DNA from: a virus
Reading direction: 5' to 3' (one strand)
Virus record (IMG/VR): IMGVR_UViG_3300039065_000016
DNA: 64,000 bases
Under the pieces are notes generated by a model. It was not told the origin of the DNA. It made no database searches and saw only the letters and a list, made by a program, of their open reading frames with translations. The position numbers were made by a program, and so were the translations under genes. This document shows positions 1 through 64,000 of this stretch, in pieces; the first letter of the stretch is position 1, and the number at the start of each line of letters is the position of its first letter.

Positions 1-16
1 AGCCATGAAATTCTCC

Positions 17-706
<690 letters not shown>

Positions 707-737
707 CTAGTATAGCCTTCCCAGGCTCGCTTAGGAA

Positions 738-1271
738 TTATCCCTTTTTGATTCTGTTCTGTGATGCTTCGGACGCTAGAGCCTCATTCACGCTCTTCGC
801 AGTCATGATGTCAATCATCTTAAAGGCATCTTGAGTCGAATAATACTCTTCCAGCTCGCGCATAGAAGCTGACCCATTCGCCACCAAACTTGCGACCACG
901 GAAGGCGAATGGGCCGTCTTCACGCTTTTGATATCTTCTACAAATCTTGATGGAATTTTGACCCCTGTCCAATCTTTGAGGAAGCCAAAGTTCCAATCTA
1001 TGACCAGTTCAGACAAAAGCGCAAGCACTTGTACGGGAGCTATTACGTTCGCCCGGTCAATTACATAAAGATTTATGTTCGCAGCGGTCAAGGGAAGCCA
1101 AACGCCTTCCGGTTGTTCCTCCGTATGGGCCAACACGTCGGTCCCTTTGAGCAATTCTTCCGGAGGAACATCATGGATTCCCGACATCATCCTGAGTCCA
1201 TCGACCGCAGAGAATTGCCGCGAGTTGTAGTGCACGCCGAACATATTGAATGATTTGATTTCCCTGGCCAT
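738..1271 (-). CDS. hypothetical tail/baseplate-module protein
   Basis: 177-aa ORF. Its start abuts the stop of the upstream gene (shared coordinate 1271). Co-oriented in the tail module. No recognisable motif. Confidence 0.5.
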   Translation of the reverse strand: MAREIKSFNMFGVHYNSRQFSAVDGLRMMSGIHDVPPEELLKGTDVLAHTEEQPEGVWLPLTAANINLYVIDRANVIAPVQVLALLSELVIDWNFGFLKDWTGVKIPSRFVEDIKSVKTAHSPSVVASLVANGSASMRELEEYYSTQDAFKMIDIMTAKSVNEALASEASQNRIKKG

Positions 1272-2134
1272 TACGCTGCTGGGCTCCCCATGACTTTGAT
1301 ATAGAACGGCCGATCCCGGCTGGCCAAATCATACTCTAGAGCGGTGATCACATAGTTGCCGTTGACGCTTGGATTCATGAGAGATTCGACCGCGACACCG
1401 CCAGCCACGCGAATCGACGGTTCAAACAGACACTGAAATTCCACGCCCCATTCCGACCATGAAGGGATGCCGACGAATGAGTTGATGTTGGCAACTTCAT
1501 CAGGACGAATGACCTTATCCCGGTCCTTCACGACCAGAATGTCATCATCGACGAACGCGGCCACATCCGGCATGTACATATCCTGAATCGATGCCAGGAT
1601 TGCCGACGCGACAGTGATCGACCGGCCCGGATTCTTCAAAACTTGATCATTGTAGCTGGTGTCGCAGATGAAGTTAAGCCCCATTTCATTTGCGCCCCAT
1701 TCGACGAACTTTACAAACGTCGTGTTGGCTGGCGGCATATTTCGAATAGTCTTCGTCCTATCGATTTGCCTTGTGTAGCATTGGATGCGAATTCCAATAT
1801 CCGGTGGCGGCGAAATGACATCGACAATTGCCACTTCGCCGACAAATACTCTGGAAACTTGTTCGCGGCCCTGATCGGAATAACCGGCCTCAACCGATAC
1901 TCTGATCATCAGTTCGTCTTCCATGCCTACTTGACGCTGCCGGTGCTTCCACGCTGTGAACTGCGACAGAAGAGACTCGCGCAATTGCGTCGTGAGTCCA
2001 AAGATTTCCAGGGTAGCTCGGTTTTGAATTCGCAATGCAGCCTTCATAATCCGGACCCGAACATCCAGGTCTTCACGGATGATTTCGGGTCCATAGGGCA
2101 TATTGAATGTGACTCGCAGAATTCTCTTTTTCAT
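1271..2134 (-). CDS. putative baseplate hub-like protein (by position)
   Basis: 287-aa ORF immediately downstream of the tape measure gene, with its start overlapping the tape measure stop at 2134. The hub-like call is by gene order only. Confidence 0.35.
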   Translation of the reverse strand: MKKRILRVTFNMPYGPEIIREDLDVRVRIMKAALRIQNRATLEIFGLTTQLRESLLSQFTAWKHRQRQVGMEDELMIRVSVEAGYSDQGREQVSRVFVGEVAIVDVISPPPDIGIRIQCYTRQIDRTKTIRNMPPANTTFVKFVEWGANEMGLNFICDTSYNDQVLKNPGRSITVASAILASIQDMYMPDVAAFVDDDILVVKDRDKVIRPDEVANINSFVGIPSWSEWGVEFQCLFEPSIRVAGGVAVESLMNPSVNGNYVITALEYDLASRDRPFYIKVMGSPAA

Positions 2135-4716
2135 CAGTAGAGTATCTTAGTTGCAGAATCGTTTTGGGAGTCCTGGATGGCAGTGGTCAGCTGTTCTGCG
2201 GTTTGCCTGCTGAAGATTTCGCGAGCCTCTTCTGGAGAATTCGCGCCGGTGACGTTTACCAACATATCAATTCGACCGATTGTCAGTTCCTGGCCGCGCT
2301 CTGGAGCGCTCTTCAGAAGCTTCTCCCCATACGTCCTGAGAATATCCATTTCTCGCGATGCGGCGTTAACCTTGGCAGTAGCTTCGGCGAGCTTGGCTGG
2401 AGAAAGGAATACATTGTTGGCCTCTGTCGCAGCGGCTTTGATTTCCTGCTGTTTGCCCAAGATGGCCTGGTTGTATCCGAACAGCAAGTCGGAACGGCTG
2501 ATTTCGCGGCGCATAATTTGGTTAGGATTAACACCGATGACTTGGGCAATAGCTCCGGCAGTGAGTTGGGCCTGGATGTTCTGCTTTGTCTCGCCACGAA
2601 CCTGGTTCGGGAATTTCCGGAATCCAGAGTCCGCCCGGTCGGCGTCTTGGCGCTGAGACATTTTAAGAATTTCGCCGTCACTGCGGTCTGGCATGCGGTC
2701 GATGATGCGAATCTCCGGCCGGACAACTCTGTCGTCATATCGACGAGCTTCGCGGCGATCATCCTCCTTCCTGCCCTGGTCCGGAGCTTCCAGCCTTCCG
2801 CCGTCATAGGGGCGAATGTCCATGTCGCCACCTTCTGGCGCGAACGTCTCGTTGGCGACCGTCATGGCCGCGGCCTTCTGCTTGCGCTGGGCTTCCTCCA
2901 TCAGTTCAATTGGTGCGCTCATCACCAAACCAGGATATGCGCGAGTCCTTGGCCCCCAGTTCTTCGGGTCGAGGCCGCCATGGTAGTAGGTCAACGCCAA
3001 TCGCATGTCGCCTTTGGCCCGGTCCAGGTTTTCCCGCAATAGGCGCGTTCCACCGAGGATGTTTTGGCGTGGGTCATACACATCGGTGATTCCATACGCC
3101 TTGGCAATTTCCGGCATCAGCTGCATGAGGCCTTTCGCCCCGGCTTCGCTGGTCGCCCTAGCGTTGAATCGGCTTTCAGTGTATATGAGCTTCTTGATGT
3201 CCATCTCAGGAATGTTGTACATCTTAGATGCATCTTTGATGATGTCATTGATGTACGATGGCACGTTGATCGGCTCGGCCTTGCGCTGCGGCGAGAACAT
3301 CCTGTTTCGCAGAGACTGGGCGCCAATAGGCTCGCCGAATACTTGACCGGCCGCGCCACTCTTCGACTGATCGTAGATCGCGTGCGGATAAACCCCTGTT
3401 GCTCGCGAAGTCGGTGCGGTGCTTCCCATGCCCACTGCGCGCCCGATTTCCCCCGCCCATGCCGCCCATGCTTGACGCTCGTCAACGGCATTGGCGAACG
3501 ATGACACGGCTCCGCTGAACATGTTGATCGCCACCGCGAAATCATTCGTTGACTTCGTAGTCTGGTCGGCCAATTTCTCCAGCTCTTTCATGGACTTCGT
3601 AGCTTTGTCCTGGTCTTCCTGTTTCTTGGCCAGGTCTTCGCTGGTTTGGCCTTGGGAGCCTGGGACCTTTGACTTGTCGATTAATCCGGCCTCTTCCATG
3701 CCGCGCCGAGTGCCCCAGGAGGCCAGACGACCTAGCAGAGCACCAGGACTGAGAAGGGACAGGATATCGCCGCCCACAGTGGCCTTTCCGGTGATTCCAT
3801 CGTCCCAGCGGGCTTTCGTGTCCTTGGCGAATTCTTCCACTTCATTGGGAATGGCCTGGACAATTTTGTCGATGATTTCGATCAACTTGGTGAATGCAGG
3901 CGCGAGTTTTTCGCCAACGCGGTTTTCCAGAGTCGTGAACGTTTGGTTGAGGTTTGCCAAAGCATCATTGAACTTCTGAATGTTTGACTCGCCCCTGACC
4001 CTAGCCTGAAGCTCTTCTGACGTCATCTCAGTGACTTTGCCCATTGCCGGGCCGATCTTCGCCAGGGTGCTCAGATAGTCCCGCGAGACGCCGAGGGCAT
4101 CAGCATATGCCGAAATCTCGTCCGGTTTCAACTTGGCCATCTTCGTGGCCAGCTCAGTGATGATGTCGTTGAGCGGCCTCATGCCTTTCTGGAAGCTTCC
4201 GACATCTACGCCGGCCATGCGCAGAATCCGCGCCTCTGGGCCGACCCGTCCGATATCGCGATAAGCTCGCCGGAAAGTGTCGGCCAGATTTTTGGTCATT
4301 TCCGCGCCCTGCTCGCGGCTGATCGTTCCTCCAGACTGGCGGGCCAGTTTCCGCTGGTACTCTTCCAGCCGCGCCGGGGCGATGCCGATATCCATCGCCT
4401 GGATGCGCTGCTGGTTGTACTGGTCCCTGGTGTTCATGAACGCCTTGACGCCGGCCGCGACCAGGGCCACGCCAGTAGCGCCTATCGCGAGCTGGGCGTT
4501 CATCCCGCGAATCGCGCTCGTTACGGCGTCCACCTGCGGAACCACGCGGCCGAGTTCGGTTGCAGCGCCGTCTGCGAAGTGGCGCAAATCTTGAAGGCCA
4601 CTAGTCGATGCGCTGTTTACGCGCCTGATCTGATTCTGGAGACGTTCCAGATTTCGTTCGGCTCTGGCCGTGTCGGCCTCATACCGAAGTATGAATTCAT
4701 CCAAATCACTAGACAT
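2134..4716 (-). CDS. tail tape measure protein with embedded lytic transglycosylase (SLT) domain
   Basis: 860-aa, largely alpha-helical ORF downstream of sheath/tube. Internal SLT-like motif TESRFNARATSEAGAKGLMQLMP...TYYHGG lies at roughly nt 2930-3270. Confidence 0.85.
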   Translation of the reverse strand: MSSDLDEFILRYEADTARAERNLERLQNQIRRVNSASTSGLQDLRHFADGAATELGRVVPQVDAVTSAIRGMNAQLAIGATGVALVAAGVKAFMNTRDQYNQQRIQAMDIGIAPARLEEYQRKLARQSGGTISREQGAEMTKNLADTFRRAYRDIGRVGPEARILRMAGVDVGSFQKGMRPLNDIITELATKMAKLKPDEISAYADALGVSRDYLSTLAKIGPAMGKVTEMTSEELQARVRGESNIQKFNDALANLNQTFTTLENRVGEKLAPAFTKLIEIIDKIVQAIPNEVEEFAKDTKARWDDGITGKATVGGDILSLLSPGALLGRLASWGTRRGMEEAGLIDKSKVPGSQGQTSEDLAKKQEDQDKATKSMKELEKLADQTTKSTNDFAVAINMFSGAVSSFANAVDERQAWAAWAGEIGRAVGMGSTAPTSRATGVYPHAIYDQSKSGAAGQVFGEPIGAQSLRNRMFSPQRKAEPINVPSYINDIIKDASKMYNIPEMDIKKLIYTESRFNARATSEAGAKGLMQLMPEIAKAYGITDVYDPRQNILGGTRLLRENLDRAKGDMRLALTYYHGGLDPKNWGPRTRAYPGLVMSAPIELMEEAQRKQKAAAMTVANETFAPEGGDMDIRPYDGGRLEAPDQGRKEDDRREARRYDDRVVRPEIRIIDRMPDRSDGEILKMSQRQDADRADSGFRKFPNQVRGETKQNIQAQLTAGAIAQVIGVNPNQIMRREISRSDLLFGYNQAILGKQQEIKAAATEANNVFLSPAKLAEATAKVNAASREMDILRTYGEKLLKSAPERGQELTIGRIDMLVNVTGANSPEEAREIFSRQTAEQLTTAIQDSQNDSATKILY

Positions 4717-4719
4717 GAA

Positions 4720-5148
4720 TTACTCCGGCTTGCTGGCGAGTCCTTCGGCGATTTTCATAGCTGGCCCAATGAGCTTGGACGCCTCGGCCAGAAATGCGAT
4801 TGCCATCTGCGAACCGGCTTGCTCCCAATAGTCCGGGCGGTCGGCGTGCGTTGTCGGATCGATGCCGTTGTGCTTGAGGACGGAATCGAAGACGAATTCA
4901 ACGTTCTTCCAGTTGCCGAGGTGGTTGTTGATGACCGCAGCAGTAGTCAACGGAATTTCGGAATCATCGTTACCGAGAATGACTTTGGCATAGCTCAGGA
5001 TTTCCATGGTGAAAGCGCGGCGGAAGTCGGCATCCTTGCTGACTGCGAACTCGACGAAACGGCGCTGGAGTTCCCAGCCGTCCAATGCCGACCACGCCTC
5101 GATTTGTACGCGAGTTTGGCGGCCATCGGGAAGGTTGATTTCAAGCAT
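4720..5148 (-). CDS. putative tail assembly chaperone (by position)
   Basis: 142-aa acidic ORF directly upstream of the tape measure gene. No slippery site or extension frame seen. Confidence 0.4.
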   Translation of the reverse strand: MLEINLPDGRQTRVQIEAWSALDGWELQRRFVEFAVSKDADFRRAFTMEILSYAKVILGNDDSEIPLTTAAVINNHLGNWKNVEFVFDSVLKHNGIDPTTHADRPDYWEQAGSQMAIAFLAEASKLIGPAMKIAEGLASKPE

Positions 5149-5157
5149 GATACATCC

Positions 5158-5751
5158 TCAGAAATAACTGGTCACGCGATTATATAGCGATTTTGCGGCC
5201 GAAGATATCGAATCGCCGGTGGCTCCCAAGTCTAGCAAATTTGCATCGGAAAGGGACTGAATCTGCACGCCATAAGTTGGGCGATCTTGAGGGAAAGCCG
5301 GATCAAATTCATTCAATACTGGAGGCTCAACCTGCTCGAATTCCATGTTGATCTCAGCCGCATTTAGCATGTCAGGAGATTGATCTACATCGAGCGTCAT
5401 GATGGCCATTTTATCAGCCAATATCGACTTGGAAGTGATGGCGAAAGTCGAGGTATTGTCATTAAAAGCATTCATGATACTTTCAACTGTGGACAAGTCT
5501 GGACAGATGGCATTGATGCGAAGCCGCACTGGCTGAATGATCTTCCCGTTCTTCACATCAACGTCCAGCGCTTCGGTATACACCTGAGCTTCCGTCTGGT
5601 CTTTCGTCGCCAAAGGCTTCGACACTACGGAAGCCGGTGAGTAAATTTCCACTTTCTTGACTTGGAGACTCTTCCAAACGGGAAGTTTGGTTAAATCATC
5701 ACGGATGGTGAGAGTAGGCGTGTTGAGAATGGCCTTGAGGAAAGAGTTCAA
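5158..5751 (-). CDS. hypothetical tail-module protein
   Basis: 197-aa ORF, co-oriented and tightly packed in the tail module. Confidence 0.5.
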   Translation of the reverse strand: MNSFLKAILNTPTLTIRDDLTKLPVWKSLQVKKVEIYSPASVVSKPLATKDQTEAQVYTEALDVDVKNGKIIQPVRLRINAICPDLSTVESIMNAFNDNTSTFAITSKSILADKMAIMTLDVDQSPDMLNAAEINMEFEQVEPPVLNEFDPAFPQDRPTYGVQIQSLSDANLLDLGATGDSISSAAKSLYNRVTSYF

Positions 5752-5759
5752 TTGGCACC

Positions 5760-6299
5760 TCAGAACAAGTCTGCGGCGTTCTGGACGCCGTTCACTGCGT
5801 AGTCGAACAGGTCACTGGCCGAGCCCACAACGTCTTCGGCCAGGGCCAACCCTCGGTCGATTATGGAAGAGTCTCCAGCATTCCTGAACATGATTGGTTT
5901 GGGATTCTGAACGAGCACTTGGGAAAATGTCAGCCGCGCAGGAGTTGCCGATATCATTTCTGGCGTCTGATTAAGCGCTTCGCTGGTACACATCATCCGT
6001 TCGAATACCATGCCGCGAGTGATGACTTTGTACAGCGTATCACGATCCAGGAGCAGTTGATTAATCTGATCTACGACATCAATTGAAGGGCAGAATACCT
6101 CAACGATTATCTCCATAGGATGGACCGTTCTGGAGTCCATCTTTGTCGTACCGTCTTCCAGCATGTGGCGCTGCCCTACAGAAGAAAACCGGGTGTTAAC
6201 CCGGCTTATCCTCAAATCCGCAGCAACTAGCTGGTTTGTATTCTGATCTACAATCGAAAAAGACCGCGAGCTTAGGAGGCTGGTGAAAATCCCTAACAT
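5760..6299 (-). CDS. hypothetical tail-module protein
   Basis: 179-aa ORF. Its start overlaps the upstream stop at 6299. Confidence 0.5.
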   Translation of the reverse strand: MLGIFTSLLSSRSFSIVDQNTNQLVAADLRISRVNTRFSSVGQRHMLEDGTTKMDSRTVHPMEIIVEVFCPSIDVVDQINQLLLDRDTLYKVITRGMVFERMMCTSEALNQTPEMISATPARLTFSQVLVQNPKPIMFRNAGDSSIIDRGLALAEDVVGSASDLFDYAVNGVQNAADLF

Positions 6300-6802
6300 C
6301 AGATCACCTCCAGAACCGATTGAATAACGTTAGAAATAGCTTGACGCGCAGTCTGGGCGCCGAGATAGTTGCCGAAAACAAAAGTATACGTGTTGCCTTT
6401 GCGCCGTCCGGTGTTCTGGATGGTATCTATGGCCGGACCCTTGATGATAGTTCCGTTGGACAGAACAGTGCGGCCGCCATCGGGAAGAGTTGCAACAAGA
6501 GTCGTCATGTCTGGAATGACGCCTGGAAGGAATCGAAATGATCCCTTTTTGGAATTTAGAAGGATGCGAAGATTAATATCATCTTCGCTCCCTGCGATTA
6601 CGGATATGGACACTTCCAAAGGGGCCGCCTTATCGAAGGCAAACAGACCGCCATCATAAAGCATCTCATACCCGAACGGCTCCAGCTCTTTGGATGATAT
6701 CGGACTCTCATCATCAGCGAACTTCGACAAGGAAAACCCCATCGGGAACGACGAGGTTGAAACTATCACAATTCCCGTGCCGAAGCCGCTGACGTTGATC
6801 AT
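6299..6802 (-). CDS. tail tube protein paralog
   Basis: 167 aa. The N-terminus MINVSGFG...SFPMGFSLSKFADDESPI parallels MINISAFG...TFPNGFTVTEFADDADPI of the 7912-8364 product. Confidence 0.5.
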   Translation of the reverse strand: MINVSGFGTGIVIVSTSSFPMGFSLSKFADDESPISSKELEPFGYEMLYDGGLFAFDKAAPLEVSISVIAGSEDDINLRILLNSKKGSFRFLPGVIPDMTTLVATLPDGGRTVLSNGTIIKGPAIDTIQNTGRRKGNTYTFVFGNYLGAQTARQAISNVIQSVLEVI

Positions 6803-6811
6803 GTCGAGTCC

Positions 6812-7240
6812 TTACTTGCTGGTGGTTTTGCGAGCCGTGGGCTTGGTAGTGGCGGTGGCCTCTTTAGCGGCTGCAGAGGCCTCTACCTCGGTCTTTTCTT
6901 CCTTGGTAGTAGTCGGGGGCGTCTCGGACCCTTTCTCGTCGCCTTGGCCCTCTGCAGGGGCTTCCTGGGCGCTTTCCGGGGTCGATCCGGCCGCAGGGGT
7001 GCCGGTCGATGCCGGAGCTGGGATGGCACCGCCGTTGTCGACATTCGGATCGACGTTCACCGGGGGAACGGGAATACCGGCCGACGAAGAGTTGCCCTTG
7101 CCAGTGTTCTTTTCGCGGTCCAGGCCTTCCAGGTCTTCGACCGACGGGTTGAAAGAAGGCAGCGGGTCCAGGAGCGGCGGGTTTTTGCCGTCCAAGAATA
7201 GTTGGGTGCCGTTGGCGTATTGGATGCGGATGGTACTCAT
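6812..7240 (-). CDS. hypothetical protein with disordered P/T/E/A-rich C-terminal half
   Basis: 142-aa ORF. Low-complexity tail (PAPASTGTPAAGSTPESAQEAPAEGQGDEKGSETPPTTTKEEK). Co-oriented in the tail module. Confidence 0.45.
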   Translation of the reverse strand: MSTIRIQYANGTQLFLDGKNPPLLDPLPSFNPSVEDLEGLDREKNTGKGNSSSAGIPVPPVNVDPNVDNGGAIPAPASTGTPAAGSTPESAQEAPAEGQGDEKGSETPPTTTKEEKTEVEASAAAKEATATTKPTARKTTSK

Positions 7241-7241
7241 T

Positions 7242-7592
7242 TCAAACTCCTGCAGTTACAGGCCCGTGGATGGTGATGACTTTCGCATCGACGCCGAAGA
7301 CTTCACCGGTGATGTCGATGTCAAGTTGCTCGATGCCGGTCACGTCCGGCGATGACAAAATTGCATCCGCGATGGATTTGCGAGCATCATCATAGCTCTT
7401 CTGCGGCGAGAAGATATATTCAAAATATCCCACACCGGCGTCCACATCGAAAATGTTTTCGCCGGTGCGCATGAGCATCGCCGCCCGAACGTCCTGGGCG
7501 CACGCTTCTACATCCCTGAGAATGACCATGTTTCCATTGTCGTCCAAAAGGATGTCATTGTTCACCCCGGTTCTGATCGTTGATGTGCTCAT
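7242..7592 (-). CDS. hypothetical tail-module protein
   Basis: I moved the start to the ATG at 7592 (MSTSTIRTG...), which makes an ATGA overlap with the upstream stop. The longer track ORF (to 7679) would overlap the upstream gene by 90 nt. Confidence 0.5.
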   Translation of the reverse strand: MSTSTIRTGVNNDILLDDNGNMVILRDVEACAQDVRAAMLMRTGENIFDVDAGVGYFEYIFSPQKSYDDARKSIADAILSSPDVTGIEQLDIDITGEVFGVDAKVITIHGPVTAGV

Positions 7593-7912
7593 TCTTTCCT
7601 CGTGGCCAGCGCCTGATATTCTGCGAACTCGACACCGTCCAGATAGAACAGGTTTATGCCGTCGCCGAACAACGTCCAATCGGCGTCACGGTCGAAAACG
7701 AAATTGCCATAGTCGGGTCGATACTGGTGGCTATACTGGAGAAGCGGAATTCCGCCGAAGCAGCGGACCCCATGACAAACGATCACGCCGTCGCGGCTGA
7801 TATCGGCATTCATCATATCCAGATTCTGGTACAGACGAATCTTCCAATAGCTGCTGCCGGCGTTAAATGAGATCGCCTGATTCGGGACTGCTGTCAGCGG
7901 AATCTTCTTCAT
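7589..7912 (-). CDS. hypothetical tail-module protein
   Basis: 107-aa ORF. Its start overlaps the tube gene stop at 7912. Confidence 0.5.
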   Translation of the reverse strand: MKKIPLTAVPNQAISFNAGSSYWKIRLYQNLDMMNADISRDGVIVCHGVRCFGGIPLLQYSHQYRPDYGNFVFDRDADWTLFGDGINLFYLDGVEFAEYQALATRKE

Positions 7913-8364
7913 CAGCTAGTACCGGCTTTGACTACTTTCTCGAAACGGAATCGATACGGCTTCGTCTTCAGGCGGCCAACGCTCGCCACCGCATTGATCA
8001 GAACGCCGTCGATGGGAGTGCCGTTGGTACAGGTGATTTTGCTACCGTCCGGCATCGCCACGACCAGACCGATGACATCACGAGCACCCGACTTGTCTTT
8101 TCCGGTGCGGTTGGCATCCAGCAGGACGGCCAAGTTGCGCTCACCCTCGGTGTTCGGGATGACGTTGACGACGACTTCCAGGATGTTGGCCCGGTTCCAA
8201 ACCACCATATCGCCATTGAGGCCGACGCCGGTATCAGCCGCAGTGAACGGCGGGCTGTCGATGGGGTCCGCATCATCAGCGAACTCGGTCACCGTGAATC
8301 CGTTCGGGAAGGTTCTGCTTGCCGTGAATTGGGCAATCGAGCCGAACGCAGAAATGTTGATCAT
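7912..8364 (-). CDS. tail tube protein
   Basis: 150-aa ORF immediately downstream of the sheath gene. Size and position are typical of myovirus tubes. It has a paralog at 6299-6802. Confidence 0.6.
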   Translation of the reverse strand: MINISAFGSIAQFTASRTFPNGFTVTEFADDADPIDSPPFTAADTGVGLNGDMVVWNRANILEVVVNVIPNTEGERNLAVLLDANRTGKDKSGARDVIGLVVAMPDGSKITCTNGTPIDGVLINAVASVGRLKTKPYRFRFEKVVKAGTS

Positions 8365-8391
8365 TGCTTATTCCTCACTCCATTCATGGAA

Positions 8392-8420
8392 GGTTGCGGC
8401 GGTCGAGTCCGCCGCAAACC
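8392..8420 (-). other. intercistronic GC-rich stem-loop between the sheath and tube genes
   Basis: TTGCGGCGG, a 6-nt loop, then CCGCCGCAA. No U-run follows, so this looks more like an RNA-stability or attenuation element than a full terminator. Confidence 0.3.
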
Positions 8421-8421
8421 G

Positions 8422-9936
8422 TTAGATCATTACATCCGATCCTTCGACGAAGCGGATTGCGTCGCCCTTCGAATAGATCAGGGTGTAGTTGGCCTTCCAC
8501 TCGGTCAAGCCGGTGTTGCTGTTGGTATAGCTGGAGAAGGTGATGTTGATCCAATAACCCAAGGTTTGGACTTGACGCCAGGCGCGACGATCACCGGTGA
8601 TTTGGGTGATGTACTGCTGTTGGACGGCGCTGATGTCCTTGCCATAGGTGAAAGTGCCGTTGGAAGTCGCCTTGTCCAGAACCGGCTGGAGGACGGCCAG
8701 AGTCATCGCTTCGCCGACCATGCTGGCCGGAACGGCGTTCACGTTCAAGAACAGATCCAGAAGGGCCTGGGCGATGGCGGACTTCAGCCAGATTTCGTTG
8801 GCGTAGACGTTCATGTCCACCGCATCGGTCGGACCGCCGCACAGAATGCCGCGCTGGTAGAACGCGAGCTGTTGGCCGTTGGCCTGGGTGACGCCGATGT
8901 AGTTGCCCCGGCTCTTGTCGACGGTGTTCGCAACGGTATCGTCGGACACGGTGATGTTGCGGCCAGGGAACTGATAGTACATGTAGTTCTGCGAAGCGCC
9001 CGGCTCGTCATAGTTGGTGGCGGCCAGGATTTCGCTGGGACACTGCTCAACGAAGTCGTTGGAGGCAGTCGCAGACAGAACGTTCAGCGCGGTTCCGGAG
9101 TTGCCCTTCACCAAGTCGAAAAGAGCGCCGAGATTCGCCAGAGAGGTCGCAACCGTATAGATGAACTGGTTGTTCTGAGCCGCGTTCCAGGCCGACACGG
9201 CCTTGATCTGATCGTTGTCGAGGGTCGCCCCGGCGAACAGGAACGAGCCGAAGTTGTTGCTGACATTGGTGCTCTTGGCCACGGCCGCGTCTGGGAGGTC
9301 GGCAGCCTGACCGGCGACGTTCACGACGTTGGAGGTGGACCAGCCGAGGGCGGTGGACATGTCCTGCGGATCGGCCGATTTCGCCACGGCCAGAACGCCG
9401 GTGCCGATGGTAGCGCCGACCAAGGTGAACTGGTTGGTATTCGGATTCCAGGTGACGGTGGCTTGGGCCAACTGCGGATCGGTATTCTTGCGGATTTCGG
9501 TCTGAATGATCGACGCCACGTTGTCCATGGAGGTCGCGGCGGACGTATCGATGGCCGTGATGTTCTGCTCAGACGCGCCGACCATGATGGTCAGAACGCC
9601 TGCGGAAAAGCCGGCGAAATCGGCGATGGTCTTCGGCAGGTTGTCGCCAACTACCATCGGCGCGATGGCGGTGTTGACCCAGCGAGCGAAGCTGATGCTG
9701 GACGGGGAATTGACGCTCTTGCTGATGAACTTGAAGTAGGCCGCAGCGCGCTGATATTCTTCAGACTGGGCGCCGAAGTAAGACATCACCGCGTTGGCAT
9801 TGTCGAACTCGATGACGATTCCAGGCGGAATGACGTTGTTGGTGGTCATGACGCGCAGAATCAGCTTTCGGCCTGCGACCGGAGCGCCTGCGCCTACGCC
9901 GGAAATGATCCGGATATAACGGCTCTGACTGATCAC
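8422..9936 (-). CDS. tail sheath protein
   Basis: 504-aa ORF between the neck genes and the tube gene. Call rests on size and gene order. Confidence 0.65.
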   Translation of the reverse strand: MISQSRYIRIISGVGAGAPVAGRKLILRVMTTNNVIPPGIVIEFDNANAVMSYFGAQSEEYQRAAAYFKFISKSVNSPSSISFARWVNTAIAPMVVGDNLPKTIADFAGFSAGVLTIMVGASEQNITAIDTSAATSMDNVASIIQTEIRKNTDPQLAQATVTWNPNTNQFTLVGATIGTGVLAVAKSADPQDMSTALGWSTSNVVNVAGQAADLPDAAVAKSTNVSNNFGSFLFAGATLDNDQIKAVSAWNAAQNNQFIYTVATSLANLGALFDLVKGNSGTALNVLSATASNDFVEQCPSEILAATNYDEPGASQNYMYYQFPGRNITVSDDTVANTVDKSRGNYIGVTQANGQQLAFYQRGILCGGPTDAVDMNVYANEIWLKSAIAQALLDLFLNVNAVPASMVGEAMTLAVLQPVLDKATSNGTFTYGKDISAVQQQYITQITGDRRAWRQVQTLGYWINITFSSYTNSNTGLTEWKANYTLIYSKGDAIRFVEGSDVMI

Positions 9937-9952
9937 TGGATGATCTCCTGGT

Positions 9953-10534
9953 TTATGTTACTCTGCTGCTAATCGACTGGAGCATGTGAGCCGTATCGAC
10001 CAGCGGTCTGTTGAAACCCTTTCTCCTGACCGTAGATGCTGAGTTAGCCACCCATGGCCCGGTCCTTATGCTTCTGGCTATGTATCCTTCCAACGCCAGG
10101 CCGATCTGGGCAAGCGCTTGATCCGGCGTGATTTGTCCTCTGGCCAGCCTCATGGCTATTCGATTCTGGATTGCGGCGCGATCTGCGGAAAATAAGTTCC
10201 AAGCATATCGCATAAACGGTCGAGCCGGGATTGTAATCCTGTGAGGTTTTGTTACCTCGGTTTCTCCCGGAAAATCGTTTCTGACGAACCGAACGCCAAC
10301 AAACCGACCCCGAACAATGGCGTCCCTAATATACCTGGTCCCGCCCGGATGGTCGATAGTTCCGCCGTACTCATTGAGGCGCGCGATTCTCGCGACTTGT
10401 ATTCCGACCGATCCGCCCGCCTTATCAGGATATCGAGCGGTGGAATACCATCCGGCCGAAACGGACCTGCCGCGCATGGCTCTTAACATCTGCAGGTGCG
10501 CGGCGATCAGTTCTGAATCGCGTCTCAGGATCAT
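9953..10534 (-). CDS. HK97 gp10-like tail-completion/neck protein
   Basis: 193 aa containing the ITIPARPFMRYAW motif, characteristic of the HK97 gp10 family as I recall it. Located upstream of the sheath gene. Confidence 0.5.
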   Translation of the reverse strand: MILRRDSELIAAHLQMLRAMRGRSVSAGWYSTARYPDKAGGSVGIQVARIARLNEYGGTIDHPGGTRYIRDAIVRGRFVGVRFVRNDFPGETEVTKPHRITIPARPFMRYAWNLFSADRAAIQNRIAMRLARGQITPDQALAQIGLALEGYIARSIRTGPWVANSASTVRRKGFNRPLVDTAHMLQSISSRVT

Positions 10535-11082
10535 ATGCCTATCAGCGCCCCATCGGCTGAATATGCTGCGTTTTCGTGCAGACGAATATACTGATTGTAA
10601 GTTACAACCATGTCAAAACTTGGGTGGAATTCGAACTGATGATTGTCATTTTCGAATGCCTCGTTGGATATATGAGACACGCGAAGGATAAGGAAGTCCA
10701 GTTCCTTGACTCGCTGAATGGTGGACCGAGCCTGGAAATAAGCTCTCACGTAATTGGCGATATCGGCTGCCGTGACTACGTGATCCATCTCAGGATTCTG
10801 CCAATGAAGGGAACTTATCTGAAAAGTCGTCTCGACATGCTGTCGAGTAATTTCTACATATTTTCTGGCGACGTTGTCCAGATACCAATCGGTTGCCGGC
10901 CAGCCGCGAGGGATGTCAAATAGCTTCTGGAAGAAGATGGTAGGCTTGGTTGACGTGCCCTGTTGGGTCGGCTGGGCTTTCTGCACAACCTCAAAATCAG
11001 GAAACTGCAAAGTTTCTTTGGCTGACGTCATGGCGGAAGTAAGCTCGACCACCAATTTTTCTATCAGTTCGCCGTCGAACAT
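10531..11082 (-). CDS. hypothetical head-tail joining module protein
   Basis: 183-aa ORF with a 4-nt overlap with the downstream gene. Confidence 0.45.
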   Translation of the reverse strand: MFDGELIEKLVVELTSAMTSAKETLQFPDFEVVQKAQPTQQGTSTKPTIFFQKLFDIPRGWPATDWYLDNVARKYVEITRQHVETTFQISSLHWQNPEMDHVVTAADIANYVRAYFQARSTIQRVKELDFLILRVSHISNEAFENDNHQFEFHPSFDMVVTYNQYIRLHENAAYSADGALIGI

Positions 11083-11089
11083 AAGCCAC

Positions 11090-11488
11090 CTAGAAAGTCA
11101 GGGTTCCGTCTTCAGCTAGTTTGGCTGTACCGATATCCACGGCTAAGCAGACTCCCCAGCCGTCCTGATAAAACCAAGAGCCTTGAGACTCTAGTTGAAA
11201 AACTCTTCCGGTCCAGATGAACTGGTCGCCGGCCAAATCTCGATCCAAGTCAACCATCTCAAAGTTGGCAAAGATCATGACGTAATTTCGTTGAAACTCC
11301 AGATTGAACTGGACATACTGATCGCGACGAACCCTTTGGATGGAAGCGGCCAATTGGAATGGCTCGCCAAACACAGAAACGTACTGCGCCTGGCTATTCT
11401 TCGTCCTCTGCTCGAATTTGCGATACTGAACGAACTGCGTTCCTATGACGCTAAATGCCATACGCAGCAGATTCGCTCCAGGGATCAC
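11090..11488 (-). CDS. putative head-closure/adaptor protein
   Basis: 132-aa ORF in the connector region. Assigned by size and position only. Confidence 0.35.
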   Translation of the reverse strand: MIPGANLLRMAFSVIGTQFVQYRKFEQRTKNSQAQYVSVFGEPFQLAASIQRVRRDQYVQFNLEFQRNYVMIFANFEMVDLDRDLAGDQFIWTGRVFQLESQGSWFYQDGWGVCLAVDIGTAKLAEDGTLTF

Positions 11489-11952
11489 CAGAACGTCCCT
11501 CCAACCTTACGGAATCCTCGACGTTCTGGAAGGCCGCCGATGTAGAATCCGCCAACTGCCTTGACACTCAGGAGCGCCCACAGTTCCTGACCGTAAGGCG
11601 TCCCGGAAAGCCACCACTGCCAACCGTTCTTGGCAGGGGGCGCGAGCTTGGCAACGCTGACCTCGCCGACCGTAGCGCTAGTGATGAAACCGCCTTGAGT
11701 CCCGCCTGCTGTGACCCCGCCACCGGCCGCGCCCTGAACTTGCATCGTCGACAGCGAAAGGAGGTGGGCCGTCAGCAGATACAGACAGGCCTCCAAGGCT
11801 TTGCCATTGAGAATTCGGTATGGAGAATCCCGATCAGAAATGAATTCGCACGCAATGTCGAAGTACAGCTGCAGGCGCACATCCGGATAGGAAGCCGGAT
11901 CAGTAAACTCCGGAAACAGCGTTCGAAACTTTTGCTCGTCGAAAATTACCAT
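11485..11952 (-). CDS. DUF4054-like head-tail connector protein
   Basis: 155 aa. The N-terminus FDEQKFRTLFPEF...LQLYFDIACEFI...ACLYLLTAHLL matches my recollection of the DUF4054 family found near major capsid genes. Confidence 0.45.
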   Translation of the reverse strand: MVIFDEQKFRTLFPEFTDPASYPDVRLQLYFDIACEFISDRDSPYRILNGKALEACLYLLTAHLLSLSTMQVQGAAGGGVTAGGTQGGFITSATVGEVSVAKLAPPAKNGWQWWLSGTPYGQELWALLSVKAVGGFYIGGLPERRGFRKVGGTFW

Positions 11953-11966
11953 ACCGAAACCCTCGG

Positions 11967-12404
11967 TTAAACCCGGAACTCTTGTTCCTGGGAAGCGCTG
12001 GCAGTAGTCACTTTGATCTTCTGCTTCAGGCGAGTAGAATCCAGAGGTTGGAAGCCATCGCGCTCCATGGTGCGAGTCTCTTTCGCAATCCGCTGGTGGT
12101 CATTGGTGATGTCGGTTTTCACGACTCGCAGATATCCCTTCTCCATGTGTCGCATGAAGATTTTGTTGGACTGAAGCAGTTCGAAATCGGAATCGCTCAC
12201 CGCCGTGCAATCGCCCTGCGGCGTCCAGATCGGGCGCCCGGATGCGTCGGAAATCATGTCGCCGAAGCCGGAGGTTTCGGATGCGATACCAGCGCGGCCG
12301 CGAATCAGCACCTTTCTCTGGAGGCGAGGATTGGACGGATCAGAGGTGTCATACGCATTGTAAGACACGGATTGAGTCATTGCGGAAACGATGTAAACAG
12401 TCAT
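11967..12404 (-). CDS. hypothetical protein
   Basis: 145-aa ORF, the first gene after the post-capsid terminator hairpin. AGGA ribosome-binding site upstream. Confidence 0.5.
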   Translation of the reverse strand: MTVYIVSAMTQSVSYNAYDTSDPSNPRLQRKVLIRGRAGIASETSGFGDMISDASGRPIWTPQGDCTAVSDSDFELLQSNKIFMRHMEKGYLRVVKTDITNDHQRIAKETRTMERDGFQPLDSTRLKQKIKVTTASASQEQEFRV

Positions 12405-12465
12405 TGGCGTAGTCCTATTAATTATGCCCTAACCGGCCCCTACAACCGAGTCAGAGTCAGAGTGA

Positions 12466-12491
12466 ACAAAGGCCGGAAGCCCGGCCTTTGG
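12466..12491 (-). terminator. intrinsic terminator/attenuator after the major capsid gene
   Basis: On the minus strand: AAAGGCCGG, GCTT loop, CCGGCCTTT, followed by GTT. Confidence 0.55.
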
Positions 12492-12505
12492 TGAGTCAGC
12501 ATCGG

Positions 12506-13654
12506 TTAGATGCCGAGGTAGCGCACCACAGCCCAAGGGCGTTTGCAAAGAGCACCGGCGGTGCCGTTGGAGAAATCCTCCACATACGACTTCGCCCGCT
12601 TTTCGACGCCAAGGGTGATGAACTTGCTCTGAACCAGCTGGCTGAACACGCTGCCGCCATCGGTGCTGCCATCGACGGACGCGTCCACTTCTTCGACGAA
12701 GAGGACCAGGGCGTCTTCCGGCGTTTGGCCCTGCATCTGGACGCCGGACAGCTCCGGAGCCGACACGATCCGCATCTTCGGATAGGTCTGTTCGATCCAG
12801 TCAGAAACCGAAATGCCGTAAGGCGTGGTCACCGACAGGTAGTCCACTTTGCTGGTGGCCAGGGCCATGGTGATCTTCTCGGCCTTCGGGTCGATCTGGT
12901 CTTGGCTCTGGATGCGCAGCTGGCGGACGGCCTCACGGATATCGCCGATGATGCCTGCCCAGTCGGCAGTGGCCCAGCCCTGGCTCGGCGGAGTCTGGAA
13001 TGGCGGCAGGTTGGGGTCATTCAGGAAACCATAGGTGCGGTTGCCCAGGCCGCTCTGCCAGCCGTAAAAACCGATGGCGTTGCGGAAGATTTCCAGACCG
13101 ATGGCCGCCTGCTGACGCTTGGCCTCTGCGCTGTTCAGGCGAATGGCCGAAGCGCGGCCCTCTTCCAGAGTACCCACGAGCAGACCCAGCTCACCACGAA
13201 CGATGGTGCGGCGCTCGAAGTTGGCGTTCCAGCTGGTCAGCGGGATGTTGGTGTGGTCACCGTATTCCACCGCAGTGCCGGCCGGCTCAACGATACCCTG
13301 AACGATTTCCTGGTCTTCCCAGGAGCCAACGGTGTCGATGCCGATGATCTCATCGATTTTCCGCGCGGCGGTCATGACCTTCACGAACCCAGGCAACCAG
13401 GTCTGAAGGAACTGGATGGGGGTCGGGATGGACGGCGTGGTCACCGGGGCGGTGAAGTTGCTGTCCATGGCCGAGCCGGAACGGAATGCGCCGGCCTTCG
13501 CCAAGGCCTTGATCTGGTCCTGGACGACGGCGTGATCGAATACCAGGCCGATGCGACTCAGGGCGGCCACGGCTTCGTGGGTGACGTTCTTCAGGTCGAA
13601 TGGTTTTGCGTGACGGCCTGCGAGGCGCGAATGGGTCTTACTGATATGGCTCAT
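12506..13654 (-). CDS. major capsid protein
   Basis: 382-aa ORF following the scaffold and decoration-like genes and followed by a strong hairpin terminator. Composition and order fit the DUF2184-type capsid cassette. Confidence 0.8.
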
Positions 13655-13663
13655 GACGCCTCC

Positions 13664-14299
13664 TTACTGCGTGAGCTGGACGATGGTAACGCCAGCTACC
13701 AGATTTCCCGCCGACTGGGCAGGCAGGCTGATGGCATTGACGATACGCGCGTTGGGGATTTGAACCAGGCCGGTTGGCATGGCGCCGGCCTTGAAACCGA
13801 CCAGGGCGCCGGCCGGCAGGCCCAGGGCGTTGTCGGCGGTAGGCAGGTTGTTCGGTACATATGCCACCGGATCGCCGTAGCTCAAATCCAGAGCGGCTTC
13901 TGCGCCGTTGAAGATTTCGACGACCAGGCCGGTGGCCATGTCGAAGAACTCGCCTTCGGAACCGTCGGGCAGGTCATAACTGGGAGCCAGGGAATCGCCG
14001 GCCGACCCGTACAGAGCATAATGCTTCGGGTGACCGAGGATGCCGAAGAAGGTCGCGCCGCCGACCACGACTTCAGAAGCGCGCGCGGCAACGGTCTTCG
14101 GCTGGCCTTCACCGAGGGAGCCGACATCACCTGCGTAACCAAACGCGCGACTGATGCGGTTGGGGCCGGTGGCAGTCGCGGCCGGAGTGACCGATGCCAA
14201 CGCCATGATCCGACCCGGCCGCGCACGCTTCGGGCCGTCCTCGATCAGATCACCAGGAAAACCAGGAGTGTACTGGCGATAGACTTGTTTCTGGAACAT
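13664..14299 (-). CDS. putative head decoration/cement protein
   Basis: 211-aa G/A-rich ORF between the scaffold and capsid genes. Assigned by position only. Confidence 0.35.
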   Translation of the reverse strand: MFQKQVYRQYTPGFPGDLIEDGPKRARPGRIMALASVTPAATATGPNRISRAFGYAGDVGSLGEGQPKTVAARASEVVVGGATFFGILGHPKHYALYGSAGDSLAPSYDLPDGSEGEFFDMATGLVVEIFNGAEAALDLSYGDPVAYVPNNLPTADNALGLPAGALVGFKAGAMPTGLVQIPNARIVNAISLPAQSAGNLVAGVTIVQLTQ

Positions 14300-14302
14300 G
14301 GG

Positions 14303-15739
14303 TTACTCCCCCTTCAGGTAACTGTCCAGCTCGGCGCACTGCGGAGCAGAACTGGCCGAATCCTGGGCTTTCGATTGACGGCTGGCCGCGCCACGAGCAG
14401 CTTCGACGCCTTTCAGGTACATGTCGAGCGCCAGAACTTCCTGGCCCTTCTCACAGCTGATCGCCAGCTTCTTCACGCCGTAAACAGCGACTTCAGCCGA
14501 GTCCATAGCTCGGTGGTCGAACGCACCAACCACGGAACTAAGACGCTTGTAGAGGCGATCTTTAGCAGCAATGTCGCGATAGAGACCACGAATTGCAGCA
14601 TCTTGCGCGTTCTTTTGTGCCATTTCAGGAAGTTCCTCGCTGTTATCCTTGCCCTCACCACCATCGTCGCTGGCGGTTTGCGCGCCGCAGAGGATGCTCT
14701 GTTCTTCCAAGCCCTCGACGACATCTTGACCTTCGCCATGTTCTTCGTCCGCCTCTTCGGCTACCGTGCCTTCCAGTCGAGCCAGAATGGCCTTGACCTG
14801 GGAGATCAGTTCGGCGACTTCGCCTTCACCGGACATTTCGGATGCGGCACCTTCTTGCTGTTCCGGCTCGACGGCGACCACGGCCGGATCGACAACGGAC
14901 GGCGCTTCTTCGTGCTCTTCGTCGTCTTCCTGAGCGCCTTCCAGAGTCGGATGCTCGGTCATGTGCTCGCTGTCGGTCGGTTCGGCCGGAGCGGTTGCGC
15001 CTTCCTGATGCTCCGGCTCCTGCGCCTCTTCGCCCAGGAACTTCTGGACAGATGCAGAGAGCTTCGGCCACAGGGCGCGCAACTCTTCGACCGCCGAATC
15101 AGCAGCTTGTCCTGCGCGCTGGACAGGAGTCTTCTGCTTGGCTTTCTTGAGACCCATTTCATTACCCTCATCGGATGGTCTGAAATCAAAACTGAGATGG
15201 TCAAAGCACAGACCATCCAATACTCTGGCCCCCGGCACACGACCCTCTTTTACCAGGGCGATGTGGTTGCCGCGCATCTTGTCCTGGACGACTTCATAAG
15301 GCGTTCCATTCCAGATGCCGGGTTGCTCAGTGTAGCGGCAACTATAGCCTAGGGACAGATCTTCCTTGCCCCTTTCCAGCTGATTCTGCATGTTGCGGGA
15401 ATAGATGCGGATATCGCCGCGAGCCCATGGAGCTTCGTAGTAGGCGTTGGCTGTGATGATGCCTTCCACGCCTTTGTCTTCGGGAGCCACGCCATCGTCA
15501 TCGCCGTCGAATCCCGACAGCATTTCGTGCTCGTCGATCAGCGGGAGATTCTTCAGAGATTCGATGTACTCAGGATCGCTAACGGCAGACTCCGGACGAT
15601 ACACGTTGACAATCCGCATCGGATCGCCCGGAAGACCGAGTTGACCGGCAGAATATTGGAAAATGCCATAAGAGCTGATTGGACAGCCCTCGATGGTCAT
15701 ATATCCATTTTCGTCAATTTTTCTTTTCGACTTTGCCAT
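14303..15739 (-). CDS. scaffolding (DUF2213-like) protein
   Basis: 478 aa. N-terminus KRKIDENGYMTIEGCPISSYGIFQY, a long acidic middle and a helical C-terminus. Lies directly upstream of the capsid cassette. Confidence 0.6.
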   Translation of the reverse strand: MAKSKRKIDENGYMTIEGCPISSYGIFQYSAGQLGLPGDPMRIVNVYRPESAVSDPEYIESLKNLPLIDEHEMLSGFDGDDDGVAPEDKGVEGIITANAYYEAPWARGDIRIYSRNMQNQLERGKEDLSLGYSCRYTEQPGIWNGTPYEVVQDKMRGNHIALVKEGRVPGARVLDGLCFDHLSFDFRPSDEGNEMGLKKAKQKTPVQRAGQAADSAVEELRALWPKLSASVQKFLGEEAQEPEHQEGATAPAEPTDSEHMTEHPTLEGAQEDDEEHEEAPSVVDPAVVAVEPEQQEGAASEMSGEGEVAELISQVKAILARLEGTVAEEADEEHGEGQDVVEGLEEQSILCGAQTASDDGGEGKDNSEELPEMAQKNAQDAAIRGLYRDIAAKDRLYKRLSSVVGAFDHRAMDSAEVAVYGVKKLAISCEKGQEVLALDMYLKGVEAARGAASRQSKAQDSASSAPQCAELDSYLKGE

Positions 15740-15771
15740 CGTTAATTCGAAGAGTCGTGGACTATGGCTGT

Positions 15772-15800
15772 ATTATATACGCAGGACATCTAAGGGTAAA
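15772..15800 (-). promoter_or_regulatory. sigma70-type promoter for the scaffold/capsid operon
   Basis: On the minus strand: TTTACC (15800-15795), N17, TATAAT (15777-15772), about 33 nt upstream of the scaffold ATG. Confidence 0.55.
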
Positions 15801-15854
15801 TAAGCGGAACAATAATTCGATGTAGCCGCGACTGTTAATTTACACTAGAATCTG

Positions 15855-16250
15855 TATTGTGACCTAATTACCGGACTTCCTCAGCCGCGAAAACTGGTAA
15901 ATTGGTTTCGGAAATTTGACGGGATTTGTCTAGGCCTACTGCCGCAAGACTTTCAATCTTTAAACTAATCCAAATTACCAATTTACCGATTAAAAATTGA
16001 ATTTCAATGCGTATAGAGCATATCGATTAACGTTATATTATAACGTTACTTATAGATGAATTCTATTAGAACGTTATTCCTAATTTCCCATGCTATATAC
16101 TTTTGCGGCATGCGGCGAAATCGGAAATTAGGAATTTAGCCTGTTAAAGCCTTGCGGCAGTAGGATTTCCAAATTACCGCTATTTCCCAGAAACGGTAAT
16201 TTGCGGCTATCCGGACCAGAATTTTTAGTCAGAATCCGGATTCTCGCGGC
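15855..16250. repeat. non-coding module copy R1 (inverted-repeat-flanked AT-rich core with AAWTTACC repeats)
   Basis: Perfect 14-bp inverted repeat at 15935-15948 / 16151-16164. Eight blocks collinear with 35445-35860. No credible ORF. Confidence 0.75.
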
Positions 16251-16251
16251 A

Positions 16252-16392
16252 TCATCCGCCGAAAGCAATCAGGATTGAGACGCCGATGATGGCCAGATCA
16301 ACTGCGGCAAACTTCAGGCTGAAGAATCCGCCGTTAATATTGGCCTTGATCACATCGGTCGCGAGTCGGCGTATGCATGTCTTTCGGTTCAT
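16252..16392 (-). CDS. small membrane protein (46 aa; below the ORF-track cutoff)
   Basis: I read it as [46 protein letters not shown]. Its ATG forms an ATGA overlap with the stop of 16389-16595. C-terminal transmembrane helix. Confidence 0.35.
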
Positions 16393-16595
16393 TTCACGAG
16401 CCTCGACAGCGAGTCTACCAGGGCGCGAAGATCAGCGACGAGTTCATGCGAACAATCTTTCGCCTTCTTCTCTTTCTCGCTGCGCTGGACGGAATAGGCT
16501 ATGGCGACTGCCTGTTTCGGGTCTTTCCCTGCTTCAATCTCCCGCTTGATGTTTTCAGAACGGGCTTCATTGGAAGTTCCATGGACTAACGGCAT
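16389..16595 (-). CDS. small conserved head-module protein
   Basis: 68 aa with an AGGAG ribosome-binding site. [28 protein letters not shown] resembles a small family often seen next to Mu F-like genes. The competing + strand ORFs lack ribosome-binding sites. Confidence 0.55.
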
Positions 16596-16614
16596 ATCGC
16601 ACTCCTATCGATGA

Positions 16615-17451
16615 CTAAATGATCGGGATTTTTCTGCACCGGCAGTTAATCGCCCAACCTGGCGGTCCTTGGTCGGCCTTTGGACCTTCCCAAAGTCTAG
16701 GGTCATTCAGTTTGAATCTTTTCCCGTCCTTTTCCAGGTGGGTATGGCGAGGCGTCTTCCCTGCCGAAGAGTGCATCCATTCGAACTCTTCGACTCCATT
16801 CTCTGCCATTCTCTCATCACTCAACGAACTGTAAAGTTTACTGGTTTGATCTCTTGCGATGAGTTCGATTCGGTTTTCAGAAAACTTTCCGACTTCTCGA
16901 AGTGCATTTGTTATTCCAGAAGTTCCTTGTTCCTCTGGGTTTGGGGAAGTCAGAGACAACATTACAGATGTGTAAATTTTCTCGTGGACTTCCTCTTGAA
17001 TGTTGGTGATGAGGGTATGGTTGTAAGTAGTCGCGGCTTCCAGGGTGTTCCTGACGCTCTCATTGTATGAAGCTCGCGGCTGATCGACGCCGGCCACCGA
17101 CAGGCTGTGTAGAGTCGCAGCGGTCGCGGCTTCGTCGGCCCGATTGACGAACTCCGGGGCGATCTTGGCCGCGAAACCTTCAAAGATGCGATTCCATCGC
17201 TGCTGAAGGCTTCGCAGAGTCATCTTGAACAGGACGTTCACCGATTCGTCTTTCGCGAAAAACCGTTCTGCCGCAGGCTGGGATATGGCCTTCTCGATTT
17301 CACTTCGATAATCGGCGATCATGAGTCTGGCCATATCCTTCATTTGCTTTCGATACCAGGCTTCGATTCCAGCAGAAGGAATTATGGGCTTGCCTCTTCC
17401 GACTGGAAGAGGCCCCCGGCGTTCGCGTTTCTTGGAGGCTTTGAACGCCAT
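16615..17451 (-). CDS. Mu F-like / SPP1 gp7-like minor head morphogenesis protein
   Basis: C-terminal HTHLEKDGKRF...WAINCRCR motif. I set the start at the ATG at 17451, which makes an ATGA overlap with the portal stop. Confidence 0.75.
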   Translation of the reverse strand: MAFKASKKRERRGPLPVGRGKPIIPSAGIEAWYRKQMKDMARLMIADYRSEIEKAISQPAAERFFAKDESVNVLFKMTLRSLQQRWNRIFEGFAAKIAPEFVNRADEAATAATLHSLSVAGVDQPRASYNESVRNTLEAATTYNHTLITNIQEEVHEKIYTSVMLSLTSPNPEEQGTSGITNALREVGKFSENRIELIARDQTSKLYSSLSDERMAENGVEEFEWMHSSAGKTPRHTHLEKDGKRFKLNDPRLWEGPKADQGPPGWAINCRCRKIPII

Positions 17452-19748
17452 CACTTGCCTCCAAATGGCTTCGTCGTGTCGCCATTTGCCAGCCAACGAC
17501 GGAAGGCGGGCAGATCAACTTCATGGATGGAGCCGAGTCCATCCCAGCCCGGACGGAAGCAAGACAGATATCCAGACTTGGCGTCGTTAATGTTGTTGAA
17601 ACCGAGCATGCACTTGTGCTCGTCGAATTGCCCATCTTTGTTCACCTGGTTGACGACGAAGACCCGTTTCGAACCAAGGTTCGGGCCTACGAAGCAATCG
17701 ACCTCATCCCCATCAGCCCCCTTCGTACCTTTGATGAATCCATAGTGGTGCTTCATCTGGACTCGCCAGCTCCCGTCCTTCCCTTGCCGGATACTTCCGC
17801 GCGGATTTTCGATCAAGGTAGTAATTCCATTGACCTTGATCCTCTGGAGTTCAGAATGATCACGAGGGCCGACGATGCGGTTGGACGAAAACACCGAAGG
17901 CTCCATACCCGATACGCTCGGCTTTGACGTTCTCTTCAGACCTGGCGCGTCATCCTGCTCTATGTCCACGCCGTCCGGAGCCTGCGCGTCGTCCAGGGCT
18001 TCGAGTTTCGACAGTAGATCGGACAGCAGGTTCCGAAGCTCGGCCCTGGGGTTCGGCCGCGACGGCGGTGTAGCGGCCTCGCCGGCCCCTTCCTCGGCCG
18101 CTTTCGCGAGGGGCTTAGTACCGCGTGGAGCGGCCGGAACTGGGTCGCCTGCGCCTTCTACGGCGCCCGCTTGGGCTTCGGCTCGCTCGGCCTCGCCTTT
18201 CGCCTTCGCCGACTGTGCACCGGCCTTTTCGAGTTCGGCCAGGTTTTCCGGAGACATGCCCGGCTCGGTTTCGGCCTGATCGTCGGTGAGTCGATTATAG
18301 CCGGAGCGCGGATCATCACGCAGGCGCTCGCGGACTTCATCCGGAGACACGACGCCGGAATTGATATAAATTTCATCAGTAGCAGCCTTCTTGTTGTTCA
18401 GCTCGGCTTGTTGCTGGCTGGTTGTGGAATCCACAGGGTTCCAGACGATTTCCAGCTGTACATCGATTGCTTCCGATTTTGCCAGCAGCAAATAATGACG
18501 CTCAAGCAGCGGGTCGAATATATGCTCTTGAATCGATTCCAACTCTTCGTGATAAGAAATCGTCTCGTGCTCACCAGTCGCGTTGAATCCTTTGGGAGAA
18601 GTGCCGAGTAGCTTCGTCGCAGGAGTCTTGGCGATGGCCGCAACCAGCTGATATTGGTTCATGATGACGCTGTCGAAATCGGACAGGTTCGTATCGAACT
18701 GCTCCATGGTTTCATCAATACCAATAACTTTCACGCCATGGTTGTCTCGATTGGCGATCCAGAACGCCAGACGGGCGTTGAAGGCATCCTCATTCGCGAT
18801 GGCCTTTTCCACGTCAACGTGAATGGTGCTGGTTCGCTTCGACATCGCCAGCAACGGCGCTTCGTTCGCAGTTCGCTCGGCAGCATACACGCGCTCGTAA
18901 ATGCGCTGGGTGAGCGGGATGCCTCCGAAAATGTATGTCGGCTTCAGGATATCTGGCGGCTGCGGCCCACGAACGACCACCAGATGGCTGCGATGATACT
19001 TCTTCCCGCTGATGATCCAAAAATCGGGCTCATAGAAGTGTTCGGCAGACGGGTCTGCCGTGGACTCTGCGGTCAGCTGAGGCATTGCCCAATATGGATC
19101 TATCTGGGAAATTCCCTTGTACGAGCCGGGCGCTATTCCGTCTGGGTTGAATGGCTTCTCATAGTAGTCCGGATCGTCAGACTCAACGACGAACAGAGCG
19201 ATTCGAACGCCGAAGACGTTTTTGAATCGGTTCAATTCGACGAGGTTGTCTTTGACGCGAAACTCCATGTCGCGCCGAGCGATCAGCGCGCTTTGTTCAT
19301 CAGACAGCTTCCGGCCATCCGATTTGAGTTCCCATCCGTTCCGCGCGGCGTCTTCGCCTGACATGGAGCAAGCTTTGTCGACCAACCAGTGTTGAGAAAT
19401 GATGGCGCAAGCTTGGTATCCGATGAATCCTTGGGAGTTATACCAGTCCTGCAGCATGGTCGGAACTACATAGGGATTCTGGCCGCCAGCGGCAGCTTTC
19501 GCGGCTGGGGTGGGTCCGTCACCATACGCACTGTCCATTGCGACGGATAGGCCCGGCTCCAGGAAATCCTTCACGCTACGGATGACCGGGGCTTTCTCCG
19601 GCTCGACATTCCAGCCGCGAATCTTCCCCAGCTTAATCATAGGGTCGAGCGGATCGTGTTGAGGGATTCGTGCGACTTTCTCCGGCGCCGATTCAGAACA
19701 GGCAACATTATCCTTTTTGCGCCCGAATATCCAGGAAAGTTTAAACAT
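17451..19748 (-). CDS. portal protein with C-terminal inorganic-pyrophosphatase-like domain
   Basis: 765-aa first gene of the leftward morphogenesis operon, upstream of the Mu F-like gene. The last ~135 aa carry IENPRGS...YGFIKGTKGADGDEVDCFV...DEHK. Confidence 0.75.
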   Translation of the reverse strand: MFKLSWIFGRKKDNVACSESAPEKVARIPQHDPLDPMIKLGKIRGWNVEPEKAPVIRSVKDFLEPGLSVAMDSAYGDGPTPAAKAAAGGQNPYVVPTMLQDWYNSQGFIGYQACAIISQHWLVDKACSMSGEDAARNGWELKSDGRKLSDEQSALIARRDMEFRVKDNLVELNRFKNVFGVRIALFVVESDDPDYYEKPFNPDGIAPGSYKGISQIDPYWAMPQLTAESTADPSAEHFYEPDFWIISGKKYHRSHLVVVRGPQPPDILKPTYIFGGIPLTQRIYERVYAAERTANEAPLLAMSKRTSTIHVDVEKAIANEDAFNARLAFWIANRDNHGVKVIGIDETMEQFDTNLSDFDSVIMNQYQLVAAIAKTPATKLLGTSPKGFNATGEHETISYHEELESIQEHIFDPLLERHYLLLAKSEAIDVQLEIVWNPVDSTTSQQQAELNNKKAATDEIYINSGVVSPDEVRERLRDDPRSGYNRLTDDQAETEPGMSPENLAELEKAGAQSAKAKGEAERAEAQAGAVEGAGDPVPAAPRGTKPLAKAAEEGAGEAATPPSRPNPRAELRNLLSDLLSKLEALDDAQAPDGVDIEQDDAPGLKRTSKPSVSGMEPSVFSSNRIVGPRDHSELQRIKVNGITTLIENPRGSIRQGKDGSWRVQMKHHYGFIKGTKGADGDEVDCFVGPNLGSKRVFVVNQVNKDGQFDEHKCMLGFNNINDAKSGYLSCFRPGWDGLGSIHEVDLPAFRRWLANGDTTKPFGGK

Positions 19749-19782
19749 TTTAATTCCATGCGGTTGCTGGTTGTGTGCACTT

Positions 19783-19810
19783 ATTATAGGGGAAACATCA
19801 AACGTTCAAA
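19783..19810 (-). promoter_or_regulatory. sigma70-type promoter for the portal operon
   Basis: On the minus strand: TTTGAA/TTGAAC (19810-19804), N15-16, perfect TATAAT (19788-19783). Confidence 0.45.
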
Positions 19811-19872
19811 AGAGATTCAAACAGATACATCACATTAACAGTCGCAACTAATCAGTTATGAGAAAATAATTC

Positions 19873-19901
19873 TTTACGGGAACTTTTCGGCAGATTAGAC
19901 T
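19873..19901 (+). promoter_or_regulatory. early promoter
   Basis: TTTACG, N17, TAGACT. Divergent from the portal promoter. Confidence 0.5.
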
Positions 19902-19927
19902 CTAATTATCAACCAATGGAGATTAAC

Positions 19928-20329
19928 ATGAATCCTCTTCTTCCTATCGTACATATCGTGTTGAAGGACGGCGAAGTTCTGGGCGTGTTCGACTGCGACA
20001 AATCTGCGAAGTGGTACAGCAATGTGAAAGACGCAGTTGTGGATTCCTGGGTAGTGGAATCGCCGAACAGCTCGCGCTCGCGCCTTGTCAGAAAAGAGTG
20101 CTATGAAGTCGGAGATCACGTCATGTATCGCGATGAGCACGGCGAAGGGCACGGCCGCATATTGGCTGTCGAACCTCGCGGTGAATCGGCGCGTGACGAG
20201 AAAGAATTGTACCACCTGTATCAGATCAATAGCGACGATCCGTCCGTGGACATTTGGATGCTCGACGCAGACATCATCGGCATTTATCCCGACGAAAAGC
20301 GCTTTACTTCTGAAGAGCAGATGGAATAA
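19928..20329 (+). CDS. hypothetical early protein
   Basis: First rightward ORF after promoter 19873-19901. The ATG at 19928 has a GGAG ribosome-binding site (alternative ATG at 19916). Confidence 0.55.
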   Translation: MNPLLPIVHIVLKDGEVLGVFDCDKSAKWYSNVKDAVVDSWVVESPNSSRSRLVRKECYEVGDHVMYRDEHGEGHGRILAVEPRGESARDEKELYHLYQINSDDPSVDIWMLDADIIGIYPDEKRFTSEEQME

Positions 20330-20360
20330 AATCTGCTCATCTACCAAAGAGGGTGAAGAA

Positions 20361-20684
20361 ATGGCAAGCATCACAGTATGGATCGCCACTGCTTTCCTTT
20401 GTACTGGCGATGGCTGTGTCCAGATGCCGGATCATACCAGCAGACGGTTCGACAGCAAAGCTCAGTGCGAAGACGTCATGCTAAGAGCGATTGATAAGAT
20501 GTGGGAGCGACATCAACTGGTTGTTCGGGCCGTTTGCACGCCTTATTTCCTCAGCAGTACAGAAGTTCCCGGCTTTTACAGTCCGCCGCCCCAGCCGCCC
20601 ACTGGTCTGAACCATATGTGGGACAGTTGGATTCGCGGCGGCAGCATCCCGTCTTATGAGCCGGGAAGGGGTTGGAGCGAATGA
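20361..20684 (+). CDS. hypothetical protein with N-terminal hydrophobic segment
   Basis: Internal ATG with a GAGGGTG ribosome-binding site (MASITVWIATAFLCTG...). The longer track ORF (from 20085) overlaps the previous gene. Confidence 0.5.
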   Translation: MASITVWIATAFLCTGDGCVQMPDHTSRRFDSKAQCEDVMLRAIDKMWERHQLVVRAVCTPYFLSSTEVPGFYSPPPQPPTGLNHMWDSWIRGGSIPSYEPGRGWSE

Positions 20685-20884
20685 AGCCGCGCCGACCGGA
20701 AGTGCGGGTCAGTCTGGAAACTGCCCTGTGGATGTCGACATCCGCTGCGCTGCTCGCGGCGATAATCTCTAGCGCGGTTTTCCCGCCTTCGACGATTCAG
20801 TGTCCGGAAGAAAGACCGCCTGCGGCCGAGCGTTTCCACCATCCGGAAAACAGCAAATTCTTTCCTCACACACAAAAAGGATAG
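20681..20884 (+). CDS. small membrane protein
   Basis: ATGA overlap with the upstream stop. One hydrophobic helix (TALWMSTSAALLAAIISSAVF). Confidence 0.45.
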   Translation: MKPRRPEVRVSLETALWMSTSAALLAAIISSAVFPPSTIQCPEERPPAAERFHHPENSKFFPHTQKG

Positions 20885-20889
20885 TGAGT

Positions 20890-21201
20890 ATGAAATATGT
20901 AGTGATGAAGATGACGGTCCGGGGAATGTCTCGTGAAGTTCCCGTAATCTTCCCCGACTTAATCAGTCACGTCAACATGGCCGCGAGTGCGTTGGTGGCC
21001 CTCGACGCCGAATGCGAAGGCTTCAAGAAGGCTGGCGATAAAGTTGACATCACAGTGGTGTCGGCAGGCTTTCTGTCTTCCATGGATATTAATGGAAATT
21101 GCAACGGCCAGTCGGATTCGTTGAACGGTTTGAAGTCGAGAGAATCGGTGGATGACGAACTCATTCGCATGATCGACTACACTCATGGTTACGTCGGTTA
21201 A
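20890..21201 (+). CDS. hypothetical early protein
   Basis: ATG at 20890 preceded by AAAGGA. 103 aa. Confidence 0.5.
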   Translation: MKYVVMKMTVRGMSREVPVIFPDLISHVNMAASALVALDAECEGFKKAGDKVDITVVSAGFLSSMDINGNCNGQSDSLNGLKSRESVDDELIRMIDYTHGYVG

Positions 21202-21442
21202 GGCTCGCTGCCTTTCCTGCGACAGACGAGCCGTCCTGGACGAACGAAAACTGAAGTCGAAGCGCCCACCAGCATGTAGGTGGTGTGGAGGATCGACATG
21301 GCGAATCGTCAAAGAAGTTACTTGTTACGGTTCGTGCAGGCATTATCCCCATAGGGCAGGATCGGTCGGGTGCATACTCGACCGCTCAGGCTCAACAACA
21401 ATTGTCGAGCTTCCTGGAGCCTCAGACGATTTCCCTTTCTGA
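21185..21442 (+). CDS. zinc-ribbon-like small protein
   Basis: 85 aa with CLSC...CRWC cysteine pairs. 17-nt overlap with the upstream gene. Confidence 0.45.
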   Translation: MVTSVKARCLSCDRRAVLDERKLKSKRPPACRWCGGSTWRIVKEVTCYGSCRHYPHRAGSVGCILDRSGSTTIVELPGASDDFPF

Positions 21443-21449
21443 GGTGAAT

Positions 21450-21797
21450 ATGGCTACTAAGGCCGATTTGGAATTGGAAGTTCAGCAGCTTCGACGAGTA
21501 GTCAAGTCTCGCGAATTCGAAATTGAAAAGTTGCAGAGCCGACTGAGGCGCCATCATGACATGATTCGCCGGGTCCGACTCTATCTTTGGAGCCGTTTGC
21601 TGATTCATCGCCGGACCGCCGAAACTCTGGAAGTCGGCGACAGCATTGCCAAGACCATCGCGGCGAAGCGTCACAGGGTCGCTAACGACGTTCTTGGAAT
21701 CATCCAGCATCTGAATGACTACTGCGACAGCTATGCTGAGTATGACTACAACGACGGCGCTGAGCATGGGTTTAAGATCAGCAGCGACATTTATTGA
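21450..21797 (+). CDS. hypothetical coiled-coil protein
   Basis: ATG at 21450 after a GAGGTG ribosome-binding site. 115 aa. Confidence 0.5.
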   Translation: MATKADLELEVQQLRRVVKSREFEIEKLQSRLRRHHDMIRRVRLYLWSRLLIHRRTAETLEVGDSIAKTIAAKRHRVANDVLGIIQHLNDYCDSYAEYDYNDGAEHGFKISSDIY

Positions 21798-21807
21798 TCG
21801 TCAGCAA

Positions 21808-21820
21808 CCCGACGAACGGT
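21808..21820 (-). promoter_or_regulatory. ACCGTTCGTCGGG motif copy (inverted orientation)
   Basis: The plus strand reads CCCGACGAACGGT. Intergenic, 8 nt upstream of the promoter at 21826. Confidence 0.5.
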
Positions 21821-21825
21821 AGCGT

Positions 21826-21878
21826 GAAGTGCTACCGCGTTTCCATTTATGGAGTATAGTCAACCCATCGAAACGAAC
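21826..21878 (+). promoter_or_regulatory. early promoter plus conserved leader (degenerate -35)
   Basis: GAAGTGCTACCG..., TATAGT (21855-21860), then CAACCCATCGAAACGAAC. Confidence 0.45.
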
Positions 21879-21899
21879 TTTCCAAACAGGAGAATCGAT

Positions 21900-22832
21900 A
21901 TGAACGCAGCAGAGAATCTGTTCAACGGCTTCGAAGACCTGGGCGATGACTTCGCTACCGTAGAGGTCAACAACGAAGCGCCGAAGACCCTGGAAGAGGT
22001 GTCCATGGGTGCCCGCCCGAACTCCTGGAAGGAACCGAAGCTGTATCGCGAAAAGTGCCCCAAATGCGCAGGCACTGGCCTGTACCGTGGTCCTTCGTCT
22101 TATGGTCGCGCCTGCTTTGCCTGCGGCGGCGTTGGATATAAAGAGTACAAGAGCAGCCCGGAGCAACGCGCCAAGAGTCGTGCTAAGGCTGCAGAAAAGC
22201 GCATCGAGAAAGTCCAGAAGGCCGAGCAATATCGCGGCCTTAAAATTCAGGCTTTCGAAGCCGCTCACCCGGACATCATCGAGTGGTGGACCGACAACTC
22301 TTTCAGTTTTGCCCAGAGCCTTAAGGATTCTCTTTACAGATATGGCTCCTTGACCGAAAATCAGATCGCTGCTGCGAAACGAGCTATCGAAAACCTCGCC
22401 AAACATCGCGAGAAAGTGGCCGCGCAGGAGGCTGCTGCGCCGACTCTGGACATTTCCGGAATCGAGAAGGCGTTTGAGAAGGCGAAAGACTCTGGCATCA
22501 AGCGCCCGAAAATGCGTCTGGCTGGCGAAGGTGAGGAGCCTCTCATCGTTGTGGTCAAAGAGGCTAGCGCTAACAGCCGGAACGCCGGGAGTCTGTATGT
22601 CCTGGGCGACATCTACCTCGGCCGGATCACTAACGGCAAATTCATCAAGAGCCGCGACTGCACCGACACAGAGTATGGCGATATCCTGAAGATGTTCGAA
22701 AAGCCAATGGAATCGGCAGTCGCCTACGGTCGGAAGACTGGTCAATGCTCCTGCTGCGGTCGCGAGTTGACCAATCACGCATCCATCGAAATGGGCATCG
22801 GCCCCATCTGCGCCGGAAAGTTCTTCGGATGA
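21900..22832 (+). CDS. protein with DnaJ-type CxxCxGxG zinc finger and C-terminal CxxCGR...GIGPxC motif
   Basis: CPKCAGTGLY...CFACGGVGY and CSCCGRELTNHASIEMGIGPICAGKF. The start at 21900 lies downstream of the predicted transcription start of promoter 21826-21860 and has an AGGAGA ribosome-binding site. Confidence 0.55.
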   Translation: MNAAENLFNGFEDLGDDFATVEVNNEAPKTLEEVSMGARPNSWKEPKLYREKCPKCAGTGLYRGPSSYGRACFACGGVGYKEYKSSPEQRAKSRAKAAEKRIEKVQKAEQYRGLKIQAFEAAHPDIIEWWTDNSFSFAQSLKDSLYRYGSLTENQIAAAKRAIENLAKHREKVAAQEAAAPTLDISGIEKAFEKAKDSGIKRPKMRLAGEGEEPLIVVVKEASANSRNAGSLYVLGDIYLGRITNGKFIKSRDCTDTEYGDILKMFEKPMESAVAYGRKTGQCSCCGRELTNHASIEMGIGPICAGKFFG

Positions 22833-22933
22833 TCCACCTTACAATCAAAGCCATGGCCTGGTTCGCCCTCCTATGGGCGACCGGCTTGGCCATCGTAACC
22901 TTTACCATCCACTTCTGCTACTGAGGATTATCC

Positions 22934-23521
22934 ATGGACACCGTCCCTGATCCGATGAAGGACAGAATCACGCTGCACGGCCTGGGCTTCATCCAGGTCC
23001 AGCTCCCGGCCGGGCGCCTCCATGTGTGGCATCCGGAGCTGCCGCGCCGGCTTTGTTTCCATCACTCTTCCATCCACGATCATCGATTCGATTTCGAGTC
23101 CTTGGTTCTGGTTGGGTCTCTGGAGAATACAAATTATTACGTGGACCGTTCGGCGCGTCTCGGTGAATTGACTCATGAAGGGTATGAGCATTCTTCGGCT
23201 CGCCAGGCCTGCGGCGGTCGCGGTTGGGAGCCTGTAGGCTCTGTATGTCTGCGCCAGAGGCAAGAATTCATCATTGGTGCTGGACAGCAATATTCGATGT
23301 CGGCTTATGTTCCTCACAGGACGAATCCGCTCGGTGACGGTCGCGTGGCCGCTCTCATGCGAAAAGGCGCCGTTCACAAATGGCCGGCCACTTCCTATGT
23401 AACCCTGGGAGTCGATCCTGAAACCGACTTCGACCGTTATCAGTGGTCGGTTCCGACGCTCTGGGAGGTCGTCATTGATGTCCTCGGCGGCGCCGAATTC
23501 CAAATCCCATCCATCCCTTGA
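22934..23521 (+). CDS. hypothetical His-rich (cupin-like?) protein
   Basis: 195 aa, GAGGA ribosome-binding site. LHVWHPE...HHSSIHDHRFDFES suggests a metal-binding beta-barrel, but this is weak. Confidence 0.45.
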   Translation: MDTVPDPMKDRITLHGLGFIQVQLPAGRLHVWHPELPRRLCFHHSSIHDHRFDFESLVLVGSLENTNYYVDRSARLGELTHEGYEHSSARQACGGRGWEPVGSVCLRQRQEFIIGAGQQYSMSAYVPHRTNPLGDGRVAALMRKGAVHKWPATSYVTLGVDPETDFDRYQWSVPTLWEVVIDVLGGAEFQIPSIP

Positions 23522-23538
23522 CCGAAGGAACCAAAAAA

Positions 23539-23976
23539 ATGAAGAAATTCTGTATCGACATCACCAATGGTCTGGCCGGCTTCATCATCTGGGGCGGCGC
23601 CATCATCCTGGCGGCTTCCGTCTTCCTCATCGGTCCGCTGGCCATCCTTCTGACCGGAGCCTGGGTCGTCTGCACGGCCGTAGTGTTCGCACTCTGGTTC
23701 GCCGTCGCCGGCATCTACGAAGAGTCGCAAAAGCAGACCGAGTATTTGAAATCCATAGCGTCTATCCAGGCACGCGAGCGCGGCGCCGGCTTTGGTCCAG
23801 AAGACGCCGGGCCCAGCGCCAGCGCCCCGGCGAATCCGGTAGAGCACAAACTCAGTCATCCCAAGCTGAAGCCTGGCGCGCAATTGGTCTCTGCAGTCGT
23901 GTTCTTCGCAGTTCTCATCGTTGTCCTGGCCGCAGGCGATTGGATCTGGAGCTATTTCCAGGCTCTTCCGAAATAG
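23539..23976 (+). CDS. multi-pass membrane protein
   Basis: ATG at 23539 after a GAAGGA ribosome-binding site. Three to four hydrophobic helices. Confidence 0.55.
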   Translation: MKKFCIDITNGLAGFIIWGGAIILAASVFLIGPLAILLTGAWVVCTAVVFALWFAVAGIYEESQKQTEYLKSIASIQARERGAGFGPEDAGPSASAPANPVEHKLSHPKLKPGAQLVSAVVFFAVLIVVLAAGDWIWSYFQALPK

Positions 23977-23989
23977 TGGAAGAAAATGC

Positions 23990-24040
23990 TTTACTTCCAT
24001 TCTGGATGAAGGCAGAATAGCTCCATCGAAACGCGAAACC
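23990..24040 (+). promoter_or_regulatory. early promoter plus conserved leader
   Basis: TGCTTTACT (-35 at 23990-23995), N17-18, CAGAAT/AGAATA, then the exact CATCGAAACGCGAAAC (24024-24039). Confidence 0.5.
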
Positions 24041-24061
24041 TTCAGACAAAAGGAACCGACC

Positions 24062-24841
24062 ATGACCGACCAGAACGAATTCACTCCTGAAGCCATCGAG
24101 AAGGCGAAAGATCGCATTCGCAAGCTGACTGCGATGGCGGCCGACTCTTCCAGTCCGCACGAAGCTGCCATCGCGGCAGAACGCGTGAAGAAGCTGAAGG
24201 ATAAATATGACCTTCACGACTTCGAAGTGACCGGCGAGATTCGCGAAGAATTCGACGAGCAAATTGCTACTCGCTACTATTCCGCAATCCCGAACTGGAT
24301 GAAGTTCTTCTCTGTGGCAGTGGCGACGTACAATGATTGCATCATGGATTTCGTCGGTGGCATCAACAATCACCGAGCATCGGCGAAGGCGTCCAGGAGC
24401 GCTCGCGACGGCAGCACCACCAAGCGCTGGGGCCATGCCGTCCGCTTTAAAGGCTACAAATCTGACGTTGAGCTAGCGGTGAACATGTTCAACTCCCTGG
24501 TCGAGGCAGTAGACCGTCTGTGCCGGGAATATCAGAAGGCTCAAGGTTTCGAGCGGTTCAACGTCAAGGTCGCCGCGCAATTTAAGCTCGCCGCGACCCA
24601 GGAAATCAGCTATCGCCTCAGATCCATCACCCGGAAACGTATGGAGCTGGTTTCTTCGGCCGGAACGTCTCTGGTGGTGGTTAAGGAAGCTGCGGTCCAC
24701 GAACATTTCGGCGATCCGGGTTACAAGAAGTCTAATGTTACCAAACTCATGCGTCTGGAAGACAGTGACGGTCGGCGCGCCTACGCTGCCGGAACCAATG
24801 CCGGACGCAATATGGAAATCGTTCGGTCGGTGGAGGATTAA
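24062..24841 (+). CDS. DUF2786-like protein
   Basis: Preceded by promoter/leader 23990-24040. The N-terminal IRKLTAMAADSSSPHEAAIAAERVKKLKDKY fits my recollection of DUF2786. Confidence 0.55.
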   Translation: MTDQNEFTPEAIEKAKDRIRKLTAMAADSSSPHEAAIAAERVKKLKDKYDLHDFEVTGEIREEFDEQIATRYYSAIPNWMKFFSVAVATYNDCIMDFVGGINNHRASAKASRSARDGSTTKRWGHAVRFKGYKSDVELAVNMFNSLVEAVDRLCREYQKAQGFERFNVKVAAQFKLAATQEISYRLRSITRKRMELVSSAGTSLVVVKEAAVHEHFGDPGYKKSNVTKLMRLEDSDGRRAYAAGTNAGRNMEIVRSVED

Positions 24842-24843
24842 CC

Positions 24844-25278
24844 ATGAGTCTTCCTAGCGACAAAGTGATGCTGCGAATCGTCCAGTCCATCCTCGCGATC
24901 CTCATCGGGATCGCTTGGGCCTGCTCCGACTATGGAGTCGTGGCCGCCGAACTTCCTCCATCGCTGCAGGCCCATCCCGCGAGGCCAGGGCACAGCGAAG
25001 TCTCGGCCCGCGACCCTAGGTTGGTCGAGGCCGAAAAAGCGCGGGAAGAGGCCTTAGAATATGTCCTGTCGCTGCGCCCGGAAGTTATCGAGGCGAAAAC
25101 CCGCTTCGCGGCCGAGGCGGCGCAGCAAGGGCTGTCAACCAAGGAGTACGCTGAGCTGCAGAATCAAGCGAGCATGCTCTCAGGAACGCTATTGGCATTT
25201 GCAGTATTTATGTTGGCTGGAACGCTATTGGCGTTTGCAGTCTTCTTGTTCATCTTCATCAAGACGACCAGGCTTTGA
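24844..25278 (+). CDS. membrane-anchored protein with duplicated C-terminal TM segment
   Basis: 144 aa with an N-terminal and a C-terminal hydrophobic segment. The latter contains the tandem GTLLAFAVF repeat. Confidence 0.55.
   Translation: MSLPSDKVMLRIVQSILAILIGIAWACSDYGVVAAELPPSLQAHPARPGHSEVSARDPRLVEAEKAREEALEYVLSLRPEVIEAKTRFAAEAAQQGLSTKEYAELQNQASMLSGTLLAFAVFMLAGTLLAFAVFLFIFIKTTRL
25183..25254 (+). repeat. 36-bp tandem duplication inside a TM-coding segment
   Basis: GGAACGCTATTGGCATTTGCAGT... at 25183 and GGAACGCTATTGGCGTTTGCAGT... at 25219. Confidence 0.8.
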
Positions 25279-25323
25279 ATAGGCCTGGGTAGACCACAAA
25301 CCCCCAGCCAAAAGAGAATTACC

Positions 25324-25674
25324 ATGAAGAAAGAACCGATTCACCTCAGCTCTATGGCCTCGGCCCGCGCCATCGATGCGGAATTCGCATTCCGGATGGA
25401 CGAGTTCATGGCGCGTGTAGCGAAAGAGCACGAAGCGCTCGCCGCTCGTCTGAATGCCGAGAATGAAGCGCTCTGGGGCGAAATCCGCGCTGTCGCCGGC
25501 CTGAGTGCCACCGACTTCCCGAACATCGCCATGGCGCACGACACTTCCGATGGGAAGCTCTATGTCATGGACGCCGACGAGTTGGAGCGCGTCCGCCAGG
25601 CCTGCCCGTGCCCGGACTGCGCATCCGCTCGCGCAGAAAGAATGCCGTCGCAAGCCAGTGGAGGGATTCACTAA
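25324..25674 (+). CDS. hypothetical early protein
   Basis: 116-aa ORF, co-oriented, followed by a TAATG-coupled gene. Confidence 0.5.
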   Translation: MKKEPIHLSSMASARAIDAEFAFRMDEFMARVAKEHEALAARLNAENEALWGEIRAVAGLSATDFPNIAMAHDTSDGKLYVMDADELERVRQACPCPDCASARAERMPSQASGGIH

Positions 25675-25892
25675 TGACTCTGAAGCTATCTTCCGTTCAC
25701 GTTCGAATCGACGGACCTGACGGAAAGGTTCTGTCGGAAGGCCGCGCAGAGTTCTCCGGAACTGCATTTTGGATCGCTGCGCAACGCGAAATGCAGCTCA
25801 GGCACCTCGTCGGAACTTCATTCGAAGGTGCCCTGACCTATTTGGCCGATAACGGCTATAACGTAACATTCAGCAAAGGTGAAAAGCGATGA
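25674..25892 (+). CDS. hypothetical early protein
   Basis: TAATG stop/start overlap. 72 aa (MTLKLSSVHV...). Confidence 0.45.
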   Translation: MTLKLSSVHVRIDGPDGKVLSEGRAEFSGTAFWIAAQREMQLRHLVGTSFEGALTYLADNGYNVTFSKGEKR

Positions 25893-26272
25893 TCGAAAGA
25901 CACATTGTGGATGCGGAAGTCGTCGAGCGGATTCGTTCTCTTCGCATGCGACTCAACGTCCTGGACGAAACCCTGCAACGGGCCGTCGACATGGCGATGC
26001 TCAGTCACCAGAAATCTCTGCAAGACCTTCGAACCTATGAAGCTCAGCTATGGGATGCGCTCAACGCCCGTTACGGCCTGTCCGTCGAGAAGACTTATGA
26101 CCTGCGTTTCGAGGGCGAAGAAGCCGTGCTGGTCGAGGTGCCGCCCGGCGACGGACAAGGCGATGACTTCATCGTCGAGTCGGAAACCGAAGCGCTCGCA
26201 GCAGGCCAGAAAGCTCTGGAAGTCGGCGAGGCCGTTGCGTCGACACTCAGCGCCAGGAACCGCACCGAGTAA
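25889..26272 (+). CDS. hypothetical acidic early protein
   Basis: 127 aa with a 4-nt overlap upstream. Followed by terminator 26278-26304. Confidence 0.5.
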   Translation: MIERHIVDAEVVERIRSLRMRLNVLDETLQRAVDMAMLSHQKSLQDLRTYEAQLWDALNARYGLSVEKTYDLRFEGEEAVLVEVPPGDGQGDDFIVESETEALAAGQKALEVGEAVASTLSARNRTE

Positions 26273-26277
26273 GACCA

Positions 26278-26304
26278 GAAGCCCGGATCGCTCCGGGCTT
26301 TTCT
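26278..26304. terminator. bidirectional intrinsic terminator (early block 1 / terL)
   Basis: AGCCCGGA, TCGC loop, TCCGGGCT, TTTTCT. Lies between convergent stops at 26272 and 26309. Confidence 0.7.
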
Positions 26305-26308
26305 GTGT

Positions 26309-27754
26309 TTAGAAGTCGAAGAAACCTTTGGGCTTCCTGATCGGCAGAATGGCCGACATGATCACCGAATCAGCGATGTTCGGCGACTTGATCTTACGCT
26401 TCTCGCGCATATCCTTCTTGGACTCGACTTTGAATCGGCCGTTCATATCCAAGTCTTTGCGCGGCGAGGAAAGCTCGATACATAGCTGATTTAGTTTGTC
26501 CGGGTGAATTGTTTCAGAGTTGATCGAAATCAATTCGTCGAATGGATAAACCTTTCCATGGACAACCGCCTCGTAAGTCTTCCGGAATCTTGTCGCGACT
26601 TCTTCCCACTTTTGCGCCTTGATGTTGCTAAAGTGATCTTTGTTCTTGATCGTAGTGTGCGGCAGCTTCATGTAAATATCATCAGGCTTATCTACAGCGC
26701 CGCCCGCGTTGAATGGATCATAGGTCAGTTTGAAGTCTGGGCTGGAGTCATTCAATTCGGCGAACTTAGACCCGACGTGAGCGCCGACGCCGATGGAGTC
26801 ATAAGTGACCGAGGCGCCTTTCATCTTTGCCAGATTGTAAACGCGACTGGACGACTTGAGCAACTCATCTTCCAGACCATCCCATTCGTCCACTTCCATG
26901 ATGACGTTGCCGTGCATGAGAGTCGTGGCGTTCGCATCCTCGCCGTCATCCGCAACGTCGAAGCCGATGCGCTTCGACCCGGCCGGCTCCCAGCCGAGTT
27001 TTTTGTGGGCATCAATGGCAGCAAGGATGAACTTGAGGTTGATGACGGATTTGTCGCCGCCCGTCTTCGGAATCCCTCCATATATGTGCTCGGCCTGGTC
27101 CTTGTCGCGCTCATAAGCTTCGTGGATGACCTTGAGCATCGTCTCACTGAGAAACGGATTTTCGTTCCAGTTGATCATCTTGACGAAGGCGTCTTTGGGT
27201 GGCTTCACCACGAAGTTCTGATACACGAAGTCTGTTACTTCGTTCGGGTTGAAGATGATCCAGATTTCTGAGTTCTCTTTCCGAATGGTCGGCTCAATGA
27301 CTTCCCACTGTTCCTGGGTAAGGTAGTGAGCTTCCTCAAGCCAGAGAATGTCAATGCCTTCGGTGGACTTGATTTCCGACAGGTTACGGGCGATCCCATA
27401 GAATAAGAATTCTGATCCTGTCCTCTTGTGCTTGATCGAGTTCTTCGTGAAAATGAACTCGCCGTTGTACTCAGAATTCTCAATCTTGTCCTTGATCAAC
27501 GTGTAGACCGATTCGCTGATGCGGTTCTGAAACTGGCGAGCACAGAGGAACTTGAGTCTATAGTTGGCCGCGAGGTAAACGGCGATACCGCCTGCGTCGT
27601 GTGACTTCGAAGACGCCCGGCCGCCATAAATGACTTTGTAACGGGCGCGAGTTCGCCAGACCGCTCGCAGTGCAGGGTTGAGTTTGTACATTCTAATCAA
27701 TCCGGTGTCAGCAATAGGTCGAGTATATCGACGCCGCAACAGACGGTCGAGCAC
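26309..27754 (-). CDS. terL: terminase large subunit
   Basis: 481 aa. Walker A-like YGGRASSKSH, Walker B-like ILWLEEA and nuclease-type acidic motif FDVADDGED. GTG start at 27754, or ATG at 27691. Confidence 0.8.
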   Translation of the reverse strand: MLDRLLRRRYTRPIADTGLIRMYKLNPALRAVWRTRARYKVIYGGRASSKSHDAGGIAVYLAANYRLKFLCARQFQNRISESVYTLIKDKIENSEYNGEFIFTKNSIKHKRTGSEFLFYGIARNLSEIKSTEGIDILWLEEAHYLTQEQWEVIEPTIRKENSEIWIIFNPNEVTDFVYQNFVVKPPKDAFVKMINWNENPFLSETMLKVIHEAYERDKDQAEHIYGGIPKTGGDKSVINLKFILAAIDAHKKLGWEPAGSKRIGFDVADDGEDANATTLMHGNVIMEVDEWDGLEDELLKSSSRVYNLAKMKGASVTYDSIGVGAHVGSKFAELNDSSPDFKLTYDPFNAGGAVDKPDDIYMKLPHTTIKNKDHFSNIKAQKWEEVATRFRKTYEAVVHGKVYPFDELISINSETIHPDKLNQLCIELSSPRKDLDMNGRFKVESKKDMREKRKIKSPNIADSVIMSAILPIRKPKGFFDF

Positions 27755-27767
27755 AACCGTTCGTCGG
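27753..27767 (+). promoter_or_regulatory. ACAACCGTTCGTCGG motif copy
   Basis: Exact 15-mer, 26 nt upstream of the -35 at 27794. Also abuts the terL GTG. Confidence 0.5.
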
Positions 27768-27793
27768 TGAACATAATTTTATTGTTAATACAC

Positions 27794-27840
27794 TTTACTT
27801 CCATTCTGACCAACGGCATAATCTCTTCAGCGAAACGAAA
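27794..27840 (+). promoter_or_regulatory. early promoter plus leader
   Basis: TTTACT (27794-27799), N17, CATAAT (27817-27822), then CTCTTCAGCGAAACGAAAG. Confidence 0.6.
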
Positions 27841-27890
27841 GACTGTTTGTCCGTAATGATGCTAGCTATAACAATCCAAAGGAGATTCCC

Positions 27891-28079
27891 ATGATTGAAC
27901 GTCTGCGCCGATTAGAAGCCGAGTATGAACGCATCGAAAGGGAGTGGGGCGGCCTGGCCCGGTATGAGCTGGAAATGCTAAGAATCGAAATCGACTCCGA
28001 AAAGAGACAATCCGAAGTCAACGGATACCTGTCAGTCTTCGGATGCGGACACGCCTTCCATGGGAGGAAATATTCCTGA
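27891..28079 (+). CDS. hypothetical small early protein
   Basis: 62 aa, AAGGAG ribosome-binding site, downstream of promoter 27794-27822. Confidence 0.55.
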   Translation: MIERLRRLEAEYERIEREWGGLARYELEMLRIEIDSEKRQSEVNGYLSVFGCGHAFHGRKYS

Positions 28080-28124
28080 CGAACAGACCGCTCGTCCACT
28101 TTGAGAAATATTTCACAATTCTGC

Positions 28125-28190
28125 TTTACTTCCATTCTGAATAGCGTCATAATCTCTTCATCGAAACGCGAAACACTCCAAAACAGAGGA
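28125..28190 (+). promoter_or_regulatory. early promoter plus conserved leader and ribosome-binding context
   Basis: TGCTTTACT (-35 at 28125-28130), N17, CATAAT (28148-28153), CATCGAAACGCGAAAC (28159-28174) and CCAAAACAGAGGA (28178-28190). Confidence 0.65.
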
Positions 28191-28198
28191 ACGCAGAA

Positions 28199-28345
28199 AT
28201 GACCAAATCCCAGATCAACGATCAAATCCGCTCCGCCAAGATCGCCATCAGCGAGGCAGAAATGGAAGGCCTGCGCGGCCAGGCTATGATCGCCCTGAAA
28301 GCTAAGCTGACCACCCTCAAAGCTCAGTACAAACTCGCCAAATAA
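28199..28345 (+). CDS. 48-aa helical protein (below the ORF-track cutoff)
   Basis: I read it as MTKSQINDQIRSAKIAISEAEMEGLRGQAMIALKAKLTTLKAQYKLAK. Directly preceded by the best promoter/leader copy (28125-28190) and an AGAGGA ribosome-binding site. Confidence 0.55.
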   Translation: MTKSQINDQIRSAKIAISEAEMEGLRGQAMIALKAKLTTLKAQYKLAK

Positions 28346-28357
28346 GGGGCCAGAAAA

Positions 28358-28660
28358 ATGACTAAGCAGATCAATATCGGCGTCAGCAACTTCGACGAAG
28401 CTTTCATCCAGCACATCATCAGCGGCGGTTTCCTCTTCGATGTCGACGACTATGAAGTCGCAGACCGCATCCTGCTGAATGTGGATGGCGAACCGGCTAT
28501 CCAGTTCGAACTGAATGCCGAACTGTGGAACGAAGAGACTCTGGGCATTCCGATGGACATCGACAGTGACGAGTTCGCCGATGAGCTTCAAGATTGGGTC
28601 GAGTCTAAGGTCAATTTCGCCTTCGAAGAGTGGCTGAGCGCGGACGAAGGCGAAGAGTAA
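28358..28660 (+). CDS. very acidic small protein
   Basis: 100 aa, roughly a quarter D/E with very few K/R. Confidence 0.55.
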   Translation: MTKQINIGVSNFDEAFIQHIISGGFLFDVDDYEVADRILLNVDGEPAIQFELNAELWNEETLGIPMDIDSDEFADELQDWVESKVNFAFEEWLSADEGEE

Positions 28661-28706
28661 TCATCAGGCGCGGCCGGTTGGTCGCGCCATTCACAGGAGA
28701 ATTGTC

Positions 28707-29624
28707 GTGTCCAAGCCAATCCCTTTCAACAGCATCGACGGTGACGTCAAGTTCAAGCTCGAAGTCGTGGGTGAAGCAGAAATCGTCCTAGTGGATGTAA
28801 GCGTCAGCACCTCCCAGTTTCGAAAGTTCTGGCCGATAGCAGATAGCCTCTGCTGGGACGAAGAGAAGGCCGAGTTCGTTCCTCGATACAAATCTTCTTA
28901 CTTGCAGGGCGCTACTGAGTTTTCCAACCGCGCCCTCCTGGCGTTCGCCGCTGGACAGTATTATCTGCGGGCCGATCAGGGACGGAAAGACGAATCCGAA
29001 GGCGTGACTTCTGACGAAAGCCTGACGGCCATGGAGCTTGATCGGGAGAACTCGCGTCTGGACGAATGCCTGCAAAACTCCATCGCTCGCGAAGACAAGA
29101 CGGCCGAGGTGAATCGCCAGCTTCAACTCAGAATCAGAGATTTGGAGGCCGAAGTCGAAACGAAGAACTCGGCCATCAAGGGCCATCAAAGAAGAATCGA
29201 CGAACTGCTGAAGCACTCGCAGAACTTGTCCGCGCAGAACGTCGAATTTTCGCTGGAGCTGGAGTCCAAGAAGACTCTTCTGGAAGCACTCGACAAGAGC
29301 CTGGAAACCCTCATGGCCGACAAAGACAGGCTCGAAACAGCAGCGAAATCGGCCATCGATCTGGAAAACAAAGCTGCCGAAACGAATAGCCAGCTCGCCC
29401 TTCGAATCCGCGAGCTGGAGGCCGAGCTGGAGTCCCAAAAGGCGCTCCGGGAAGAGTCTGACAGAAGCCTGGACGGAAGCATCGCCAATGCCAACAATCA
29501 ATACAAGTTGGCTTGCGAAGCGCGCGAAGCATTGTCGCGGGCGCGCGAGGATGCCGAGTTCTATCGCATCGGCATGCAAAGGATCGCGGAAATTGCGAAC
29601 CGCAAACCTTTCGAGGACTGCTGA
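28707..29624 (+). CDS. coiled-coil protein
   Basis: 305 aa, GTG start after an AGGAGA ribosome-binding site. Internal repeat LQLRIRDLEAEVE / LALRIRELEAELE. Confidence 0.55.
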   Translation: MSKPIPFNSIDGDVKFKLEVVGEAEIVLVDVSVSTSQFRKFWPIADSLCWDEEKAEFVPRYKSSYLQGATEFSNRALLAFAAGQYYLRADQGRKDESEGVTSDESLTAMELDRENSRLDECLQNSIAREDKTAEVNRQLQLRIRDLEAEVETKNSAIKGHQRRIDELLKHSQNLSAQNVEFSLELESKKTLLEALDKSLETLMADKDRLETAAKSAIDLENKAAETNSQLALRIRELEAELESQKALREESDRSLDGSIANANNQYKLACEAREALSRAREDAEFYRIGMQRIAEIANRKPFEDC

Positions 29625-29626
29625 TC

Positions 29627-29815
29627 GTGCAGAAATATTGCCTGCACCATATCCCTCGGCCCGGAACGCTCCAGTTCGAATTCGAACGGATTGCCAGTTC
29701 CAAACTCGGCATCAATGACGGCTGCCTGTCTCTGTCATCCGATGGCGAGCGCTATCTGAACGATCACATTGACTGGCTCTGGCGACAGTTCCTGGCTTCC
29801 AGAAATTTCAGATAA
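29627..29815 (+). CDS. hypothetical small protein
   Basis: Candidate GTG start just after the upstream stop. 62 aa. The start is uncertain. Confidence 0.35.
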   Translation: MQKYCLHHIPRPGTLQFEFERIASSKLGINDGCLSLSSDGERYLNDHIDWLWRQFLASRNFR

Positions 29816-29830
29816 TTCTCTCAAAAGTGC

Positions 29831-29870
29831 TTTACTCGATGAGGTGTCTGAGGTATAGTCACCTCATCGA
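29831..29870 (+). promoter_or_regulatory. early promoter embedded in an 11-bp inverted repeat
   Basis: TTTACT (29831-29836), N17, TATAGT (29854-29859). TCGATGAGGTG (29836-29846) pairs with CACCTCATCGA (29860-29870). Confidence 0.6.
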
Positions 29871-29894
29871 GTGAATAAACCAAAGAGGTGTGAG

Positions 29895-30080
29895 ATGACT
29901 AAAGCCGAGCAACTCCTTAAAGCCCGTCTGGAAGACATCGCCAATGCGGCAGTACGTCGTGAGCGCCTTGACTGGGCCACAGCCTATACTTTCGACGATG
30001 GAAGCTCCATTCAGTGCCGCAAGCTGTCGGGTCGCTCGGCCTTCGCCCGCAACGGGTGGAGCCTCGGCTCCATCGACTGA
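29895..30080 (+). CDS. hypothetical small early protein
   Basis: ATG at 29895 after an AGAGGTG ribosome-binding site, downstream of promoter 29831-29859. Confidence 0.5.
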   Translation: MTKAEQLLKARLEDIANAAVRRERLDWATAYTFDDGSSIQCRKLSGRSAFARNGWSLGSID

Positions 30081-30135
30081 CCAAATCGTCCGGCTTCCTG
30101 ACCTTACAGAATATCAAATAATTTCGCAGAAGTGC

Positions 30136-30185
30136 TTTACTCGATGAGGCGACTTAGATATAGTCACCTCATCGAAACGCGAACG
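30136..30185 (+). promoter_or_regulatory. early promoter embedded in an inverted repeat, plus leader
   Basis: TTTACT (30136-30141), N17, TATAGT (30159-30164). TCGATGAGGCG pairs with CACCTCATCGA. Leader CATCGAAACGCGAAC. Confidence 0.6.
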
Positions 30186-30204
30186 TCCAAAAGAGGATTG
30201 TGAA

Positions 30205-30405
30205 ATGACATCTCAATTCAACGCCTACGAACGGCTAATCATCGAACTCCAGACCCGTTCCAAATATCGTCGCGCCGGTGGGAAGTTCGCGCCGGTTGAC
30301 GGCACCCAGACCGGACCATGGGGTCCGGTGGACAACGAACTTTGGGCGAAGCTTGAGGCCGAAGTCGAAGCCATCTACACCAGCAAACAGGAGCGCAAAG
30401 CATGA
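30205..30405 (+). CDS. hypothetical small early protein
   Basis: 66 aa, AGAGGA ribosome-binding site, downstream of promoter 30136-30164. Confidence 0.55.
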   Translation: MTSQFNAYERLIIELQTRSKYRRAGGKFAPVDGTQTGPWGPVDNELWAKLEAEVEAIYTSKQERKA

Positions 30406-30617
30406 TCAAGCAAGACCTGTACAAGCAGATCGCCTTCGCGGCGATTGGCTCCGGCATCAAGATGTTCGTCAAGCTTTACTGCAACGACACCATCCTGGAA
30501 GTCATCGGCGTCGAGGAAGCCCACATTGATGGGACGACTCGGCTGCGTTACACCGGTCGCGCCGATGGTGTCGATGTTCATTTCTTCATCAATGAAATCG
30601 ACATGGTGATGGTATGA
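30402..30617 (+). CDS. hypothetical small early protein
   Basis: 71 aa with a 4-nt overlap upstream. Confidence 0.5.
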   Translation: MIKQDLYKQIAFAAIGSGIKMFVKLYCNDTILEVIGVEEAHIDGTTRLRYTGRADGVDVHFFINEIDMVMV

Positions 30618-30814
30618 GCGGCCATTCGATGTTCGACTTTGAAGTCGATTTCAATAGCGCCACCAATAGCGCCACCATGGAAATCGATCCCGGTTCATTC
30701 TATGTAGGCTTCGGGTTTGGCGCGACTGCTCTGTCAGTCCTGATCTATGTAGACGGAGTTTGGGTGAGCGAACGGACGGCATGGATTCCAGATCCAAAGG
30801 AAATATCGCCATGA
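30614..30814 (+). CDS. hypothetical small protein with hydrophobic segment
   Basis: 66 aa with a 4-nt overlap upstream. Confidence 0.5.
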   Translation: MSGHSMFDFEVDFNSATNSATMEIDPGSFYVGFGFGATALSVLIYVDGVWVSERTAWIPDPKEISP

Positions 30815-31023
30815 GCAAGCGCAAAAACGATCAAGGCGGCTGGGCGCAACCCGGCAATGCTCGCAAAGTCCACTTCTTCACGTCGGACGGCCGCAGTCTG
30901 TGCAAGCGCTGGCTGTATCTCGGCAAGACTTACAGCGAGCTGCCCGACCTGGAAGTCACCTGCGCGATCTGCGAGAAGAAGCGCCAGAGTCCTTTCGAGA
31001 AATACTGCGACACCATTTTCTAA
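30811..31023 (+). CDS. hypothetical Cys-containing small protein
   Basis: ATGA overlap. 70 aa (MSKRKNDQGG...CAICEKKRQ). Confidence 0.5.
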   Translation: MSKRKNDQGGWAQPGNARKVHFFTSDGRSLCKRWLYLGKTYSELPDLEVTCAICEKKRQSPFEKYCDTIF

Positions 31024-31054
31024 CGTTCAAGCCTTCAAAAACCGAGGAACCGCC

Positions 31055-31702
31055 ATGAAACTCTACCATGCAAAAGTCAGCCCTCCATCCTTCTATCGCC
31101 ACAACCAGACCGACGAAGAGCGGAAAGCGCTGGAGGCGGAATACATCAGCAAACTCCACGTCCTCCTGGGGAACCTGGAAGGCGTAACAATCGGGAATCC
31201 TGGTGAGCGGAACTGGGAGCCGTCCACATGGAGCAACGACGTTCCCGTGATGTGTAATGAAATCGGCCTGGGCCGTCTGACCGCTTCGGCCTGGGATCTG
31301 GACAAGGACTATCCGTACACCATCATCAGCTTGGTCCTTCTCTGGGACGATGTTGACCCGGAAGCCGCTCTGCGGCCAATGCTGGAGCGCCTGGAGCTGG
31401 CCGCGAGCCGGTTGGCTGGCAGGTCCGAAGGCTACATCAACCAACCACAGATGGTGGACGGCATCGAAGGTTGGAACTCGCACACCAGCTCGGCCATCCC
31501 TGGTCCGAATCTCCAGAGCGTCAACCGTCTCCTGCTCAAGGAAGACTGCTGCACGGACGAACTCCAGCATGCCCTGGACGCAGGATGGCGCCTTCTCGCC
31601 GTTTGTCCGCAGGAAGCGCGTCGGCCCGATTACATCCTGGGTCGATTCGATCCGACTCCACCGCCCGGTCCCCGTGGAGCGGCCAGGAGCATAGAAGGAT
31701 GA
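31055..31702 (+). CDS. hypothetical protein
   Basis: ATG at 31055 after a GAGGAA ribosome-binding site. 215 aa. Confidence 0.55.
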   Translation: MKLYHAKVSPPSFYRHNQTDEERKALEAEYISKLHVLLGNLEGVTIGNPGERNWEPSTWSNDVPVMCNEIGLGRLTASAWDLDKDYPYTIISLVLLWDDVDPEAALRPMLERLELAASRLAGRSEGYINQPQMVDGIEGWNSHTSSAIPGPNLQSVNRLLLKEDCCTDELQHALDAGWRLLAVCPQEARRPDYILGRFDPTPPPGPRGAARSIEG

Positions 31703-32031
31703 CTATGGTAGGGCCGACAGGCAAGCGCTATTGGCTCCGATATGAAACCAGATACTGGGAGTGTCTTGACGGACAAACCCTGCGGCTGGTCTTCGTCATC
31801 AACGGTCGCCGGTACGAGGTCAATCGACGAGTGAATGTCGACATCCTGTCCAGTCGGCGCAGGTTCGAATCTTTCGGCCGAGTCCTGGCAAGGATGGAAA
31901 TCAGCCTGTGGTTCGCAGTGTGCGAGCAAGAAGGGCCATGGCGCGGTAGCGTAGCCATAAGCGATACCGCACTTTGGTTCCACCTGACGGGAGAATTGAT
32001 ACACAAATGCTTTACTCGGCGGCCAAAATAA
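31699..32031 (+). CDS. hypothetical protein
   Basis: Start is the ATG at 31699 (overlapping the upstream stop) or at 31705. About 110 aa. Its 3' end contains the next promoter. Confidence 0.45.
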   Translation: MTMVGPTGKRYWLRYETRYWECLDGQTLRLVFVINGRRYEVNRRVNVDILSSRRRFESFGRVLARMEISLWFAVCEQEGPWRGSVAISDTALWFHLTGELIHKCFTRRPK

Positions 32032-32040
32032 GGGCATAAT
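32011..32040 (+). promoter_or_regulatory. early promoter
   Basis: ATGCTTTACT (-35 at 32011-32016), N18, CATAAT (32035-32040), followed by CTCTTCA as in other copies. Confidence 0.5.
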
Positions 32041-32090
32041 CTCTTCACCGGCTGAGAAGTCGGACCCAAAGTCCAAAAAGGAATCTAGAA

Positions 32091-32315
32091 ATGTACAGAA
32101 CTCCCTCGTCCAAGTTCACGTTCATCTGCAACGGCCTCGCCCAGAACACAGAGGTAACGATCCTGCTCCGGACGCAGAAGCCAGAAGATGTATGGGTGGT
32201 GCACGAAGCTACATCTGCTGACCTGATTCGCATCCATGAACGCAGCAATCCGCGCCGTCGCCGTACCATCAGCATCCTCGACGTGGACGCCGTGTCCATC
32301 CTTCACAAACGTTAA
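32091..32315 (+). CDS. hypothetical small early protein
   Basis: 74 aa, AAAGGA ribosome-binding site, downstream of promoter 32011-32040. Confidence 0.5.
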   Translation: MYRTPSSKFTFICNGLAQNTEVTILLRTQKPEDVWVVHEATSADLIRIHERSNPRRRRTISILDVDAVSILHKR

Positions 32316-32370
32316 TCCATCGGCGCGGCTGGGTTGGTTCCGGTCGCGCCTCTTCAAACAGGAGTGTGTC

Positions 32371-32592
32371 ATGGCCAAAGTTGTGAGAGTTGATGAGCTG
32401 AAAACTGGCGACGAAATTCTGATTAAGCTCAGAGCAGATGCCGCAGCAAGGAACAAGGCTATTGTACTTTCTGTCGAATGCTGGCGCGACGAAATCACCC
32501 TGGAGCTCACCTGCCCGGCCGGCGACTACTGGGAAGACTGGCGCGGTAAATATCGCGCATATGACAAAGTCGTTCTGTTGAAGCGCGACTAA
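32371..32592 (+). CDS. hypothetical small protein
   Basis: ATG at 32371 after a CAGGAG ribosome-binding site that follows hairpin 32322-32350. 73 aa. Confidence 0.5.
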   Translation: MAKVVRVDELKTGDEILIKLRADAAARNKAIVLSVECWRDEITLELTCPAGDYWEDWRGKYRAYDKVVLLKRD

Positions 32593-32642
32593 CAGCAACC
32601 AGCCTCTGCGACTCGGCAGGGCTTTCTCACTGGAGACCATTG

Positions 32643-32960
32643 ATGTCTGACAAAGAACAAACAGCAAATGCTCATTACTGGGTGACGGTCAGTCCGACAG
32701 ATCTGTCCAGCGCGTCGGCCGCGCAGCGACTCTGCGAAACGATCCAACTGAACATGACGCGAGGCGTCGCAGCCTACATCAAGTTCTACGGCTCGAAAGG
32801 CGAAGCTCTGGTGACGCGAGTCATTCCGAACCAGTGCGAACTCTTCGTGAATGACGAGGCAGGAACGAATCGTCGCCGAACTGCGATTATGATCGAGTAC
32901 ATACGCTTCAAAATTCCGGCCGGAATGTCCCTGGTCGATCACATCAAGCAACCTTACTGA
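32643..32960 (+). CDS. hypothetical protein
   Basis: ATG at 32643 after a GGAGA ribosome-binding site. 105 aa. Confidence 0.5.
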   Translation: MSDKEQTANAHYWVTVSPTDLSSASAAQRLCETIQLNMTRGVAAYIKFYGSKGEALVTRVIPNQCELFVNDEAGTNRRRTAIMIEYIRFKIPAGMSLVDHIKQPY

Positions 32961-32969
32961 GGGCGCATC

Positions 32970-33575
32970 ATGCTATACATATGGGAAGATCAAGATATCC
33001 ATCACGGCACTGAAACTGTCGCATTCGTCGGCGAGGCCAGGTCCAACTATTTGATCATCGGATTCAAACTCGGCGATCTGTTCGCTGTTGCCGAAGAGGC
33101 CACTGGCCAGATCGTGGTAAGCCCGCTGTCTCGGCAAGGGGCGGCGGAGTGGCTGAACCTCAACGGCCACATGCCTGCCGAGATCATCAGCCACGGCCCT
33201 GGTAATCACAAGAATCCGTATGTCTGGGCAGACTCCATCGCTTTGAAAACGCTGCCGAACTATCCGAACATGCGCTGCGTCACCACTCCATTCATGGGCG
33301 TCGATCCCGCAGAACCAGGCAACGACACGACGGTTTACCACGAACCGAAAGCGCCGAGCCTTCCCGATCTTCCAGAAGGGCCGATGTCTCCGCCGGCGCC
33401 TCCAGTACCTCCAGTTCCGAAAGCGCCAAAAGCTCCGCCACCTCCGCAGGTAAGCAGGCGGCCTGAACCGCTGGGTCTTCGGTCCGGAGCCATACCGTCA
33501 AGTTCGTCACCCGCGTCGGACAACGACAAGCCCGGCGACCTACCAATCGAGCCGATCACGGTCCCGACTTTCTGA
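32970..33575 (+). CDS. hypothetical protein with proline-rich C-terminus
   Basis: 201 aa. PAPPVPPVPKAPKAPPPPQ tract. Followed by terminator 33595-33625. Confidence 0.55.
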   Translation: MLYIWEDQDIHHGTETVAFVGEARSNYLIIGFKLGDLFAVAEEATGQIVVSPLSRQGAAEWLNLNGHMPAEIISHGPGNHKNPYVWADSIALKTLPNYPNMRCVTTPFMGVDPAEPGNDTTVYHEPKAPSLPDLPEGPMSPPAPPVPPVPKAPKAPPPPQVSRRPEPLGLRSGAIPSSSSPASDNDKPGDLPIEPITVPTF

Positions 33576-33594
33576 CCGTCGCACCATCGTCCAG

Positions 33595-33625
33595 AAAACA
33601 CCGCAGCCTGTCCTGCGGTGTTTTC
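33595..33625 (+). terminator. intrinsic terminator
   Basis: AAAACACCGCAG, CCTGTC loop, CTGCGGTGTTTT. Confidence 0.7.
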
Positions 33626-33632
33626 ACATCCG

Positions 33633-33647
33633 ACAACCGTTCGTCGG
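33633..33647 (+). promoter_or_regulatory. ACAACCGTTCGTCGG motif copy
   Basis: Exact 15-mer, 28 nt upstream of the -35 at 33676. Confidence 0.5.
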
Positions 33648-33675
33648 GTTCATCATCATTCTGCTAAAATAAATG

Positions 33676-33704
33676 TAGACACGCAGCATCGATCTAGGCA
33701 TAAT
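33676..33704 (+). promoter_or_regulatory. early promoter
   Basis: TAGACA, N17, CATAAT, followed by CTCTTTCA. The leader ends in the exact CCAAAACAGAGGA (33747-33759). Confidence 0.5.
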
Positions 33705-33767
33705 CTCTTTCAACGGGGCGACAAACCGAAGCCCGAAAGAAATCTTCCAAAACAGAGGATCGCAGAA

Positions 33768-34382
33768 ATGACCAACTCCATCAAAACCTTCGGCGACATC
33801 CAGAACGCAGAAATGAAAGAACTGGTCGCCTTCTACAACTCTCACAACGCCGATGCGACTGTAAAGCGCTTCTCCGACCGCAAGACCGCCGAGCGTCGCT
33901 GCCTCGCCATCCTGAACGCTCTGCCGGCCGAGGAAGAAGCCTTCCAGGAAGAGGAAGCCCCGGCCAAGGTTTACAAAACCCGCACTTCCAAGAAGAAGGA
34001 AGAAGAGAAGGCCGAGGAAGAGAGCCTGAAGCCGGAAGAGGAAATCACCGAAGAGGAAGCGCTGGAAGAAATCAGGAAGATGCGCGAAGAGGCGAAGAAC
34101 GCTCCAGAGAAGGCCAAAGAGGCCAAAGACCTGTCGGCAGCCATCGCCAACTCCTGGAAAGACCCGGAAGTCTCCAGAAAGCGCACTCAGCGTCATGGAG
34201 TTGCCGTTACCGTCAAAGGCAAGCGCGGTGAGTTCCGGTCCACCAACGCAGCATTCATCGAGTTCGGCCTGCCCTCTTCGAAGCACATCCGCTTCCGCAT
34301 GCAGCTGAAGGAAGCCGGCAAGTTGACTTTCGAGCACGAAGGCGTCAAATACAACTTCGAAATCATCGAAGCTGGAGAATAA
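33768..34382 (+). CDS. hypothetical protein with highly charged central linker
   Basis: ATG at 33768 preceded by promoter 33676-33704 and the exact CCAAAACAGAGGA leader. 204 aa. Confidence 0.6.
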   Translation: MTNSIKTFGDIQNAEMKELVAFYNSHNADATVKRFSDRKTAERRCLAILNALPAEEEAFQEEEAPAKVYKTRTSKKKEEEKAEEESLKPEEEITEEEALEEIRKMREEAKNAPEKAKEAKDLSAAIANSWKDPEVSRKRTQRHGVAVTVKGKRGEFRSTNAAFIEFGLPSSKHIRFRMQLKEAGKLTFEHEGVKYNFEIIEAGE

Positions 34383-34395
34383 GAAACCCAAAAAG

Positions 34396-34436
34396 AAAGC
34401 CCCGGATTCTGAACTAGAGTCCGGGGCTTTGTCGTT
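34396..34436. terminator. bidirectional intrinsic terminator (early block 2 / terS-like gene)
   Basis: AAAGCCCCGGA, 13-nt loop, TCCGGGGCTTT, with an A-run before and a T-rich run after. Lies between convergent genes. Confidence 0.65.
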
Positions 34437-34458
34437 TCTGATTGTTATTGGTCGGCTT

Positions 34459-34538
34459 CCTAGAACAGCCCTAGAATCGTTTTTCGTCCCAACCCGCTAC
34501 CGTCGCCTTAGTTCGGTCCGATTCGGGCCTAGAACGAT
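34459..34538. repeat. three direct CCTAGAA(C/T) repeats
   Basis: CCTAGAAC at 34459-34466, CCCTAGAATCG at 34469-34479 and CCTAGAACGAT at 34528-34538, just downstream of the terS-like stop. Confidence 0.5.
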
Positions 34539-34544
34539 GTTATT

Positions 34545-35123
34545 TTATGTCTGAATGGGGTTGGCGCGGTCTTCCTCGGTCGGCTCCGGCGTCGGGGACG
34601 GGAAATCGCCCTCTTCGCCGTCCTGCACATAGCCATTGGCTTCGGCCGCAGCAGCGACGGTGGCGGTCTGAGCCTCGGCTTCTGATGCGTAGAAGTCGGC
34701 CAATCCGCGACCTACCCTGGTCTTACCAGACTCGTCAACGAACGTGATTTCGGCCAGAACGTTCAATTCCTTGATGGCCGACAGACGGCTGGAGTCCTTG
34801 ACGGTGGGATCACGAACCATCTGGAGAAGTTCGTGAAGCGCCGTCTTTGGATTCCATAGATCGGACGTTCTGGTCGCATTCAGCTTGGCTTTGAATTGCT
34901 TGCGATAGTACGGGTTGGACTCCATCGCGAAGATGCGGGCCTGGGCCGGGCCATCCATGTGCTCTTCGCCCCAGATCGCTCTGAAGACCCGCCAGGAGCT
35001 ATAGCCTTGAACGCGCAGGTCGATGTACAGATCGAAACGCTTCTGGTTGATCGCCGCGAACTGCGGATCAGCGAATTCCTGTGGCGTGACTAAATCGTCG
35101 GGGCTGTAATATTTGGCGGTCAT
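34545..35123 (-). CDS. putative terminase small subunit
   Basis: 192-aa lone leftward gene. LWNPKTALHELLQMVRD...RLSAIKELNVL resembles small-terminase helical motifs, and there is an acidic C-terminal tail. The call is tentative. Confidence 0.4.
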   Translation of the reverse strand: MTAKYYSPDDLVTPQEFADPQFAAINQKRFDLYIDLRVQGYSSWRVFRAIWGEEHMDGPAQARIFAMESNPYYRKQFKAKLNATRTSDLWNPKTALHELLQMVRDPTVKDSSRLSAIKELNVLAEITFVDESGKTRVGRGLADFYASEAEAQTATVAAAAEANGYVQDGEEGDFPSPTPEPTEEDRANPIQT

Positions 35124-35444
35124 TTGTTGCTGCGTCCCTGGAGTTCGATTCTTGGACCGTCGCGGTGGCTGGGTAGGTGGCTGGGACCTGGTGCTTGCCG
35201 CGACACTGAGTATGGCGCGATTGTACTATGGGGCCAGGGAGCGCGTCTATGGGCTGCTTGTGGGTGGCCTGTAGGTCTGGGTGGGTTTGATGGTGAATGA
35301 GTGTTAGGTGGTGTTATAGGATGTTATATGGGCGGTCTGCTGGCGGGTGAGGGTCGGATTGGTGGGTGGCGGGCGATGGTGGCGGTGAGTGTTTGGATTG
35401 AATGTTAAATCGGATGTTAGGAATATGTCCAGGTGAGCGATTCT

Positions 35445-35860
35445 GCCCTGTGACCAAATTTCCGGTTCCGCTCGTCGAGTTTTGGCCCCTGCCGCTTAGT
35501 CCGCCGTGGTGTTGCCGCTGCCCATGGTTTGGAAGGACGGAAGTTTCCGGCGACCCTGCCGCGAGTTGAGTGGAATCGGAAACTCGACGGGTAGTGTACC
35601 GGCTTAGTGCCGCGAGGCTTTCAAAGACTAAACTATTCCAAATTACCAAATTACCATTAATTTTATTAATTTTAAAGATAGGTAACGTCCGTGATAGATT
35701 TTTTCTATTAGGATTGTGCAATCGATTTTCGCTGTAGAATAGTTTTAAACCATGCTCGAAAAACCGGGAATTAGGGAATATGGCCGCAAACCCGCGCGGC
35801 AGTAGGCCTCCCATCTTCCCAGTCAGAATAGCAATCCAGGAATTTGCGGCTATTTCCACA
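35445..35860. repeat. non-coding module copy R2
   Basis: Collinear blocks shared with R1: 35449-35465, 35575-35591, 35603-35626, 35627-35656, 35703-35711, 35767-35779, 35797-35807, 35841-35853. Confidence 0.75.
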
Positions 35861-36040
35861 CAAAAATCCACCTCAAACCCACAATTTCTCAACATTTCAC
35901 GCAAAATCCAACCATCATACACTCCAGACCAATACCGAAATCTATTAACTTCCCATAATACGCCATCGCCACGCCAACCTAATTCCCACATAGCTTTCAA
36001 GCCTCACCCGTTCACAAGCTAAATTAATGTTCTCCGCGAC

Positions 36041-36068
36041 AAAGAAAAGACCGCCCGAAGGCGGCCTA
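36041..36068 (-). terminator. intrinsic terminator after the VirE-like gene
   Basis: On the minus strand: AGGCCGCC, TTCG loop, GGCGGTCT, TTTCTTTG. Confidence 0.6.
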
Positions 36069-36092
36069 ATCCACTCCAACTCAATCGACCTA

Positions 36093-37832
36093 TCAGAAAT
36101 CCTCGCCCAATATCTTGGCTCGCTCTGCCCGTACTGCTCGAATTTTTGCCATGGCAGCCTCATCGGTCATATCCGGATCGCCCTTTCTCAACAGATACAC
36201 CAGCGCATCATTGAATGGCGGCAGCGTCGTCTGCATATTCTTCGACCAGTCAGGCGCGACCTTATCCACAGGCAGGCACCATCCATTCAGGCCGTTCTTA
36301 TTCGGAATGAATCCCAGCGCTTTCAGGTGTGGAGTTAAATGGCGAGAAATCGGCTTCTTCCTGGCGAGAATATCGAACCACTTCAGAATGGAAACGGTGT
36401 CTGCCCTCCACCCAGGAGTCTTGGAATTCCCACCAGGCTTAACCTCTTCGAACTCACAACTGATCAGGACATTGATCAGATACATATCAATCGTATCGTC
36501 GCGAACCACGCCGCGCGCATTCTCCATTTCCGAAATAGAGAAGTTCTGGACTTCGCGGTTTGCTTCCGACACCATATTCAGGTAGCCATCGACGCCGTGC
36601 TCTTCGATCCATGCGCGGCATTCAGCCATCGCTTGCCAGAATTTGCGGCCGAAGTCGGTGAAGTCCACCTTGAACGGTTCATTGCCATCGCCCGGCTTAA
36701 CCCAGTTCGGCTTTCCATCCTCATCGGGCAGTTGCGCAACAAACATAGGATAGAAACGTCGGTTACCAGAGTCGTCCCGCTGGAGTCCATCGTAGCCGTT
36801 GCCGTCCATGATGGTGATCCATTGTCGCTTGATCGTTTCGCCCGGCTCAAACTTCTGGTCGAATGTATCAGAAGACCGCACCAAGAACTCCTTGATGCGT
36901 TCCATGTCGCCCTTTTTGAAGCCGGACATTTCCCCGACGTTCGCAATGACCGAGTTGCCGGTGATGTTGCGCAGGAATGGTGTCTGGTCGTGTCGGCTCA
37001 GGTCGAGCTGGACGGGAGCCAGATCGCGACCGCCCGACAGTTCCTTGCAGATCAGCAGGCCGAAATAGGATTTCCCCGCATCCTGCCCACCAATCAACGC
37101 CAGCGAGATCGGCGCCGAGATTCCAGGATAGTTGATGCGGCAGTACAGGCTCAGCCAGAAATACTTGCTCACCATCCGGTTCAATTCGGTGTCGAATGGC
37201 TTAAAAAGATCGATCAGCAACGTGCTAATTCGCTCTTCGCCGTCCCACTCCGGTATCTTCTTCTCGAACGTCTCTATCAGCGAGTTGCGGCGGTATCGAC
37301 GCGCCCAAACGCAGCAAGTCTCAATCGTCTTCTTAATCGAGGGATCGTCCAAGGCCGCAGCCGCGAGGGCGCCCATCAGGTCAATCGGGTCGAGGGTCTT
37401 GTTGTTGAACGCCACGCCGCGATGGTCCACCAGCCGTCCGCGAAACTCGTCGAAGTGCGGATGCGGGACGGTTCCATCACCCTTGCAGAACAAAGTATCG
37501 TACACCGCGAGATAGTTGCTGTCGGAAGTCGAGCTGTATTTAGTGATGAAGTCATCGAACGGCCCTTTCACCACCCGGCTGACCGGAAGATCGAACGCCT
37601 GGTCGAGCATCAACAATCGCGCTCGCTTTCTCAAGTCTGGTTCCGCATACGCCTCGGCGTATCTTGCCGCCTTTTGTGCGCGGTGCGTTTCGTTCCTCGC
37701 AATCGCATCATCGGCCGCCTTGCTCGCGGCGGTCATCAAAGGGTCCATTCCAGCATCTTCTATCTGTGTGAGATCGAACTCACTGGACCCTGATTCGTCA
37801 TCATCAAAAATATTATCTTCGTCGATAATCAT
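36093..37832 (-). CDS. VirE-family P-loop ATPase (putative replicative primase-helicase component)
   Basis: 579 aa. Walker A IGGQDAGKS and VirE-like GNGYDGLQRDDSGNRRFYPMFV. Confidence 0.65.
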   Translation of the reverse strand: MIIDEDNIFDDDESGSSEFDLTQIEDAGMDPLMTAASKAADDAIARNETHRAQKAARYAEAYAEPDLRKRARLLMLDQAFDLPVSRVVKGPFDDFITKYSSTSDSNYLAVYDTLFCKGDGTVPHPHFDEFRGRLVDHRGVAFNNKTLDPIDLMGALAAAALDDPSIKKTIETCCVWARRYRRNSLIETFEKKIPEWDGEERISTLLIDLFKPFDTELNRMVSKYFWLSLYCRINYPGISAPISLALIGGQDAGKSYFGLLICKELSGGRDLAPVQLDLSRHDQTPFLRNITGNSVIANVGEMSGFKKGDMERIKEFLVRSSDTFDQKFEPGETIKRQWITIMDGNGYDGLQRDDSGNRRFYPMFVAQLPDEDGKPNWVKPGDGNEPFKVDFTDFGRKFWQAMAECRAWIEEHGVDGYLNMVSEANREVQNFSISEMENARGVVRDDTIDMYLINVLISCEFEEVKPGGNSKTPGWRADTVSILKWFDILARKKPISRHLTPHLKALGFIPNKNGLNGWCLPVDKVAPDWSKNMQTTLPPFNDALVYLLRKGDPDMTDEAAMAKIRAVRAERAKILGEDF

Positions 37833-37967
37833 GTTAGGTTTGCCGCCTTCTGCTTTACATGATCGGATTCAACATTGCCTCTACATATTGAGGCGAAAGG
37901 GACGGCTATTATCTCCTACCTAAACCGGCATAGCTAATAAGTTCCGTCCCCATCCGAAAATTTCTGT

Positions 37968-37979
37968 ACCGTTCGTCGA
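37968..37979 (+). promoter_or_regulatory. ACCGTTCGTCGA motif copy
   Basis: An 11/12 match in the 147-bp gap between 37980-38165 and the VirE-like gene. Confidence 0.4.
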
Positions 37980-38165
37980 TTAAAATACGTCAAACGCCAC
38001 GACGAACCAGAACGTCAAAGCAGAAAGGCCGAAGAAGAAGCACAGAAGCGACGCGAGGAAGTTTGCGACTTGTATTTTCCATCCCTTTAGGCCTTCGAAG
38101 AAGATGATAAGGCCGAGGAACAGCAAGCCAATGGCTGTGATCAGGATTCCAGGATCGTTTTGCAT
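37980..38165 (-). CDS. small two-TM membrane protein
   Basis: 61 aa with two hydrophobic helices. Packed between the prim-pol and VirE genes. Confidence 0.45.
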   Translation of the reverse strand: MQNDPGILITAIGLLFLGLIIFFEGLKGWKIQVANFLASLLCFFFGLSALTFWFVVAFDVF

Positions 38166-38170
38166 ATTGT

Positions 38171-39247
38171 CTACTCCTCACCGATGTGACGGCGGTTGAT
38201 TCTTTCCAATTGTTCGACGATATAGGGTAGCACGACTTCATCCGTGAAGGCCGCCCACGTCCGGCGATGCTCTTTGCGGCAGGTATCGTGGCCGCAACCG
38301 AACACATATTCGTGCTCGGCTCCAGGGATCGGTCCGCGAAAGTAGGCGCCAAATGGATCGCCATTTGTATGCTCGTCTCCCCATGGGCAGCGGATGCGAT
38401 ATTTACCGGACATATTCTGTTGGACTTGGCCGCCCGCTGCCTCGCCCATTTTGTATTTCGTGCAGATGTGCTCGGCATACTTTAGCCACACCTGGTCATA
38501 AACCCAATCGTCGCGGTTTATCTCCACCTTCTTCATCTGTGGCATGATGATGCGGACGCCGAAGGCCTGGGCGATTTCCTCTGGCGAGTAGCGCTTGGAA
38601 TAGTCTGCGTGATACAAACGCACGAGTTCGGGCTTGCCGTTTTCGTCGGCATACTTGAAGTTGCCGTCTTCCCCGCGCTTATTGTTGAAGCCGAATGGCA
38701 TGCGACCATAACGGCTTACGTCTTTGACGGTGTTGTCGCCGCCTTTCTTTAGCACCTGGTCCACGAACGAATAGAGCAATGCCTTAAACTGGAGCATGTG
38801 GGACATCGGCTCTTTGAAGAAATACCAGAACTGGTAGTTGTTCGGCGAAGTCTCCACAATCGCGGTCGGCTCCAGGCGCTCGCGGAACTCGTCGCGGTTG
38901 AAGTCGCCCTTGGACCCTTTGCCGGAGCCGATGTCATCGACCATTAACGCCAGTCCGTGGCCGAAAGAGGCCTCGCCGCGCCAGTATCGCATCTGGCCAG
39001 TCTTCGGGTTGGGCGTCTTGATGGATGACGATATACAGGCATAAGCGTTGGATCTGGAATTGATGTACTTGCCTTCCTTCCAGGGCACGGGCCACCAGCC
39101 TGCGTTGAGCTTGCGGCCGTTTTCGTCGGTCTGGACTGTGGCCTCTTCAGCGTAGCCGACCATCACCCGTTCGTCTTCCGGAATCCCTCGGCCGAGTTCT
39201 CTCAGGAATTCTTCGGCCTGGGCCAATCTTATTTCGTGAGGCTTCAT
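38171..39247 (-). CDS. archaeo-eukaryotic-type primase-polymerase (prim-pol)
   Basis: 358 aa. LMVDDIG (DxD), IVETSPNNYQFWYFF, and a C-terminal Cys/His cluster CPWGDEHT...CGHDTC. Confidence 0.55.
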   Translation of the reverse strand: MKPHEIRLAQAEEFLRELGRGIPEDERVMVGYAEEATVQTDENGRKLNAGWWPVPWKEGKYINSRSNAYACISSSIKTPNPKTGQMRYWRGEASFGHGLALMVDDIGSGKGSKGDFNRDEFRERLEPTAIVETSPNNYQFWYFFKEPMSHMLQFKALLYSFVDQVLKKGGDNTVKDVSRYGRMPFGFNNKRGEDGNFKYADENGKPELVRLYHADYSKRYSPEEIAQAFGVRIIMPQMKKVEINRDDWVYDQVWLKYAEHICTKYKMGEAAGGQVQQNMSGKYRIRCPWGDEHTNGDPFGAYFRGPIPGAEHEYVFGCGHDTCRKEHRRTWAAFTDEVVLPYIVEQLERINRRHIGEE

Positions 39248-39693
39248 GCGAGCCGCTCCGGGCGCCCTTTGCGTCGAGGCACTTCCACGAATTGTCGCTT
39301 GCCGCCGGCCTTACCGGCATAGCTTGTCCTTCCTTCGTTGATCTGGTCCCAAGCTTCAGTGACCTTGTGCTGCCGCGCCTTTTCTAGCGCCGGGGGAATC
39401 TTCGCATCATCGATGCCGCGAACCCACATGAACATCAGGAACGTCGCCAGGTCCAGGAGATTGTTCTCATTGCCCTTCAGCGCATGTTCGGCGAATCCAT
39501 CCAGCAGAACATTTTCGTCGCAATCGATCCATCCGCCTCGGCCCTTGTCGCGGGAGCGCTGCAACTTCTGGCGGATCGCCGTTGCGAACATGGACAGAGC
39601 ATACTCGTCCTGCGCTTCAGGCTTTGCCTTCCTGAGAACGTCGAGGCTGGTCATGATGACTCCATCTACTGGTGAAGGTTTCTTCGGTTCCAT
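39244..39693 (-). CDS. hypothetical replication-module protein
   Basis: 149-aa ORF with 4-nt overlap coupling. Confidence 0.5.
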   Translation of the reverse strand: MEPKKPSPVDGVIMTSLDVLRKAKPEAQDEYALSMFATAIRQKLQRSRDKGRGGWIDCDENVLLDGFAEHALKGNENNLLDLATFLMFMWVRGIDDAKIPPALEKARQHKVTEAWDQINEGRTSYAGKAGGKRQFVEVPRRKGRPERLA

Positions 39694-40745
39694 TACACGG
39701 ACTCCTTGTTAGTCGCGGCGTTGATGTACGCATCCAGCAGCTTTTGTGTATCGGTGCGGGCTATGCCGTTGTACAACAGCGCCATTACGGCATCGTGCAT
39801 CGCCTCAGTCTCCTTAACCGGAATTAGGGCGTAACCATCCGGCACGCTGTGACTCGCCACAGGACCGGTATACAAAGGGGTCAAGAATTCGTAAGGTGGC
39901 TCTTCCGCCCAGCAGGCCGGATGGTCCAGTCCAATATAGATGTAGCTTCCACCGGGTTGGCTTGGATCGAGCAATGGCGCAAGTTCCTTTTTGCGGGCGT
40001 ACCCTATGATTTGCGGGTGTTGTTTGTAGGGTTGCGTCTCCGCAAGCTTAGATTCAAGCTCCGCTATCCTGACCAACGCGGCGTCGCGCTCTATGACGAT
40101 CTTCTGGGCAGCTTTGATGCTGGCGTGGTCACCATGAACTAGCAACTTGCCGTCGCCGTCGCCTACGCCCATGGTACATTCGTGGGCGGTCTGTGCCGCT
40201 GCCAGTGCTTCGTTGAGCCGGAATCCTTCGTGTACCCAATCAGTCAACTTTCCTTCCAGCTCAGCGACCCTGGCCAGAGCTGTATCGCGTTCCGCCTTAT
40301 AACGGCAATAAGTGTGGCCGTATTCATCACCGACCACGCCGTCGCAATAGCTTGCTGCCAGTTCGCTCCCGCGCTTTTCCGATGCTTCAAGTTCCTTTTC
40401 CAGACGAGCGATGGTTTCTAGTTGCTTAGCAAGTCGATCAGAATCGGACTTACCTGGCTCATGGCGGCATGGGCTGGGATTAAATTGCTGTTCAGGCTCT
40501 TCTGTCAGAGTTTCCTGCATTGCCAGGATTCGTTTTTTCCCGGCGTCAGTTATGCTCCAACAAGGCTGACTGCCGAACATGTATCCAGCTACAGAATCAT
40601 CCCAGGACAAATTTACGAGTCCCATTCGTCTCAGAGCCTTCAAGGTTGAATCAGTCGAAGGACCGTGAATCCAATTGTAAGAATTCCTAGACAGCCCTAG
40701 CAGAGCTTCAACTTGCCTATGACTCAGCTTCATCAAATCTGGCAT
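39693..40745 (-). CDS. winged-helix-like N-terminal domain plus coiled-coil protein
   Basis: I moved the start to the ATG at 40745 (GAGGT ribosome-binding site; MPDLMKLSHRQVEALLGL...LKALRRMGLV). Internal repeat RDTALARVAELEGKL / RDAALVRIAELESKL. Confidence 0.5.
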   Translation of the reverse strand: MPDLMKLSHRQVEALLGLSRNSYNWIHGPSTDSTLKALRRMGLVNLSWDDSVAGYMFGSQPCWSITDAGKKRILAMQETLTEEPEQQFNPSPCRHEPGKSDSDRLAKQLETIARLEKELEASEKRGSELAASYCDGVVGDEYGHTYCRYKAERDTALARVAELEGKLTDWVHEGFRLNEALAAAQTAHECTMGVGDGDGKLLVHGDHASIKAAQKIVIERDAALVRIAELESKLAETQPYKQHPQIIGYARKKELAPLLDPSQPGGSYIYIGLDHPACWAEEPPYEFLTPLYTGPVASHSVPDGYALIPVKETEAMHDAVMALLYNGIARTDTQKLLDAYINAATNKESV

Positions 40746-40755
40746 ATCACTAACC

Positions 40756-41541
40756 TCAATTACAAATGGCGATATTGAGCACTTTATCACGACCGGCCGC
40801 GAACCTCTCCAGGAAGTCCACCAGGTCATTCAAGATGGTGCCAGCTCGGCCTAGTTTGTGATTGATCAGGAGTTGCGCGACTCGGTGGCCGACGAATGTT
40901 CCGGCAGGAATCTGCGGCCATGCTTCGCCGATACTTTTGAGCACTGCATCGGTATAGCTTTTGTCTGCGCCGGCTTTGTGGTGGGCGAGTATCGTGAGAT
41001 CGCGAACATATCGATTGATTATCCGCCGCAGGAATTCGTCTTCAGTCCCGGCCAGGGCGCCGCATTCACGAAGCTGACGCAGGAGGCGCCACCCCAGGTT
41101 ACGCTTCCATTTCTCGGCGAATTCTTCGGCCTCTGCGAATGACGCACGCATGATGCTCTCGACTGGGATGGTGATCGCGCCGCCTTCTTTCGTCCCAGTT
41201 TCCAGAACTGCCCATTCACCGTGCTTGCGGTGCTCGATGAATCCGATGAGCATTCCGACGTTCGTTTCAGATTCCGCCATCCCAGTCACGCGAACGACGG
41301 AATGGCGCGGGAACGCTTTCGATCCATAGAGGCTGGACTGGGAATTGACCCACCCGGCCATGGCCAAGTCGGAGGCTTCCGCATGGATCAGCTCGCGACG
41401 GATGCGAACGGCCAGAGCCGGGTCCAGCTCGCGACTGCGACGCAGGTAGCCGGGCTTTAGGTTCGGGTCGCGAGTCTTGTCGACATTGGGATTCGGATTG
41501 CCGACCGGGAGTTGGTCGCGGGAAATCTTGCATTCTTGCAT
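40756..41541 (-). CDS. hypothetical protein, first gene of leftward replication operon
   Basis: 261 aa, preceded on the minus strand by the exact CCAAAACAGAGGA leader and promoter 41586-41614. Confidence 0.55.
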   Translation of the reverse strand: MQECKISRDQLPVGNPNPNVDKTRDPNLKPGYLRRSRELDPALAVRIRRELIHAEASDLAMAGWVNSQSSLYGSKAFPRHSVVRVTGMAESETNVGMLIGFIEHRKHGEWAVLETGTKEGGAITIPVESIMRASFAEAEEFAEKWKRNLGWRLLRQLRECGALAGTEDEFLRRIINRYVRDLTILAHHKAGADKSYTDAVLKSIGEAWPQIPAGTFVGHRVAQLLINHKLGRAGTILNDLVDFLERFAAGRDKVLNIAICN

Positions 41542-41585
41542 TTAATGTATCCTCTGTTTTGGAGGGCAGTACAGGCGGCGGCGCT

Positions 41586-41614
41586 AGTATCGGCCACTTT
41601 CCTGCCGAAGTAAA
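41586..41614 (-). promoter_or_regulatory. promoter of the leftward replication operon
   Basis: On the minus strand: TTTACT (41614-41609), N17, GATACT (41591-41586). The leader contains the exact CCAAAACAGAGGA (41562-41550). Confidence 0.5.
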
Positions 41615-41648
41615 GTCGGATTAAATTAGCTCGCTTTGACGAGTCAGC

Positions 41649-41684
41649 TGATAGTATACTCTTCTTGCGCAGAGGTAAAGCAGA
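41649..41684. promoter_or_regulatory. overlapping divergent promoter pair around the palindrome AGTATACT
   Basis: On the minus strand: CTGCTTTACC (-35 at 41679-41674), N17, TACTAT (41656-41651). On the plus strand: extended -10 TGaTAGTAT (41649-41657) or TATACT (41655-41660) with a poor -35. Confidence 0.4.
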
Positions 41685-41708
41685 ACTGTACGTTATAAGG
41701 AACATTCC

Positions 41709-42131
41709 ATGGCGGAACATATTTTTACTCACGAAGGTACTGTGGTGTTTGAGGGCCGGTCCCGGACGGTGAAGCTCCGGCGTGGCAACCACCACTGGGT
41801 AGACCCCGATAGACATCGCTATAGCCCACAGGACGGCCGCGCCGCTTCCCAGGCTGTCAAGGGTGCGGTCTTGGTCCTTTCGACCGTCCGCTGGCTCCCT
41901 GGGGCGAAGAAGGCCGCAGAGCAACTTAAGGCCTTCCCTTATAAAGGAAGGGTCCATGCGCTCGGTGCTGCTTGGCACTATGTCCTGTTGCGGCGCACGA
42001 AAAACTTCTATGTCGATCCGCACGGCCGCAAATATCGTCGTGATACTGGGTGGTCTGTGGACGGTCTGCTTAAACTGAGTCTCAATTCAATTAAACCTAG
42101 CGTTGGAGAACGCAAATATGTCAGCATCTAA
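41709..42131 (+). CDS. hypothetical basic protein
   Basis: 140 aa, AAGGAA ribosome-binding site. Internal repeat HHWVDPDRHRY / NFYVDPHGRKY. Confidence 0.5.
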   Translation: MAEHIFTHEGTVVFEGRSRTVKLRRGNHHWVDPDRHRYSPQDGRAASQAVKGAVLVLSTVRWLPGAKKAAEQLKAFPYKGRVHALGAAWHYVLLRRTKNFYVDPHGRKYRRDTGWSVDGLLKLSLNSIKPSVGERKYVSI

Positions 42132-43305
42132 CTTCACCGTCGATCAGATCGAAGAGCGATTCGGCTTCCGACCTAATAGCCAGCAGATCGACGCGATAAA
42201 TTCCGTCGTTAACTGGTATCGCGGTTGGTGTGATCGAGCGCACCGCCGTCAGGTCTATCGACTCGCCGGTTTTGCAGGAACTGGTAAGACTTCTATTGCG
42301 AAGATCATCGCCGAACTTTGCTGCTCGATGGACTGGACAGTCTTCATCGCGCCGACCGGAAAGGCCGCCGCGCGGCTTCGTGAGAAAGGTTGCGTCAATG
42401 CCCGGACTCTTCACAGCTTTATCTATCGACCGATTGGTGAAGATGAAGACGGCGAAATCATGTTTGCCAACAAAGACTCGCTCGACGAGAAACCGAAGTT
42501 GGTAGTTCTCGACGAGTCGTCCATGATCGGCGAGTGGGATGAAGAGCGCCTGTTGTCGCACCGAATTCCGGTTCTGGAGATTGGCGACTTTGGCCAAGTT
42601 CCTCCTGTACGCGGCGTCCAGATTTTCCACGAGAACAGCTGTGACACCATCATGACCGAAATCGAGCGCAACGCTGGCAATATCGTTCGGGCGTCGATGT
42701 TCGTCCGCCAGGGAAAGCGCCTGCCCTGCCGCGAGTATGACGACATATTGGTCCGGGCCGGCTTCGATATGTCGGATGATGAAATGCGGACGTTCCTGGA
42801 CGATGATGGCGTGATTCTTTGTGCTTACAACAATACTCGCCGTCGCTTGAACGCACGCGCTCGCCGAATCCTCGGCTACAAAGGTGCGCAGCCGGGAATC
42901 GGCGAGAAGCTGGTATGCACTGGGAACCAGCACGAATATGGAATCATGAACGGCGAACAAGCCATTCTGCTGGACTTCAAGCCGGTTCCTGAAGGGCAAG
43001 AAGATGATGACGAGCCTGATGAAATGTTGTTCGCCAAAGTTCGCATTATCGGTACGAACTTTGAACGCTGGGTTAAGTTCAATCCTCTGAGTTTTTCGGT
43101 CGAGGAAGACGTGCGGCTGGAGGCGCAGAAGGCCATTGGCGGATTCGACTTCGGATGGGCGATGACGTTCCACAAGTCGCAGGGATCAGAATGGAAACGG
43201 GTCGCCATGTTAGAAGAAAACTTGCCGTCCATCCCTTATAGTCAGTTGATGTATACTGGGATAACTCGCGCAATCGAATACTTACTGTTCTTGCGTAAAA
43301 GCTAG
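42118..43305 (+). CDS. SF1 RecD/Dda-like DNA helicase
   Basis: GFAGTGKTS (Walker A), VVLDESSM (Walker B) and AMTFHKSQGSEW. ATG at 42118 after a GGAGA ribosome-binding site. Confidence 0.75.
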   Translation: MSASNFTVDQIEERFGFRPNSQQIDAINSVVNWYRGWCDRAHRRQVYRLAGFAGTGKTSIAKIIAELCCSMDWTVFIAPTGKAAARLREKGCVNARTLHSFIYRPIGEDEDGEIMFANKDSLDEKPKLVVLDESSMIGEWDEERLLSHRIPVLEIGDFGQVPPVRGVQIFHENSCDTIMTEIERNAGNIVRASMFVRQGKRLPCREYDDILVRAGFDMSDDEMRTFLDDDGVILCAYNNTRRRLNARARRILGYKGAQPGIGEKLVCTGNQHEYGIMNGEQAILLDFKPVPEGQEDDDEPDEMLFAKVRIIGTNFERWVKFNPLSFSVEEDVRLEAQKAIGGFDFGWAMTFHKSQGSEWKRVAMLEENLPSIPYSQLMYTGITRAIEYLLFLRKS

Positions 43306-43465
43306 GAACTTCTCGAACATAAATAAGTTCCCTAGAGTTTGGACTTTCCCGAAAGAAAATATTTAGGAAAGTTCAGGCTAAGGGTATTCCCTTCTTCAAT
43401 TAGTTTAGAGATAATCCCCGCACAGGCCAATAAGCCATCCCTTTGAACATTCCCGGAGTAAGAAC

Positions 43466-44356
43466 ATGGAACAGAAGGACCAGAACGAACAGACCCAAGG
43501 CGAAGAGCTGACCAAGGAACAAGCAGCTACCCTGCGCAAGGCCGAGAAGGCCGCTGAGCGCCAACGTAAAGAGCGCGAGCGCGCCGAGAAGGCCGAGGCC
43601 AAGGCCAAGGAAGCCGAGCAGAAGAAAGCCGAGCGCGAAGAGAAGCGCAAGGCCGAGCGCGAGAAGAAGGAAGCCGAGCGCGCCGAGAAGGCGAAGGAAA
43701 AGGCCGCCGCCAAGGAAGCCGAGCGTGCTGAAAAGGCCAAGGCCAAGGAAGCTGAGCAGGCCGAGAAGGCCAAGGCGAAGGAAGCCGAGCGCGAGCAGAA
43801 GAAGGCCGAGAAGGAAGCCGAGCGCGCCAGGAAGGCCGAAGAGAAGAAAGCCGCGCAGGAAGCCCAGAAAGCAGCCCGCGAAGAAGAGCGCAAGCGCCTG
43901 GCCGAAGAGAAGAAGGCAGAGCGCGAAGCCGAGAAGAAGCGTCGCAAGGAAGAGCAGGAAGAGCGCCGCGCGAAGGCAGAAGCCCGTCGCGAAGACCTGA
44001 AGTCCAATGGTTCGCGCCGTCCGCGTGCCACCCACTTCATCCCGACCGGCGACGGTCATGGAACCCCGCAGGCCTTCTCGACTCGCGGCAAGGTGTTCGC
44101 TTACATCAACGAGCACTGCACCGTTGGTGAGCCGGTCGAAATCGAATCCTTCGGCGAGAAGGTGGCCCACTTGCTGTACGGCACCTCGGTTCGCAGCTAC
44201 CTGAGCAAGCTGGAAATCATGGGCTGGGTCGATCTGGTTGCCATCGCTTCGAAGGAAGACGAAGCTGGCCAGGGCGATGACGAGAAGGCCGATGAAGGCC
44301 AGGAGCACGACGGTGAAGGTCAGGGCGCCGACGGTTCCGATGGTGAAGAAGAGTAA
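43466..44356 (+). CDS. K/A/E-repeat protein with winged-helix-like C-terminal domain and acidic tail
   Basis: 296 aa. About 170 aa of degenerate AEKAKAKEAE-type repeats, then VRSYLSKLEIMGWV, then a D/E/G tail. Confidence 0.6.
   Translation: MEQKDQNEQTQGEELTKEQAATLRKAEKAAERQRKERERAEKAEAKAKEAEQKKAEREEKRKAEREKKEAERAEKAKEKAAAKEAERAEKAKAKEAEQAEKAKAKEAEREQKKAEKEAERARKAEEKKAAQEAQKAAREEERKRLAEEKKAEREAEKKRRKEEQEERRAKAEARREDLKSNGSRRPRATHFIPTGDGHGTPQAFSTRGKVFAYINEHCTVGEPVEIESFGEKVAHLLYGTSVRSYLSKLEIMGWVDLVAIASKEDEAGQGDDEKADEGQEHDGEGQGADGSDGEEE
43530..43990 (+). repeat. degenerate tandem coding repeats (K/A/E-rich)
   Basis: GCCGAG(CGC/AAG)GCCAAGGAAGCCGAG-type units repeat through the gene. They open ORFs in several frames on both strands. 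Confidence 0.7.
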
Positions 44357-44393
44357 GCCGCCGCTCTTCTGAGACCGAATCGTCTAGCTCTTC

Positions 44394-44424
44394 AAGGGAC
44401 TCATGAAAATGGGTCCCTTTTTTA
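44394..44424 (+). terminator. intrinsic terminator
   Basis: AAGGGAC, 12-nt loop, GTCCCTT, TTTTAT. Confidence 0.6.
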
Positions 44425-44460
44425 TCCTCCCAAGTTCTGTACACTCATAAGGAACATCTC

Positions 44461-45462
44461 ATGATTCCTGATCACAAAGTTATCATCGTGGGAGCCGGAC
44501 TCGCCGGCCTGATCGCCGCGCATCGTTTCCCTCAAGCCCAAATCATCGACGCGGCGACGCCGACGAGCAAGGAACGCCACAACGCGCTCTTGCGGTTCCG
44601 CTCACCAGTCATCGGCCAACTCACCGGCATCCCGTTCCGCGAAGTCACCGTACACAAGGCCATCTACATTGACGGCGAGTTCGTTTCCCAGCCGCGCATC
44701 GACTACTGCAACATGTACTCCAGGAAAGTAACGGGCGGCCTGTCGGATCGGTCCATCTGGAATATGGCGACCGAAAAGCGTTGGATCGCGCCGGCAGACT
44801 ACTATGAGCAGCTGGTCGCTAAGCTAGCGAATCGCATCAGCTGGGGCAGGCCTTTCGACGCCTCTTTCTTCCAGTTCCTTCGCCGGCAAGATGATCACGT
44901 TAATATCATCAGCACAGCACCATTCCGCGCCAATCTGGCTGCGGCAGGGCTGGACCTGGGGATCGACCCGTCATTCGGCGAAGGAACCTCCATCGTCGTG
45001 AGTCGGTACAAGCTTTCCATTCCTTGTGATGTCTTCCAGACGGTGTATTTCCCTGGTCCCGAAGTGGGAACGTTTCGAGCGTCCATCACCGGCGACACCC
45101 TTATCGTCGAATCCGTTACTAAGGGCATCGTGGAGACTGCGGCTGGTGAAATCGAAACCATCGAATGGGACAGCAACTGGGACCTGGATGAAGTTTGCTC
45201 GGCCTTCGGCATCAGGAAGAAGAATCTCATTCCGGACGGCGAGCCGACCGTCCAGACCAAGGGTAAAATCATTCCGCTCGGCCGCGACGAGCGCGAATCC
45301 ATGATCTGGAATCTCACCCATGAAGCCGGCATCTTCTCGCTCGGTCGGTTCGCGACCTGGCGAAACGTCCTTCTGGACGATCTGGTTTCGGACATGGACG
45401 TCATCGAGCGCCTGATGACTTCTTCGTCTTATCAGAAGGCCAAGAAGATGTTCGTGAAATAA
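44461..45462 (+). CDS. FAD/NAD(P)-binding oxidoreductase-like protein
   Basis: N-terminal Rossmann dinucleotide motif KVIIVGAGLAGLIAAHRF. 333 aa. Confidence 0.55.
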   Translation: MIPDHKVIIVGAGLAGLIAAHRFPQAQIIDAATPTSKERHNALLRFRSPVIGQLTGIPFREVTVHKAIYIDGEFVSQPRIDYCNMYSRKVTGGLSDRSIWNMATEKRWIAPADYYEQLVAKLANRISWGRPFDASFFQFLRRQDDHVNIISTAPFRANLAAAGLDLGIDPSFGEGTSIVVSRYKLSIPCDVFQTVYFPGPEVGTFRASITGDTLIVESVTKGIVETAAGEIETIEWDSNWDLDEVCSAFGIRKKNLIPDGEPTVQTKGKIIPLGRDERESMIWNLTHEAGIFSLGRFATWRNVLLDDLVSDMDVIERLMTSSSYQKAKKMFVK

Positions 45463-45476
45463 TTTACACAAAGTGC

Positions 45477-45526
45477 TTTACTTCTGAGCCAGGTGAGAGT
45501 AGTATTCCCTCATCGAAACGCGAAAC
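45477..45526 (+). promoter_or_regulatory. promoter plus conserved leader
   Basis: AAGTGCTTTACT (-35 at 45477-45482), N17, TAGTAT (45500-45505), then the exact CATCGAAACGCGAAAC (45511-45526). Confidence 0.6.
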
Positions 45527-45551
45527 CCTTCAACCAAAAGGAATCGACAAA

Positions 45552-45782
45552 ATGGCCCGCGAAGTAACCTTCTCCACCGACAAAAACACCACCAAGACCT
45601 ACGCCACCAAGGCCAATCTCGAACGCGCCATCGCCAAGGCCGAATGGCTCGGTGAAAGTGCACGCTACTTCATCCACATGACCGAGGATGGCCGCCTGAC
45701 CCCAGTGTTCCTTCTTAACAGCCTTCCTGCGGGAGCTGGCGCGGTGTGGTGCGCCCAGCACGGCTGGAATGTGATAGGTTAA
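45552..45782 (+). CDS. hypothetical small protein
   Basis: 76 aa, downstream of promoter/leader 45477-45526. Confidence 0.55.
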   Translation: MAREVTFSTDKNTTKTYATKANLERAIAKAEWLGESARYFIHMTEDGRLTPVFLLNSLPAGAGAVWCAQHGWNVIG

Positions 45783-46000
45783 TGGCAGTCGATCCTCGCG
45801 AGGCAGCGCTCAAGCGGGCGCTGCTGGCTTTCTTCAGGGCCACAGATGCCCTTGGCGGCGGGAGTCTCACAATAACGGCCCGGATCGTCGGGCCAGAAGG
45901 CGACAGGAAGCTTCGCGCCAGTTATTTCCTGAATGGCGAGAAGCTGAGCCTGTCCGATATCATCGCTAAAGTGGAGGCCGAAGATGGGCCGGATCGTTAA
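45782..46000 (+). CDS. hypothetical small protein
   Basis: TAATG overlap. 72 aa (MAVDPREAAL...). Confidence 0.45.
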   Translation: MAVDPREAALKRALLAFFRATDALGGGSLTITARIVGPEGDRKLRASYFLNGEKLSLSDIIAKVEAEDGPDR

Positions 46001-46202
46001 CATCAAAGTAGTCATTTCTCGCACGACCGAGCGCGACTCCATGGGTGCGCCGTACATCCATGAGTCTTACCGCACTTTCACCTTCGGCGCCGCTACAACG
46101 TTGGTTGCGGCCATCGACTGGGTGAAAAGCCAGTGCCCGGAAATCGTGGATATGATCATCTACGAACCGGAGACGGTGGCTGCTCAGCAGGAGCGCTATT
46201 AA
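45984..46202 (+). CDS. hypothetical small protein
   Basis: 72-aa ORF with short overlaps on both sides. Confidence 0.45.
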   Translation: MGRIVNIKVVISRTTERDSMGAPYIHESYRTFTFGAATTLVAAIDWVKSQCPEIVDMIIYEPETVAAQQERY

Positions 46203-46468
46203 TGTACGCACCAGACCATCCTGAAGAGGTTCCTATGTCTTTCCTCGAAATGCAAATCGACCCGCCGCAAACGCGACAGACAGCGCCGTCTTTCGTGCTG
46301 GTAGGCATCCTGTACCTGATTGGCGATGGACGCCTGGACGATAAGCCTTTCACTTCGTTCAACCTGTCGTTCGGCAGTCGCGAAGAGGCCGAGCGCGCCC
46401 GCGACAAGATTATTGAGCATTACCTGGACCGTCGCGATATTCGCGCCGAAATCATCCGCTGCTACTGA
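46202..46468 (+). CDS. hypothetical small protein
   Basis: TAATG overlap. 88 aa (MYAPDHPEEV...). Confidence 0.45.
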   Translation: MYAPDHPEEVPMSFLEMQIDPPQTRQTAPSFVLVGILYLIGDGRLDDKPFTSFNLSFGSREEAERARDKIIEHYLDRRDIRAEIIRCY

Positions 46469-46479
46469 GGATTACAGTA

Positions 46480-46686
46480 ATGTCCATTGAACTGGTGTAC
46501 CGGACCTCTGATGGCACTATCTTCTCGTCCATGTGCCACGCCGAAGAGTATGAAGACCGTCTGGAGGCGTGCAAATTGCTGGCCGAAGAGATCGACAGAT
46601 ACGGTCTACACAAGGAAGATGCACAAGCGTTGGCCATTGCGCTGACGGAGAAATTCACTTTCACGCCAATTCCGGAAGATTTCTGA
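46480..46686 (+). CDS. hypothetical small protein
   Basis: 68-aa ORF. Its stop overlaps the thyX-like start. Confidence 0.45.
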   Translation: MSIELVYRTSDGTIFSSMCHAEEYEDRLEACKLLAEEIDRYGLHKEDAQALAIALTEKFTFTPIPEDF

Positions 46687-47603
46687 TGAAAATTTCTCTG
46701 ATCAGTTATACTCAGAACGCCTGGGAACTTCTCCTGGGCACAAAATCCACCCGCATGCGCGGCCAAGACCCGGCGACCATGACCGAAGCCGAAAAGCTCG
46801 ACCACTGGAAGTACATGCTGGACACCATTCGCTCGCCATTCGAATTCGTGGACTTCATCTTCCAGATCGAGGGCGTCAGCAAGAATTTCACTCATCAACT
46901 CGTTCGGACTCGGACCGGGGCTTACCAGCAGGAAACCAGTCGCGCTCTGGAGGTTAGCGCCGTTGTTCAGCCGGAAGCGTTCCGCTGGGATTTCGATGAG
47001 AAGGCTACGGCCAATGGTGAGCCGGACCCGACCTATCACGCTCGTGAAGAGCTGAACCGCCTGTGGCATGATGCAATCGCCGACGCGCAGACCAGTTACC
47101 AGAAGCTCTTGGAGGCCGGCGCATCGCTTCAGGATGCTCGTGCCATCATCCCTTCCAACATGGAAACGAAGATCGCGGCCAAATTCAATCTGCGCACTCT
47201 GAGCGACATGGCGAAAGTTCGCCTGTGTGTTCGTACGCAAGGTGAGTATCAGGAAGCCTTCCGCGAAATGCGCCGACTGGTTCTGGAAGTCTATCCTATG
47301 TTCGATAGTCTGCTCCAGCCGCACTGCGTCGCCACTGGCTCCTGTGCCTTCCCGCGCTATGGATCGAAGGTTCTGAATGAAGATGAGATTCATGAGCAAT
47401 CCTGTGACCGCTTCATGTCCGCTCTGGAGACGAAGCCCGGCCAGATTCCTGTTGTTGAGTTGCCGGTGAAACCGATCTATCAGTGCAAGTTCTATCGTCC
47501 ATGGATGGATCGCTCGGCCGAGCAGGAAGAGCTGCGCCGCGAGTTCTGGGGATCGGAGAAACAAGAGGCCAATCCTGTAGCGGTCAATGGGAAGTCAATG
47601 TAG
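46686..47603 (+). CDS. thyX: flavin-dependent thymidylate synthase (ThyX)-like enzyme
   Basis: SPFEFVDFIFQIEGVSKNFTHQLVRTRTGAYQQETSR aligns with the ThyX core and signature (RHRxxSxxxxSxR), but reads RTR...T-S-R. Confidence 0.65.
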   Translation: MKISLISYTQNAWELLLGTKSTRMRGQDPATMTEAEKLDHWKYMLDTIRSPFEFVDFIFQIEGVSKNFTHQLVRTRTGAYQQETSRALEVSAVVQPEAFRWDFDEKATANGEPDPTYHAREELNRLWHDAIADAQTSYQKLLEAGASLQDARAIIPSNMETKIAAKFNLRTLSDMAKVRLCVRTQGEYQEAFREMRRLVLEVYPMFDSLLQPHCVATGSCAFPRYGSKVLNEDEIHEQSCDRFMSALETKPGQIPVVELPVKPIYQCKFYRPWMDRSAEQEELRREFWGSEKQEANPVAVNGKSM

Positions 47604-47604
47604 C

Positions 47605-47796
47605 ATGAAGATCATCATCGAGAAGGTTGGTGATGTCGCACAAGTCGAAGTGACCAACGGCGGCGAATCAATTCGCGTCACCATGAACGTGAAATCGTTC
47701 GATCTGGTCCAGAACGGTGAGCTGTTCCGTCTAACTTCCGATGGCGCTTTCATCGAGAAAACCATCACCCAGAAAGCAGAAAGCGAGGAAATCTGA
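47605..47796 (+). CDS. hypothetical small protein
   Basis: ATG at 47605 just after the thyX-like stop. 63 aa. Confidence 0.4.
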   Translation: MKIIIEKVGDVAQVEVTNGGESIRVTMNVKSFDLVQNGELFRLTSDGAFIEKTITQKAESEEI

Positions 47797-47798
47797 AT

Positions 47799-48839
47799 AT
47801 GGCACGAAAACCCAAGAATGGCATCATGATCTTCGATCTGGACGGATGCGTCTTCGACGATAGCCACCGTAAAAGCTTCGCCCTGGAAAAGCAATGGGAC
47901 GAGTACCATTCCCGCCTCGACAAGGACAAGCTCAATCCGCATGCAGTAGCACGAATCCGTAACGCCATCGACGCCGACCTGATGATTTTCTTCATCACCG
48001 GCCGAACCGACAACAACTATTTCCAGACCAGGGCGAAAATCCATCGCGACCTGGGTATCGCCGAACATCGCGAATATGAGCTCATCATGCGGGAGTATGG
48101 AAGCACCCAGCCGGCGCCGGAGTTCAAGCGCTCAGTCGCGCTAGATATTTTGAAGAAGATCGACGGCCTGACAAAGATCGTCGCGGCATTCGATGACCGC
48201 CAGGATATCATCGACGCCTACAAGGGCCTGGGCATCGACGCCTATATCCTGGACCTGGAAGGCTGCGATGCGCCGTTCTTCGCCGTCGCGGCCGATAGCG
48301 ATCCCGGTAGCGCGCCCAACGACATAGCAGGCGAGCCGTTCCCGGTCGCCCCGGACTCCGCCCCTACCCTCGACGAGGCGTTTGCGCAGGCCCCGTCTCC
48401 GCTCTACGAAGCACCGGCCGAAGAGCCAGCCGAAGAGCCGGCCGAAGAGCCGACCGAAGACGCAGCAGCGCCGTTCGCCATGGAATCCGCCTGGCCTGGT
48501 GACGGTGATGCCGATCCCGATGATTTCGTGGAGGATGTTCTCAACAACCTGTCCTCAGCCGCAGAAATTTTCCGCGACCGCCAGAGCGCTTATGGTCGAA
48601 ATGATCTGATGTATGGCAAGATCATGGAAATCCTCTTCCCGAATGGCATGGTGGCGAAGACCGCAGATGATCATCGGCTCGCCCTGTTCGTGATGCATAC
48701 AGTTGGCAAACTCACTCGCCTGGCGAATAGTGGGTTTGAGGATGACGATTCGGTATTTGACTTGATCAACTATTCAGCGTTCGTCCACGCCACCATGCAC
48801 TCCGGCCGCATCACGCCGAAAGACGGACAGAAGGCATAA
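47799..48839 (+). CDS. HAD-type phosphatase fused to DUF1599-like domain
   Basis: N-terminal IFDLDGCVFDD (DxDG HAD motif I). An AEEPAEEPAEEP linker. C-terminal YGRNDLMYGKI...GKLTRL...DLINYSAF resembles DUF1599. Confidence 0.55.
   Translation: MARKPKNGIMIFDLDGCVFDDSHRKSFALEKQWDEYHSRLDKDKLNPHAVARIRNAIDADLMIFFITGRTDNNYFQTRAKIHRDLGIAEHREYELIMREYGSTQPAPEFKRSVALDILKKIDGLTKIVAAFDDRQDIIDAYKGLGIDAYILDLEGCDAPFFAVAADSDPGSAPNDIAGEPFPVAPDSAPTLDEAFAQAPSPLYEAPAEEPAEEPAEEPTEDAAAPFAMESAWPGDGDADPDDFVEDVLNNLSSAAEIFRDRQSAYGRNDLMYGKIMEILFPNGMVAKTADDHRLALFVMHTVGKLTRLANSGFEDDDSVFDLINYSAFVHATMHSGRITPKDGQKA
48417..48461 (+). repeat. 12-bp tandem repeat encoding AEEP units
   Basis: GCCGAAGAGCCA, GCCGAAGAGCCG, GCCGAAGAGCCG, ACCGAAGAC. 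Lies in the linker of the HAD/DUF1599-like fusion. Confidence 0.8.
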
Positions 48840-48914
48840 ACCCTGCGCCGTTGCGGTATACTCTTCAGGCCGGTCGCGAAAGCAGCCGGCCTTTCGACAT
48901 AAGAGGGAACAGAC

Positions 48915-49469
48915 ATGAGATTCGCCGTATGGGATACTGAGACCACAGGACTCCCGTTCCACCAGAGGGTAAGTCTGAGAAAGCAACCGAGGATCATTGA
49001 ATTCGCCGGAGTGATCACCGATGGCGAGACGATTTTGGATGAAGTCGAGTTCATTTGCAACCCTGGGATTGTGATAGAAGAAATCATTACAAAGATCACA
49101 GGCCTGAAGAATGAAGACTTAATCAAACACCCATCGTTCCTCGATCAACGCCAGAAAGTTCGCGATTTCTTTTCGAAGGCCGACGCAAATATTGCCCACA
49201 ACCTTCCATTCGATAAATTCATGCTTACCTGCGATTTGGCTCGCGGAAAGCTCGGCCTGGAAGAAGTCAACTTCCCATCGCTCGATATCTGTACTGTAGA
49301 AGAGTCGGCGCCATTGTTCGGCCACCGCATGCGGCTGCAGCATCTGTATGAGCACTACTGCGGCCCTTATGTTCAGAAGCACCGGGCATTGGACGACGTG
49401 CGGCTGCTCCACGAAGTTTGCAAGCGCATGGGAGTATATCGAGCATATCAAGCAATGGAGGCCGCATAA
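48915..49469 (+). CDS. DnaQ-like DEDDh 3'-5' exonuclease
   Basis: FAVWDTETTGL (Exo I), HNLPFDKFML (Exo II), HRALDDVRLL (Exo III). TAATG overlap with the polymerase gene. Confidence 0.75.
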   Translation: MRFAVWDTETTGLPFHQRVSLRKQPRIIEFAGVITDGETILDEVEFICNPGIVIEEIITKITGLKNEDLIKHPSFLDQRQKVRDFFSKADANIAHNLPFDKFMLTCDLARGKLGLEEVNFPSLDICTVEESAPLFGHRMRLQHLYEHYCGPYVQKHRALDDVRLLHEVCKRMGVYRAYQAMEAA

Positions 49470-52400
49470 TGTCTTTCCCTCAACTCCGCGTTCGCTCCGG
49501 CTACTCATACGGCGCCGCATATGGCAGGTTTCCGGAAATCATTGAGCGCGCCAAAGAAATCGAATCGCCCTTTGTCGCCATCGTCGATGATGGGACATGG
49601 GGCCACGTCCGCTGGGAGCAGGCTGCCACCAAGGCAGAACTTCCTCGCGGATTCGGCATGGAAATCCCGATCAAATGCGCCGATGATGGTGACAAAGAGC
49701 TGAAACTGAAAGCCTGGGCGCTAGCCAAAGATACCAGAAAGTTCTATCGCCTGACGTCCAAAACTGTCCAGAATCAAGGATTGTCTCCCCAAGAATTCCA
49801 GGATGCTGACGGCGTCATCAAGTTCGCCGGCGAGGCCTATGCCTACTTGGACTTGGCCGGAATCGATTACATTGACATCAATCCTGCGTCGATGGTAGCC
49901 GCACACGGCGCTATGGAGACGGCCAGGGCGTTCGGCAAGCCTGTGGTGATTACCTCCTACAACGACATGCCGTCCATCGACCATGCAGATTTTGCTTCGG
50001 CCTGGAAGGTTCGGGAATCGGTCGGCCTTCGCCACATCGCGACTGAGGAAGAGTTGTGGGCCCGTCTTCGCCATATCATGACCCGCGAAGAGTTCGACAA
50101 AGCCGTTGCCAATACGCATGCGGTGGTCGAGCAGCTGGTCGACGTAAAGCTGGCGAAAGCGCCGATGATCCACCTGGATGGTGATATCGTCGCCCTGGCT
50201 CGCGAGGGCCAAGCCTACCGTCTCAGTCGCGGCCACATCAAGGAATGGACCCAAGTTTACGAAGATCGGTTCCAGGAAGAAATCAAGCAGATTCAGCTGA
50301 AAGACTTCGACAGCTACTTTCTGGTTGTGGCCGATCTGGTTGCCTTCGCCAAGAAGCATATGCTGGTCGGTCCGGCTCGCGGCTCTTCGGCCGGCTCTTT
50401 GGTCTGCTACCTGCTGGGAATTACCGAGGTCGATCCGCTCCCGCATCGCCTTCTCTTCCAGCGCTTTATCGACATTTCCCGTTCCGATCTTCCCGATATA
50501 GATATCGACTTCGCCGATACCCATCGCTATCTAGTGTTCGAATATCTCCAGCAGAAATACGGCACTTGGAACGTGGTAAAGCTTGGGAACATCAACACAC
50601 TAAAGGCCGCGTCGGTTATCGCTCACGTCGGAAAGCGCTTCGGCATTCCATTCCATGACACCGACAACATCAAAAACTCGATCATCGAATATACTTCGGC
50701 GGACGAACGATATGGAAAAGGATTGGAGGACACTTTCGAAAAGACTCAACCCGGCCGCGACTTCCGCGAAAAGTATGAGATTGCGTCCGCCTGCATGGGC
50801 GACCTCGAAATTCACCCATCCCACTCCGGCGTCCACGCGGCAGGCATCCTGGTCTGCAACGATGAAGTAATCGATTTCTGTACGGTTACTTCTGAAGGCG
50901 TCGCGCAGCTCGACAAGCCTGATTCGGAATATTTGAATCTTCTCAAGATTGACGCGCTAGGTCTTCGAACGCTGGGCGTAATTCAAGATGCGAATTGCGT
51001 GACGGCGCAAGAGTTGTACGACTTGCCGCTGAACGACAAGGCGGTTTTGGATGTTCTCAACGAAGACAAGATGTCAGGCATCTTCCAGTTCGAAGGCCAG
51101 GCCGTCCGCTCGGTCGCCAATGCGATAAACATCACCGCGTTCGAAAACATCGACCACATCACGGCGCTCGCTCGTCCGGGTCCGTTGTCTTCGGGCATGG
51201 CCACGAAATACATCGAGCGCGTAGCCGGTCGCGAGCCTGTGACCTATACCATTCCGCAGGTCGAGCAGTATTTGTCGGGGACGTATGGCGTGTTCCTGTA
51301 CCAAGAACAGATCATGTCAATTGTTAAGGACATTGGTCAGTTCGACTGGGAACAAACGTCGGCGATCCGGAAAGCGATGTCGGCGCGGAAGGGCGAAGAG
51401 TTCTTCAACAAGCGCCGAGAATTGTTCATCGAGGGCGCCAAGACCATAGGCGTCGCCCCGGAAGACGCTCACCGAGTTTGGCAGGAAATGGTGACATTCG
51501 GCGCCTGGGGATTCAACCGCTCCCACTCTGTAAGCTATGCCGTGGTGACGTACTGGACTTGCTACATGAAGCGGTATCATCGCCTGGAATACGCGGCCGC
51601 GTGCCTTCGGGCGGCGAAGGACGACCAGCAAACTGTGTCTATCCTTCGCGAATTGGCCAAAGAAGGCGTAGAATATACGGCCCTGGACCCGGAGCATTCC
51701 GAACTCAACTGGGTTGTAGCGGACGGACGCCTGATCGGCGGCATCATGAACGCCAAAGGCTTCGGCCCGGCTAAGGCCGAGCGATTCTTGCGTCTTCGCG
51801 AGGAAGTCAAGGCCGCGAGGATCGCCCTGGCCAATTGCCCGATTTCGGCGCAGGATGTAGAGGATAAGGCCGATGACGTTGCCGCGCTGGAAGCCCAGAT
51901 TCTTTCGGCGAAAGTAAGCAGAGACAAAGAACTGGAGAAGCTACTCAAAGCTGATCTCAAGGAGTTGAAAGCTGAACTGAAGGAGTTGAAGGCGCAATAT
52001 AAAGAGCTGGCCGGCTCCCATCTTAAAACGCTTCAGGATTGGGAGAAAGTTGCCGCGAGTTTGTCGAATTCTGAGGTTCAATTCGCGGATTTGAATGAAT
52101 CTCATACGCTCTGGGGTCATGCCTATGACAATCCTGAGTTGGTTGGGGTGACTTCCGGAAATCCCATTCAGAACATTCGTGATATCCGCGATGGCGACGA
52201 TGGCCTAGTTATCGTCAAGCTGGTAAAGAAAGTTCTGTCGGATGAGAATGAACCGATCCGCCAGAAGAAGAGGGCTGACCAAGGAAAGAATCCGGTGTAC
52301 AAAGGCCAGTCGCAGTTCCTCGATTTGATGTGCGTGGATGACTCGGTTGACCAACCGATTCGTTTCAGGATTCGCCCTGAAAAATATCTTCAGTACGGTA

Positions 52401-52576
52401 AGAATATCGCCGAAGGTACGCCTACCGGCTCTTGGTTCCTCATCAAAGGATGGAAGCTCAGCGGAATCGATATGTTCATCGTGAAGGCCGTCAAGCGGAT
52501 ATTGACCGAACGCGAGAAAGCAAAGTTGGCAGCGCAAGCAGAGAAAGATTCCGAAGAGGGGAATGGCGATGAATGA
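49469..52576 (+). CDS. DNA polymerase III alpha (DnaE)-type replicative polymerase
   Basis: 1035 aa. Palm motif SDLPDIDIDF. The N-terminal PHP region reads LRVRSGYSYG instead of the HxH metal-binding motif. Confidence 0.8.
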   Translation: MSFPQLRVRSGYSYGAAYGRFPEIIERAKEIESPFVAIVDDGTWGHVRWEQAATKAELPRGFGMEIPIKCADDGDKELKLKAWALAKDTRKFYRLTSKTVQNQGLSPQEFQDADGVIKFAGEAYAYLDLAGIDYIDINPASMVAAHGAMETARAFGKPVVITSYNDMPSIDHADFASAWKVRESVGLRHIATEEELWARLRHIMTREEFDKAVANTHAVVEQLVDVKLAKAPMIHLDGDIVALAREGQAYRLSRGHIKEWTQVYEDRFQEEIKQIQLKDFDSYFLVVADLVAFAKKHMLVGPARGSSAGSLVCYLLGITEVDPLPHRLLFQRFIDISRSDLPDIDIDFADTHRYLVFEYLQQKYGTWNVVKLGNINTLKAASVIAHVGKRFGIPFHDTDNIKNSIIEYTSADERYGKGLEDTFEKTQPGRDFREKYEIASACMGDLEIHPSHSGVHAAGILVCNDEVIDFCTVTSEGVAQLDKPDSEYLNLLKIDALGLRTLGVIQDANCVTAQELYDLPLNDKAVLDVLNEDKMSGIFQFEGQAVRSVANAINITAFENIDHITALARPGPLSSGMATKYIERVAGREPVTYTIPQVEQYLSGTYGVFLYQEQIMSIVKDIGQFDWEQTSAIRKAMSARKGEEFFNKRRELFIEGAKTIGVAPEDAHRVWQEMVTFGAWGFNRSHSVSYAVVTYWTCYMKRYHRLEYAAACLRAAKDDQQTVSILRELAKEGVEYTALDPEHSELNWVVADGRLIGGIMNAKGFGPAKAERFLRLREEVKAARIALANCPISAQDVEDKADDVAALEAQILSAKVSRDKELEKLLKADLKELKAELKELKAQYKELAGSHLKTLQDWEKVAASLSNSEVQFADLNESHTLWGHAYDNPELVGVTSGNPIQNIRDIRDGDDGLVIVKLVKKVLSDENEPIRQKKRADQGKNPVYKGQSQFLDLMCVDDSVDQPIRFRIRPEKYLQYGKNIAEGTPTGSWFLIKGWKLSGIDMFIVKAVKRILTEREKAKLAAQAEKDSEEGNGDE

Positions 52577-52979
52577 TCGCGAAACGAAAGCCGCGAATGC
52601 GTTTAAGCAACGCTCGCTAGGCAGAATCCTGGTCGATTTCCTGGAGACGCGCCGGTCCGGCATGTCCGATTCGATATGCCTGAATCGTCACGGTGTCCAG
52701 TTTTGGGTCGAGTTCAAGGCTCTGGAAGCTTGGCCAAAGCGCACCTCTACCTGCCCAATGGCGCGCTGTTTCGAGCCTGGGCAAATCCCTTTCCTTCGGG
52801 AGCGGATCGGCTGGGGTGGTCGCGGCTTCGTTCTGGTGAAAATCGGAACCGATTGGCTGCTCCTGAATCCAATGCTCGATCTGTTCGATCTTAACAGCCG
52901 CGACCTGGTGGAAGTCGCGAGTCATGCAGAAGGACTGGACAACATCATTCAATTTCTCGCCGATCTGGAGAACAAATGA
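52563..52979 (+). CDS. VRR-NUC / PD-(D/E)xK nuclease
   Basis: GMSDSICL...FWVEFKA...PGQIPFL pattern (D...ExK...Q). Confidence 0.55.
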   Translation: MAMNDRETKAANAFKQRSLGRILVDFLETRRSGMSDSICLNRHGVQFWVEFKALEAWPKRTSTCPMARCFEPGQIPFLRERIGWGGRGFVLVKIGTDWLLLNPMLDLFDLNSRDLVEVASHAEGLDNIIQFLADLENK

Positions 52980-54535
52980 AAGCCAAAACCTTTCCAGTCA
53001 AGGGCATGAAGACCGAGGCGATGCAACACCAGTTCAATGCCCTGGAGGCTTCCCTTAACAAAAGGAATTTCGCATACCTGATGGAGCAAGGCACCGGGAA
53101 GACCTGGACTACTTTGGCAGACTCAGTTAGGCTCTTCCTGCAAGGAAGGGTTGACGCGCTGCTCATCGTCGCCCCCAAGGGCGTACACACGAACTGGATT
53201 CTGCGCGAGATTCCCACCCACGTTGCTATCAAGACTCTGTGCGTGGATTGGCGCGGCCGACCGACTTCCAAAAAGGCCAGGGCGCGTCTGGATCGTCTGT
53301 ATGCCGAGACATTCGCTGATGAAAAAGTTCTTCGGGTCTTTGCCATAAACGTCGATGCCATCAACCATCAGTCTGGCTATGACGAAGTGGAGCGATTCCT
53401 TAAGACGTTCAAAGTCTGCGCAATTGTGGATGAATCAACGAGGATCAAGAACCCACAGGCCAAACGAGCGAAAAAGATCGTAAAGCTGGGCGAGAAGGCC
53501 GTGGCGCGCCGCATACTCTCTGGTACGCCTCTGACGCGAGCGCCTACGGATTTGTTTATGCAGTTTCAATTCCTGCGTGATGGAATTCTGGGGACGAAAT
53601 CCTATCGCGCGTTCGTGGCTGAATTTTCCGTTCTGGTTCCAAGTGACGACCCGCGAATGGTCGCCATCATGCGCAAATTGGATGGGAAGAGCACTGTTCC
53701 ACCTCAGCTCGTCGAAAAAGACGATTTTGGGCGACCAGTATTCCGAAATCTTGACAAACTGCGGTCCCTGATCGAGCCGCACAGCTTCCGGGTCACGAAG
53801 AAAGAGGCATTGCCATTCCTGCCAGAAAAGGTTTACAAGCGCATATATTTCGAAATGTCGCCGGAGCAAAGGAAGATTTATCAGCGCGTTGAAGAGGACT
53901 ACCATTTCGTGCTCAAGAACGAAGATTTCATGCTGGATGTATCGTTCGATGCAGCAGCAGCGCGTTCGAAACTCAAGCAAGTGGCGTCCGGCTATATCAA
54001 CGTCTATGGGGAACCGGTGATCCTGCCGCCCGAAGACAACCCGCGATTCGCGGTATTCACCGACCTTCTGGAGGGTCTGTTGGAGGAAGACCCGGAACGG
54101 TCTATCATCATCTGGGCCATGCGGATTCACGAAATCGGCCAGATCGCTGCGTATCTTGAGGCCCAAGGAATTTCGTTTGGAGCCTATTATGGCGAGACCA
54201 AAGAGGCAGAACGAGAAAAACTGATCGATGATTTTCAGGCAAAGCGCGTCCAAGTCTTCCTGGGAAACCCGGCCGCTGCTGGGATCGGAATCACGCTCAC
54301 TGCCGCAGACGTGGCAATTTACTACACGACCGACGAAGACAACGAGTTGCGGATGCAGTCCGAAGACAGAAACCATCGCATCGGGACCATCAACTCTGTC
54401 CTGTACTTCGACCTCATCTGTCTGGACTCCATCGACGAGAAAATCCAGGTTAGCTTGGAGTGGAAGCGCAATCTTGCGAGTTATGTCGTCGATGGAGTGT
54501 TCGAGGCTGACGTTAGCACTCGCGACGAAATTTAA
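52976..54535 (+). CDS. SNF2-family helicase/translocase
   Basis: LMEQGTGKT (motif I), IVDESTRIKN (motif II) and a C-terminal helicase domain. ATGA overlap upstream. Confidence 0.75.
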   Translation: MKAKTFPVKGMKTEAMQHQFNALEASLNKRNFAYLMEQGTGKTWTTLADSVRLFLQGRVDALLIVAPKGVHTNWILREIPTHVAIKTLCVDWRGRPTSKKARARLDRLYAETFADEKVLRVFAINVDAINHQSGYDEVERFLKTFKVCAIVDESTRIKNPQAKRAKKIVKLGEKAVARRILSGTPLTRAPTDLFMQFQFLRDGILGTKSYRAFVAEFSVLVPSDDPRMVAIMRKLDGKSTVPPQLVEKDDFGRPVFRNLDKLRSLIEPHSFRVTKKEALPFLPEKVYKRIYFEMSPEQRKIYQRVEEDYHFVLKNEDFMLDVSFDAAAARSKLKQVASGYINVYGEPVILPPEDNPRFAVFTDLLEGLLEEDPERSIIIWAMRIHEIGQIAAYLEAQGISFGAYYGETKEAEREKLIDDFQAKRVQVFLGNPAAAGIGITLTAADVAIYYTTDEDNELRMQSEDRNHRIGTINSVLYFDLICLDSIDEKIQVSLEWKRNLASYVVDGVFEADVSTRDEI

Positions 54536-54547
54536 TATGTAAATCAG

Positions 54548-54576
54548 TAGCCGTATCAAGGAAGATGCGGCATAAT
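54548..54576 (+). promoter_or_regulatory. possible promoter
   Basis: Weak -35 TAGCCG, N17, CATAAT (54571-54576), upstream of 54630. Confidence 0.3.
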
Positions 54577-54629
54577 ATCTACTCAATACTTAGTTCAAGT
54601 AAGGGAACATCACTAAGTTGGAGGCTGAC

Positions 54630-55250
54630 ATGAGCGAGCAAGAATTGGAAGTTCCGGAGTATCTGAAGGACAATGCGCCGGGCGAAATTGACTATTTCGG
54701 CGTCATGGATGAAATGGCAGTCGAAGCTACCGACATCGGCCATCGACTGCTGAACTTGGTGGACAAGGCTTCGCAGCTGGACGGCGAAATCCTCGAATTG
54801 CAAAAGGCGCTGGCCGAAAAAGAAGAAGAGCTGAAGACCCTCAAGCGCAATACCATTCCTGAACTTCTGGAGGAACTCGGCCAGAAGACCACGACTCTGG
54901 CTGATGGCCGCACGGTAAAAGTCGAGCCGAAAGCCATCATTTCCGTCAAGGAAGAGAACAAGTCGAAGTTCTGGAAGTGGCTGGAAGACACAGACAACGA
55001 CGGCATCATCAAGACCAAAGTTCTGGCAGAATTCGGTCGCGGAGAAATGGAAGATGCGAAGAAGGCGGCCGAAGCGATCATCGAAGCCGGCTATGACGCC
55101 ACCATCAACCGCGATGTTCACTACCAGACCCTCCAGGCGTTCGGTCGCGAGTACCTGGAGAAGGGCGAAGAGTTGCCAGATTTCATCGGCGTCCACGAAT
55201 ATAAAGAGGCCAAGATCACGAAGCCGAAGGTGAAAAAGAGCAAATCTTAA
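54630..55250 (+). CDS. hypothetical coiled-coil protein (Gp157-like?)
   Basis: ATG at 54630 after a GGAGG ribosome-binding site. 206 aa. The family call is weak recall only. Confidence 0.4.
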   Translation: MSEQELEVPEYLKDNAPGEIDYFGVMDEMAVEATDIGHRLLNLVDKASQLDGEILELQKALAEKEEELKTLKRNTIPELLEELGQKTTTLADGRTVKVEPKAIISVKEENKSKFWKWLEDTDNDGIIKTKVLAEFGRGEMEDAKKAAEAIIEAGYDATINRDVHYQTLQAFGREYLEKGEELPDFIGVHEYKEAKITKPKVKKSKS

Positions 55251-55262
55251 CATGTAATTTGC

Positions 55263-55291
55263 TTTACTTCGCTGCAACTTCCGTTATTATA
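55263..55291 (+). promoter_or_regulatory. promoter of the SSB-like gene
   Basis: TTGCTTTACT (-35 at 55263-55268), N16-17, TATTAT/ATTATA. Confidence 0.5.
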
Positions 55292-55338
55292 AACCCACAG
55301 TTAGCGATAACTGAAATTCGACAAACAAGGAGCCTAAC

Positions 55339-56235
55339 ATGGCTGGCAAGAAAACCGAGACTTCCGAAGCAACCGAAGAAACCAAGGCCGTTGCAGTGGC
55401 CAACGGCGGCGCCGTCGCGACTACTGACGTTCCCGACTTCATGGACCTGGGCGCGTATGACGGCGCTGGTTTCGAAGGGGCTGACGCAGATTCCTATGCC
55501 ATTCCCTTCATCCAAGTGCTGCAAAAGATGTCGCCGCAGGTCGATGAAGACGACCCGAAATACATCGAGGGCGCGAAGGCCGGCATGTTCCTGAATACCG
55601 TCACCGGCAAGATTTACGACGGCAAAACCGGTCTGCTGATCATCCCGGCCGCGTATCGTCGCGAGTTCATTCGCTGGGCCGGCCGCGATGCCGAAGGCGG
55701 TTTCAAAGGGTCCATCAGCGTCGAAGACTTCAAGGAAATGATGAAAGACCCGACCAAGGTGAAGGAAGTAGAAGGGCGACTGTACGCGCCGAACGAAGAC
55801 GGTTCGGTAAGCGACAAGAAATCTGATTACTTCGCCGACACCCGTGGCCATTACGTCATCGTCATCGATCCGGAAACCGGCGATTTCGGCCAGGCCCTGA
55901 TCTCCCTGTCGTCTTCGCAGATCAAGGCCTCGAAGAAGCTCATGACCGCGCTGTCCCAGAAGAAAGTCCAGACTCCGCAGGGCCTGCGCACCCCGCCGAC
56001 TTTCGCCAACCTGGTCCGCATGACCACCGTCGGTCTGTCGAACGACAAGGGCAGCTGGTCCGGCGTCCAGTTCGAACTGGAAGGCCTGGTGAAAAACCCG
56101 GATCACTTCAAGGCTGCGGCCGATCTGTACAAGTCGTTCGTCGGCGGCGAAGTGAAGGTGGACTACAGCAAGCAGGAACAGCCTCGCGGCGACACCGGCG
56201 GCGTTGGCGGCGCTACCGAAGCCGAAGAGTTCTAA
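55339..56235 (+). CDS. putative ssDNA-binding/annealing protein
   Basis: 298 aa after promoter 55263-55291. Ends in the acidic tail GGATEAEEF with a terminal aromatic residue, as in T7 gp2.5 and bacterial SSB tails. Confidence 0.4.
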   Translation: MAGKKTETSEATEETKAVAVANGGAVATTDVPDFMDLGAYDGAGFEGADADSYAIPFIQVLQKMSPQVDEDDPKYIEGAKAGMFLNTVTGKIYDGKTGLLIIPAAYRREFIRWAGRDAEGGFKGSISVEDFKEMMKDPTKVKEVEGRLYAPNEDGSVSDKKSDYFADTRGHYVIVIDPETGDFGQALISLSSSQIKASKKLMTALSQKKVQTPQGLRTPPTFANLVRMTTVGLSNDKGSWSGVQFELEGLVKNPDHFKAAADLYKSFVGGEVKVDYSKQEQPRGDTGGVGGATEAEEF

Positions 56236-56248
56236 CGTCAACGGCCAG

Positions 56249-56278
56249 AGAAAGGCGCTGTAATGGCGCCTTTCTTTT
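56249..56278 (+). terminator. intrinsic terminator after the SSB-like gene
   Basis: GAAAGGCGC, TGTAATG loop, GCGCCTTTC, TTTT. Confidence 0.7.
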
Positions 56279-56290
56279 GAGGAATCGAAA

Positions 56291-56896
56291 ATGGACTGGA
56301 AGGACATAGGTAGTAAGATCGGCGCTGCTGCCCCGGCCCTGGGGTCGCTCCTGGGTGGGCCTGCAGGCGCCGCCGTTGGCGCTATCGTCGCGACGGCTCT
56401 AGGGTCGAAGGCCGACCCAGCATCGGTCGCGAGCGCTCTAGACGCGAATCCGGAGGCTCTAGCGCGCCTCGCAGAACTCCAGAGCGCCGAGCGTGTTCGT
56501 CTCCAGGAACTGGCCATCCAGGCCGAACAAAACCGTCTTCAGTCTGAGCAGAACCAGCTCCAGGCCGAACTCAGCCAGTTCGCCGCCGAGGCGGCAGACA
56601 GAGATTCGGCGAGAAGGCTTGCCGCGCAACAAAATGACTTCGTTCGCCCGGCGATAACCTTCGCTCTTCTGACCGGTTCCATTCTCATCATCATCGCAAT
56701 TTTCACATTCGGCCGCGAGGCGCTGATGGACCCGACTTCCTCTGTCGCCATCGGCACTATCATCGGCTATTGGTTTGCCGAACTGAAGTCTGTTATGGCC
56801 TTTTACTTCGGCACCACTAAGGACGGATCGCGCCAGAGCACGGCGTCCATCATCAACGCAGTCAAATCCCAAATACAGAAGGAATCGAAAGAATGA
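56291..56896 (+). CDS. holin-like membrane protein (3-TM type?)
   Basis: 201 aa with a Gly/Ala-rich N-terminus, a coiled region and then hydrophobic helices (FVRPAITFALLTGSILIIIAIF..., IGTIIGYWFAELKSVMAFYF). Confidence 0.4.
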   Translation: MDWKDIGSKIGAAAPALGSLLGGPAGAAVGAIVATALGSKADPASVASALDANPEALARLAELQSAERVRLQELAIQAEQNRLQSEQNQLQAELSQFAAEAADRDSARRLAAQQNDFVRPAITFALLTGSILIIIAIFTFGREALMDPTSSVAIGTIIGYWFAELKSVMAFYFGTTKDGSRQSTASIINAVKSQIQKESKE

Positions 56897-57447
56897 TCAT
56901 CGAACGAATCATGAATAGCGAACTCCATGACCTGGTGGTAAAATGGGGTGCCGACCGTAACCTGATCAAAGGCTCTTCGGCCAAAGATCAGTTTCTCAAG
57001 CTGGTAGAAGAATTCGCAGAAGTTTGCGAAGCCTACATCCAGAATGACACCGCCGAAGTGAAAGACGGCATCGGCGATGTCATGGTCGTGGCCACCATCA
57101 TGGCCGCGCAGCTCGGCGAAAATCTGTTCGACCATATGTCAGCCTTCGTCTTGGCGGTCGAGCGCCGCCCGTCCTACGGCGAAGATCTGAAATTACTCGG
57201 CGACCTGGCCGGCTCGCTGGCTCGCGGAAATCAGTGGCTTGCCATCAAGAGCTTGGTCATGGCAGTCGCATCCCTGTTCGACGCGGCAGAAGAGCACGAC
57301 ACCAGCATGCTCGAATGCTACCAGGCGGCCTACGACACCATCAAGGATCGCAAGGGCGTAATGTACAACGGCGTGTTCATCAAGGAGTCGGATGAGCGCT
57401 ATGCATCGATCATGGCCGAGCTGAATCACGCCAACGAAACCATCTGA
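56893..57447 (+). CDS. MazG-like nucleoside triphosphate pyrophosphohydrolase
   Basis: LKLVEEFAEVCEAY...DGIGDVMVV (EExxE...D motif). ATGA overlap upstream. Confidence 0.6.
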   Translation: MIIERIMNSELHDLVVKWGADRNLIKGSSAKDQFLKLVEEFAEVCEAYIQNDTAEVKDGIGDVMVVATIMAAQLGENLFDHMSAFVLAVERRPSYGEDLKLLGDLAGSLARGNQWLAIKSLVMAVASLFDAAEEHDTSMLECYQAAYDTIKDRKGVMYNGVFIKESDERYASIMAELNHANETI

Positions 57448-57500
57448 TCCGGCTTACCGCCATTCAGCCCGGTTCGCCGGGCTTCTTTCTGGAGTACTGT

Positions 57501-58412
57501 ATGAAACCCATGCTCGCATCGAACTATGACCCGGAACTTCTGGACGGCCAGTTGCCGATGTACTTTTCTCCGAAGATCGATGGTTTTCGCTGTTTCATAT
57601 TTGAAGGCGAAGCCTTGACGCGAAGCCTAAAGCCGCAGACCAACCAGTCCATCCGTGAATATCTCAGCGATGCAATGTTCGATGGCCTGGATGGCGAACT
57701 GGTCTGCGGCGACATCAGAGACCCGAAAGTATTCCAGAAGTCGTCCGGCGACCTTCGCCGTCGCGACGGTGAACCGGATTGGTCTTTCCACGTGTTTGAC
57801 GATTTCACCGATCCGCGCGCGCCGACCGAAGAGCGACTGGCCAGAGCTGCCGAGCGCGTCAGCTTTCTGAAGAACTGCATCGGCTATGAGAGGATTCACC
57901 TAGTCGAGCAGGAACTGGTCACCTCCATCGAACAGTTCAGCGAAGTCGAACGTCGCCACACAGGACTTGGATTCGAAGGCTCCATGGGCAAGCGCGCTGA
58001 TGGCGCATACAAGTTCGGGCGCTCTACTGCCAAGGAAGGTTACTGTGTCAAGGTTAAGCGCTATGACTATGATGAAGCAGAGATTGTTGACGTCGAAGAG
58101 CTGATGCACAACAACAACGAAGCATTCACGGATGAGCTAGGTCGCACGGCCCGCTCCAGCCATGCGGAAAATCTGGCCCCATCAGGCATGGTTGGAGCAT
58201 TCGTCTGCCGCAACGAGGTTTTGTGGCCTGGAGTTACCTTCAATGTGTCGGCGTCCAGCCTGACCCACGACGAGAAAAAACGGCTCTGGAATGACAGGGA
58301 ACATCTCAAGCGCCAGGTCATCCGATTTAAGCACTTCTCCCATGGCGCCAAGGATAAGCCACGACACGCTGTCTTCGACTGCTGGCTGGACGGATGGGGT
58401 GCCAGCCACTGA
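57501..58412 (+). CDS. ATP-dependent DNA ligase
   Basis: Adenylation motif I SPKIDGFRC plus downstream nucleotidyltransferase-like motifs. 303 aa. Confidence 0.75.
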   Translation: MKPMLASNYDPELLDGQLPMYFSPKIDGFRCFIFEGEALTRSLKPQTNQSIREYLSDAMFDGLDGELVCGDIRDPKVFQKSSGDLRRRDGEPDWSFHVFDDFTDPRAPTEERLARAAERVSFLKNCIGYERIHLVEQELVTSIEQFSEVERRHTGLGFEGSMGKRADGAYKFGRSTAKEGYCVKVKRYDYDEAEIVDVEELMHNNNEAFTDELGRTARSSHAENLAPSGMVGAFVCRNEVLWPGVTFNVSASSLTHDEKKRLWNDREHLKRQVIRFKHFSHGAKDKPRHAVFDCWLDGWGASH

Positions 58413-58434
58413 TTCTAGCGTACACTAGAGCGAA

Positions 58435-58482
58435 GAAAACCCGGACTCCTTACCCTAAAGGCGATCCGGGTTTTCTCGTTTT
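58435..58482 (+). terminator. intrinsic terminator after the ligase gene
   Basis: GAAAACCCGGA, 19-nt loop, TCCGGGTTTTC, TCGTTTT. Confidence 0.55.
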
Positions 58483-58691
58483 AATGTCGACAAATTAAGC
58501 CTTAGACCGGACTCGGCCGCCAGAGTTCCTTGGCCAGAAAGAAGGCGATTTAATATCGCGGTGCGTATCGTTAAACAGTTAAGCGCGAGCATTTTCGTCG
58601 AGTTATAATAGCGCCCGACCCTTCCGATTAACACAGCGCATCCCCAAGCCATTATCGGGGTGAGGAGAAGACCGCAAACAGAGGACTAAAC

Positions 58692-58943
58692 ATGAAACGC
58701 AAAGAGCATCGCAAGCGCTTTCGGCCAAGAATAAGCCCAAGGCTCCGGGAAGAGTTGATATCCGTTCTGACAAAGATCATAGGCGAGACAGTTAAGGATA
58801 AAGTGGTAAGAGCGCTGTTAATCGGCGTTTTGAGTTCGCTAGGGAACTATGTGGACTCAGTTACCCAGGAAGAGTCCGTCGCGCCTACTGAAGTCAGAAA
58901 GATTGAAGAGGCAAAGCCGGAAAGCAAAAAGGCCGCTGAATAA
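58692..58943 (+). CDS. hypothetical basic small protein
   Basis: 83 aa, AGAGGA ribosome-binding site. Bracketed by terminators 58435-58482 and 58926-58958. A perfect TATAAT lies at 58604-58609. Confidence 0.45.
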   Translation: MKRKEHRKRFRPRISPRLREELISVLTKIIGETVKDKVVRALLIGVLSSLGNYVDSVTQEESVAPTEVRKIEEAKPESKKAAE

Positions 58944-58958
58944 GCGGCCTTTCTTTTC
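58926..58958. terminator. bidirectional intrinsic terminator (83-aa ORF / endolysin)
   Basis: AAGGCCGC, TGAATAA loop, GCGGCCTT, with T-runs on both strands. Confidence 0.65.
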
Positions 58959-58966
58959 GGAGAAGA

Positions 58967-59629
58967 TCAGGAGCCTTGATTGATCGCGGCGACGGTCTTC
59001 ACATATCGGTTTATCCGGAGCTGACCGTGGTTCGCATCGTTCGGCGCAGCGCCGTTGATGGTCTTCACGACCATAGAGAAGTTGTTGGATTCCGCCATGG
59101 GTATGCAGCGATTGCGCCAGAAGAACCATGCCGAAGACATCGACGCGCCGGCAGGAGTTTCCAGCAGCTCCGGCTTCTCCAGAACGTCCATGCCGGAGTC
59201 TTCGGCAAACAGGGCATAGTTCGATTTCCCGGTCAGCTGAATCAGTCCGCGACCGCGATACTTCCAGCCGTCCCCGTCCTGCTCGCATCCATTACCCATG
59301 CGGTCAGCGTACACGTTGTTGGCGATGGCGACCGGATTGCGAGCCAGGCGGTTCGCCAGAGCGTTCGGTACATACGGACGGACACGCGGGTCCACGGCAT
59401 ATCGGCGCGGCCAAGTGTTGGCCAGTCCTTGAGCGCTGTAGTTGAGATTCTCCACCAGACTCACCAGTCCACCGGATTCGACACCGATGTTGGCGAGGTA
59501 AGCCGCGATGGCTCGCGGCGACTCGATCTGGAATTTATCCATGGCCGCCTGGATGTCATCCAGCCACTTGATCGCCCGATCCGTGGTACACCCGGTTCCG
59601 GTGATCAAAATATCCTTCGTTATTTTCAT
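58967..59629 (-). CDS. endolysin, glycoside hydrolase family 19
   Basis: ANIGVESGG and YRGRGLIQLTGKSNY motifs typical of GH19 chitinase-like lysins. No N-terminal signal sequence seen. Confidence 0.7.
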   Translation of the reverse strand: MKITKDILITGTGCTTDRAIKWLDDIQAAMDKFQIESPRAIAAYLANIGVESGGLVSLVENLNYSAQGLANTWPRRYAVDPRVRPYVPNALANRLARNPVAIANNVYADRMGNGCEQDGDGWKYRGRGLIQLTGKSNYALFAEDSGMDVLEKPELLETPAGASMSSAWFFWRNRCIPMAESNNFSMVVKTINGAAPNDANHGQLRINRYVKTVAAINQGS

Positions 59630-60057
59630 CAGTACTCCTGATTTTTGAACATTGTTTTCAGAGCCATGGGAAGTCGCGGCCGATCCCCGCTATTCCAGTC
59701 GCGAATCTGCTGCCTCCAGTGAACGAGGGCTGCGATCAGCCCAGGGCCGTCCGTGGTTTCGATACCCAGCCGTCTCTGCTCGTCGTGACGATCTATGGGC
59801 CAGCGGGTATCCCGAAGGATAGCCCGCTTTTCCCTGGCTCGTATAGCGTCCTGCAAGGCCTTCTCCCGCTTCGAATCGACCGGGGCGATAGGCCCGTGCT
59901 CCCCAGATAGAATCGCAGCGTATATGGCCCTTCCGTGGGCCTCCACGTCTTGCGGATTGGCGGTGAACGGCACTTCACCGATTCCCTCGAAAGTCACCAT
60001 GGCGTGGATGTTTACTGCGTCCAGCCAACGTGGGTTTCTGATCCGCGTCCATCTCAT
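59629..60057 (-). CDS. tail fibre assembly chaperone
   Basis: 142-aa ORF immediately downstream of the fibre gene. Tfa-like helical C-terminus. Assigned by position. Confidence 0.5.
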   Translation of the reverse strand: MRWTRIRNPRWLDAVNIHAMVTFEGIGEVPFTANPQDVEAHGRAIYAAILSGEHGPIAPVDSKREKALQDAIRAREKRAILRDTRWPIDRHDEQRRLGIETTDGPGLIAALVHWRQQIRDWNSGDRPRLPMALKTMFKNQEY

Positions 60058-60058
60058 T

Positions 60059-62953
60059 TTACGTCACTCGCTGGAAAAGGGTCGCGGAGTCAGGGGTGTT
60101 GGCGTCTCTGTTGACTACATATCCCATGCAGCGCCAAGTTCCGGCAGGTTTTTGACCGCTATTGTAGTTTGCGGCGCAAGACGAGTAGATGAGAATGGAA
60201 CCGTCCACTACCACTCCGGGTTGAACGGTTGCGATTGGAGCGGCATTATCCAGAACCGCGAAAATGCCATAGGAACCGACTCCGCCCAGACCGACCTGAA
60301 CCAACGCCTGGTTGATGTAGTTGTTGTAGTTCCCGGCGTGGATGACTGGGTAGGCGTTTGCCCCCAGGTTTCCACCACCTACTTTGAGAACGTTGTCGGT
60401 ATCCAAGCCGAAGTTGACGAAGATACTTCCACCACGCTCGAAAGTGACTGCGGCCGCTTGCCCTGAATGCGCGCCATTCTGTAGGTTGATGGCACCAACT
60501 CGACCGGACGAAGCGATGCCGCTACCAGTACCCGAAATGCGGTTGAAGATCATGTTGCCGTTGGTGGCGTTCGCGGCGTTCAAATCCACTTTCGTCGCCG
60601 GATCAAAGTTTCCGGATCGCCAGACGGTTTGGCCGTTCCAGGACGGCGCGGTCGGGTTGGACGCCCAAAGATTCATGATGTTGCTGGAATCGGCGATTTC
60701 CCTGGAGTTGTTGCCGAGCGATCCGCCGCCCCATTTCAGCTTGTTGTCGGTATCGATGCCGAAGAACGCGCCCCAGTTCCCAGGGCGAATAAACGCGATC
60801 ACAGCAGGCTTAGCAGATGGCCCAGTCGGCGAGTTATAAATCGTCAGGGGCGCCTGGGAATAGTCGGACAGAGACGCGATTGGTGCAAACGGCAGGGTTC
60901 CGCTGAATATCGCAGTGCTGCTAGTCTCCTGCGTGCCGGCTTTGATGGTTAGCTTTGTGTTCGGGTTGAAGTTCCATTCACCCCAGAACCATTGACCTCC
61001 CCAAACAGGAGCGCCAGACATTCCATTGACGTGATTCCGAATATTCGACTCGTCAGTGACCACATAGGAGTTATTGCCGAGCGACCAGCCTGCTCGCTTC
61101 AATTGGCCGTCCTTGTCCATTCCCAAATACCAGCCGGTTTGGGAGTTGTCGAAGTAGATGGCCGCAGGCTCGCCACCCCCTCTACCGAAGATTTGAAGAG
61201 CTGCGTTTCCATACGATGCAGTTGTGGAGCTGGAGCCCCAGGTGTTCATATTTCCGGTATTGCTGGTGGTATTACGAATTCCGGTCGGCCCCGAAATATT
61301 GTTGGTAGTACCGACAGTGAGCTTGGTGGCCGGATCAAAGTTTCCGGAGTCCCACGGAACATATTGTCCAGCAAACAGAGGGCGATTGTTGAATATGACG
61401 TTCGTGGACGCCCAGTCCCATCGCATGACCTGCGAGCGATAAGAGCCGTCCGGGTTGGTGGTATTGACTGCGATAACCGCGTTGTTGTTGGCGTCCACAC
61501 CTTGTGCGAAGGTGAATTTCCAACCGGGCTGATCGGCAGTTGTGTTCTGCCAAAGGGGGCCAGAGTTCGCGATGTACGCGAGGTTTTTCGCAACATCCAG
61601 TCGCGGCTGGAGGAATGTAACATTCGACCTGCTGAACAGGATATCCTGGGTAGGACCAGCGGACCCCTGGCGAGAATAGAACGCCATCGACCCATCAGCT
61701 TCAGAGATAAAGCGATAGTCGAAGTCTTTGGCGCGGTTGTTGTTGAAGTGGAAATCGATGAAAGGACGAGCGTCAGACAACTCCAGATTGGCGAACCACG
61801 GTGTGGTGTCTTGGATGGCGACGTTCGGCTTGTTGACGACGTCAGCCCAGTCCACTTCAGTCAACTTTTGGGACGCGACATAGTCCTTAACCTGTTTCCA
61901 GCTGGGAGCCTGATAATCTTGATCGGCGTTGCCTACTTGGATGCGCGGCGCGCCTGCGAGAATCCTCCAACGGTCGCCGGTGGCGTCGAATACAAGCTCA
62001 GCAATGAGTCCTTGACCGAGTTCTCCACCAGTCAACGGGAAGTTTGCCGCGCCGACGATGGCCTTGGCGCCAAATCCGGAGACGTTGATGGTGGAGGCGC
62101 CGGTGTTAACGGTGTTGAACTTGACCCGAAGGATCATGCCGTCCACCAGGCCGCCTTGGAGCTGCGGAACGAGCGTCAACGTGTAAGCGTTCGCCGAGCC
62201 AGCCGCGACCCCATAGGTCACACGGCCTTGTTGGAGGGCCATGACATTTACTGCGTACATCCAGTTGGTCCAGGCCCCGGCATTAAGCCCGCGCACAGCG
62301 ACGTTCCCGACGCGGTCAGTGTAGCGTTGAACGCAGAATGTATTGGACCCGGATATCCAGGATTTCGCCTCCAACATTCCAGCTGCTGCACCAGCCGAAG
62401 CGGGATATACGGGGGCGTTCTGAGAAGCGACGACCACTGAATCAGAGAAGAACTCCCACGTCCCATTCAACAGGTCATTGAAGTTGCGGCCGGTCGTGAT
62501 GACTTCTCCGCCAGAAGATAGGCCTGGGCCTCCAGCTGGCATCGGTATGTTGGAGCGCATCACCGACCATGCGGGTTGTTCTTCCCAAGTCGTGCTGCTG
62601 AGAGGGTCGCTCGCATTGGCATTCACCATGGAACGATAACGCCGCATTATGCCGTCATTGCCGACTCGCACGACTTCTGCATTCTGTTCGTAGCCGCCAG
62701 GCATGCCCTGAAACCACGGCGGCGCCATTTGCCGCTGCCAAGCCTGTGCGTTCTGGGTCGCGATGAAGAAGAGTTGGTTTTGAATTTTCCGCTCGACCGC
62801 TTTGGCCTGCGGGTTGTTCGACGCCAGACTGATTTCGTAGTCCGGCGTGTAGCCGTCGCGAAGGTTGGCAAAGCCAGTGGAAGAGGTCTGCGGGATCGGG
62901 TCTTTGTCGCCCTGCGCAGCAAACGGACTGGGTATCAGTTCGGGTGTGATCAC
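60059..62953 (-). CDS. tail fibre protein
   Basis: 964 aa, G/S/N/T-rich, with three internal ~120-aa repeat modules in the C-terminal half. Confidence 0.75.
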   Translation of the reverse strand: MITPELIPSPFAAQGDKDPIPQTSSTGFANLRDGYTPDYEISLASNNPQAKAVERKIQNQLFFIATQNAQAWQRQMAPPWFQGMPGGYEQNAEVVRVGNDGIMRRYRSMVNANASDPLSSTTWEEQPAWSVMRSNIPMPAGGPGLSSGGEVITTGRNFNDLLNGTWEFFSDSVVVASQNAPVYPASAGAAAGMLEAKSWISGSNTFCVQRYTDRVGNVAVRGLNAGAWTNWMYAVNVMALQQGRVTYGVAAGSANAYTLTLVPQLQGGLVDGMILRVKFNTVNTGASTINVSGFGAKAIVGAANFPLTGGELGQGLIAELVFDATGDRWRILAGAPRIQVGNADQDYQAPSWKQVKDYVASQKLTEVDWADVVNKPNVAIQDTTPWFANLELSDARPFIDFHFNNNRAKDFDYRFISEADGSMAFYSRQGSAGPTQDILFSRSNVTFLQPRLDVAKNLAYIANSGPLWQNTTADQPGWKFTFAQGVDANNNAVIAVNTTNPDGSYRSQVMRWDWASTNVIFNNRPLFAGQYVPWDSGNFDPATKLTVGTTNNISGPTGIRNTTSNTGNMNTWGSSSTTASYGNAALQIFGRGGGEPAAIYFDNSQTGWYLGMDKDGQLKRAGWSLGNNSYVVTDESNIRNHVNGMSGAPVWGGQWFWGEWNFNPNTKLTIKAGTQETSSTAIFSGTLPFAPIASLSDYSQAPLTIYNSPTGPSAKPAVIAFIRPGNWGAFFGIDTDNKLKWGGGSLGNNSREIADSSNIMNLWASNPTAPSWNGQTVWRSGNFDPATKVDLNAANATNGNMIFNRISGTGSGIASSGRVGAINLQNGAHSGQAAAVTFERGGSIFVNFGLDTDNVLKVGGGNLGANAYPVIHAGNYNNYINQALVQVGLGGVGSYGIFAVLDNAAPIATVQPGVVVDGSILIYSSCAANYNSGQKPAGTWRCMGYVVNRDANTPDSATLFQRVT

Positions 62954-62957
62954 GTCA

Positions 62958-63962
62958 TTACTCCTGAATGACTTTTACATCGCAACCGGCGCAAGTCGGC
63001 ATGATACCGACCGCCCGGTCATTCATGAGGTTGATCAATTGCGGCGACAAATTAAGCGCCGGACCAACTCTGTATTCTAGCTTGAACGCCCCACTAGTGG
63101 GTAGGCCGATGTATGCAGGGCTGGACAGATTGAATGTATCTTGAGTCCCATCCCCTACTGCGAATCTGGCCGGCTCGGTCGCAGACCCACCTTTCCAGTC
63201 TCCAGTCCAATACGCTTCTACTCCGGTCGGAAGAGGCTGTGTGAACTTGACCGTTCCGGTCTGGGCGCTCTGCAGAACGTAATCGGTGATGGTTACGGGC
63301 GTTCCGGTAGTCTCCAAGTATCCGGTTGGAGTATCACCCAGTTCGATCTGAGCGCCCCAGATAAGCACATCAATCGCCGCGCTGGAATTCGAATCAATCC
63401 AGCTGAAGTTGGTTTCTGCCGGAGCGATGTAAGCCGCGCGGAACGAAGAGCTGACGGTCTTGGTCGTGAGAACGCAACGCCACCAGCCATTCTCCAGACG
63501 AATCATTCGGGCGCTTACCACGCTGCTGTCCAACATCTGATCGCTGATCACGTGCCCGGAATCCAGGTCGAAAACGGCATCGGCTCGACTGGGGAAATCG
63601 GCAGCCGACTGAATTGCAATGAAACGGGTGGAGCCGGCTTTCGCGAAGAACGAGAACGTTACAGTGCTACCGGACCCCAGCGGCCCATCTATCGGCGCGG
63701 AGACGTAAGCGGTACTCCCGGCCGGCTTAGTAAGCTTGCACACCGTAGCGGAGCCGTCCGGGGCCGTAGCGGACGCCGTTTCGACCGTTACCGGAAGACC
63801 GCTCGCGGCCGGATCGACTCCCGGCCAATCGGCGTCGCTGGCAGGGGTCGATGTCAGCACATGGTTCGTTCTGGGCGAACTGGACAACAGCACCATACCT
63901 TCCCAATCTTTCCGATATATGGCCAAGTTCTCCACAGGGCCATCCTCGCCGGTTGAGTCCAT
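62958..63962 (-). CDS. baseplate/tail-fibre-associated protein with jelly-roll-like domain (start uncertain)
   Basis: 334 aa from the ATG at 63962. The same frame stays open upstream to the window edge (…PWDEATGLYFYL-M…), so the gene may be truncated by the window. Confidence 0.55.
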   Translation of the reverse strand: MDSTGEDGPVENLAIYRKDWEGMVLLSSSPRTNHVLTSTPASDADWPGVDPAASGLPVTVETASATAPDGSATVCKLTKPAGSTAYVSAPIDGPLGSGSTVTFSFFAKAGSTRFIAIQSAADFPSRADAVFDLDSGHVISDQMLDSSVVSARMIRLENGWWRCVLTTKTVSSSFRAAYIAPAETNFSWIDSNSSAAIDVLIWGAQIELGDTPTGYLETTGTPVTITDYVLQSAQTGTVKFTQPLPTGVEAYWTGDWKGGSATEPARFAVGDGTQDTFNLSSPAYIGLPTSGAFKLEYRVGPALNLSPQLINLMNDRAVGIMPTCAGCDVKVIQE

Positions 63963-64000
63963 GAGATAGAAGTACAGACCGGTCGCCTCGTCCCACGGCT

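What the first reader, a model, noticed from the sequence alone, without database searches (positions are those of the whole stretch)
15855..16250. Non-coding module R1: perfect 14-bp inverted repeats around a ~200-bp AT-rich core with AAWTTACC iteron-like repeats, inside the head operon
About 510 bp (15740-16251) between a small membrane ORF and the scaffold gene has no credible ORF. CCTACTGCCGCAAG (15935-15948) recurs as a perfect inverted copy, CTTGCGGCAGTAGG (16151-16164). The 202 bp between the two copies is strongly AT-rich in an otherwise GC-rich genome. CCAAATTACC/AATTTACCG occurs in tandem at 15970-15988, again at 16169-16179, and inverted at 15894-15905 and 16194-16203; the last pair forms AAATTACCG-N14-CGGTAATTT. 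A 14-bp perfect palindrome, AGAATCCGGATTCT, sits at 16231-16244. Iterons, an AT-rich core and flanking dyads are the grammar of replication origins, packaging or partition sites, or multi-site regulator platforms. I know of no such element described for this phage type. The head-operon promoter (15772-15800) lies about 135 bp downstream, so an upstream control region is an equally live hypothesis.
Basis: partly seen in the sequence, partly recalled or inferred. Interest (0 to 1): 0.72.

Follow-up and report, generated by a model that had tools for sequence, protein, structure and literature searches.

The report
Second origin-like DNA module in PB1-type phage
The 510-bp gene-free stretch in the head-gene cluster of this PB1-like Pseudomonas phage is a real non-coding DNA element, a near-duplicate of the region next to the replication-helicase and small-terminase genes where DNA packaging starts, and it most likely works as a second loading site for the phage's replication-initiator helicase.

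Summary
The window is a Pbunavirus (PB1-like) genome, about 99.7% identical to phage E79.

R1 (15740-16251) has a paralogue, R2 (about 35576-35853), 72% identical. R2 lies between the Rep-like helicase gene and terS. R2's AT-rich core holds the mapped packaging start (window 35724). The genome ends of the terminal-repeat relatives WFC and MTx map to the same core.

An R1 module upstream of the head-protease gene recurs in at least six lineages. Each lineage has its own 7-11-bp iteron, shared only with its own R2 where a whole genome was searched.

A pentamer is conserved across genera: GCCGC upstream and GCGGC downstream of the AT core. Counts are 32/1 versus 5/46 in 15 modules.

This is the grammar of SaPI Rep origins. 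The phage helicase upstream of R2 is a sequence and fold homologue of SaPI1 Rep.

Published start-site mapping in phage 14-1 finds only the proximal head promoter in R1.

Best reading (about 0.5): R1 is a second Rep-type origin module that lacks the packaging cut. Rivals are a non-cleaved terminase platform, a promoter control region, and an RNA element. No replication or binding data exist.

The parts
15740..16251 (.). R1: the whole non-coding gap between the 46-aa ORF and the head protease/scaffold gene
   Evidence: No conserved ORF. Retained at full length in 279 of 283 Pbunavirus records. 39% G+C against 55% for the window. A non-coding gap of 356-452 bp at the same position in other lineages.
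15954..16145 (.). AT-rich core between the inverted-repeat arms: the candidate DNA-unwinding element
   Evidence: 31% G+C, falling to 25-27% in 100-150-nt sub-windows. The lowest-GC spot in the window. Partly homologous to the R2 core, but it differs around the R2 cut site.
15935..15953 (.). Promoter-side arm of the long inverted repeat (CCTACTGCCGCAAGACTTT)
   Evidence: 19 nt, 95% complementary. 1 of 1000 shuffles reaches a 14-bp perfect repeat. A paired change CAAG/CTTG to CGAG/CTCG separates the two Pbunavirus clades. Similar arms occur in other lineages (TAGTGCCGC / GCGGCAGTAAG in L020).
16146..16164 (.). Distal arm of the long inverted repeat (AAAGCCTTGCGGCAGTAGG)
15825..15945 (-). Array of three GCGGC pentamers on the minus strand (plus-strand GCCGC at 15825, 15884, 15941), on the promoter side of the core, spaced 57-59 bp
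   Evidence: Orientation is strictly opposite to the array on the other side. The same polarity is seen in 15 modules.
16105..16250 (+). Array of five GCGGC pentamers on the plus strand (16105, 16112, 16154, 16203, 16246), on the far side of the core
   Evidence: R1 and R2 are the two richest 500-bp windows for GCGGCW in the 64 kb.
15865..15987 (.). Genus-specific 8-mers on the promoter side of the core: TAATTACC at 15865 (+), AATTTACC at 15896 (-), and the tandem AAATTACC/AATTTACC at 15972-15987 (+)
   Evidence: The tandem pair recurs in R2 at 35640-35655.
16171..16202 (.). Genus-specific 8-mers on the far side of the core: the inverted pair AAATTACCG-N14-CGGTAATTT
16028..16135 (.). Inner dyads of the core: TAACGTTATA/TATAACGTTA (16028-16048) and ATTCCTAATTTCCCAT/ATCGGAAATTAGGAAT (16076-16135)
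   Evidence: They account for much of the very stable single-strand fold (z = -6.5). The second dyad has no partner in R2.
15765..15800 (-). Head-operon sigma-70 promoter: -35 TTTACC at 15795-15800, -10 TATAAT at 15772-15777, TSS at about 15765
   Evidence: Scan. Predicted earlier in LMA2 and phiKTN6. Mapped TSS in phage 14-1: P014 at 13257 (+), with identical hexamers. It lies outside the iteron/AT-core module.
16231..16244 (.). Palindrome AGAATCCGGATTCT just after the stop of the 46-aa ORF; probably not part of the element
   Evidence: Present. Broken in the PB1 clade (AAAATCTGGATTCT). Not scored as a terminator. No termination site is mapped there in 14-1.
35576..35853 (.). R2: the paralogue of R1, lying between the Rep-like helicase gene and terS. 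Packaging start at about 35724. Its GCGGC array continues towards terS, as far as 35197.
   Evidence: R1-R2 similarity. JG024 read-start hotspot 59,376 aligns to window 35724. Several GenBank records start or end at that point. Third-lowest... rather, the second-lowest GC spot in the window.
36093..37832 (-). Rep-like self-loading helicase (579 aa): the candidate binder of R1 and R2
   Evidence: VapE-like domain. phmmer match to SaPI1 Rep, PDB 7PDS, E = 4.9e-14. AlphaFold model with pLDDT 89; best Foldseek hit 7PDS at E about 1e-17 over roughly 490-500 alignment columns of a target of about 450 residues; C-terminal helix/strand pattern typical of a winged helix.
34545..35123 (-). Small terminase (TerS): the alternative candidate binder
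   Evidence: phmmer match to E217 TerS, PDB 7UXE, E = 2.8e-121. PHROG 4783, shared with WFC gp1.

Best explanation
R1 is the second of two paralogous copies of a Rep-type, origin-like module.

**Proposed mechanism.** The steps below are inferred by analogy with SaPI origins.
1. The phage's SaPI-Rep-like initiator helicase (window 36093-37832) recognises short repeats with its C-terminal winged-helix domain.
2. The repeats sit in two sets of opposite orientation on either side of the most AT-rich 130-190 bp of the genome.
3. One hexamer loads on each side.
4. The AT core melts.
5. The RepB'-type primase (38171-39247) primes synthesis.

[quoted passage not shown] R2 also carries the terminase cut that starts packaging. 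R1 keeps the repeats and the AT core, but in the alignments it differs from R2 at that cut site, and no virion ends have been reported in it.

**What is shown.**
- R1 is real, widely retained, and paralogous to R2.
- The repeat arrays are polar, in mirror image around the core.
- The helicase is a Rep homologue.
- The packaging start lies in R2.
- R1 contains only the proximal promoter's start site.

**What is inferred.** Rep binds R1, and replication starts there.
For: 1. **Paralogy.**
   - R1 and R2 align at 72% identity over 338 columns.
   - The same holds in WFC (75%), MTx (78%) and BcepF1 (76%), with identical runs of 20-30 nt.
2. **Lineage-specific repeats shared only by the two modules.**
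   - In Pbunavirus, 7 of 8 AAWTTACC copies lie in R1 or R2.
   - In BcepF1, all 11 CTTAGTTA copies lie in the two modules.
   - In WFC the repeat family CGTATCAT/CCGTATCA clusters at the two modules, with a few scattered single hits elsewhere.
3. **Origin grammar.**
   - A pentamer is conserved across genera and points in opposite directions on the two sides of the AT core.
   - In 15 modules, GCCGC occurs 32 times upstream and once downstream. GCGGC occurs 5 times upstream and 46 times downstream (Fisher p = 8e-17).
   - R1 itself has 5 + 3 copies.
   - SaPI origins are described as 6-12 penta- or hexanucleotide iterons. Half lie on each side of an AT-rich centre, with at least two per side pointing in opposite directions, immediately downstream of rep (PMC9371898).
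4. **A cognate initiator exists.**
   - The 579-aa protein upstream of R2 matches SaPI1 Rep by sequence (E = 4.9e-14).
   - It also matches by predicted fold over nearly the full length of the target.
   - An independent paper names it the candidate initiator (PMC12390725).
5. **Conserved gene order.** The order primase, rep, module holds in Pbunavirus, BcepF1, MTx and XcP1, in three metagenomic phages and in a Burkholderia gladioli island.
6. **AT-richness.** R1 and R2 are the two most AT-rich spots in the window.
7. **No sign of packaging or transcription start in the R1 module.**
   - No virion ends have been reported in R1. One read-start hotspot was seen in JG024, at R2, and one class of fixed read end was seen in the Abidjan phages.
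   - No TSS or termination site lies in the R1 module.
   - So, of the two activities attributable to this module type, only the origin-like one remains open to R1.
Against: - There are no replication-initiation or Rep-binding data for any of these phages.
- The only experimentally mapped property of this module type is the packaging cut in R2.
- R1 is not next to rep.
- The GCGGC pentamers in R1 are spaced mostly 43-59 bp apart. My recollection, which I did not check, is that SaPI iterons are more closely packed.
- It is unresolved whether Rep reads the pentamers or the genus-specific 8-mers.
- Cumulative GC-skew minima reported for Pbunavirus fall elsewhere, at about 41 and 51 kb in window coordinates. 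These coincide with switches in gene orientation, so they say little either way.
- Within Pbunavirus, R1 diverges as fast as four-fold degenerate sites of the neighbouring gene, at about 10%. The repeats are only non-significantly more conserved than the spacers.
- XcP1 keeps a gap upstream of the protease gene, but it lacks this architecture.
- terS is as constant a neighbour of R2 as rep is.
Confidence: 0.5

Rival explanations
1. R1 is a non-cleaved copy of the pac site (a pseudo-pac). It would be a platform for the small terminase, perhaps with helpers, that is bound but not cut. It could pair with the true pac site R2, as in the T4 'twin-ring pac synapsis' model, or tie packaging to head-gene expression.
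For: - The sister module R2 holds the packaging start in Pbunavirus. In WFC and MTx it holds the left end of the direct terminal repeat.
- R2 lies directly upstream of terS in Pbunavirus, WFC, MTx, BcepF1 and four further cassettes.
- In the alignments, R1 has an indel within 0-3 nt of the R2 cut position in Pbunavirus, WFC and MTx.
- The tandem repeats are spaced 7-9 bp apart. That could suit neighbouring subunits of a ring-shaped TerS; this point is inference.
- Physical pairing of the two sites would explain why R1 and R2 stay alike within each genome.
- Overexpressing TerS lowers E217 infectivity (PMC9611059).
Against: - No ends have been reported in R1.
- E217 TerS showed no appreciable DNA binding in vitro (PMC9611059).
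- Mirror-image arrays suit a two-directional process better than one-directional packaging.
- Two pac-like sites in one genome have no established precedent outside the debated T4 model.
- In XcP1 the module stays with rep while terS lies 3 kb away.
Confidence: 0.22
2. R1 is an upstream control region. A phage DNA-binding protein would occupy the repeats to switch or tune the sigma-70 head promoter just downstream. R2 would do the same for terS.
For: - A conserved sigma-70-type promoter sits 25-40 nt before the protease start codon in every lineage examined. It is experimentally active in 14-1 (P014).
- Both modules lie upstream of promoters: P014 for R1, and P040/P041 for R2.
- In BcepF1, L020 and L023 the last GCGGC overlaps the promoter spacer or lies next to the -10 element.
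- A near-consensus promoter in front of late genes calls for some form of timing control.
Against: - The repeats are found at only two loci, although 14-1 has about 26 sigma-70-type promoters.
- The distance from the module to the promoter varies between lineages.
- The model does not explain the AT core, the mirror symmetry, or the packaging cut in R2.
- No dedicated regulator has been identified.
Confidence: 0.12
3. R1 acts as RNA. It would be a structured intercistronic segment of the late transcript, for example an RNase III processing site that uncouples portal mRNA from capsid mRNA, or a small RNA.
For: - The sense strand folds very stably (-76.8 kcal/mol, z = -6.5).
- The stem closing that fold shows one compensatory change between clades.
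- No terminator separates R1 from the upstream genes, so read-through transcripts should contain it.
Against: - No Rfam match, even at E = 1.
- No TSS or termination site in the module in 14-1.
- The arm sequence is conserved as sequence across genera rather than covarying.
- Most of the pentamers have no pairing partner.
- The inner hairpin is absent from R2.
- The paired change in the arms is equally expected if one protein reads both arms.
Confidence: 0.04
4. R1 is a relic with no function of its own: either a decaying duplicate of R2 or a MITE-like insertion with terminal inverted repeats.
For: - It is bounded by 14-19-bp inverted repeats and occurs in two copies per genome.
- Within the genus it evolves at about the synonymous rate.
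Against: - Position and architecture are kept in at least six lineages that share no alignable DNA in this region.
- R1 tracks R2 within every genome examined.
- Its length stays at 503-513 bp, and no natural deletion was found among 283 records. The one apparent exception also lacks the protease gene and is probably an assembly gap.
- There is no target-site duplication.
Confidence: 0.03

Closest known systems
SaPI/PICI replication origins bound by Rep self-loading helicases (Staphylococcus pathogenicity islands)
   Same: - Short repeats in two sets of opposite orientation flank an AT-rich centre.
- The repeat count falls in the 6-12 range.
- The gene order is primase, rep, origin (true of R2).
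- The initiator is a homologous SF3/VapE-type helicase with a C-terminal winged-helix-like domain.

   Different: - The setting is a virulent 66-kb myovirus family, not a satellite island.
- There are two paralogous modules per genome. R1 is about 20 kb from rep, inside the head-gene cluster.
- The pentamers are more widely spaced.
- A second, genus-specific repeat class is present.
- The sister copy also carries the packaging cut.
- Rep binding has not been tested.
Phage P4 ori and crr (two clusters of 8-bp type I iterons bound by the alpha primase-helicase); from my own knowledge, not checked here
   Same: Two separated clusters of the same short repeat in one genome, read by an SF3 primase-helicase.
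   Different: - The P4 sites are not extended paralogues.
- They have no central AT core with mirror-image arrays, as far as I recall.
- Neither site has any link to packaging.
pac sites with repeats flanking the cut (P1 pac, from my own knowledge; SPP1 pacL/pacC/pacR)
   Same: Repeats or multiple contact points lie on both sides of the initial terminase cut (SPP1: PMC9611059). R2 fits this layout, and R1 copies R2.
   Different: Those phages have a single pac site. R1 shows no cutting. The arrays here are mirror-symmetric.
T4 gene 16 pac site and its gene 19 look-alike ('twin-ring pac synapsis' model)
   Same: Two related sites in direct orientation in one genome, proposed to be paired by TerS rings (PMC9611059).
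   Different: - The T4 sites are short and lie inside genes.
- The model is debated, and the review says it may be limited to T4.
- Nothing here shows TerS binding.
Viral origins with inverted pentamer or box arrays around an AT-rich or palindromic centre (SV40 GAGGC pentamers; HSV-1 oriS/oriL); from my own knowledge
   Same: The repeats are arranged in mirror image so that two helicase assemblies can load. HSV-1 also has paralogous origins within one genome.
   Different: The initiators are unrelated apart from the broad SF3 class, and the hosts are eukaryotic.

Membership tests
SaPI/PICI-type Rep origin | 6-12 short (penta- or hexanucleotide) iterons | tested here: met
   R1 has 8 GCGGC pentamers, plus 6 copies of the genus-specific 8-mer allowing one mismatch. 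The defining feature is taken from PMC9371898.
SaPI/PICI-type Rep origin | An AT-rich region near the centre with about half of the iterons on each side | tested here: met
   The core 15954-16145 has 31% G+C, with 3 pentamers on one side and 5 on the other.
SaPI/PICI-type Rep origin | At least two iterons on each side, pointing in opposite directions | tested here: met
   In R1 all 3 copies on one side and all 5 on the other face opposite ways. Across 15 modules the counts are 32/1 versus 5/46.
SaPI/PICI-type Rep origin | [quoted passage not shown] | tested here: not met
   R1 lies about 20 kb from rep, upstream of the head protease gene. Its paralogue R2 meets this feature in Pbunavirus, BcepF1, MTx, XcP1 and four further cassettes. 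R2 does not meet it in WFC.
SaPI/PICI-type Rep origin | A cognate Rep initiator-helicase with a C-terminal winged-helix domain is encoded by the element | tested here: met
   phmmer match to 7PDS at E = 4.9e-14. Foldseek match to 7PDS at E about 1e-17 over roughly 490-500 alignment columns. The predicted segment 446-525 has a helix/strand pattern typical of a winged helix. The winged-helix assignment rests on prediction only.
SaPI/PICI-type Rep origin | Rep binds the iterons and melts the AT region, and replication starts there | not testable with these tools
   This needs EMSA or footprinting, a melting assay, and marker-frequency or plasmid-replication tests.
pac site (headful or terminal-repeat packaging start) | Virion DNA ends or read starts map to the site | tested here: not met
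   Published ends map to R2 (window 35724), not to R1. This was judged from the literature and from where GenBank records start, not from raw reads.
pac site (headful or terminal-repeat packaging start) | Located in or next to the small terminase gene | tested here: not met
   R1 is about 20 kb from terS. R2 lies directly upstream of it.
pac site (headful or terminal-repeat packaging start) | Bound by the small terminase | not testable with these tools
   E217 TerS showed no appreciable DNA binding in vitro, according to PMC9611059. Which DNA was tested is not known to me.
Described RNA family | Match to an Rfam covariance model | tested here: not met
   No match at gathering thresholds, and none at E up to 1.
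Miniature inverted-repeat transposable element | Terminal inverted repeats with a target-site duplication, and copies at non-homologous positions | tested here: not met
   Inverted repeats are present but there is no flanking duplication. There are only two copies, each at a position conserved across genera.

The most novel reading that the evidence does not exclude
The module serves both replication and packaging. The same nucleoprotein site would load the Rep helicase and mark where terminase cuts. In the terminal-repeat relatives, rightward replication starting in the R2 core would define and duplicate the repeat.

R1 would be the cut-free twin. It could fire as a second origin, or be paired with R2 to sense that the concatemer is mature. 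That would be a natural two-site system of the kind proposed, and never settled, for T4.
Probability: 0.2. Interest if true: 0.8.

Novelty: new variant of a known kind. Interest (0 to 1): 0.6.

Why it matters
- **Therapeutic relevance.** Pbunaviruses are among the most widely used therapeutic Pseudomonas phages. Their replication origin is unknown, and reports on their genome ends conflict.
- **Testable sites.** This analysis gives two precise candidate cis sites and two candidate binders. Both can be tested with the genome-reboot systems already published for JG024 and phiR26.
- **Reconciling the literature.** Placing the packaging start in one of the two modules fits both the 'defined ends' and the 'circularly permuted' reports.
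- **Engineering.** People who engineer these genomes should not treat the 510-bp 'gap' as a free insertion site.
- **Wider biology.** If the origin reading holds, a SaPI-type self-loading initiator system operates in a large family of virulent myoviruses. One of its origin copies would then coincide with the packaging start, a link between replication and packaging that has rarely been examined.

Tried and rejected
- **Phage-specific promoter in R1.** The CTGGG motif reported for 14-1 occurs at 16186-16190, but it is not conserved in the PB1 clade. None of the eleven 'other motif' start sites lies in R1.
- **Sigma-70 promoters predicted inside the AT core.** These were annotated in LMA2 and JG024, but no TSS is mapped there.
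- **Small RNA or terminator.** No Rfam hits. No tRNA. No termination site in R1.
- **Host-factor sites.** No IHF or DnaA consensus in R1 or R2.
- **Genome-wide polarity of GCGGC.** There is none; the arrays are local.
- **GC skew as origin evidence.** Uninformative, because the extremes follow gene orientation.
- **A natural R1 deletion.** FBPa35 lacks R1 but also most of the protease gene and part of the MuF gene. This is probably an assembly gap, so it says nothing.
- **Using gene neighbours to choose between Rep and TerS.** The evidence is symmetric. WFC keeps the module with terS, 9 kb from rep; XcP1 keeps it with rep, 3 kb from terS.
- **Genome ends in Carpasinavirus.** All the records are collinear, so they give no information on ends.
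No Pfam, NCBIfam or informative PDB match; the PHROG families they hit have no known function.
- **'Blocks conserved, spacers drift' within the genus.** The test is under-powered. Repeats are 6% variable against 15% for spacers, from six sequences in two clades.
- **Papers and data I could not read.** The E217 terminase paper is not held. The journal version of the 14-1 paper has no supplement held, so I used the bioRxiv supplement.
Full report
**What the window is**

- The region is 99.7% identical to Pseudomonas phage E79 and about 90-99% identical to about 280 other PB1-like phages of the genus Pbunavirus.
- The window runs opposite to the usual map, so the structural genes lie on the minus strand.
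- In the direction of transcription the order is: portal (19748-17451), MuF-like head morphogenesis protein (17496-16615), a 68-aa ORF, a 46-aa ORF (16392-16252), the gap R1 (16251-15740), the DUF2213 head protease/scaffold (15739-14303), the decoration protein, and the major capsid protein.

- The 14-bp perfect inverted repeat extends to 19 nt with one mismatch. A perfect repeat that long arose in 1 of 1000 dinucleotide-preserving shuffles.
- AAWTTACC occurs five times in R1 against 0.11 expected. Seven of its eight copies in the window lie in R1 or in one other place.
- The stretch between the repeat arms has 31% G+C in a 55% genome. R1 is the lowest-GC spot in the 64 kb.
- No ORF in the gap survives the single-base indels seen among relatives.
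- Two details do not hold up as functional. The palindrome at 16231-16244 and a CTGGG at 16186-16190 are both lost in the PB1 clade.

**R1 has a twin**

- A self-comparison of the window finds a second module, R2, at about 35576-35853. In sense orientation the two align at 72% identity over 338 columns.
- R2 is the second-lowest-GC spot in the window.
- It lies between the terminator of a 579-aa 'DNA primase' gene (36093-37832) and a 192-aa gene (34545-35123). The 192-aa gene is the small terminase, matching the solved E217 TerS at E = 2.8e-121.
- In the search with R1, 283 Pbunavirus records gave 526 matching places, two in most records listed. The second place was not inspected in each record; I take it to be R2, as in the window.

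**R2 is where packaging starts**

- Several GenBank records from different laboratories begin or end at window position about 35724-35726. Many others place terS about 600 nt from their first base.
- Essoh et al. saw a class of reads with one fixed end and moved the genome start accordingly (PMC4482731).
- Ipoutcha et al. found 36 of 161 long nanopore reads of JG024 starting at 59,376 +/- 5, together with a matching pac fragment (PMC10913387). That position aligns exactly to window 35724, inside the R2 AT core.
- This suggests a way to reconcile the conflicting reports of 'defined ends' and 'circularly permuted' genomes.

**The arrangement belongs to a family**

| Lineage | Gap upstream of the head protease gene | Repeat of that lineage |
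|---|---|---|
| Pbunavirus (this window) | 512 bp | AAWTTACC |
| Serratia phage MTx | 356 bp | ACTTTTC / GAAAAGT |
| Escherichia phage WFC | 421 bp | CCGTATCAT |
| Burkholderia phage BcepF1 | 410 bp | CTTAGTTA |
| Metagenomic lineage L020 | 452 bp | TTATCCGATAA |
| Metagenomic lineage L022/L023/L025 | 370 bp | GTTGCGG |

- Each gap has an AT-rich core flanked by that lineage's own 7-11-bp repeat in both orientations.
- In the genomes searched whole, the repeat clusters at one other locus, the R2 equivalent. In BcepF1 it occurs nowhere else. In WFC a few scattered single hits also occur.
- The R2 equivalent sits directly upstream of a terS homologue in WFC, MTx and BcepF1. In BcepF1 that terS is unannotated.
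- The 3,784-bp direct terminal repeat of WFC begins inside the R2' core, between the repeat clusters. The PhageTerm-defined repeat of MTx does the same.
- Within each genome R1 and R2 are 72-78% identical, with identical runs of 20-30 nt. Between genera nothing in these regions is alignable. The two copies therefore evolve in concert.
- In the alignments R1 carries an indel within 0-3 nt of the R2 cut position in all three lineages with end data. These alignments run through AT-rich sequence and are uncertain.
- Xanthomonas phage XcP1 is an exception. It keeps a 370-bp gap upstream of the protease gene, without this architecture and without the two small ORFs. It still has an R2-like module next to its helicase gene.

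**A motif conserved across genera**

- Besides the lineage-specific repeats, a pentamer recurs with strict polarity. On the sense strand GCCGC lies upstream of the AT core and GCGGC lies downstream.
- In the first 11 modules the counts are 23/0 and 2/27. In four further cassettes they are 9/1 and 3/19. Combined, Fisher p = 8e-17.
- R1 has 5 + 3 copies.
- R1 and R2 are the two richest 500-bp windows for GCGGCW in the 64 kb.
- There is no genome-wide polarity.

**What the grammar matches**

- The 579-aa protein upstream of R2 has a VapE-like domain. It matches SaPI1 Rep (PDB 7PDS) at E = 4.9e-14.
- A confident AlphaFold model (pLDDT 89) has 7PDS as its best structural match, at E about 1e-17. 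The match spans roughly 490-500 alignment columns against a target of about 450 residues.
- The model's C-terminal part has the helix/strand pattern typical of a winged helix.
- Qiao et al. describe SaPI replication modules as primase gene, rep gene, then the origin immediately downstream. The origin has 6-12 penta- or hexanucleotide iterons recognised by Rep's winged-helix domain. Half lie on each side of an AT-rich centre, with at least two per side pointing in opposite directions. One hexamer probably loads on each side (PMC9371898).
- The window has a RepB-type primase (38171-39247), then Rep, then R2.
- The same cassette — primase or other upstream genes, rep, a 660-1080-nt gap with an AT core, then a terS homologue — recurs in three metagenomic phages and in a Burkholderia gladioli genomic island.
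- The Banzai paper independently names this helicase as the likely initiator (PMC12390725).

**Transcription data**

The supplement of the ONT-cappable-seq study of phage 14-1 lists 50 start sites and 14 termination sites (bioRxiv 10.1101/2023.10.13.562163).

- In R1 there is exactly one start site, P014 at 13257 (+). This places the TSS at about window 15765, 26 nt before the protease ATG.
- There is no start site and no termination site in the iteron/AT-core module.
- The sigma-70 promoters predicted inside the core by earlier annotators are not confirmed.
- R2 has two start sites. P040 lies right after the tandem 8-mers; its -10 element is degenerate in the E79-like clade, including this window. 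P041 lies just before terS.

**How I weigh the explanations**

| Explanation | Confidence |
|---|---|
| Second Rep-type origin-like module | about 0.5 |
| Non-cleaved terminase platform (pseudo-pac) | about 0.22 |
| Control region for promoter P014 | about 0.12 |
| RNA element | about 0.04 |
| Relic or mobile element | about 0.03 |

- *Two attributes of the module type.* A packaging cut is shown, for R2 only. An origin grammar with a homologous initiator encoded alongside is inferred.
- *Second origin.* R1 keeps the grammar, has no reported ends and has no start site in the module. The simplest reading is therefore that R1 is a second Rep-loading, origin-like site.
- *Pseudo-pac.* This is the main rival. 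It is favoured by the R2 cut and the terS linkage. Against it stand the absence of ends in R1, the reported lack of DNA binding by E217 TerS (PMC9611059), and the mirror symmetry of the arrays.
- *Control region.* This fits the position of the module, but it does not explain the AT core, the symmetry or the R2 cut.
- *RNA.* The strong fold (z = -6.5) follows from the nested DNA dyads. Nothing else supports an RNA role.
- *Relic or mobile element.* Conservation of position across lineages rules this out in practice.

**Caveats**

- Nobody has mapped replication starts or Rep binding in these phages.
- Within Pbunavirus, R1 diverges about as fast as four-fold degenerate sites, at about 10%. The repeats are only weakly, and not significantly, more conserved than the spacers. 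The case for function therefore rests on conservation of architecture across genera and on the concerted evolution of R1 with R2.
- Gene neighbourhood cannot separate Rep from TerS as the binder. WFC keeps the module with terS; XcP1 keeps it with rep.

**Novelty**

- Earlier work annotated promoters in R1 and remarked on the AT-rich pac region.
- I found no paper that notes the following:
  - the R1/R2 duplication;
  - its conservation across the family;
  - the polar pentamer arrays;
  - the match to SaPI origin grammar.
- The searched library is incomplete. The original PB1 comparative paper and the E217 terminase paper could not be read.
- I rate this as a new variant of a known kind of element.

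Noticed in passing
window 35124-35575: About 450 bp between R2 and terS is strongly C-rich on the sense strand, highly conserved among Pbunaviruses, and carries further GCGGC repeats. A 228-aa ORF (35314-36000, minus strand) spans it together with R2. JG024 annotates an equivalent gene (ORF78), but 1-nt indels among relatives argue that it is not a real gene.
   Followed up: partly
window 34545-35123 (-): The small terminase gene is labelled 'hypothetical protein' in most of the Pbunavirus records listed, although it matches the solved E217 TerS structure at E = 2.8e-121.
   Followed up: yes
L012 (BcepF1 record) 20088-20498, minus strand: BcepF1 has an unannotated terS homologue here (34% identity to the Pbunavirus TerS). 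The record instead annotates small plus-strand ORFs (BcepF1.059-.061) over the same DNA.
   Followed up: partly
window 19721-19969: This is the third-lowest-GC spot in the window, upstream of the portal gene. It corresponds to the divergent promoters P012/P013 mapped in 14-1. It has no R1/R2-type repeats.
   Followed up: partly
L031 (FBPa35, ON857938.1) about 45839-46647: This 62.3-kb record lacks about 2.3 kb covering most of the protease gene, R1, the two small ORFs and part of the MuF gene. This is probably an assembly gap rather than a viable deletion.
   Followed up: partly
L033 (Burkholderia gladioli GCA_902831575.1) 6001-9419: A chromosomal island with an integrase and a resolvase carries the same cassette: a Rep-like helicase, a 1.08-kb module with an AT core and polar GCGGC arrays, and a terS homologue. 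It may be a satellite or a remnant of this phage family.
   Followed up: partly
window 34000-37500 versus 15000-17000: The head region is 99.7% identical to E79. The best match for the R2/primase region is only 96.5% (phage chumba), and E79 is not among the records listed for that region. The source genome therefore looks like a mosaic.
   Followed up: no
L005 (XcP1) 2125-2494: XcP1 lacks the 68-aa and 46-aa ORFs found upstream of R1 in the other genera. Its gap has different hairpins and no GCGGC arrays.
   Followed up: partly
window 12488-15352 (+): A 954-aa ORF runs antisense to the capsid, decoration and protease genes. It is almost certainly a by-product of G+C-rich coding sequence on the other strand.
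   Followed up: no
window 35624 (-), equivalent to 14-1 P040: In 14-1 a start site lies 100 nt inside the packaged left end and points towards terS. Its -10 element (TATACT) reads AATAGT in this window, so the promoter may be inactive in E79-like phages.
   Followed up: partly

What the first reader, a model, noticed from the sequence alone, without database searches (positions are those of the whole stretch)
35130..36035. 970-bp gene-free region with mirror-image strand skew (C-depleted left arm, G-depleted right arm) around the R2 core
On the plus strand, 35150-35440 is almost devoid of C; for example 35281-35340 has only 3 C in 60 nt. It is rich in GGTGG and TGTTA motifs (GAGTGTTAGG, GGTGTTATAGG, GGATGTTATATGG, GAATGTTAAATCGG, GGATGTTAGGAAT). 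In contrast, 35850-36010 is almost devoid of G; 35851-35910 has 1 G in 60 nt. Transcripts leaving the AT-rich core in either direction would therefore be C/A-rich and G-poor. Transcripts entering it would be G/U-rich. A relaxed G-quadruplex pattern, G3-N3-G3-N10-G3-N4-G3, lies at 35345-35373. The only track ORF here (35314-36000, -) reads through the AT-rich core and looks non-coding. Possible explanations are a long unstructured CA-rich 5' leader for the terS-like gene, a pair of divergent non-coding RNAs, or R-loop-prone G-rich strands converging on an origin-like core.
Basis: partly seen in the sequence, partly recalled or inferred. Interest (0 to 1): 0.6.

Follow-up and report, generated by a model that had tools for sequence, protein, structure and literature searches.

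The report
Skewed arms flanking phage packaging site
The gene-free stretch is the DNA-packaging start region of a PB1-like Pseudomonas phage, and its two mirror-image G/T-rich arms are a real, unexplained feature shared by related phages of at least four other hosts.

Summary
In the 64-kb window, 35250-35440 is the most C-poor stretch and 35850-36010 the most G-poor, each about 5 SD from the mean.

The window is a Pbunavirus (PB1-like phage). The 969-bp gap lies between the VapE-like primase/helicase gene and terS, whose product is 97% identical to the solved E217 small terminase. The AT-rich core is nearly invariant and holds the published packaging start. JG024 long reads and five database records all begin at AAAT|CGATT (window 35725|35724).

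Published ONT-cappable-seq of phage 14-1 maps two terS promoters (window 35621 and 35213) and none on the other strand. The left arm is therefore part of the longer terS leader. The 228-aa ORF is not coding.

Phages of Aeromonas, Serratia and Burkholderia, whose TerS is only 32-41% identical, share the layout: G-rich arm, AT core, C-rich arm, terS. In E. coli phages the second arm is weak. PhageTerm or record ends fall in the core in two of these genera.

The strand ending 3' at the cut is G/T-rich on both sides. I read the arms as DNA-level flanks of the terminase cut, serving terminase assembly and/or end protection and recombination. This is untested.

An earlier first-reader note in this scan described the same stretch.

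The parts
36093..37832 (-). VapE-like primase/helicase gene (14-1 gp75 homologue). It is the upstream neighbour in the terS direction.
   Evidence: Pfam PF05272 at E 1.6e-22 and phrog_4630.
36041..36067 (-). Intrinsic terminator of the replication operon.
   Evidence: Found by the terminator scan. It has the same sequence as the JG024 terminator at 59033-59059. Positions 36045-36068 are invariant in relatives.
35850..36010 (.). Right arm. It is G-poor on the + strand, so the - strand, which runs 5'->3' toward the cut, is G/T-rich. It lies on the non-packaged side of the cut.
   Evidence: Only 5.6% G. Relatives fall into three sequence classes (88-99%, 73-82% and 52-62% identity), and all keep 3.7-12% G.
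35788..35808 (+). Right copy of the inverted motif CGCGGCAGTAGGCC that flanks the AT core.
   Evidence: Inverted repeat I1. Related copies flank the second AT-rich region at 15936-15956 and 16140-16165.
35620..35760 (.). AT-rich core (28% GC) holding the packaging-series start. The cut lies between 35725 and 35724, inside AATCGATT.
   Evidence: The Ab28 record ends exactly at 35724. Four other records (Ab29, PA8P1, PAP8, Pa193) start within about 2 bp of it. JG024 59,376 maps to the same base (PMC10913387, PMC4482731, PMC6521218). Invariant runs at 35665-35698 and 35718-35737.
35622..35670 (-). Distal sigma-70 promoter of terS (14-1 P040), with its TSS at 35621.
   Evidence: ONT-cappable-seq table for 14-1, mapped to the window. 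LBL3 annotates predicted promoters here. A contig of the ONT cDNA run X5 (presumably that study) starts at about 35622.
35441..35619 (-). GC-rich, unskewed first part of the long terS leader. It begins with the motif AAGCCTCGCGGCACTAAGCC.
   Evidence: Composition. The RNA fold z-score is 0.08, so no special structure is indicated.
35250..35440 (.). Left arm. It is C-poor and G/T-rich on the + strand, which runs 5'->3' toward the cut. It lies on the packaged side and is transcribed on the - strand as the CA-rich part of TU045.
35294..35328 (+). Invariant block with three TGTTA motifs at exact 10-bp spacing.
35341..35392 (+). Tandem tract of G-rich units with a period of about 13 nt. Copy number varies among relatives.
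   Evidence: Indels of +35, +40, -13 and -12 in relatives. GCTGGCGG lies at 35339; most relatives have GCTGGTGG there.
35400..35424 (+). Second pair of TGTTA motifs at 12-bp spacing. One relative has a third copy from a 12-nt insertion.
35199..35240 (-). Proximal sigma-70 promoter of terS (14-1 P041), with -10 TACAAT at 35225-35220 and TSS at 35213.
   Evidence: This is a 42-nt invariant run. ONT contig depth rises from 27 to 160 across it.
34545..35123 (-). terS, the small terminase subunit gene.
   Evidence: Matches PDB 7UXE 'Small terminase' (E217) at E 2.8e-121 and about 97% identity.

Best explanation
This is the packaging-initiation (pac) and terS-control region of a PB1-like phage.

Shown or taken from published data:
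- Terminase makes the series-initiating cut in the invariant AT-rich core (AAAT|CGATT, window 35725|35724).
- DNA is packaged toward terS.
- Two sigma-70 promoters fire toward terS, with TSS at 35621 and 35213.
- The left arm lies inside the 498-nt leader of the longer terS mRNA.

Inferred:
- The mirror skew is a DNA-level property tied to the cut. On each side, the strand that ends 3' at the cut is G/T-rich and C-poor.
- I favour two non-exclusive roles.

Role 1: the skew makes the 3' tails left after resection Chi-like, RecA-preferred (TGG-rich) DNA. This would protect the cut ends and promote recombination.

Role 2: the invariant, helically phased TGTTA and G-rich repeats of the left arm are the assembly array for the decameric TerS ring, like pacR of SPP1.

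The confidence given (0.55) is for the composite claim that this is the pac locus and that the skew acts at the DNA level in relation to the cut. The pac-locus part alone I put at about 0.85, and each of the two roles at about 0.3.
For: Identity and location:
- The window is a Pbunavirus.
- terS matches PDB 7UXE.

Cut site:
- Five records (Ab28, Ab29, PA8P1, PAP8, Pa193) begin at window 35722-35726.
- Essoh 2015 placed the ends from reads with a fixed termination.
- In JG024, 36 of 161 long reads start at 59,376, and a pac restriction fragment was seen. That position is the same base as window 35724.
- PhageTerm placed the SCUT-S1 pac site in an AT-rich region.
- The core is nearly invariant while its flanks vary.

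Conservation outside the genus:
- The order G-rich arm, AT core, C-rich arm, terS recurs in Aeromonas phage Gekk3-15, Serratia phages WR01 and MyoSmar, and Burkholderia phage Maja.
- It recurs partly in E. coli Wifcevirus.
- There is no nucleotide similarity to the window.
- The WFC record start (-360) and the MyoSmar PhageTerm terminal-repeat boundary (-387) fall in the AT core.

Composition rather than sequence is kept:
- The right arm is 52-62% identical between allele classes yet stays G-poor.
- The arms share no more words than composition-matched shuffles.

Polarity and Chi-like words:
- GCTGGTGG occurs 1-3 times in the left arm of 18 of 20 Pbunaviruses.
- It is enriched against dinucleotide shuffles on the packaged side in Gekk3, WR01, MyoSmar and Wifcevirus.
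- It is always oriented toward the cut and never the other way.
- RecA prefers TGG repeats (PMC3763553).
- A sharp mosaic junction lies at 35747, 23 bp from the cut.

Phased repeats: the TGTTA cluster is unique in the window and invariant.
Against: - No binding or cleavage experiment has been done on the arms.
- A review reports that E217 TerS showed no appreciable DNA binding in vitro (PMC9611059). The substrates used are unknown to me.
- Pseudomonas RecBCD is reported not to recognise GCTGGTGG. The Pseudomonas Chi, GCTGGCGC, is absent from the arms. The window has only the 7+1 variant GCTGGCGG.
- The right arm carries no Chi octamer.
- Only the first headful of a packaging series carries the pac end.
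- The arms start 125-280 bp from the cut, not at it.
- The left arm is also transcribed, so an RNA-level role cannot be separated from a DNA-level role by sequence alone.
Confidence: 0.55

Rival explanations
1. RNA-level function only. Transcripts leaving the core are C/A-rich, G-poor and unstructured. The left arm would act as an unstructured leader of terS mRNA, either as a translational enhancer or as a Rho-loading (rut-like) attenuator that limits TerS dosage. The right arm would let Rho silence antisense transcripts leaving the AT-rich core.
For: - TU045 from P040 carries the arm as part of a 498-nt leader.
- On the RNA the arm is 45% C and 9% G, mostly unpaired in the minimum-energy fold, with a fold z-score of -0.9.
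- C-rich tracts recur about every 13 nt.
- The review states that TerS overexpression reduces E217 infectivity.
- That Rho prefers C-rich, G-poor RNA is from my own knowledge.
Against: - No TSS was mapped on the other strand, so the right arm has no outgoing transcript.
- No premature 3' end was called in the leader, and TU045 reaches the terS terminator.
- A second promoter (P041) lies downstream of the arm.
- In Gekk3, WR01 and ECML-117, consensus promoters lie between the arm and terS.
- The arm conserved most widely across genera is the upstream, non-leader one.
Confidence: 0.15
2. Replication origin. G-rich transcripts entering the AT-rich core would form R-loops that prime replication next to the primase/helicase operon, as at ColE1 or T4 oriF.
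For: - An AT-rich unwinding-prone core lies directly downstream of the RepB-like primase and VapE-like helicase genes.
- RNA reading through the terminator would be G/U-rich across the right arm.
- The SCUT-S1 authors speculated that the AT-rich pac region 'could be a replication origin'.
Against: - The core coincides with the packaged-DNA start in several data sets.
- The skew polarity (positive to the left, negative to the right on the + strand) is the reverse of what leading-strand bias gives at a bidirectional origin.
- No transcript enters the left arm from the terS side beyond about 14-1 position 59828.
- The cumulative GC-skew minima reported for phage Banzai (42,280 and 52,360 from terL) do not coincide with this site. 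By my estimate from terL at 26309-27754, the site lies about 58 kb from terL.
- No iterons were found.
Confidence: 0.07
3. No function of its own. The skew would be a by-product of repeat expansion or of strand-biased damage, such as deamination of strands exposed as single strands at the cut end.
For: - The arms share composition but not sequence.
- The left arm contains expanding and contracting tandem units.
- The C-depleted strand is the one expected to be single-stranded after 5'-3' resection.
Against: - G reaches 38-45%, which C-to-T decay cannot produce.
- The layout is kept in at least five genera with unrelated arm sequences.
- Blocks inside the left arm are invariant across 20 phages, more conserved than adjacent coding DNA.
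Confidence: 0.08
4. The ORF 35314-36000(-), belonging to phrog_18478, encodes a protein.
For: The ORF is 228 aa long, and homologous ORFs are annotated in some relatives such as chumba, Epa14, Epa7 and JG024.
Against: - The longest frame falls to 105-162 aa in 12 of 18 relatives, and indels of 35 and 40 nt lie inside it.
- Variable columns split 35:34:35 over codon positions (p = 0.99), against 3:2:25 in terS.
- Curated records (14-1, LBL3, LMA2) leave the gap unannotated.
- The frame crosses the cut site and both mapped promoters.
Confidence: 0.01

Closest known systems
SPP1 pac region (pacL - pacC - pacR)
   Same: It belongs to a headful phage. The cut lies in a central segment flanked by two arms, with the packaged-side arm next to or within the terS gene. 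Recognition is thought to involve multiple contacts flanking the cut (PMC9611059).
   Different: - This region is about 860 bp, against roughly 300 bp from my own knowledge.
- The arms are defined by mirror strand composition.
- One arm is conserved only in composition.
- terS is separated from terL (about 8 kb downstream here).
- TerS binding is untested.
Phage P1 pac (hexamer arrays on both sides of the cleavage zone; from my own knowledge)
   Same: Repeated short motifs flank a central cleavage zone on both sides.
   Different: Here no single shared motif occurs in both arms. No Dam-type GATC control is evident. The symmetry is compositional and polar.
Chi sites embedded in G/T-rich, RecA-preferred DNA in E. 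coli
   Same: The G/T-rich strand ends 3' at the break. Correctly oriented GCTGGTGG words are enriched on the packaged side in five lineages. RecA prefers TGG repeats (PMC3763553).
   Different: The reported Pseudomonas Chi (GCTGGCGC) is absent from the arms. The right arm has no Chi word. No RecBCD or RecA dependence has been shown.
Rho-utilisation (rut) regions and C-rich untranslated leaders
   Same: The left-arm RNA is long, untranslated, C-rich, G-poor and unstructured.
   Different: No termination was seen inside it in ONT-cappable-seq. The mirror arm has no mapped outgoing transcript.

Membership tests
pac-type packaging initiation site | A preferred, fixed start of packaged DNA lies within the site, in a phage with circularly permuted genomes. 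| tested here: met
   I mapped published ends onto the window. JG024 59,376 and the starts of Ab28, Ab29, PA8P1, PAP8 and Pa193 fall at 35722-35726. Permutation and the pac fragment come from PMC10913387. The physical data are from relatives 83-96% identical to the window, not from this isolate.
pac-type packaging initiation site | The site lies next to or within the small terminase gene. | tested here: met
   The cut lies 601 nt upstream of the terS ATG, and terS is identified through PDB 7UXE.
pac-type packaging initiation site | TerS or terminase binds specifically to the flanking DNA. | not testable with these tools
   Only indirect evidence exists: invariant phased TGTTA repeats. A review reports no appreciable DNA binding by E217 TerS in vitro.
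Chi recombination hotspot | The host's cognate Chi octamer is present in the orientation met by RecBCD entering from the end. | tested here: inconclusive
   The Pseudomonas Chi GCTGGCGC is absent from the arms, and the window has only GCTGGCGG at 35339. The E. coli-type GCTGGTGG is present and correctly oriented in 18 of 20 Pbunaviruses and in the Aeromonas, Serratia and E. coli relatives.
Bidirectional replication origin | An AT-rich unwinding element with initiator repeats, and a GC-skew switch from negative to positive. | tested here: not met
   The AT-rich element is present. No iterons were found. The local skew switches from positive to negative, the opposite polarity.
Rho-dependent attenuator (rut) | A C-rich, G-poor, unstructured, untranslated RNA followed by premature 3' ends. 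| tested here: inconclusive
   The composition and lack of structure are met. No premature 3' end is listed in the 14-1 tables, and TU045 is full length.
G-quadruplex | Four conserved G3 tracts with short loops. | tested here: not met
   The pattern is present in the window at 35345-35373 with a 10-nt loop. It is absent in 10 of the 19 relatives, and the second tract reads GGA in many.
Protein-coding gene (phrog_18478) | A conserved open frame with substitutions concentrated at the third codon position. | tested here: not met
Known RNA family (Rfam) | A match reaching the family's gathering score. | tested here: not met
   The only match is one chance hit at E 0.93, outside the region. Fold z-scores are -0.9, 0.1 and -1.0.

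The most novel reading that the evidence does not exclude
The arms would be a composition-encoded, polar packaging signal. Strand-asymmetric G/T-rich DNA would point at the cut from both sides. It would be read either on single strands after resection or by a directional translocase, as KOPS and Chi are read. It would couple the terminase cut to end protection and recombination-dependent concatemer maintenance. Such a signal would be conserved as composition, not sequence, across PB1-like myophages of Pseudomonas, Aeromonas, Serratia, Burkholderia and E. coli.
Probability: 0.2. Interest if true: 0.75.

Novelty: new variant of a known kind. Interest (0 to 1): 0.5.

Why it matters
How the small terminase of headful phages finds its DNA is still open. 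The E217 TerS structure is solved, yet it showed no DNA binding in vitro, and the Pbunavirus pac site is only tentatively placed.

This analysis gives a precise cut site. It also gives a defined architecture of about 860 bp and a property, polar G/T-rich flanks, that is conserved across at least five host genera. That provides concrete DNA substrates and mutants to test.

Pbunaviruses are widely used therapy phages and can transduce. Knowing their packaging signal therefore matters for phage engineering and for judging transduction risk.

Tried and rejected
- Rfam scan: nothing relevant.
- tRNA scan: none found.
- RNA folding of the leader, the middle segment and the right arm: no better than shuffles. 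The 10-bp long-range stem 35473-35482/35580-35589 shows changes in relatives that break pairs.
- Inverted duplication of the arms: shared 7- and 8-mers and the local alignment score are not above composition-matched shuffles (P = 0.05-0.07).
- G-quadruplex: not conserved.
- KOPS (GGGNAGGG): none in the arms.
- Exact Pseudomonas Chi: none in the arms.
- Coding ORF: rejected.
- Public RNA runs could be laid only as assembled contigs. One run showed a roughly 12-fold higher word depth on the terS side of the core, and the ONT cDNA run X5 had a contig starting at about 35622. These were weak hints, later superseded by the published TSS tables.
- Parts without contig cover (35763-35839) say nothing, because the relatives' right arm is too diverged to lay.
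- The window's own assembly is not held.
- The E217 terminase paper (PMC10026623) could not be read.
- The search for related loci in viral contigs gave only 4 loci, so relatives were taken from the phage records instead.

Full report
WHAT IS THERE

The window is a PB1-like Pseudomonas aeruginosa myophage (Pbunavirus). A 1.2-kb query over the region matches 283 phage records, all but one named Pseudomonas phages, at 80-96% identity. The window's minus strand is the conventional forward strand of these genomes.

The finding lies in the 969-bp gap 35124-36092. On one side is a VapE-like primase/helicase gene (36093-37832, minus) with its intrinsic terminator at 36067-36041. This is the terminator reported after JG024 ORF77. 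On the other side is a 192-aa gene (34545-35123, minus). Its product matches PDB 7UXE, the decameric small terminase of phage E217, at E 2.8e-121 and about 97% identity. The 'terS-like gene' is therefore terS.

THE OBSERVATION

- 35250-35440 has 8.9% C, with G 45% and T 31%.
- 35850-36010 has 5.6% G, with C 38% and A 35%.
- With 160-nt windows these are the lowest C and the lowest G of the whole 64 kb, each about 5 sd below the mean.
- The core between them (35620-35760) is 28% GC.
- The five TGTTA motifs lie at 35302, 35312, 35322, 35403 and 35415. This is the only such cluster in the window, although the word is under-represented overall.

NOT CODING

The 228-aa ORF (35314-36000, minus) matches phrog_18478 only because some relatives annotate it.
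- In 18 other relatives the longest frame drops to 105-162 aa in 12.
- Indels of +35, +40, -13 and -12 nt lie inside it.
- Variable alignment columns split 35:34:35 over its codon positions (p = 0.99), against 3:2:25 in terS.
- Annotation in relatives is inconsistent: one ORF, several small ORFs on either strand, or none.

THE CORE IS THE PACKAGING START

- Records of phages Ab28, Ab29, PA8P1 and PAP8 begin inside the query at window 35722-35726. Pa193 begins about 600 nt before terS.
- Ipoutcha et al. found that 36 of 161 long reads of JG024 start at 59,376 +/- 5. They saw a matching pac restriction fragment and concluded headful packaging of a permuted genome (PMC10913387).
- I fetched JG024. 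Position 59,376 is the C of GCGAAAAT|CGATTGC, the same base at which Ab28 starts, which is window 35724.
- PhageTerm on SCUT-S1 also put the pac site 'in an AT-rich region' (PMC6521218).
- The cut lies in the palindrome AATCGATT.
- Packaging runs toward terS.
- In an alignment of 20 diverse Pbunavirus sequences the core is nearly invariant (runs at 35665-35698 and 35718-35737), while terS itself is about 90-96% identical. A sharp mosaic junction follows at 35747.

TRANSCRIPTION

The supplement of the ONT-cappable-seq study of phage 14-1 lists only two TSS between positions 54,251 and 60,949. Both are on the terS strand and both are sigma-70 type: P040 at 59,399 and P041 at 59,807. They map to window 35621 and 35213.
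- TU045 (P040 to 60,626; 1227 nt) and TU046 (P041 to 60,727) both carry terS.
- No 3' end is called inside the leader.
- The left arm is therefore transcribed as the C/A-rich part of a 498-nt leader. terS also has a short-leader transcript that starts downstream of the arm.
- No transcript starts on the other strand.
- P041 sits in a 42-nt invariant block.
- Assembled contigs of public RNA runs are compatible with this but add little.

THE ARMS IN RELATIVES

Within Pbunavirus the left arm is 85-95% identical. It contains an invariant block (35294-35328) with three TGTTA at exact 10-bp spacing. It also contains a G-rich tract with a period of about 13 nt whose unit number varies.

The right arm falls into three sequence classes, down to 52-62% identity. 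Every class keeps 3.7-12% G and 32-39% C. Once composition is controlled, the two arms share no significant sequence. The constraint on the right arm is therefore compositional.

BEYOND THE GENUS

tblastn with TerS finds homologues at 32-44% identity in phages of Aeromonas, Serratia, Burkholderia, E. coli, Xanthomonas/Xylella and Luteibacter. Read on the terS strand, the same order recurs with no nucleotide similarity to the window: primase, then a G-rich/C-poor arm, then an AT-rich core, then a C-rich/G-poor arm, then terS. The table gives GC skew of the upstream arm, position of the AT-rich core relative to the terS ATG, and GC skew of the downstream arm.

| Phage | Upstream arm skew | AT core position | Downstream arm skew |
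|---|---|---|---|
| Gekk3-15 (Aeromonas) | +0.65 | -550 | -0.71 |
| WR01 (Serratia) | +0.65 | -427 | -0.63 |
| MyoSmar (Serratia) | +0.79 | -424 | about -0.4 |
| Maja (Burkholderia) | +0.68 | -399 | -0.50 |

- E. coli Wifcevirus has a strong upstream arm (+0.76) and an AT core, but a weak downstream arm.
- Carpasinavirus shows only a faint version, and Luteibacter phage Pluto shows none.
- In two of these genera the physical end falls in the AT core. The WFC record, which carries a terminal repeat, starts 360 nt before terS. The PhageTerm repeat boundary of MyoSmar lies at -387.
- In Gekk3, WR01 and ECML-117, near-consensus sigma-70 promoters lie between the C-rich arm and terS. The arm is therefore not merely a leader.

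WHAT THE SKEW MEANS

On both sides of the cut, the strand that ends 3' at the cut is G/T-rich (72-82% G+T) and C-poor. This polarity is what 5'-3' resection of a double-strand break would expose.

The canonical Chi word GCTGGTGG occurs 1-3 times in the left arm of 18 of 20 Pbunaviruses. It is enriched against dinucleotide-preserving shuffles on the packaged side in several lineages:
- Gekk3: 2 copies, P = 0.0008.
- WR01: 1 copy in the arm plus 2 after terS.
- MyoSmar: 4 copies, P < 0.0002.
- Wifcevirus: 1 copy, P = 0.007.

It is always in the orientation met by RecBCD entering from the cut end, and never in the other orientation. RecA prefers TGG-repeat DNA (PMC3763553).

Against this reading:
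- Pseudomonas enzymes are reported not to recognise the E. coli Chi.
- The Pseudomonas Chi (GCTGGCGC) is absent from the arms. The window has only GCTGGCGG, a variant partly recognised by the P. syringae enzyme.
- The right arm has no Chi word.

The phased, invariant TGTTA and G-rich repeats look instead like a protein-binding array. TerS is the obvious candidate, by analogy with SPP1 pacR. However, E217 TerS is reported not to bind DNA appreciably in vitro.

VERDICT

The region is the pac and terS-control locus (about 0.85).

I read the mirror skew as a DNA-level property of the two flanks of the terminase cut. I give end protection/recombination and terminase assembly about 0.3 each, and they are not exclusive.

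Lower-ranked readings:
- A purely RNA-level role: about 0.15.
- An origin with R-loops: about 0.07. The skew polarity is opposite to that of an origin, and the reported genome-wide skew minima lie elsewhere.
- A neutral by-product: about 0.08.

The pac location in an AT-rich region is already in the literature. I did not find the polar arms or their conservation across genera described in the papers searched.

Noticed in passing
window 15740-16250: A second AT-rich intergenic region lies upstream of the head protease and major capsid operon. It shares an 86-bp stretch (78% identity) with 35576-35660. It carries the CTTGCGGCAGTAGG motif as an inverted pair flanking its AT core. In 14-1 only the proximal promoter P014 (13,257) was mapped there, so the role of the shared module is unexplained.
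   Followed up: partly
window 35601-35621 and 35788-35808; L025:1735-1760; L026:1480-1500: A motif of the form AAAG-N-CTYGCGGCA-N-TA lies about 100 nt on the packaged side of the terminus in Pbunavirus, E. coli Wifcevirus and Aeromonas phage Gekk3-15. These genera share no other nucleotide similarity. In 14-1 the motif starts at +4 of the P040 transcript.
   Followed up: partly
window 35747: A sharp mosaic junction lies 23 bp from the cut. To its right, Pbunaviruses fall into three allele classes, and these also differ in the 3' end of the primase gene. This suggests frequent recombination at the packaging end.
   Followed up: partly
window 35124-35195: The short terS leader downstream of TSS 35213 is the most variable part of the packaged side. 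It contains the direct repeat GGTGGCTGGG twice, 12 nt apart.
   Followed up: no
L029:2200-2560 (Serratia phage MyoSmar): Four GCTGGTGG words lie within 340 nt, 1.1-1.45 kb inside the left terminal repeat. All are oriented toward the genome end and lie on the non-coding strand of the small annotated ORFs.
   Followed up: partly
14-1 positions 61300 to 59828 (about window 33720-35191, + strand): The ONT tables list reads from promoter P043 whose most distant 3' end is 59,828. This is antisense read-through across the whole of terS, stopping near the P041 start.
   Followed up: no
window 26309-27754 versus 34545-35123: terL and terS are separated by about 6.8 kb of opposite-strand small genes. 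The same split was reported for E217 and holds in all the distant relatives examined.
   Followed up: partly

What the first reader, a model, noticed from the sequence alone, without database searches (positions are those of the whole stretch)
35445..35860. Second, diverged copy (R2) of the same module, upstream of the terS-like gene and next to the replication operon
Eight sequence blocks occur in the same order and orientation as in R1:
- TGTGACCWAATTWCCGG: 15858-15874 vs 35449-35465.
- TCGGAAAyTyGACGGG: 15907-15923 vs 35575-35591.
- TGCCGCrAGrCTTTCAA: 15939-15957 vs 35608-35626.
- CTAAACTAWTCCAAATTACCAAWTTACC: 15959-15988 vs 35627-35656.
- TTCTATTAG: 16061-16069 vs 35703-35711.
- GGAA(A)TTAGG(G)AAT: 16123-16135 vs 35767-35779.
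- GCGGCAGTAGG: 16154-16164 vs 35797-35807.
- AATTTGCGGCTAT, an exact 13-mer: 16198-16210 vs 35841-35853.
The spacers between blocks differ in sequence and length (352 vs 404 bp overall). That pattern looks like selection acting on the blocks rather than a recent duplication. Both copies lie upstream, in the leftward transcription direction, of head or packaging genes. R2 also directly follows the terminator of the replication operon.
Basis: seen in the sequence. Interest (0 to 1): 0.7.

Follow-up and report, generated by a model that had tools for sequence, protein, structure and literature searches.

The report
Twin origin/packaging-site DNA modules in phage
The repeat is real: this PB1-like Pseudomonas phage and its relatives in several genera carry two matching protein-binding DNA modules, and the copy upstream of the small-terminase gene is where packaged DNA begins, so the pair most likely marks sites where the replication and/or packaging machinery loads.

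Summary
R1 and R2 align far better than shuffled controls (z about 29), and all ~283 Pbunavirus genomes carry both copies. The module is non-coding DNA, not an RNA gene. It has an AT-rich core of about 100 bp. Its arms carry a 10-bp iteron (GGWAAWTWGG) whose 10 exact matches in the window all lie in R1 or R2. The arms also carry GCCGC/GCGGC pentamers whose orientation flips at the core.

Five more distant lineages have their own R1-like and R2-like copies at the same two loci (E. coli WFC, Serratia MyoSmar, three metagenomic contigs). The copies resemble each other within a genome (z 19-32) but differ between genomes. They therefore co-evolve, presumably with a shared binding protein.

The R2 core is the left end of virion DNA. 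This rests on fixed read termini in phages Ab27-29, several Pbunavirus record starts, the PS44 terminal repeat, and terminal-repeat boundaries in MyoSmar and WFC. R2 also contains a mapped terS promoter.

Best reading (0.4): twin origin-like loading sites, with R2 also serving as pac. Close rival (0.3): twin terminase-binding sites. I found no published description of the pair.

The parts
36048..36067 (-). Intrinsic terminator ending the VapE-type primase-helicase operon. It is the left boundary of the R2 non-coding region when read in the direction of transcription.
   Evidence: 8-bp stem with 6 GC pairs, followed by TTTCTTTGTC. The same feature is annotated as a terminator in LBL3.
35978..35987 (-). 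Outlying iteron (GGGAATTAGG).
   Evidence: an iteron is found at this aligned position in all 8 Pbunaviruses compared (GGTAATTAGG, AGTAATTTGG or GGGAATTAGG).
35746..35860 (.). R2 left arm, which is mosaic. It contains ATAGCCGCAAATT (35841-35853), CCTACTGCCGC (35797-35807) and the iteron GGGAATTAGG (35766-35775, + strand). The GCCGC-type pentamers here are oriented opposite to those in the right arm.
   Evidence: Only 20-50% of columns are invariant. Two sequence types exist in the genus, and both keep iterons and a TA[C/G]TGCCGCG arm.
35626..35745 (.). R2 AT-rich core (about 73% A+T). The left end of virion DNA falls at 35723/35724 (AAAAT|CGATTGC on the - strand). The part that would be packaged first (35654-35728) is 98% invariant across 8 phages.
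   Evidence: Searches give composition and invariance. Records for Ab27, Ab28, Ab29, Pa193, PA11P1, E2005-C and vB3530 start at or within 2 nt of this position, PA8P1 apparently does too (inferred from terS at 631-1038), and the BrSP1 record ends at it. PS44 starts at 35723 and carries an 8,475-bp terminal repeat. [quoted passage not shown]
35638..35655 (-). Tandem iterons GGTAATTTGGTAATTTGG. They overlap the -35 region of the distal terS promoter.
   Evidence: exact matches; upstream sequence of 14-1 promoter P040.
35621..35670 (-). Equivalent of the experimentally mapped sigma-70 promoter P040 of phage 14-1. The transcription start would be at about 35620, reading towards terS.
   Evidence: ONT-cappable-seq table, bioRxiv 10.1101/2023.10.13.562163. 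maps the 50-mer to the window with 46/50 identities.
35449..35620 (-). R2 right arm. It holds an inverted-repeat arm (TAGTGCCGC, 35605-35613), four same-orientation GCGGC pentamers (35609, 35558, 35514, 35491), the block CCCGTCGAGTTTCCGA, and the terminal iteron GGAAATTTGG (35454-35463).
35130..35445 (-). C/A-rich, G-poor leader between the module and terS. It contains the equivalent of the proximal promoter P041 (35213-35262).
   Evidence: GC skew +0.35 on the + strand; TAGACG-18-TACAAT; 14-1 P041; 35218-35317 is 96-98% invariant.
34545..35123 (-). terS, the small terminase gene. It is the gene downstream of R2.
   Evidence: matches PDB 7UXE, the E217 small terminase, at E = 2.8e-121.
16089..16250 (.). 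R1 left arm. It holds iterons at 16123-16132 (+) and 16169-16178 (-), a weaker iteron at 16195-16204, the inverted-repeat arm CCTACTGCCGCAAG (16151-16164, - strand), and five pentamers all in the GCCGC orientation when read in the gene direction.
15951..16088 (.). R1 AT-rich core (about 75% A+T), bounded by the tandem iterons at 15970-15987 and the iteron at 16079-16088. It shares CTAATAGAA...ATCTAT...ACGTTA with the R2 core.
15858..15950 (.). R1 right arm. It holds the inverted-repeat arm (15935-15948, + strand), the block CCCGTCAAATTTCCGA, iterons at 15896-15905 (+) and 15863-15872 (-), and GCGGC pentamers at 15941 and 15884 (a further one lies at 15825).
   Evidence: In R1, position 12 of the arm changes on both arms together: A/T in this window and G/C in the 7 other phages.
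15765..15814 (-). Equivalent of the mapped sigma-70 promoter P014 of phage 14-1 (TTTACC-17-TATAAT) for the head protease operon. It lies downstream of the R1 module, not inside it.

Best explanation
R1 and R2 are two copies of a cis-acting, protein-binding DNA module. They are not genes and not structured RNAs.

Each copy has an AT-rich core of about 100 bp. The flanking arms carry a lineage-specific 10-bp iteron (here GGWAAWTWGG). They also carry a pentamer found in every lineage examined, whose orientation flips at the core: GCCGC on one side and GCGGC on the other.

Proposed mechanism (inferred): phage-encoded sequence-specific proteins load on the two arms and distort or open the AT core, as at an iteron-type replication origin. 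The two copies would act like the oriL/oriR pair of phage SPP1. R2 sits beside the VapE/RepB-type primase-helicase genes. R1 sits between the MuF-like head gene and the protease/scaffold gene, which is the same position as SPP1 oriR.

R2 has two further jobs, and both rest on data. First, its core is where terminase makes the initiating cut (35723/4). DNA is then packaged leftwards in the window through the GCGGC array, two sigma-70 promoters and terS, an order that mirrors lambda cosN-cosB-Nu1. Second, its tandem iterons overlap the -35 region of the distal terS promoter.

The confidence given (0.4) is for the twin-origin reading of the shared module. I put about 0.8 on R2 containing the packaging start, and about 0.9 on both copies being protein-binding DNA elements kept alike by selection.
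For: The module is specific and repeated.
- GGWAAWTWGG has 10 exact hits in 64 kb, against 0.71 expected, and all 10 lie in R1 or R2, in both orientations.
- The iteron positions are conserved in 8 phages.

A polarity signature is shared across lineages.
- In 12 modules from 6 lineages, the left of the core has 28 GCCGC and 4 GCGGC. The right of the core has 0 GCCGC and 42 GCGGC. Between 0.05 and 0.9 of each orientation is expected per module.

The pair is family-wide and the copies co-evolve.
- Within-genome similarity between the R1-like and R2-like regions gives z = 28.6, 31.9 and 20.8 in three metagenomic relatives.
- The same comparison gives z = 19.2 in Serratia phage MyoSmar and 19.9 in E. 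coli phage WFC.
- Iteron sequences differ between lineages.

Several features are origin-like.
- Iterons flank an AT-rich core.
- R2 lies immediately 3' of the VapE primase-helicase gene in Pbunavirus and in two metagenomic relatives. In MyoSmar it is separated from that gene by one small ORF.

The packaging start lies in the R2 core.
- Essoh 2015 reports reads with a fixed termination.
- Nine Pbunavirus records start (or, for BrSP1, end) within 2 nt of 35724, one of them (PA8P1) inferred from the position of terS.
- The PS44 record is a 60,396-bp unit plus an 8,475-bp repeat that begins at 35723.
- The PhageTerm terminal-repeat boundary in MyoSmar lies inside its R2-like core, 387 nt upstream of terS.
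- The WFC record carries a 3,784-bp terminal repeat that starts inside its R2-like core.
- Invariance rises from about 50% to 98% at the junction.

A promoter lies inside R2: the 14-1 P040 transcription start.

RNA readings are unsupported.
- Rfam gives no hit.
- The transcribed R2 right arm folds no better than shuffles, z = -0.3.
- The whole R2 module gives z = +0.8.
- No transcription start was mapped inside R1 in 14-1.
Against: - There is no direct replication data for any member of this family.
- The published cumulative GC-skew minima lie elsewhere, in the DNA polymerase gene and at a divergent-promoter region (Banzai paper).
- The strongly skewed flanks of R2 are GT-rich reading towards the core. 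This is the opposite of what leading-strand bias around an origin would predict.
- R1 has no replication gene nearby.
- In WFC and in one metagenomic relative, the R2-like copy is not adjacent to a VapE gene but is still immediately upstream of terS. The module therefore tracks terS at least as well as it tracks the helicase.
- The model requires that a packaging cut site sits inside one of two origins in every lineage, which is an unusual coupling.
- The AT core carries specific sequence that is conserved between the two copies, not just high A+T content.
- Evidence on Pbunavirus termini is mixed. Banzai and JG024 were reported as circularly permuted with no significant PhageTerm peak. Some records may start at 35724 simply because they follow the Ab27 convention.
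Confidence: 0.4

Rival explanations
1. Both copies are recognition sites for terminase (TerS). R2 is the active pac site. R1 is an auxiliary site that binds the same terminase complex but is rarely or never cut. It might be a second, low-frequency initiation site, or a partner in a two-site synaptic check of concatemers, as was proposed for the T4 gene 16 and gene 19 pac-like sites.
For: - The only function backed by physical data is packaging initiation in the R2 core, seen in three to four genera.
- In MyoSmar and WFC the cut lies inside the stretch that aligns between the R1-like and R2-like copies.
- The R2-like copy is upstream of terS in 6 of 6 lineages, including lineages where VapE is not adjacent.
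- The order cut, then GCGGC array, then terS mirrors lambda cosN-cosB-Nu1 (established knowledge).
- Short repeats flanking the cleavage point also resemble P1 pac (established knowledge).
- One record, E215, starts inside R1 at 16068, about 15 nt from the position homologous to the R2 junction.
Against: - Mapped ends are reported at one site only. Essoh found a single fixed termination, and MyoSmar has one PhageTerm terminal repeat.
- The E215 record is an unprocessed SPAdes contig. The chance that one of about 280 records starts within +/-20 nt of that position is roughly 0.17 by my estimate.
- E217 TerS showed no appreciable DNA binding in vitro, according to a review (PMC9611059).
- I know of no established precedent for a conserved second pac site that is bound but not cut.
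Confidence: 0.3
2. The modules are transcriptional control regions. They would be upstream binding arrays for a phage or host regulator, acting as an activator site or as a silencer/roadblock. That regulator would time the sigma-70 promoters of the head protease-capsid operon (R1) and of terS (R2).
For: - A strong, mapped sigma-70 promoter follows each module, reading away from it: 14-1 P014 after R1, and P040 and P041 in and after R2.
- The tandem iterons overlap the -35 region of P040.
- Relatives also have consensus-like promoters at the downstream end of both copies. I read these by eye in the sequences printed.
- Ceyssens et al. predicted promoters in both regions of LBL3.
Against: - Other late operons (portal, tail) have no such module, and no third copy exists in the window.
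- A module of 350-540 bp with a sequence-specific AT core and opposed pentamer arrays is far larger than a typical operator.
- This reading does not explain why the virion DNA end maps to the R2 core.
- R1 has no transcription start at the position homologous to P040.
Confidence: 0.12
3. The module encodes a structured RNA, such as a leader, small RNA or processing signal, transcribed leftwards in both copies.
For: - The R2 right arm lies in the 5' UTR of the terS transcript that starts at P040.
- The R1 single strand folds much better than shuffles, z = -6.6.
- One position in the long R1 inverted repeat changes on both arms together.
Against: - Rfam gives no hit.
- The transcribed R2 arm gives z = -0.3 and the whole R2 module gives z = +0.8. 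The pairing seen in R1 is therefore not conserved in R2.
- Iterons occur in both orientations.
- No transcription start was mapped within or just upstream of R1. The protease transcript starts downstream of the module.
- The motif orientation flips at the core, which fits DNA recognition rather than an RNA.
Confidence: 0.03

Closest known systems
Bacillus phage SPP1 oriL / oriR pair
   Same: - There are two similar non-coding or embedded elements, kilobases apart, each made of repeats plus an AT-rich unwinding region (PMC6316719).
- One copy lies in the replication gene cluster.
- The other interrupts the head gene order between the MuF-type gene 7 and scaffold gene 11, which matches the position of R1.
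- SPP1 is also a pac/headful phage.
   Different: - There is no sequence or protein homology. SPP1 uses the gp38 origin-binding protein and a DnaB-type helicase, whereas this phage has VapE- and RepB-like primase-helicases.
- SPP1 pac is a separate site, whereas here the packaging cut lies inside the R2 copy.
- Origin function has been shown for SPP1 and is only inferred here.
Lambda cos (cosQ-cosN-cosB-Nu1) and P1 pac
   Same: - The cut site is followed, on the end that is packaged first, by an array of short recognition repeats and then by the small terminase gene (lambda).
- Short repeats lie on both sides of a central cleavage region (P1 pac).
- Both points are from established knowledge, not tested here.
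   Different: - Those sites are single-copy. Here a full second copy is kept 19.6 kb away in every lineage examined.
- The module is larger, at 350-540 bp.
- Binding of TerS to it has not been demonstrated.
Origins next to SF3 / P4-alpha-type primase-helicase genes (SaPI ori, P4 ori plus crr, Streptococcus thermophilus phage ori)
   Same: - Iterons flank an AT-rich segment immediately 3' of the helicase-primase gene.
- P4 needs two related cis elements, ori and crr.
- Both points are from my own knowledge and are leads, not tests.
   Different: - R1 is far from any replication gene.
- In two lineages R2 is not adjacent to VapE.
- No replication assay exists for this family.
T4 gene 16 / gene 19 pac-like sites (Black's synapsis model)
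   Same: Two homologous sites in one genome are proposed to be bound by the small terminase. E217 TerS has been likened to T4 TerS.
   Different: - The T4 sites are short (about 24 bp), lie within coding sequence and are about 3 kb apart.
- The synapsis model itself remains hypothetical.

Membership tests
Iteron-type replication origin | Multiple copies of a short specific repeat (iterons) | tested here: met
   GGWAAWTWGG has 7 exact copies in R1 and 3 in R2, none elsewhere in the window, against 0.71 expected. Further one-mismatch copies sit at conserved positions.
Iteron-type replication origin | Adjacent AT-rich unwinding element | tested here: met
   The two most AT-rich 100-nt stretches of the window are the R1 and R2 cores, at 73-75% A+T. 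The same holds in all relatives, at 73-95% in 60-nt windows.
Iteron-type replication origin | Lies in or next to the initiator / helicase-primase gene | tested here: inconclusive
   This is met for R2 in Pbunavirus and two metagenomic relatives, and for MyoSmar with one small ORF between. It is not met for R2-like copies in WFC and the Logan contig. It is never met for R1.
Iteron-type replication origin | Replication initiates there, or the element confers replication in cis | not testable with these tools
   No marker-frequency or plasmid data are available. The published GC-skew minima lie elsewhere.
pac / packaging initiation site | A virion DNA end maps to the site | tested here: met
   This holds for R2 only. 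Evidence: Essoh 2015; records that start at or within 2 nt of 35724 and the PS44 repeat; terminal-repeat boundaries of MyoSmar and WFC inside their R2-like cores. The evidence is indirect, coming from deposited records and the literature. For R1 there is only the E215 contig start, which is weak.
pac / packaging initiation site | Located in or next to the small terminase gene | tested here: met
   R2 and all five R2-like copies lie directly upstream of terS. R1 does not.
pac / packaging initiation site | Bound by TerS, or confers high-frequency transduction on a plasmid | not testable with these tools
   A review reports no appreciable in-vitro DNA binding by E217 TerS. The primary paper, PMC10026623, is not held.
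Sigma-70 promoter region | An experimentally mapped transcription start with -10 and -35 elements | tested here: inconclusive
   This is met inside R2 (14-1 P040, which maps to 35621-35670) and downstream of both modules (P014, P041). No start was mapped inside R1. A promoter is therefore not the feature the two copies share.
Structured non-coding RNA / riboregulator | A conserved secondary structure shared by the copies, or membership of a known RNA family | tested here: not met
   Rfam gives no hit. The R2 right arm as RNA gives z = -0.3. Whole R2 gives z = +0.8 against R1 at z = -6.6, so the structure is not shared.
Protein-coding gene (ORF 35314-36000, - strand, 228 aa; annotated in some records) | An open frame conserved among relatives with a codon-like substitution pattern | tested here: not met
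   The alignment of 8 phages shows indels of 1, 3 and 10 nt, two unrelated mosaic versions of one half, and a near-invariant core of about 75-100 nt. The region is left unannotated in 14-1, SN and LBL3.

The most novel reading that the evidence does not exclude
A single nucleoprotein module is used for both replication initiation and packaging initiation, with a second copy in the head-gene cluster. The phage would then physically couple origin firing (or fork arrest at R1) to terminase loading. Alternatively, terminase may need two homologous sites in a synaptic check, as was hypothesised for T4 but never demonstrated. Either version would be a conserved, family-wide cis-regulatory logic spanning Pbunavirus, Wifcevirus, Myosmarvirus and related groups.
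Probability: 0.25. Interest if true: 0.8.

Novelty: new variant of a known kind. Interest (0 to 1): 0.62.

Why it matters
Pbunaviruses are among the phages most used in therapy against Pseudomonas aeruginosa. Their genome ends, packaging mode and replication origin remain disputed or unknown.

This analysis places the packaging start at a defined nucleotide inside a defined module. It also shows that the module has a conserved twin, and it supplies motifs that can be mutated: the iterons, the GCGGC arrays and the core.

That has practical uses. It indicates where synthetic or rebooted genomes can be opened and where insertions should be avoided. It bears on predicting transduction risk. It also makes the question of where this family replicates from, and how that links to packaging, directly testable.

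The signature of within-genome similarity combined with between-genome divergence could also be used more generally to find cis elements in other phage families.

Tried and rejected
- **Known RNA families and tRNAs.** Rfam at gathering thresholds and ARAGORN found nothing in the window.
- **RNA leader or small RNA.** Rejected on folding z-scores, motif orientation and the mapped transcription starts.
- **The alternative 14-1 promoter motif CTGGG.** It occurs in this window's R1 and R2 but is not conserved at those positions in other Pbunaviruses, so I dropped it.
- **Coding potential of ORF 35314-36000.** Rejected because of indels and mosaicism.
- **Exact-pattern scan of IMG/VR with CCAAATTACCAAWTTACC.** It returned three contigs whose lengths match Pbunavirus genomes, plus hits that I take to be chance matches, several of them giant-virus bins. 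This was not useful.
- **Scan of representative bacterial genomes for the invariant R2 core** (looking for satellites or pac mimics). It returned 0 hits.
- **DNA-level 'distant' BLAST of R2.** It found nothing outside Pbunavirus. Relatives had to be reached through TerS and protease homologues.
- **GC skew as an origin test.** The profile is dominated by gene orientation and local composition, so it is not decisive.
- **E215 record start inside R1 as evidence for a second pac.** I downgraded this because the record is an unprocessed SPAdes contig.
- **The primary E217 terminase paper.** It could not be read.
- **Whether the right boundary of the MyoSmar terminal repeat is a third module.** It is not; the region is only GT-rich.
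Full report
**What the window is.** The window is a nearly complete genome of a PB1-like Pseudomonas aeruginosa myovirus (genus Pbunavirus). Megablast with R1 or R2 hits about 282 phage records, all but one named Pseudomonas phages. The closest are elmo and E79. Pfam and PHROGs searches identify the neighbouring genes. Downstream of R1 (leftwards) lie the DUF2213 head protease, the cement protein and the major capsid protein. Upstream of R1 lie a MuF-like head protein and the portal protein. Upstream of R2 lie a VapE-type primase-helicase and a RepB-type primase. Downstream of R2 is a 192-aa protein that matches the solved small terminase of phage E217 (PDB 7UXE, E = 3e-121).

- All eight blocks exist in order. 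Two have 1-nt coordinate slips.
- The local alignment scores 101, against 21.4 +/- 2.8 for dinucleotide shuffles (z about 29). A scan of the whole window on both strands finds no third copy.
- In each of the 37 listed complete genome-length Pbunavirus records, an R2 query finds two places, R2 and R1 (575 places in 283 records overall). The exceptions among the 40 listed rows are two records with three places and one shorter record with one.

**Anatomy.** Read in the direction of transcription (the window's minus strand), each module has three parts: a left arm, an AT-rich core of about 100 bp, and a right arm.

Three repeated features define it.
1. A 10-bp iteron, GGWAAWTWGG. It has ten exact matches in 64 kb against 0.71 expected. 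All ten lie in R1 (7) or R2 (3), in both orientations. Their positions are conserved in eight Pbunaviruses.
2. An inverted pair of TA[C/G]TGCCGC arms bracketing the core. In R1 the two arms change together: A..T in this window, G..C in the seven others.
3. Pentamers whose orientation flips at the core.

R1 as a single strand folds far better than shuffles (z = -6.6), but R2 does not (z = +0.8). What the two copies share is therefore the arrangement and orientation of motifs, not base pairing. This points to protein recognition of duplex DNA rather than to a hairpin, cruciform or RNA.

**Conservation pattern.**
- R1 is evenly conserved, with 82-90% of columns invariant among eight phages.
- R2 is strongly uneven. 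Its left arm occurs in two unrelated mosaic versions, with 20-50% of columns invariant.
- Invariance jumps to 98% at about 35728 and stays high through the core. A second invariant island covers the proximal terS promoter.
The other version shares a different block with R1 (GCCGCAAAAGTATA). The copies therefore exchange sequence, or have each lost different parts of a common ancestor.

**Transcription.** ONT-cappable-seq tables for phage 14-1 give three relevant transcription starts (Putzeys et al., bioRxiv supplement). I mapped them to the window.
- P014 is TTTACC-17-TATAAT, at window 15765-15814. It lies downstream of the R1 module.
- P040 is at window 35621-35670. Its -35 region overlaps the tandem iterons inside R2.
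- P041 is at window 35213-35262.

No start was mapped inside R1. The transcribed R2 right arm has no unusual folding (z = -0.3), and Rfam finds nothing. An RNA function shared by both copies is therefore unlikely, and a promoter is not the shared feature.

**The R2 core is the left end of virion DNA.**
[quoted passage not shown] Those records start at window 35724 (AAAAT|CGATTGC).
- Records for Pa193, PA11P1, E2005-C and vB3530 start at or within 2 nt of the same position, PA8P1 apparently does too (inferred from terS at 631-1038), and the BrSP1 record ends at it.
- The PS44 record starts at 35723 and repeats its start 60,396 nt later. It thus carries an 8,475-bp terminal duplication in a total of 68,871 bp. 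A deletion variant packaged by the headful from a fixed start would look like this. That interpretation is my inference.
- In Serratia phage MyoSmar, the PhageTerm-predicted 3,559-bp direct terminal repeat begins 387 nt upstream of terS, inside the AT core of its R2-like region.
- In E. coli phage WFC, the record carries a 3,784-bp terminal repeat that starts 360 nt upstream of terS, again inside the core.
- Pantoea phage Kyle shows the same pattern: terS lies at 384 and occurs twice in the record.

Against this, Banzai and JG024 were described as circularly permuted with no significant terminus peak. That result is compatible with a pac-initiated headful series, but it weakens the case. Packaging would run from the cut through the GCGGC array and the promoters into terS, which is the order of lambda cosN-cosB-Nu1.

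**The pair is family-wide and co-evolves.** I used TerS homologues and protease homologues to fetch both loci from three metagenomic genomes and from MyoSmar and WFC. Their TerS and protease are 39-55% identical to those of this phage.

| Lineage | Within-genome R1-like vs R2-like similarity (z) |
|---|---|
| JGI 67-kb contig | 28.6 |
| NCBI 66-kb contig | 31.9 |
| Logan 42-kb contig | 20.8 |
| Serratia phage MyoSmar | 19.2 |
| E. coli phage WFC | 19.9 |

- In every case a long non-coding region precedes the protease gene (395-595 bp) and terS (715-970 bp).
- The sequences, and in particular the iterons, differ between genomes. Examples are GGATGATAC in WFC, TACTTTTCGTTTTTT in MyoSmar and TTGCGGA-type repeats in one contig.
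- One signature is common to all 12 modules. Left of the core there are 28 GCCGC and 4 GCGGC. Right of the core there are 0 GCCGC and 42 GCGGC. Under one of each orientation is expected per module.

Two copies that stay alike within a genome while diverging between genomes must be read by the same evolving factor.

**What it most likely does.**
- Shown, with indirect evidence for the last point: both copies are conserved protein-binding-type DNA modules; R2 contains a terS promoter; R2 contains the packaging start.
- Inferred: what the two copies have in common.

I favour twin origin-like loading sites (0.4). Three things fit an origin: iterons on both sides of an AT-rich core, opposed arrays of a short motif, and a position immediately 3' of a primase-helicase gene in most lineages. 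Having two homologous copies is normal for origins. SPP1 offers a close analogue. Its oriL lies in the replication genes, its oriR interrupts the head genes between the MuF-type gene 7 and scaffold gene 11, and both consist of repeats plus an AT-rich unwinding element. Under this reading R2 additionally hosts pac, which explains the extra invariance that begins at the cut.

The close rival (0.3) is that both copies are terminase-binding sites and R1 is an auxiliary or synaptic partner. This explains the mapped ends directly. It also explains why the module tracks terS even where VapE is not adjacent. However, it must invent a role for a second site that is bound but not cut. Ends are reported at only one site.

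A transcription-control role (0.12) and an RNA role (0.03) fit less of the evidence.

**Comparison with the literature.** Full-text searches for Pbunavirus or PB1-like together with origin, iteron, AT-rich or intergenic terms found no description of this pair. Earlier annotations only predicted promoters in both regions. I therefore rate it as a new variant of a known kind of element (an origin/pac-type cis module). Its unusual features are strict two-copy conservation across genera, concerted evolution, and a packaging cut embedded in one copy.

Noticed in passing
window 23970-24039, 27774-27843, 28105-28174, 45457-45526; also 29811-29870, 30116-30175, 31991-32050 (+ strand): There is a family of repeated sigma-70-like early promoter cassettes: GTGCTTTACT..(C/T)ATAAT-type elements followed by a conserved CATCGAAACGCGAAAC leader. 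They resemble the mapped 14-1 promoters P001 and P038.
   Followed up: partly
window 35130-35445 and 35860-36000: The flanks of R2 have mirror-image strand composition (GC skew +0.35 and -0.29). The GT-rich strand reads towards the core from both sides. On the transcribed strand, the terS leader is C/A-rich and G-poor for about 320 nt. E217 carries a 39-nt tandem duplication there. The same GT-rich composition appears left of the MyoSmar R2-like region and at the boundary of its terminal repeat. A Chi-like end-protection role or a Rho-loading role are untested ideas.
   Followed up: partly
NC_028939 (phage PS44), loci L029/L030: The record is a 60,396-bp unit plus an 8,475-bp exact terminal duplication that starts at the R2 junction. 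The first 1,300 nt are 100% identical to record positions 60397-61696. Others have treated this as a misassembly. It may instead be a headful-length molecule of a deletion variant.
   Followed up: partly
window 17451-19748 (- strand): The portal protein carries a C-terminal InPase (inorganic-pyrophosphatase-like, PF18823) domain. The same fusion is present in the three metagenomic relatives.
   Followed up: no
window 43514-43940 (within ORF 43466-44356, + strand): A highly repetitive stretch rich in A and G (33-nt and related periods) lies inside a 296-aa ORF. AT skew reaches 0.90. A similar repeat occurs at 33991-34125 in the ORF next to terS.
   Followed up: no
L023 6489-8123 (JGI 67-kb relative): About 1.6 kb downstream of terS has no called gene, in an otherwise dense genome.
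   Followed up: no
window 16260-16420 (- strand) and homologues: In Pbunaviruses two very small ORFs (about 68 and 46 aa) lie between the MuF-like gene and R1, and one or two small ORFs occupy the same position in every relative examined. The last one ends in a hydrophobic tail (...[19 protein letters not shown]) just before R1 begins.
   Followed up: no
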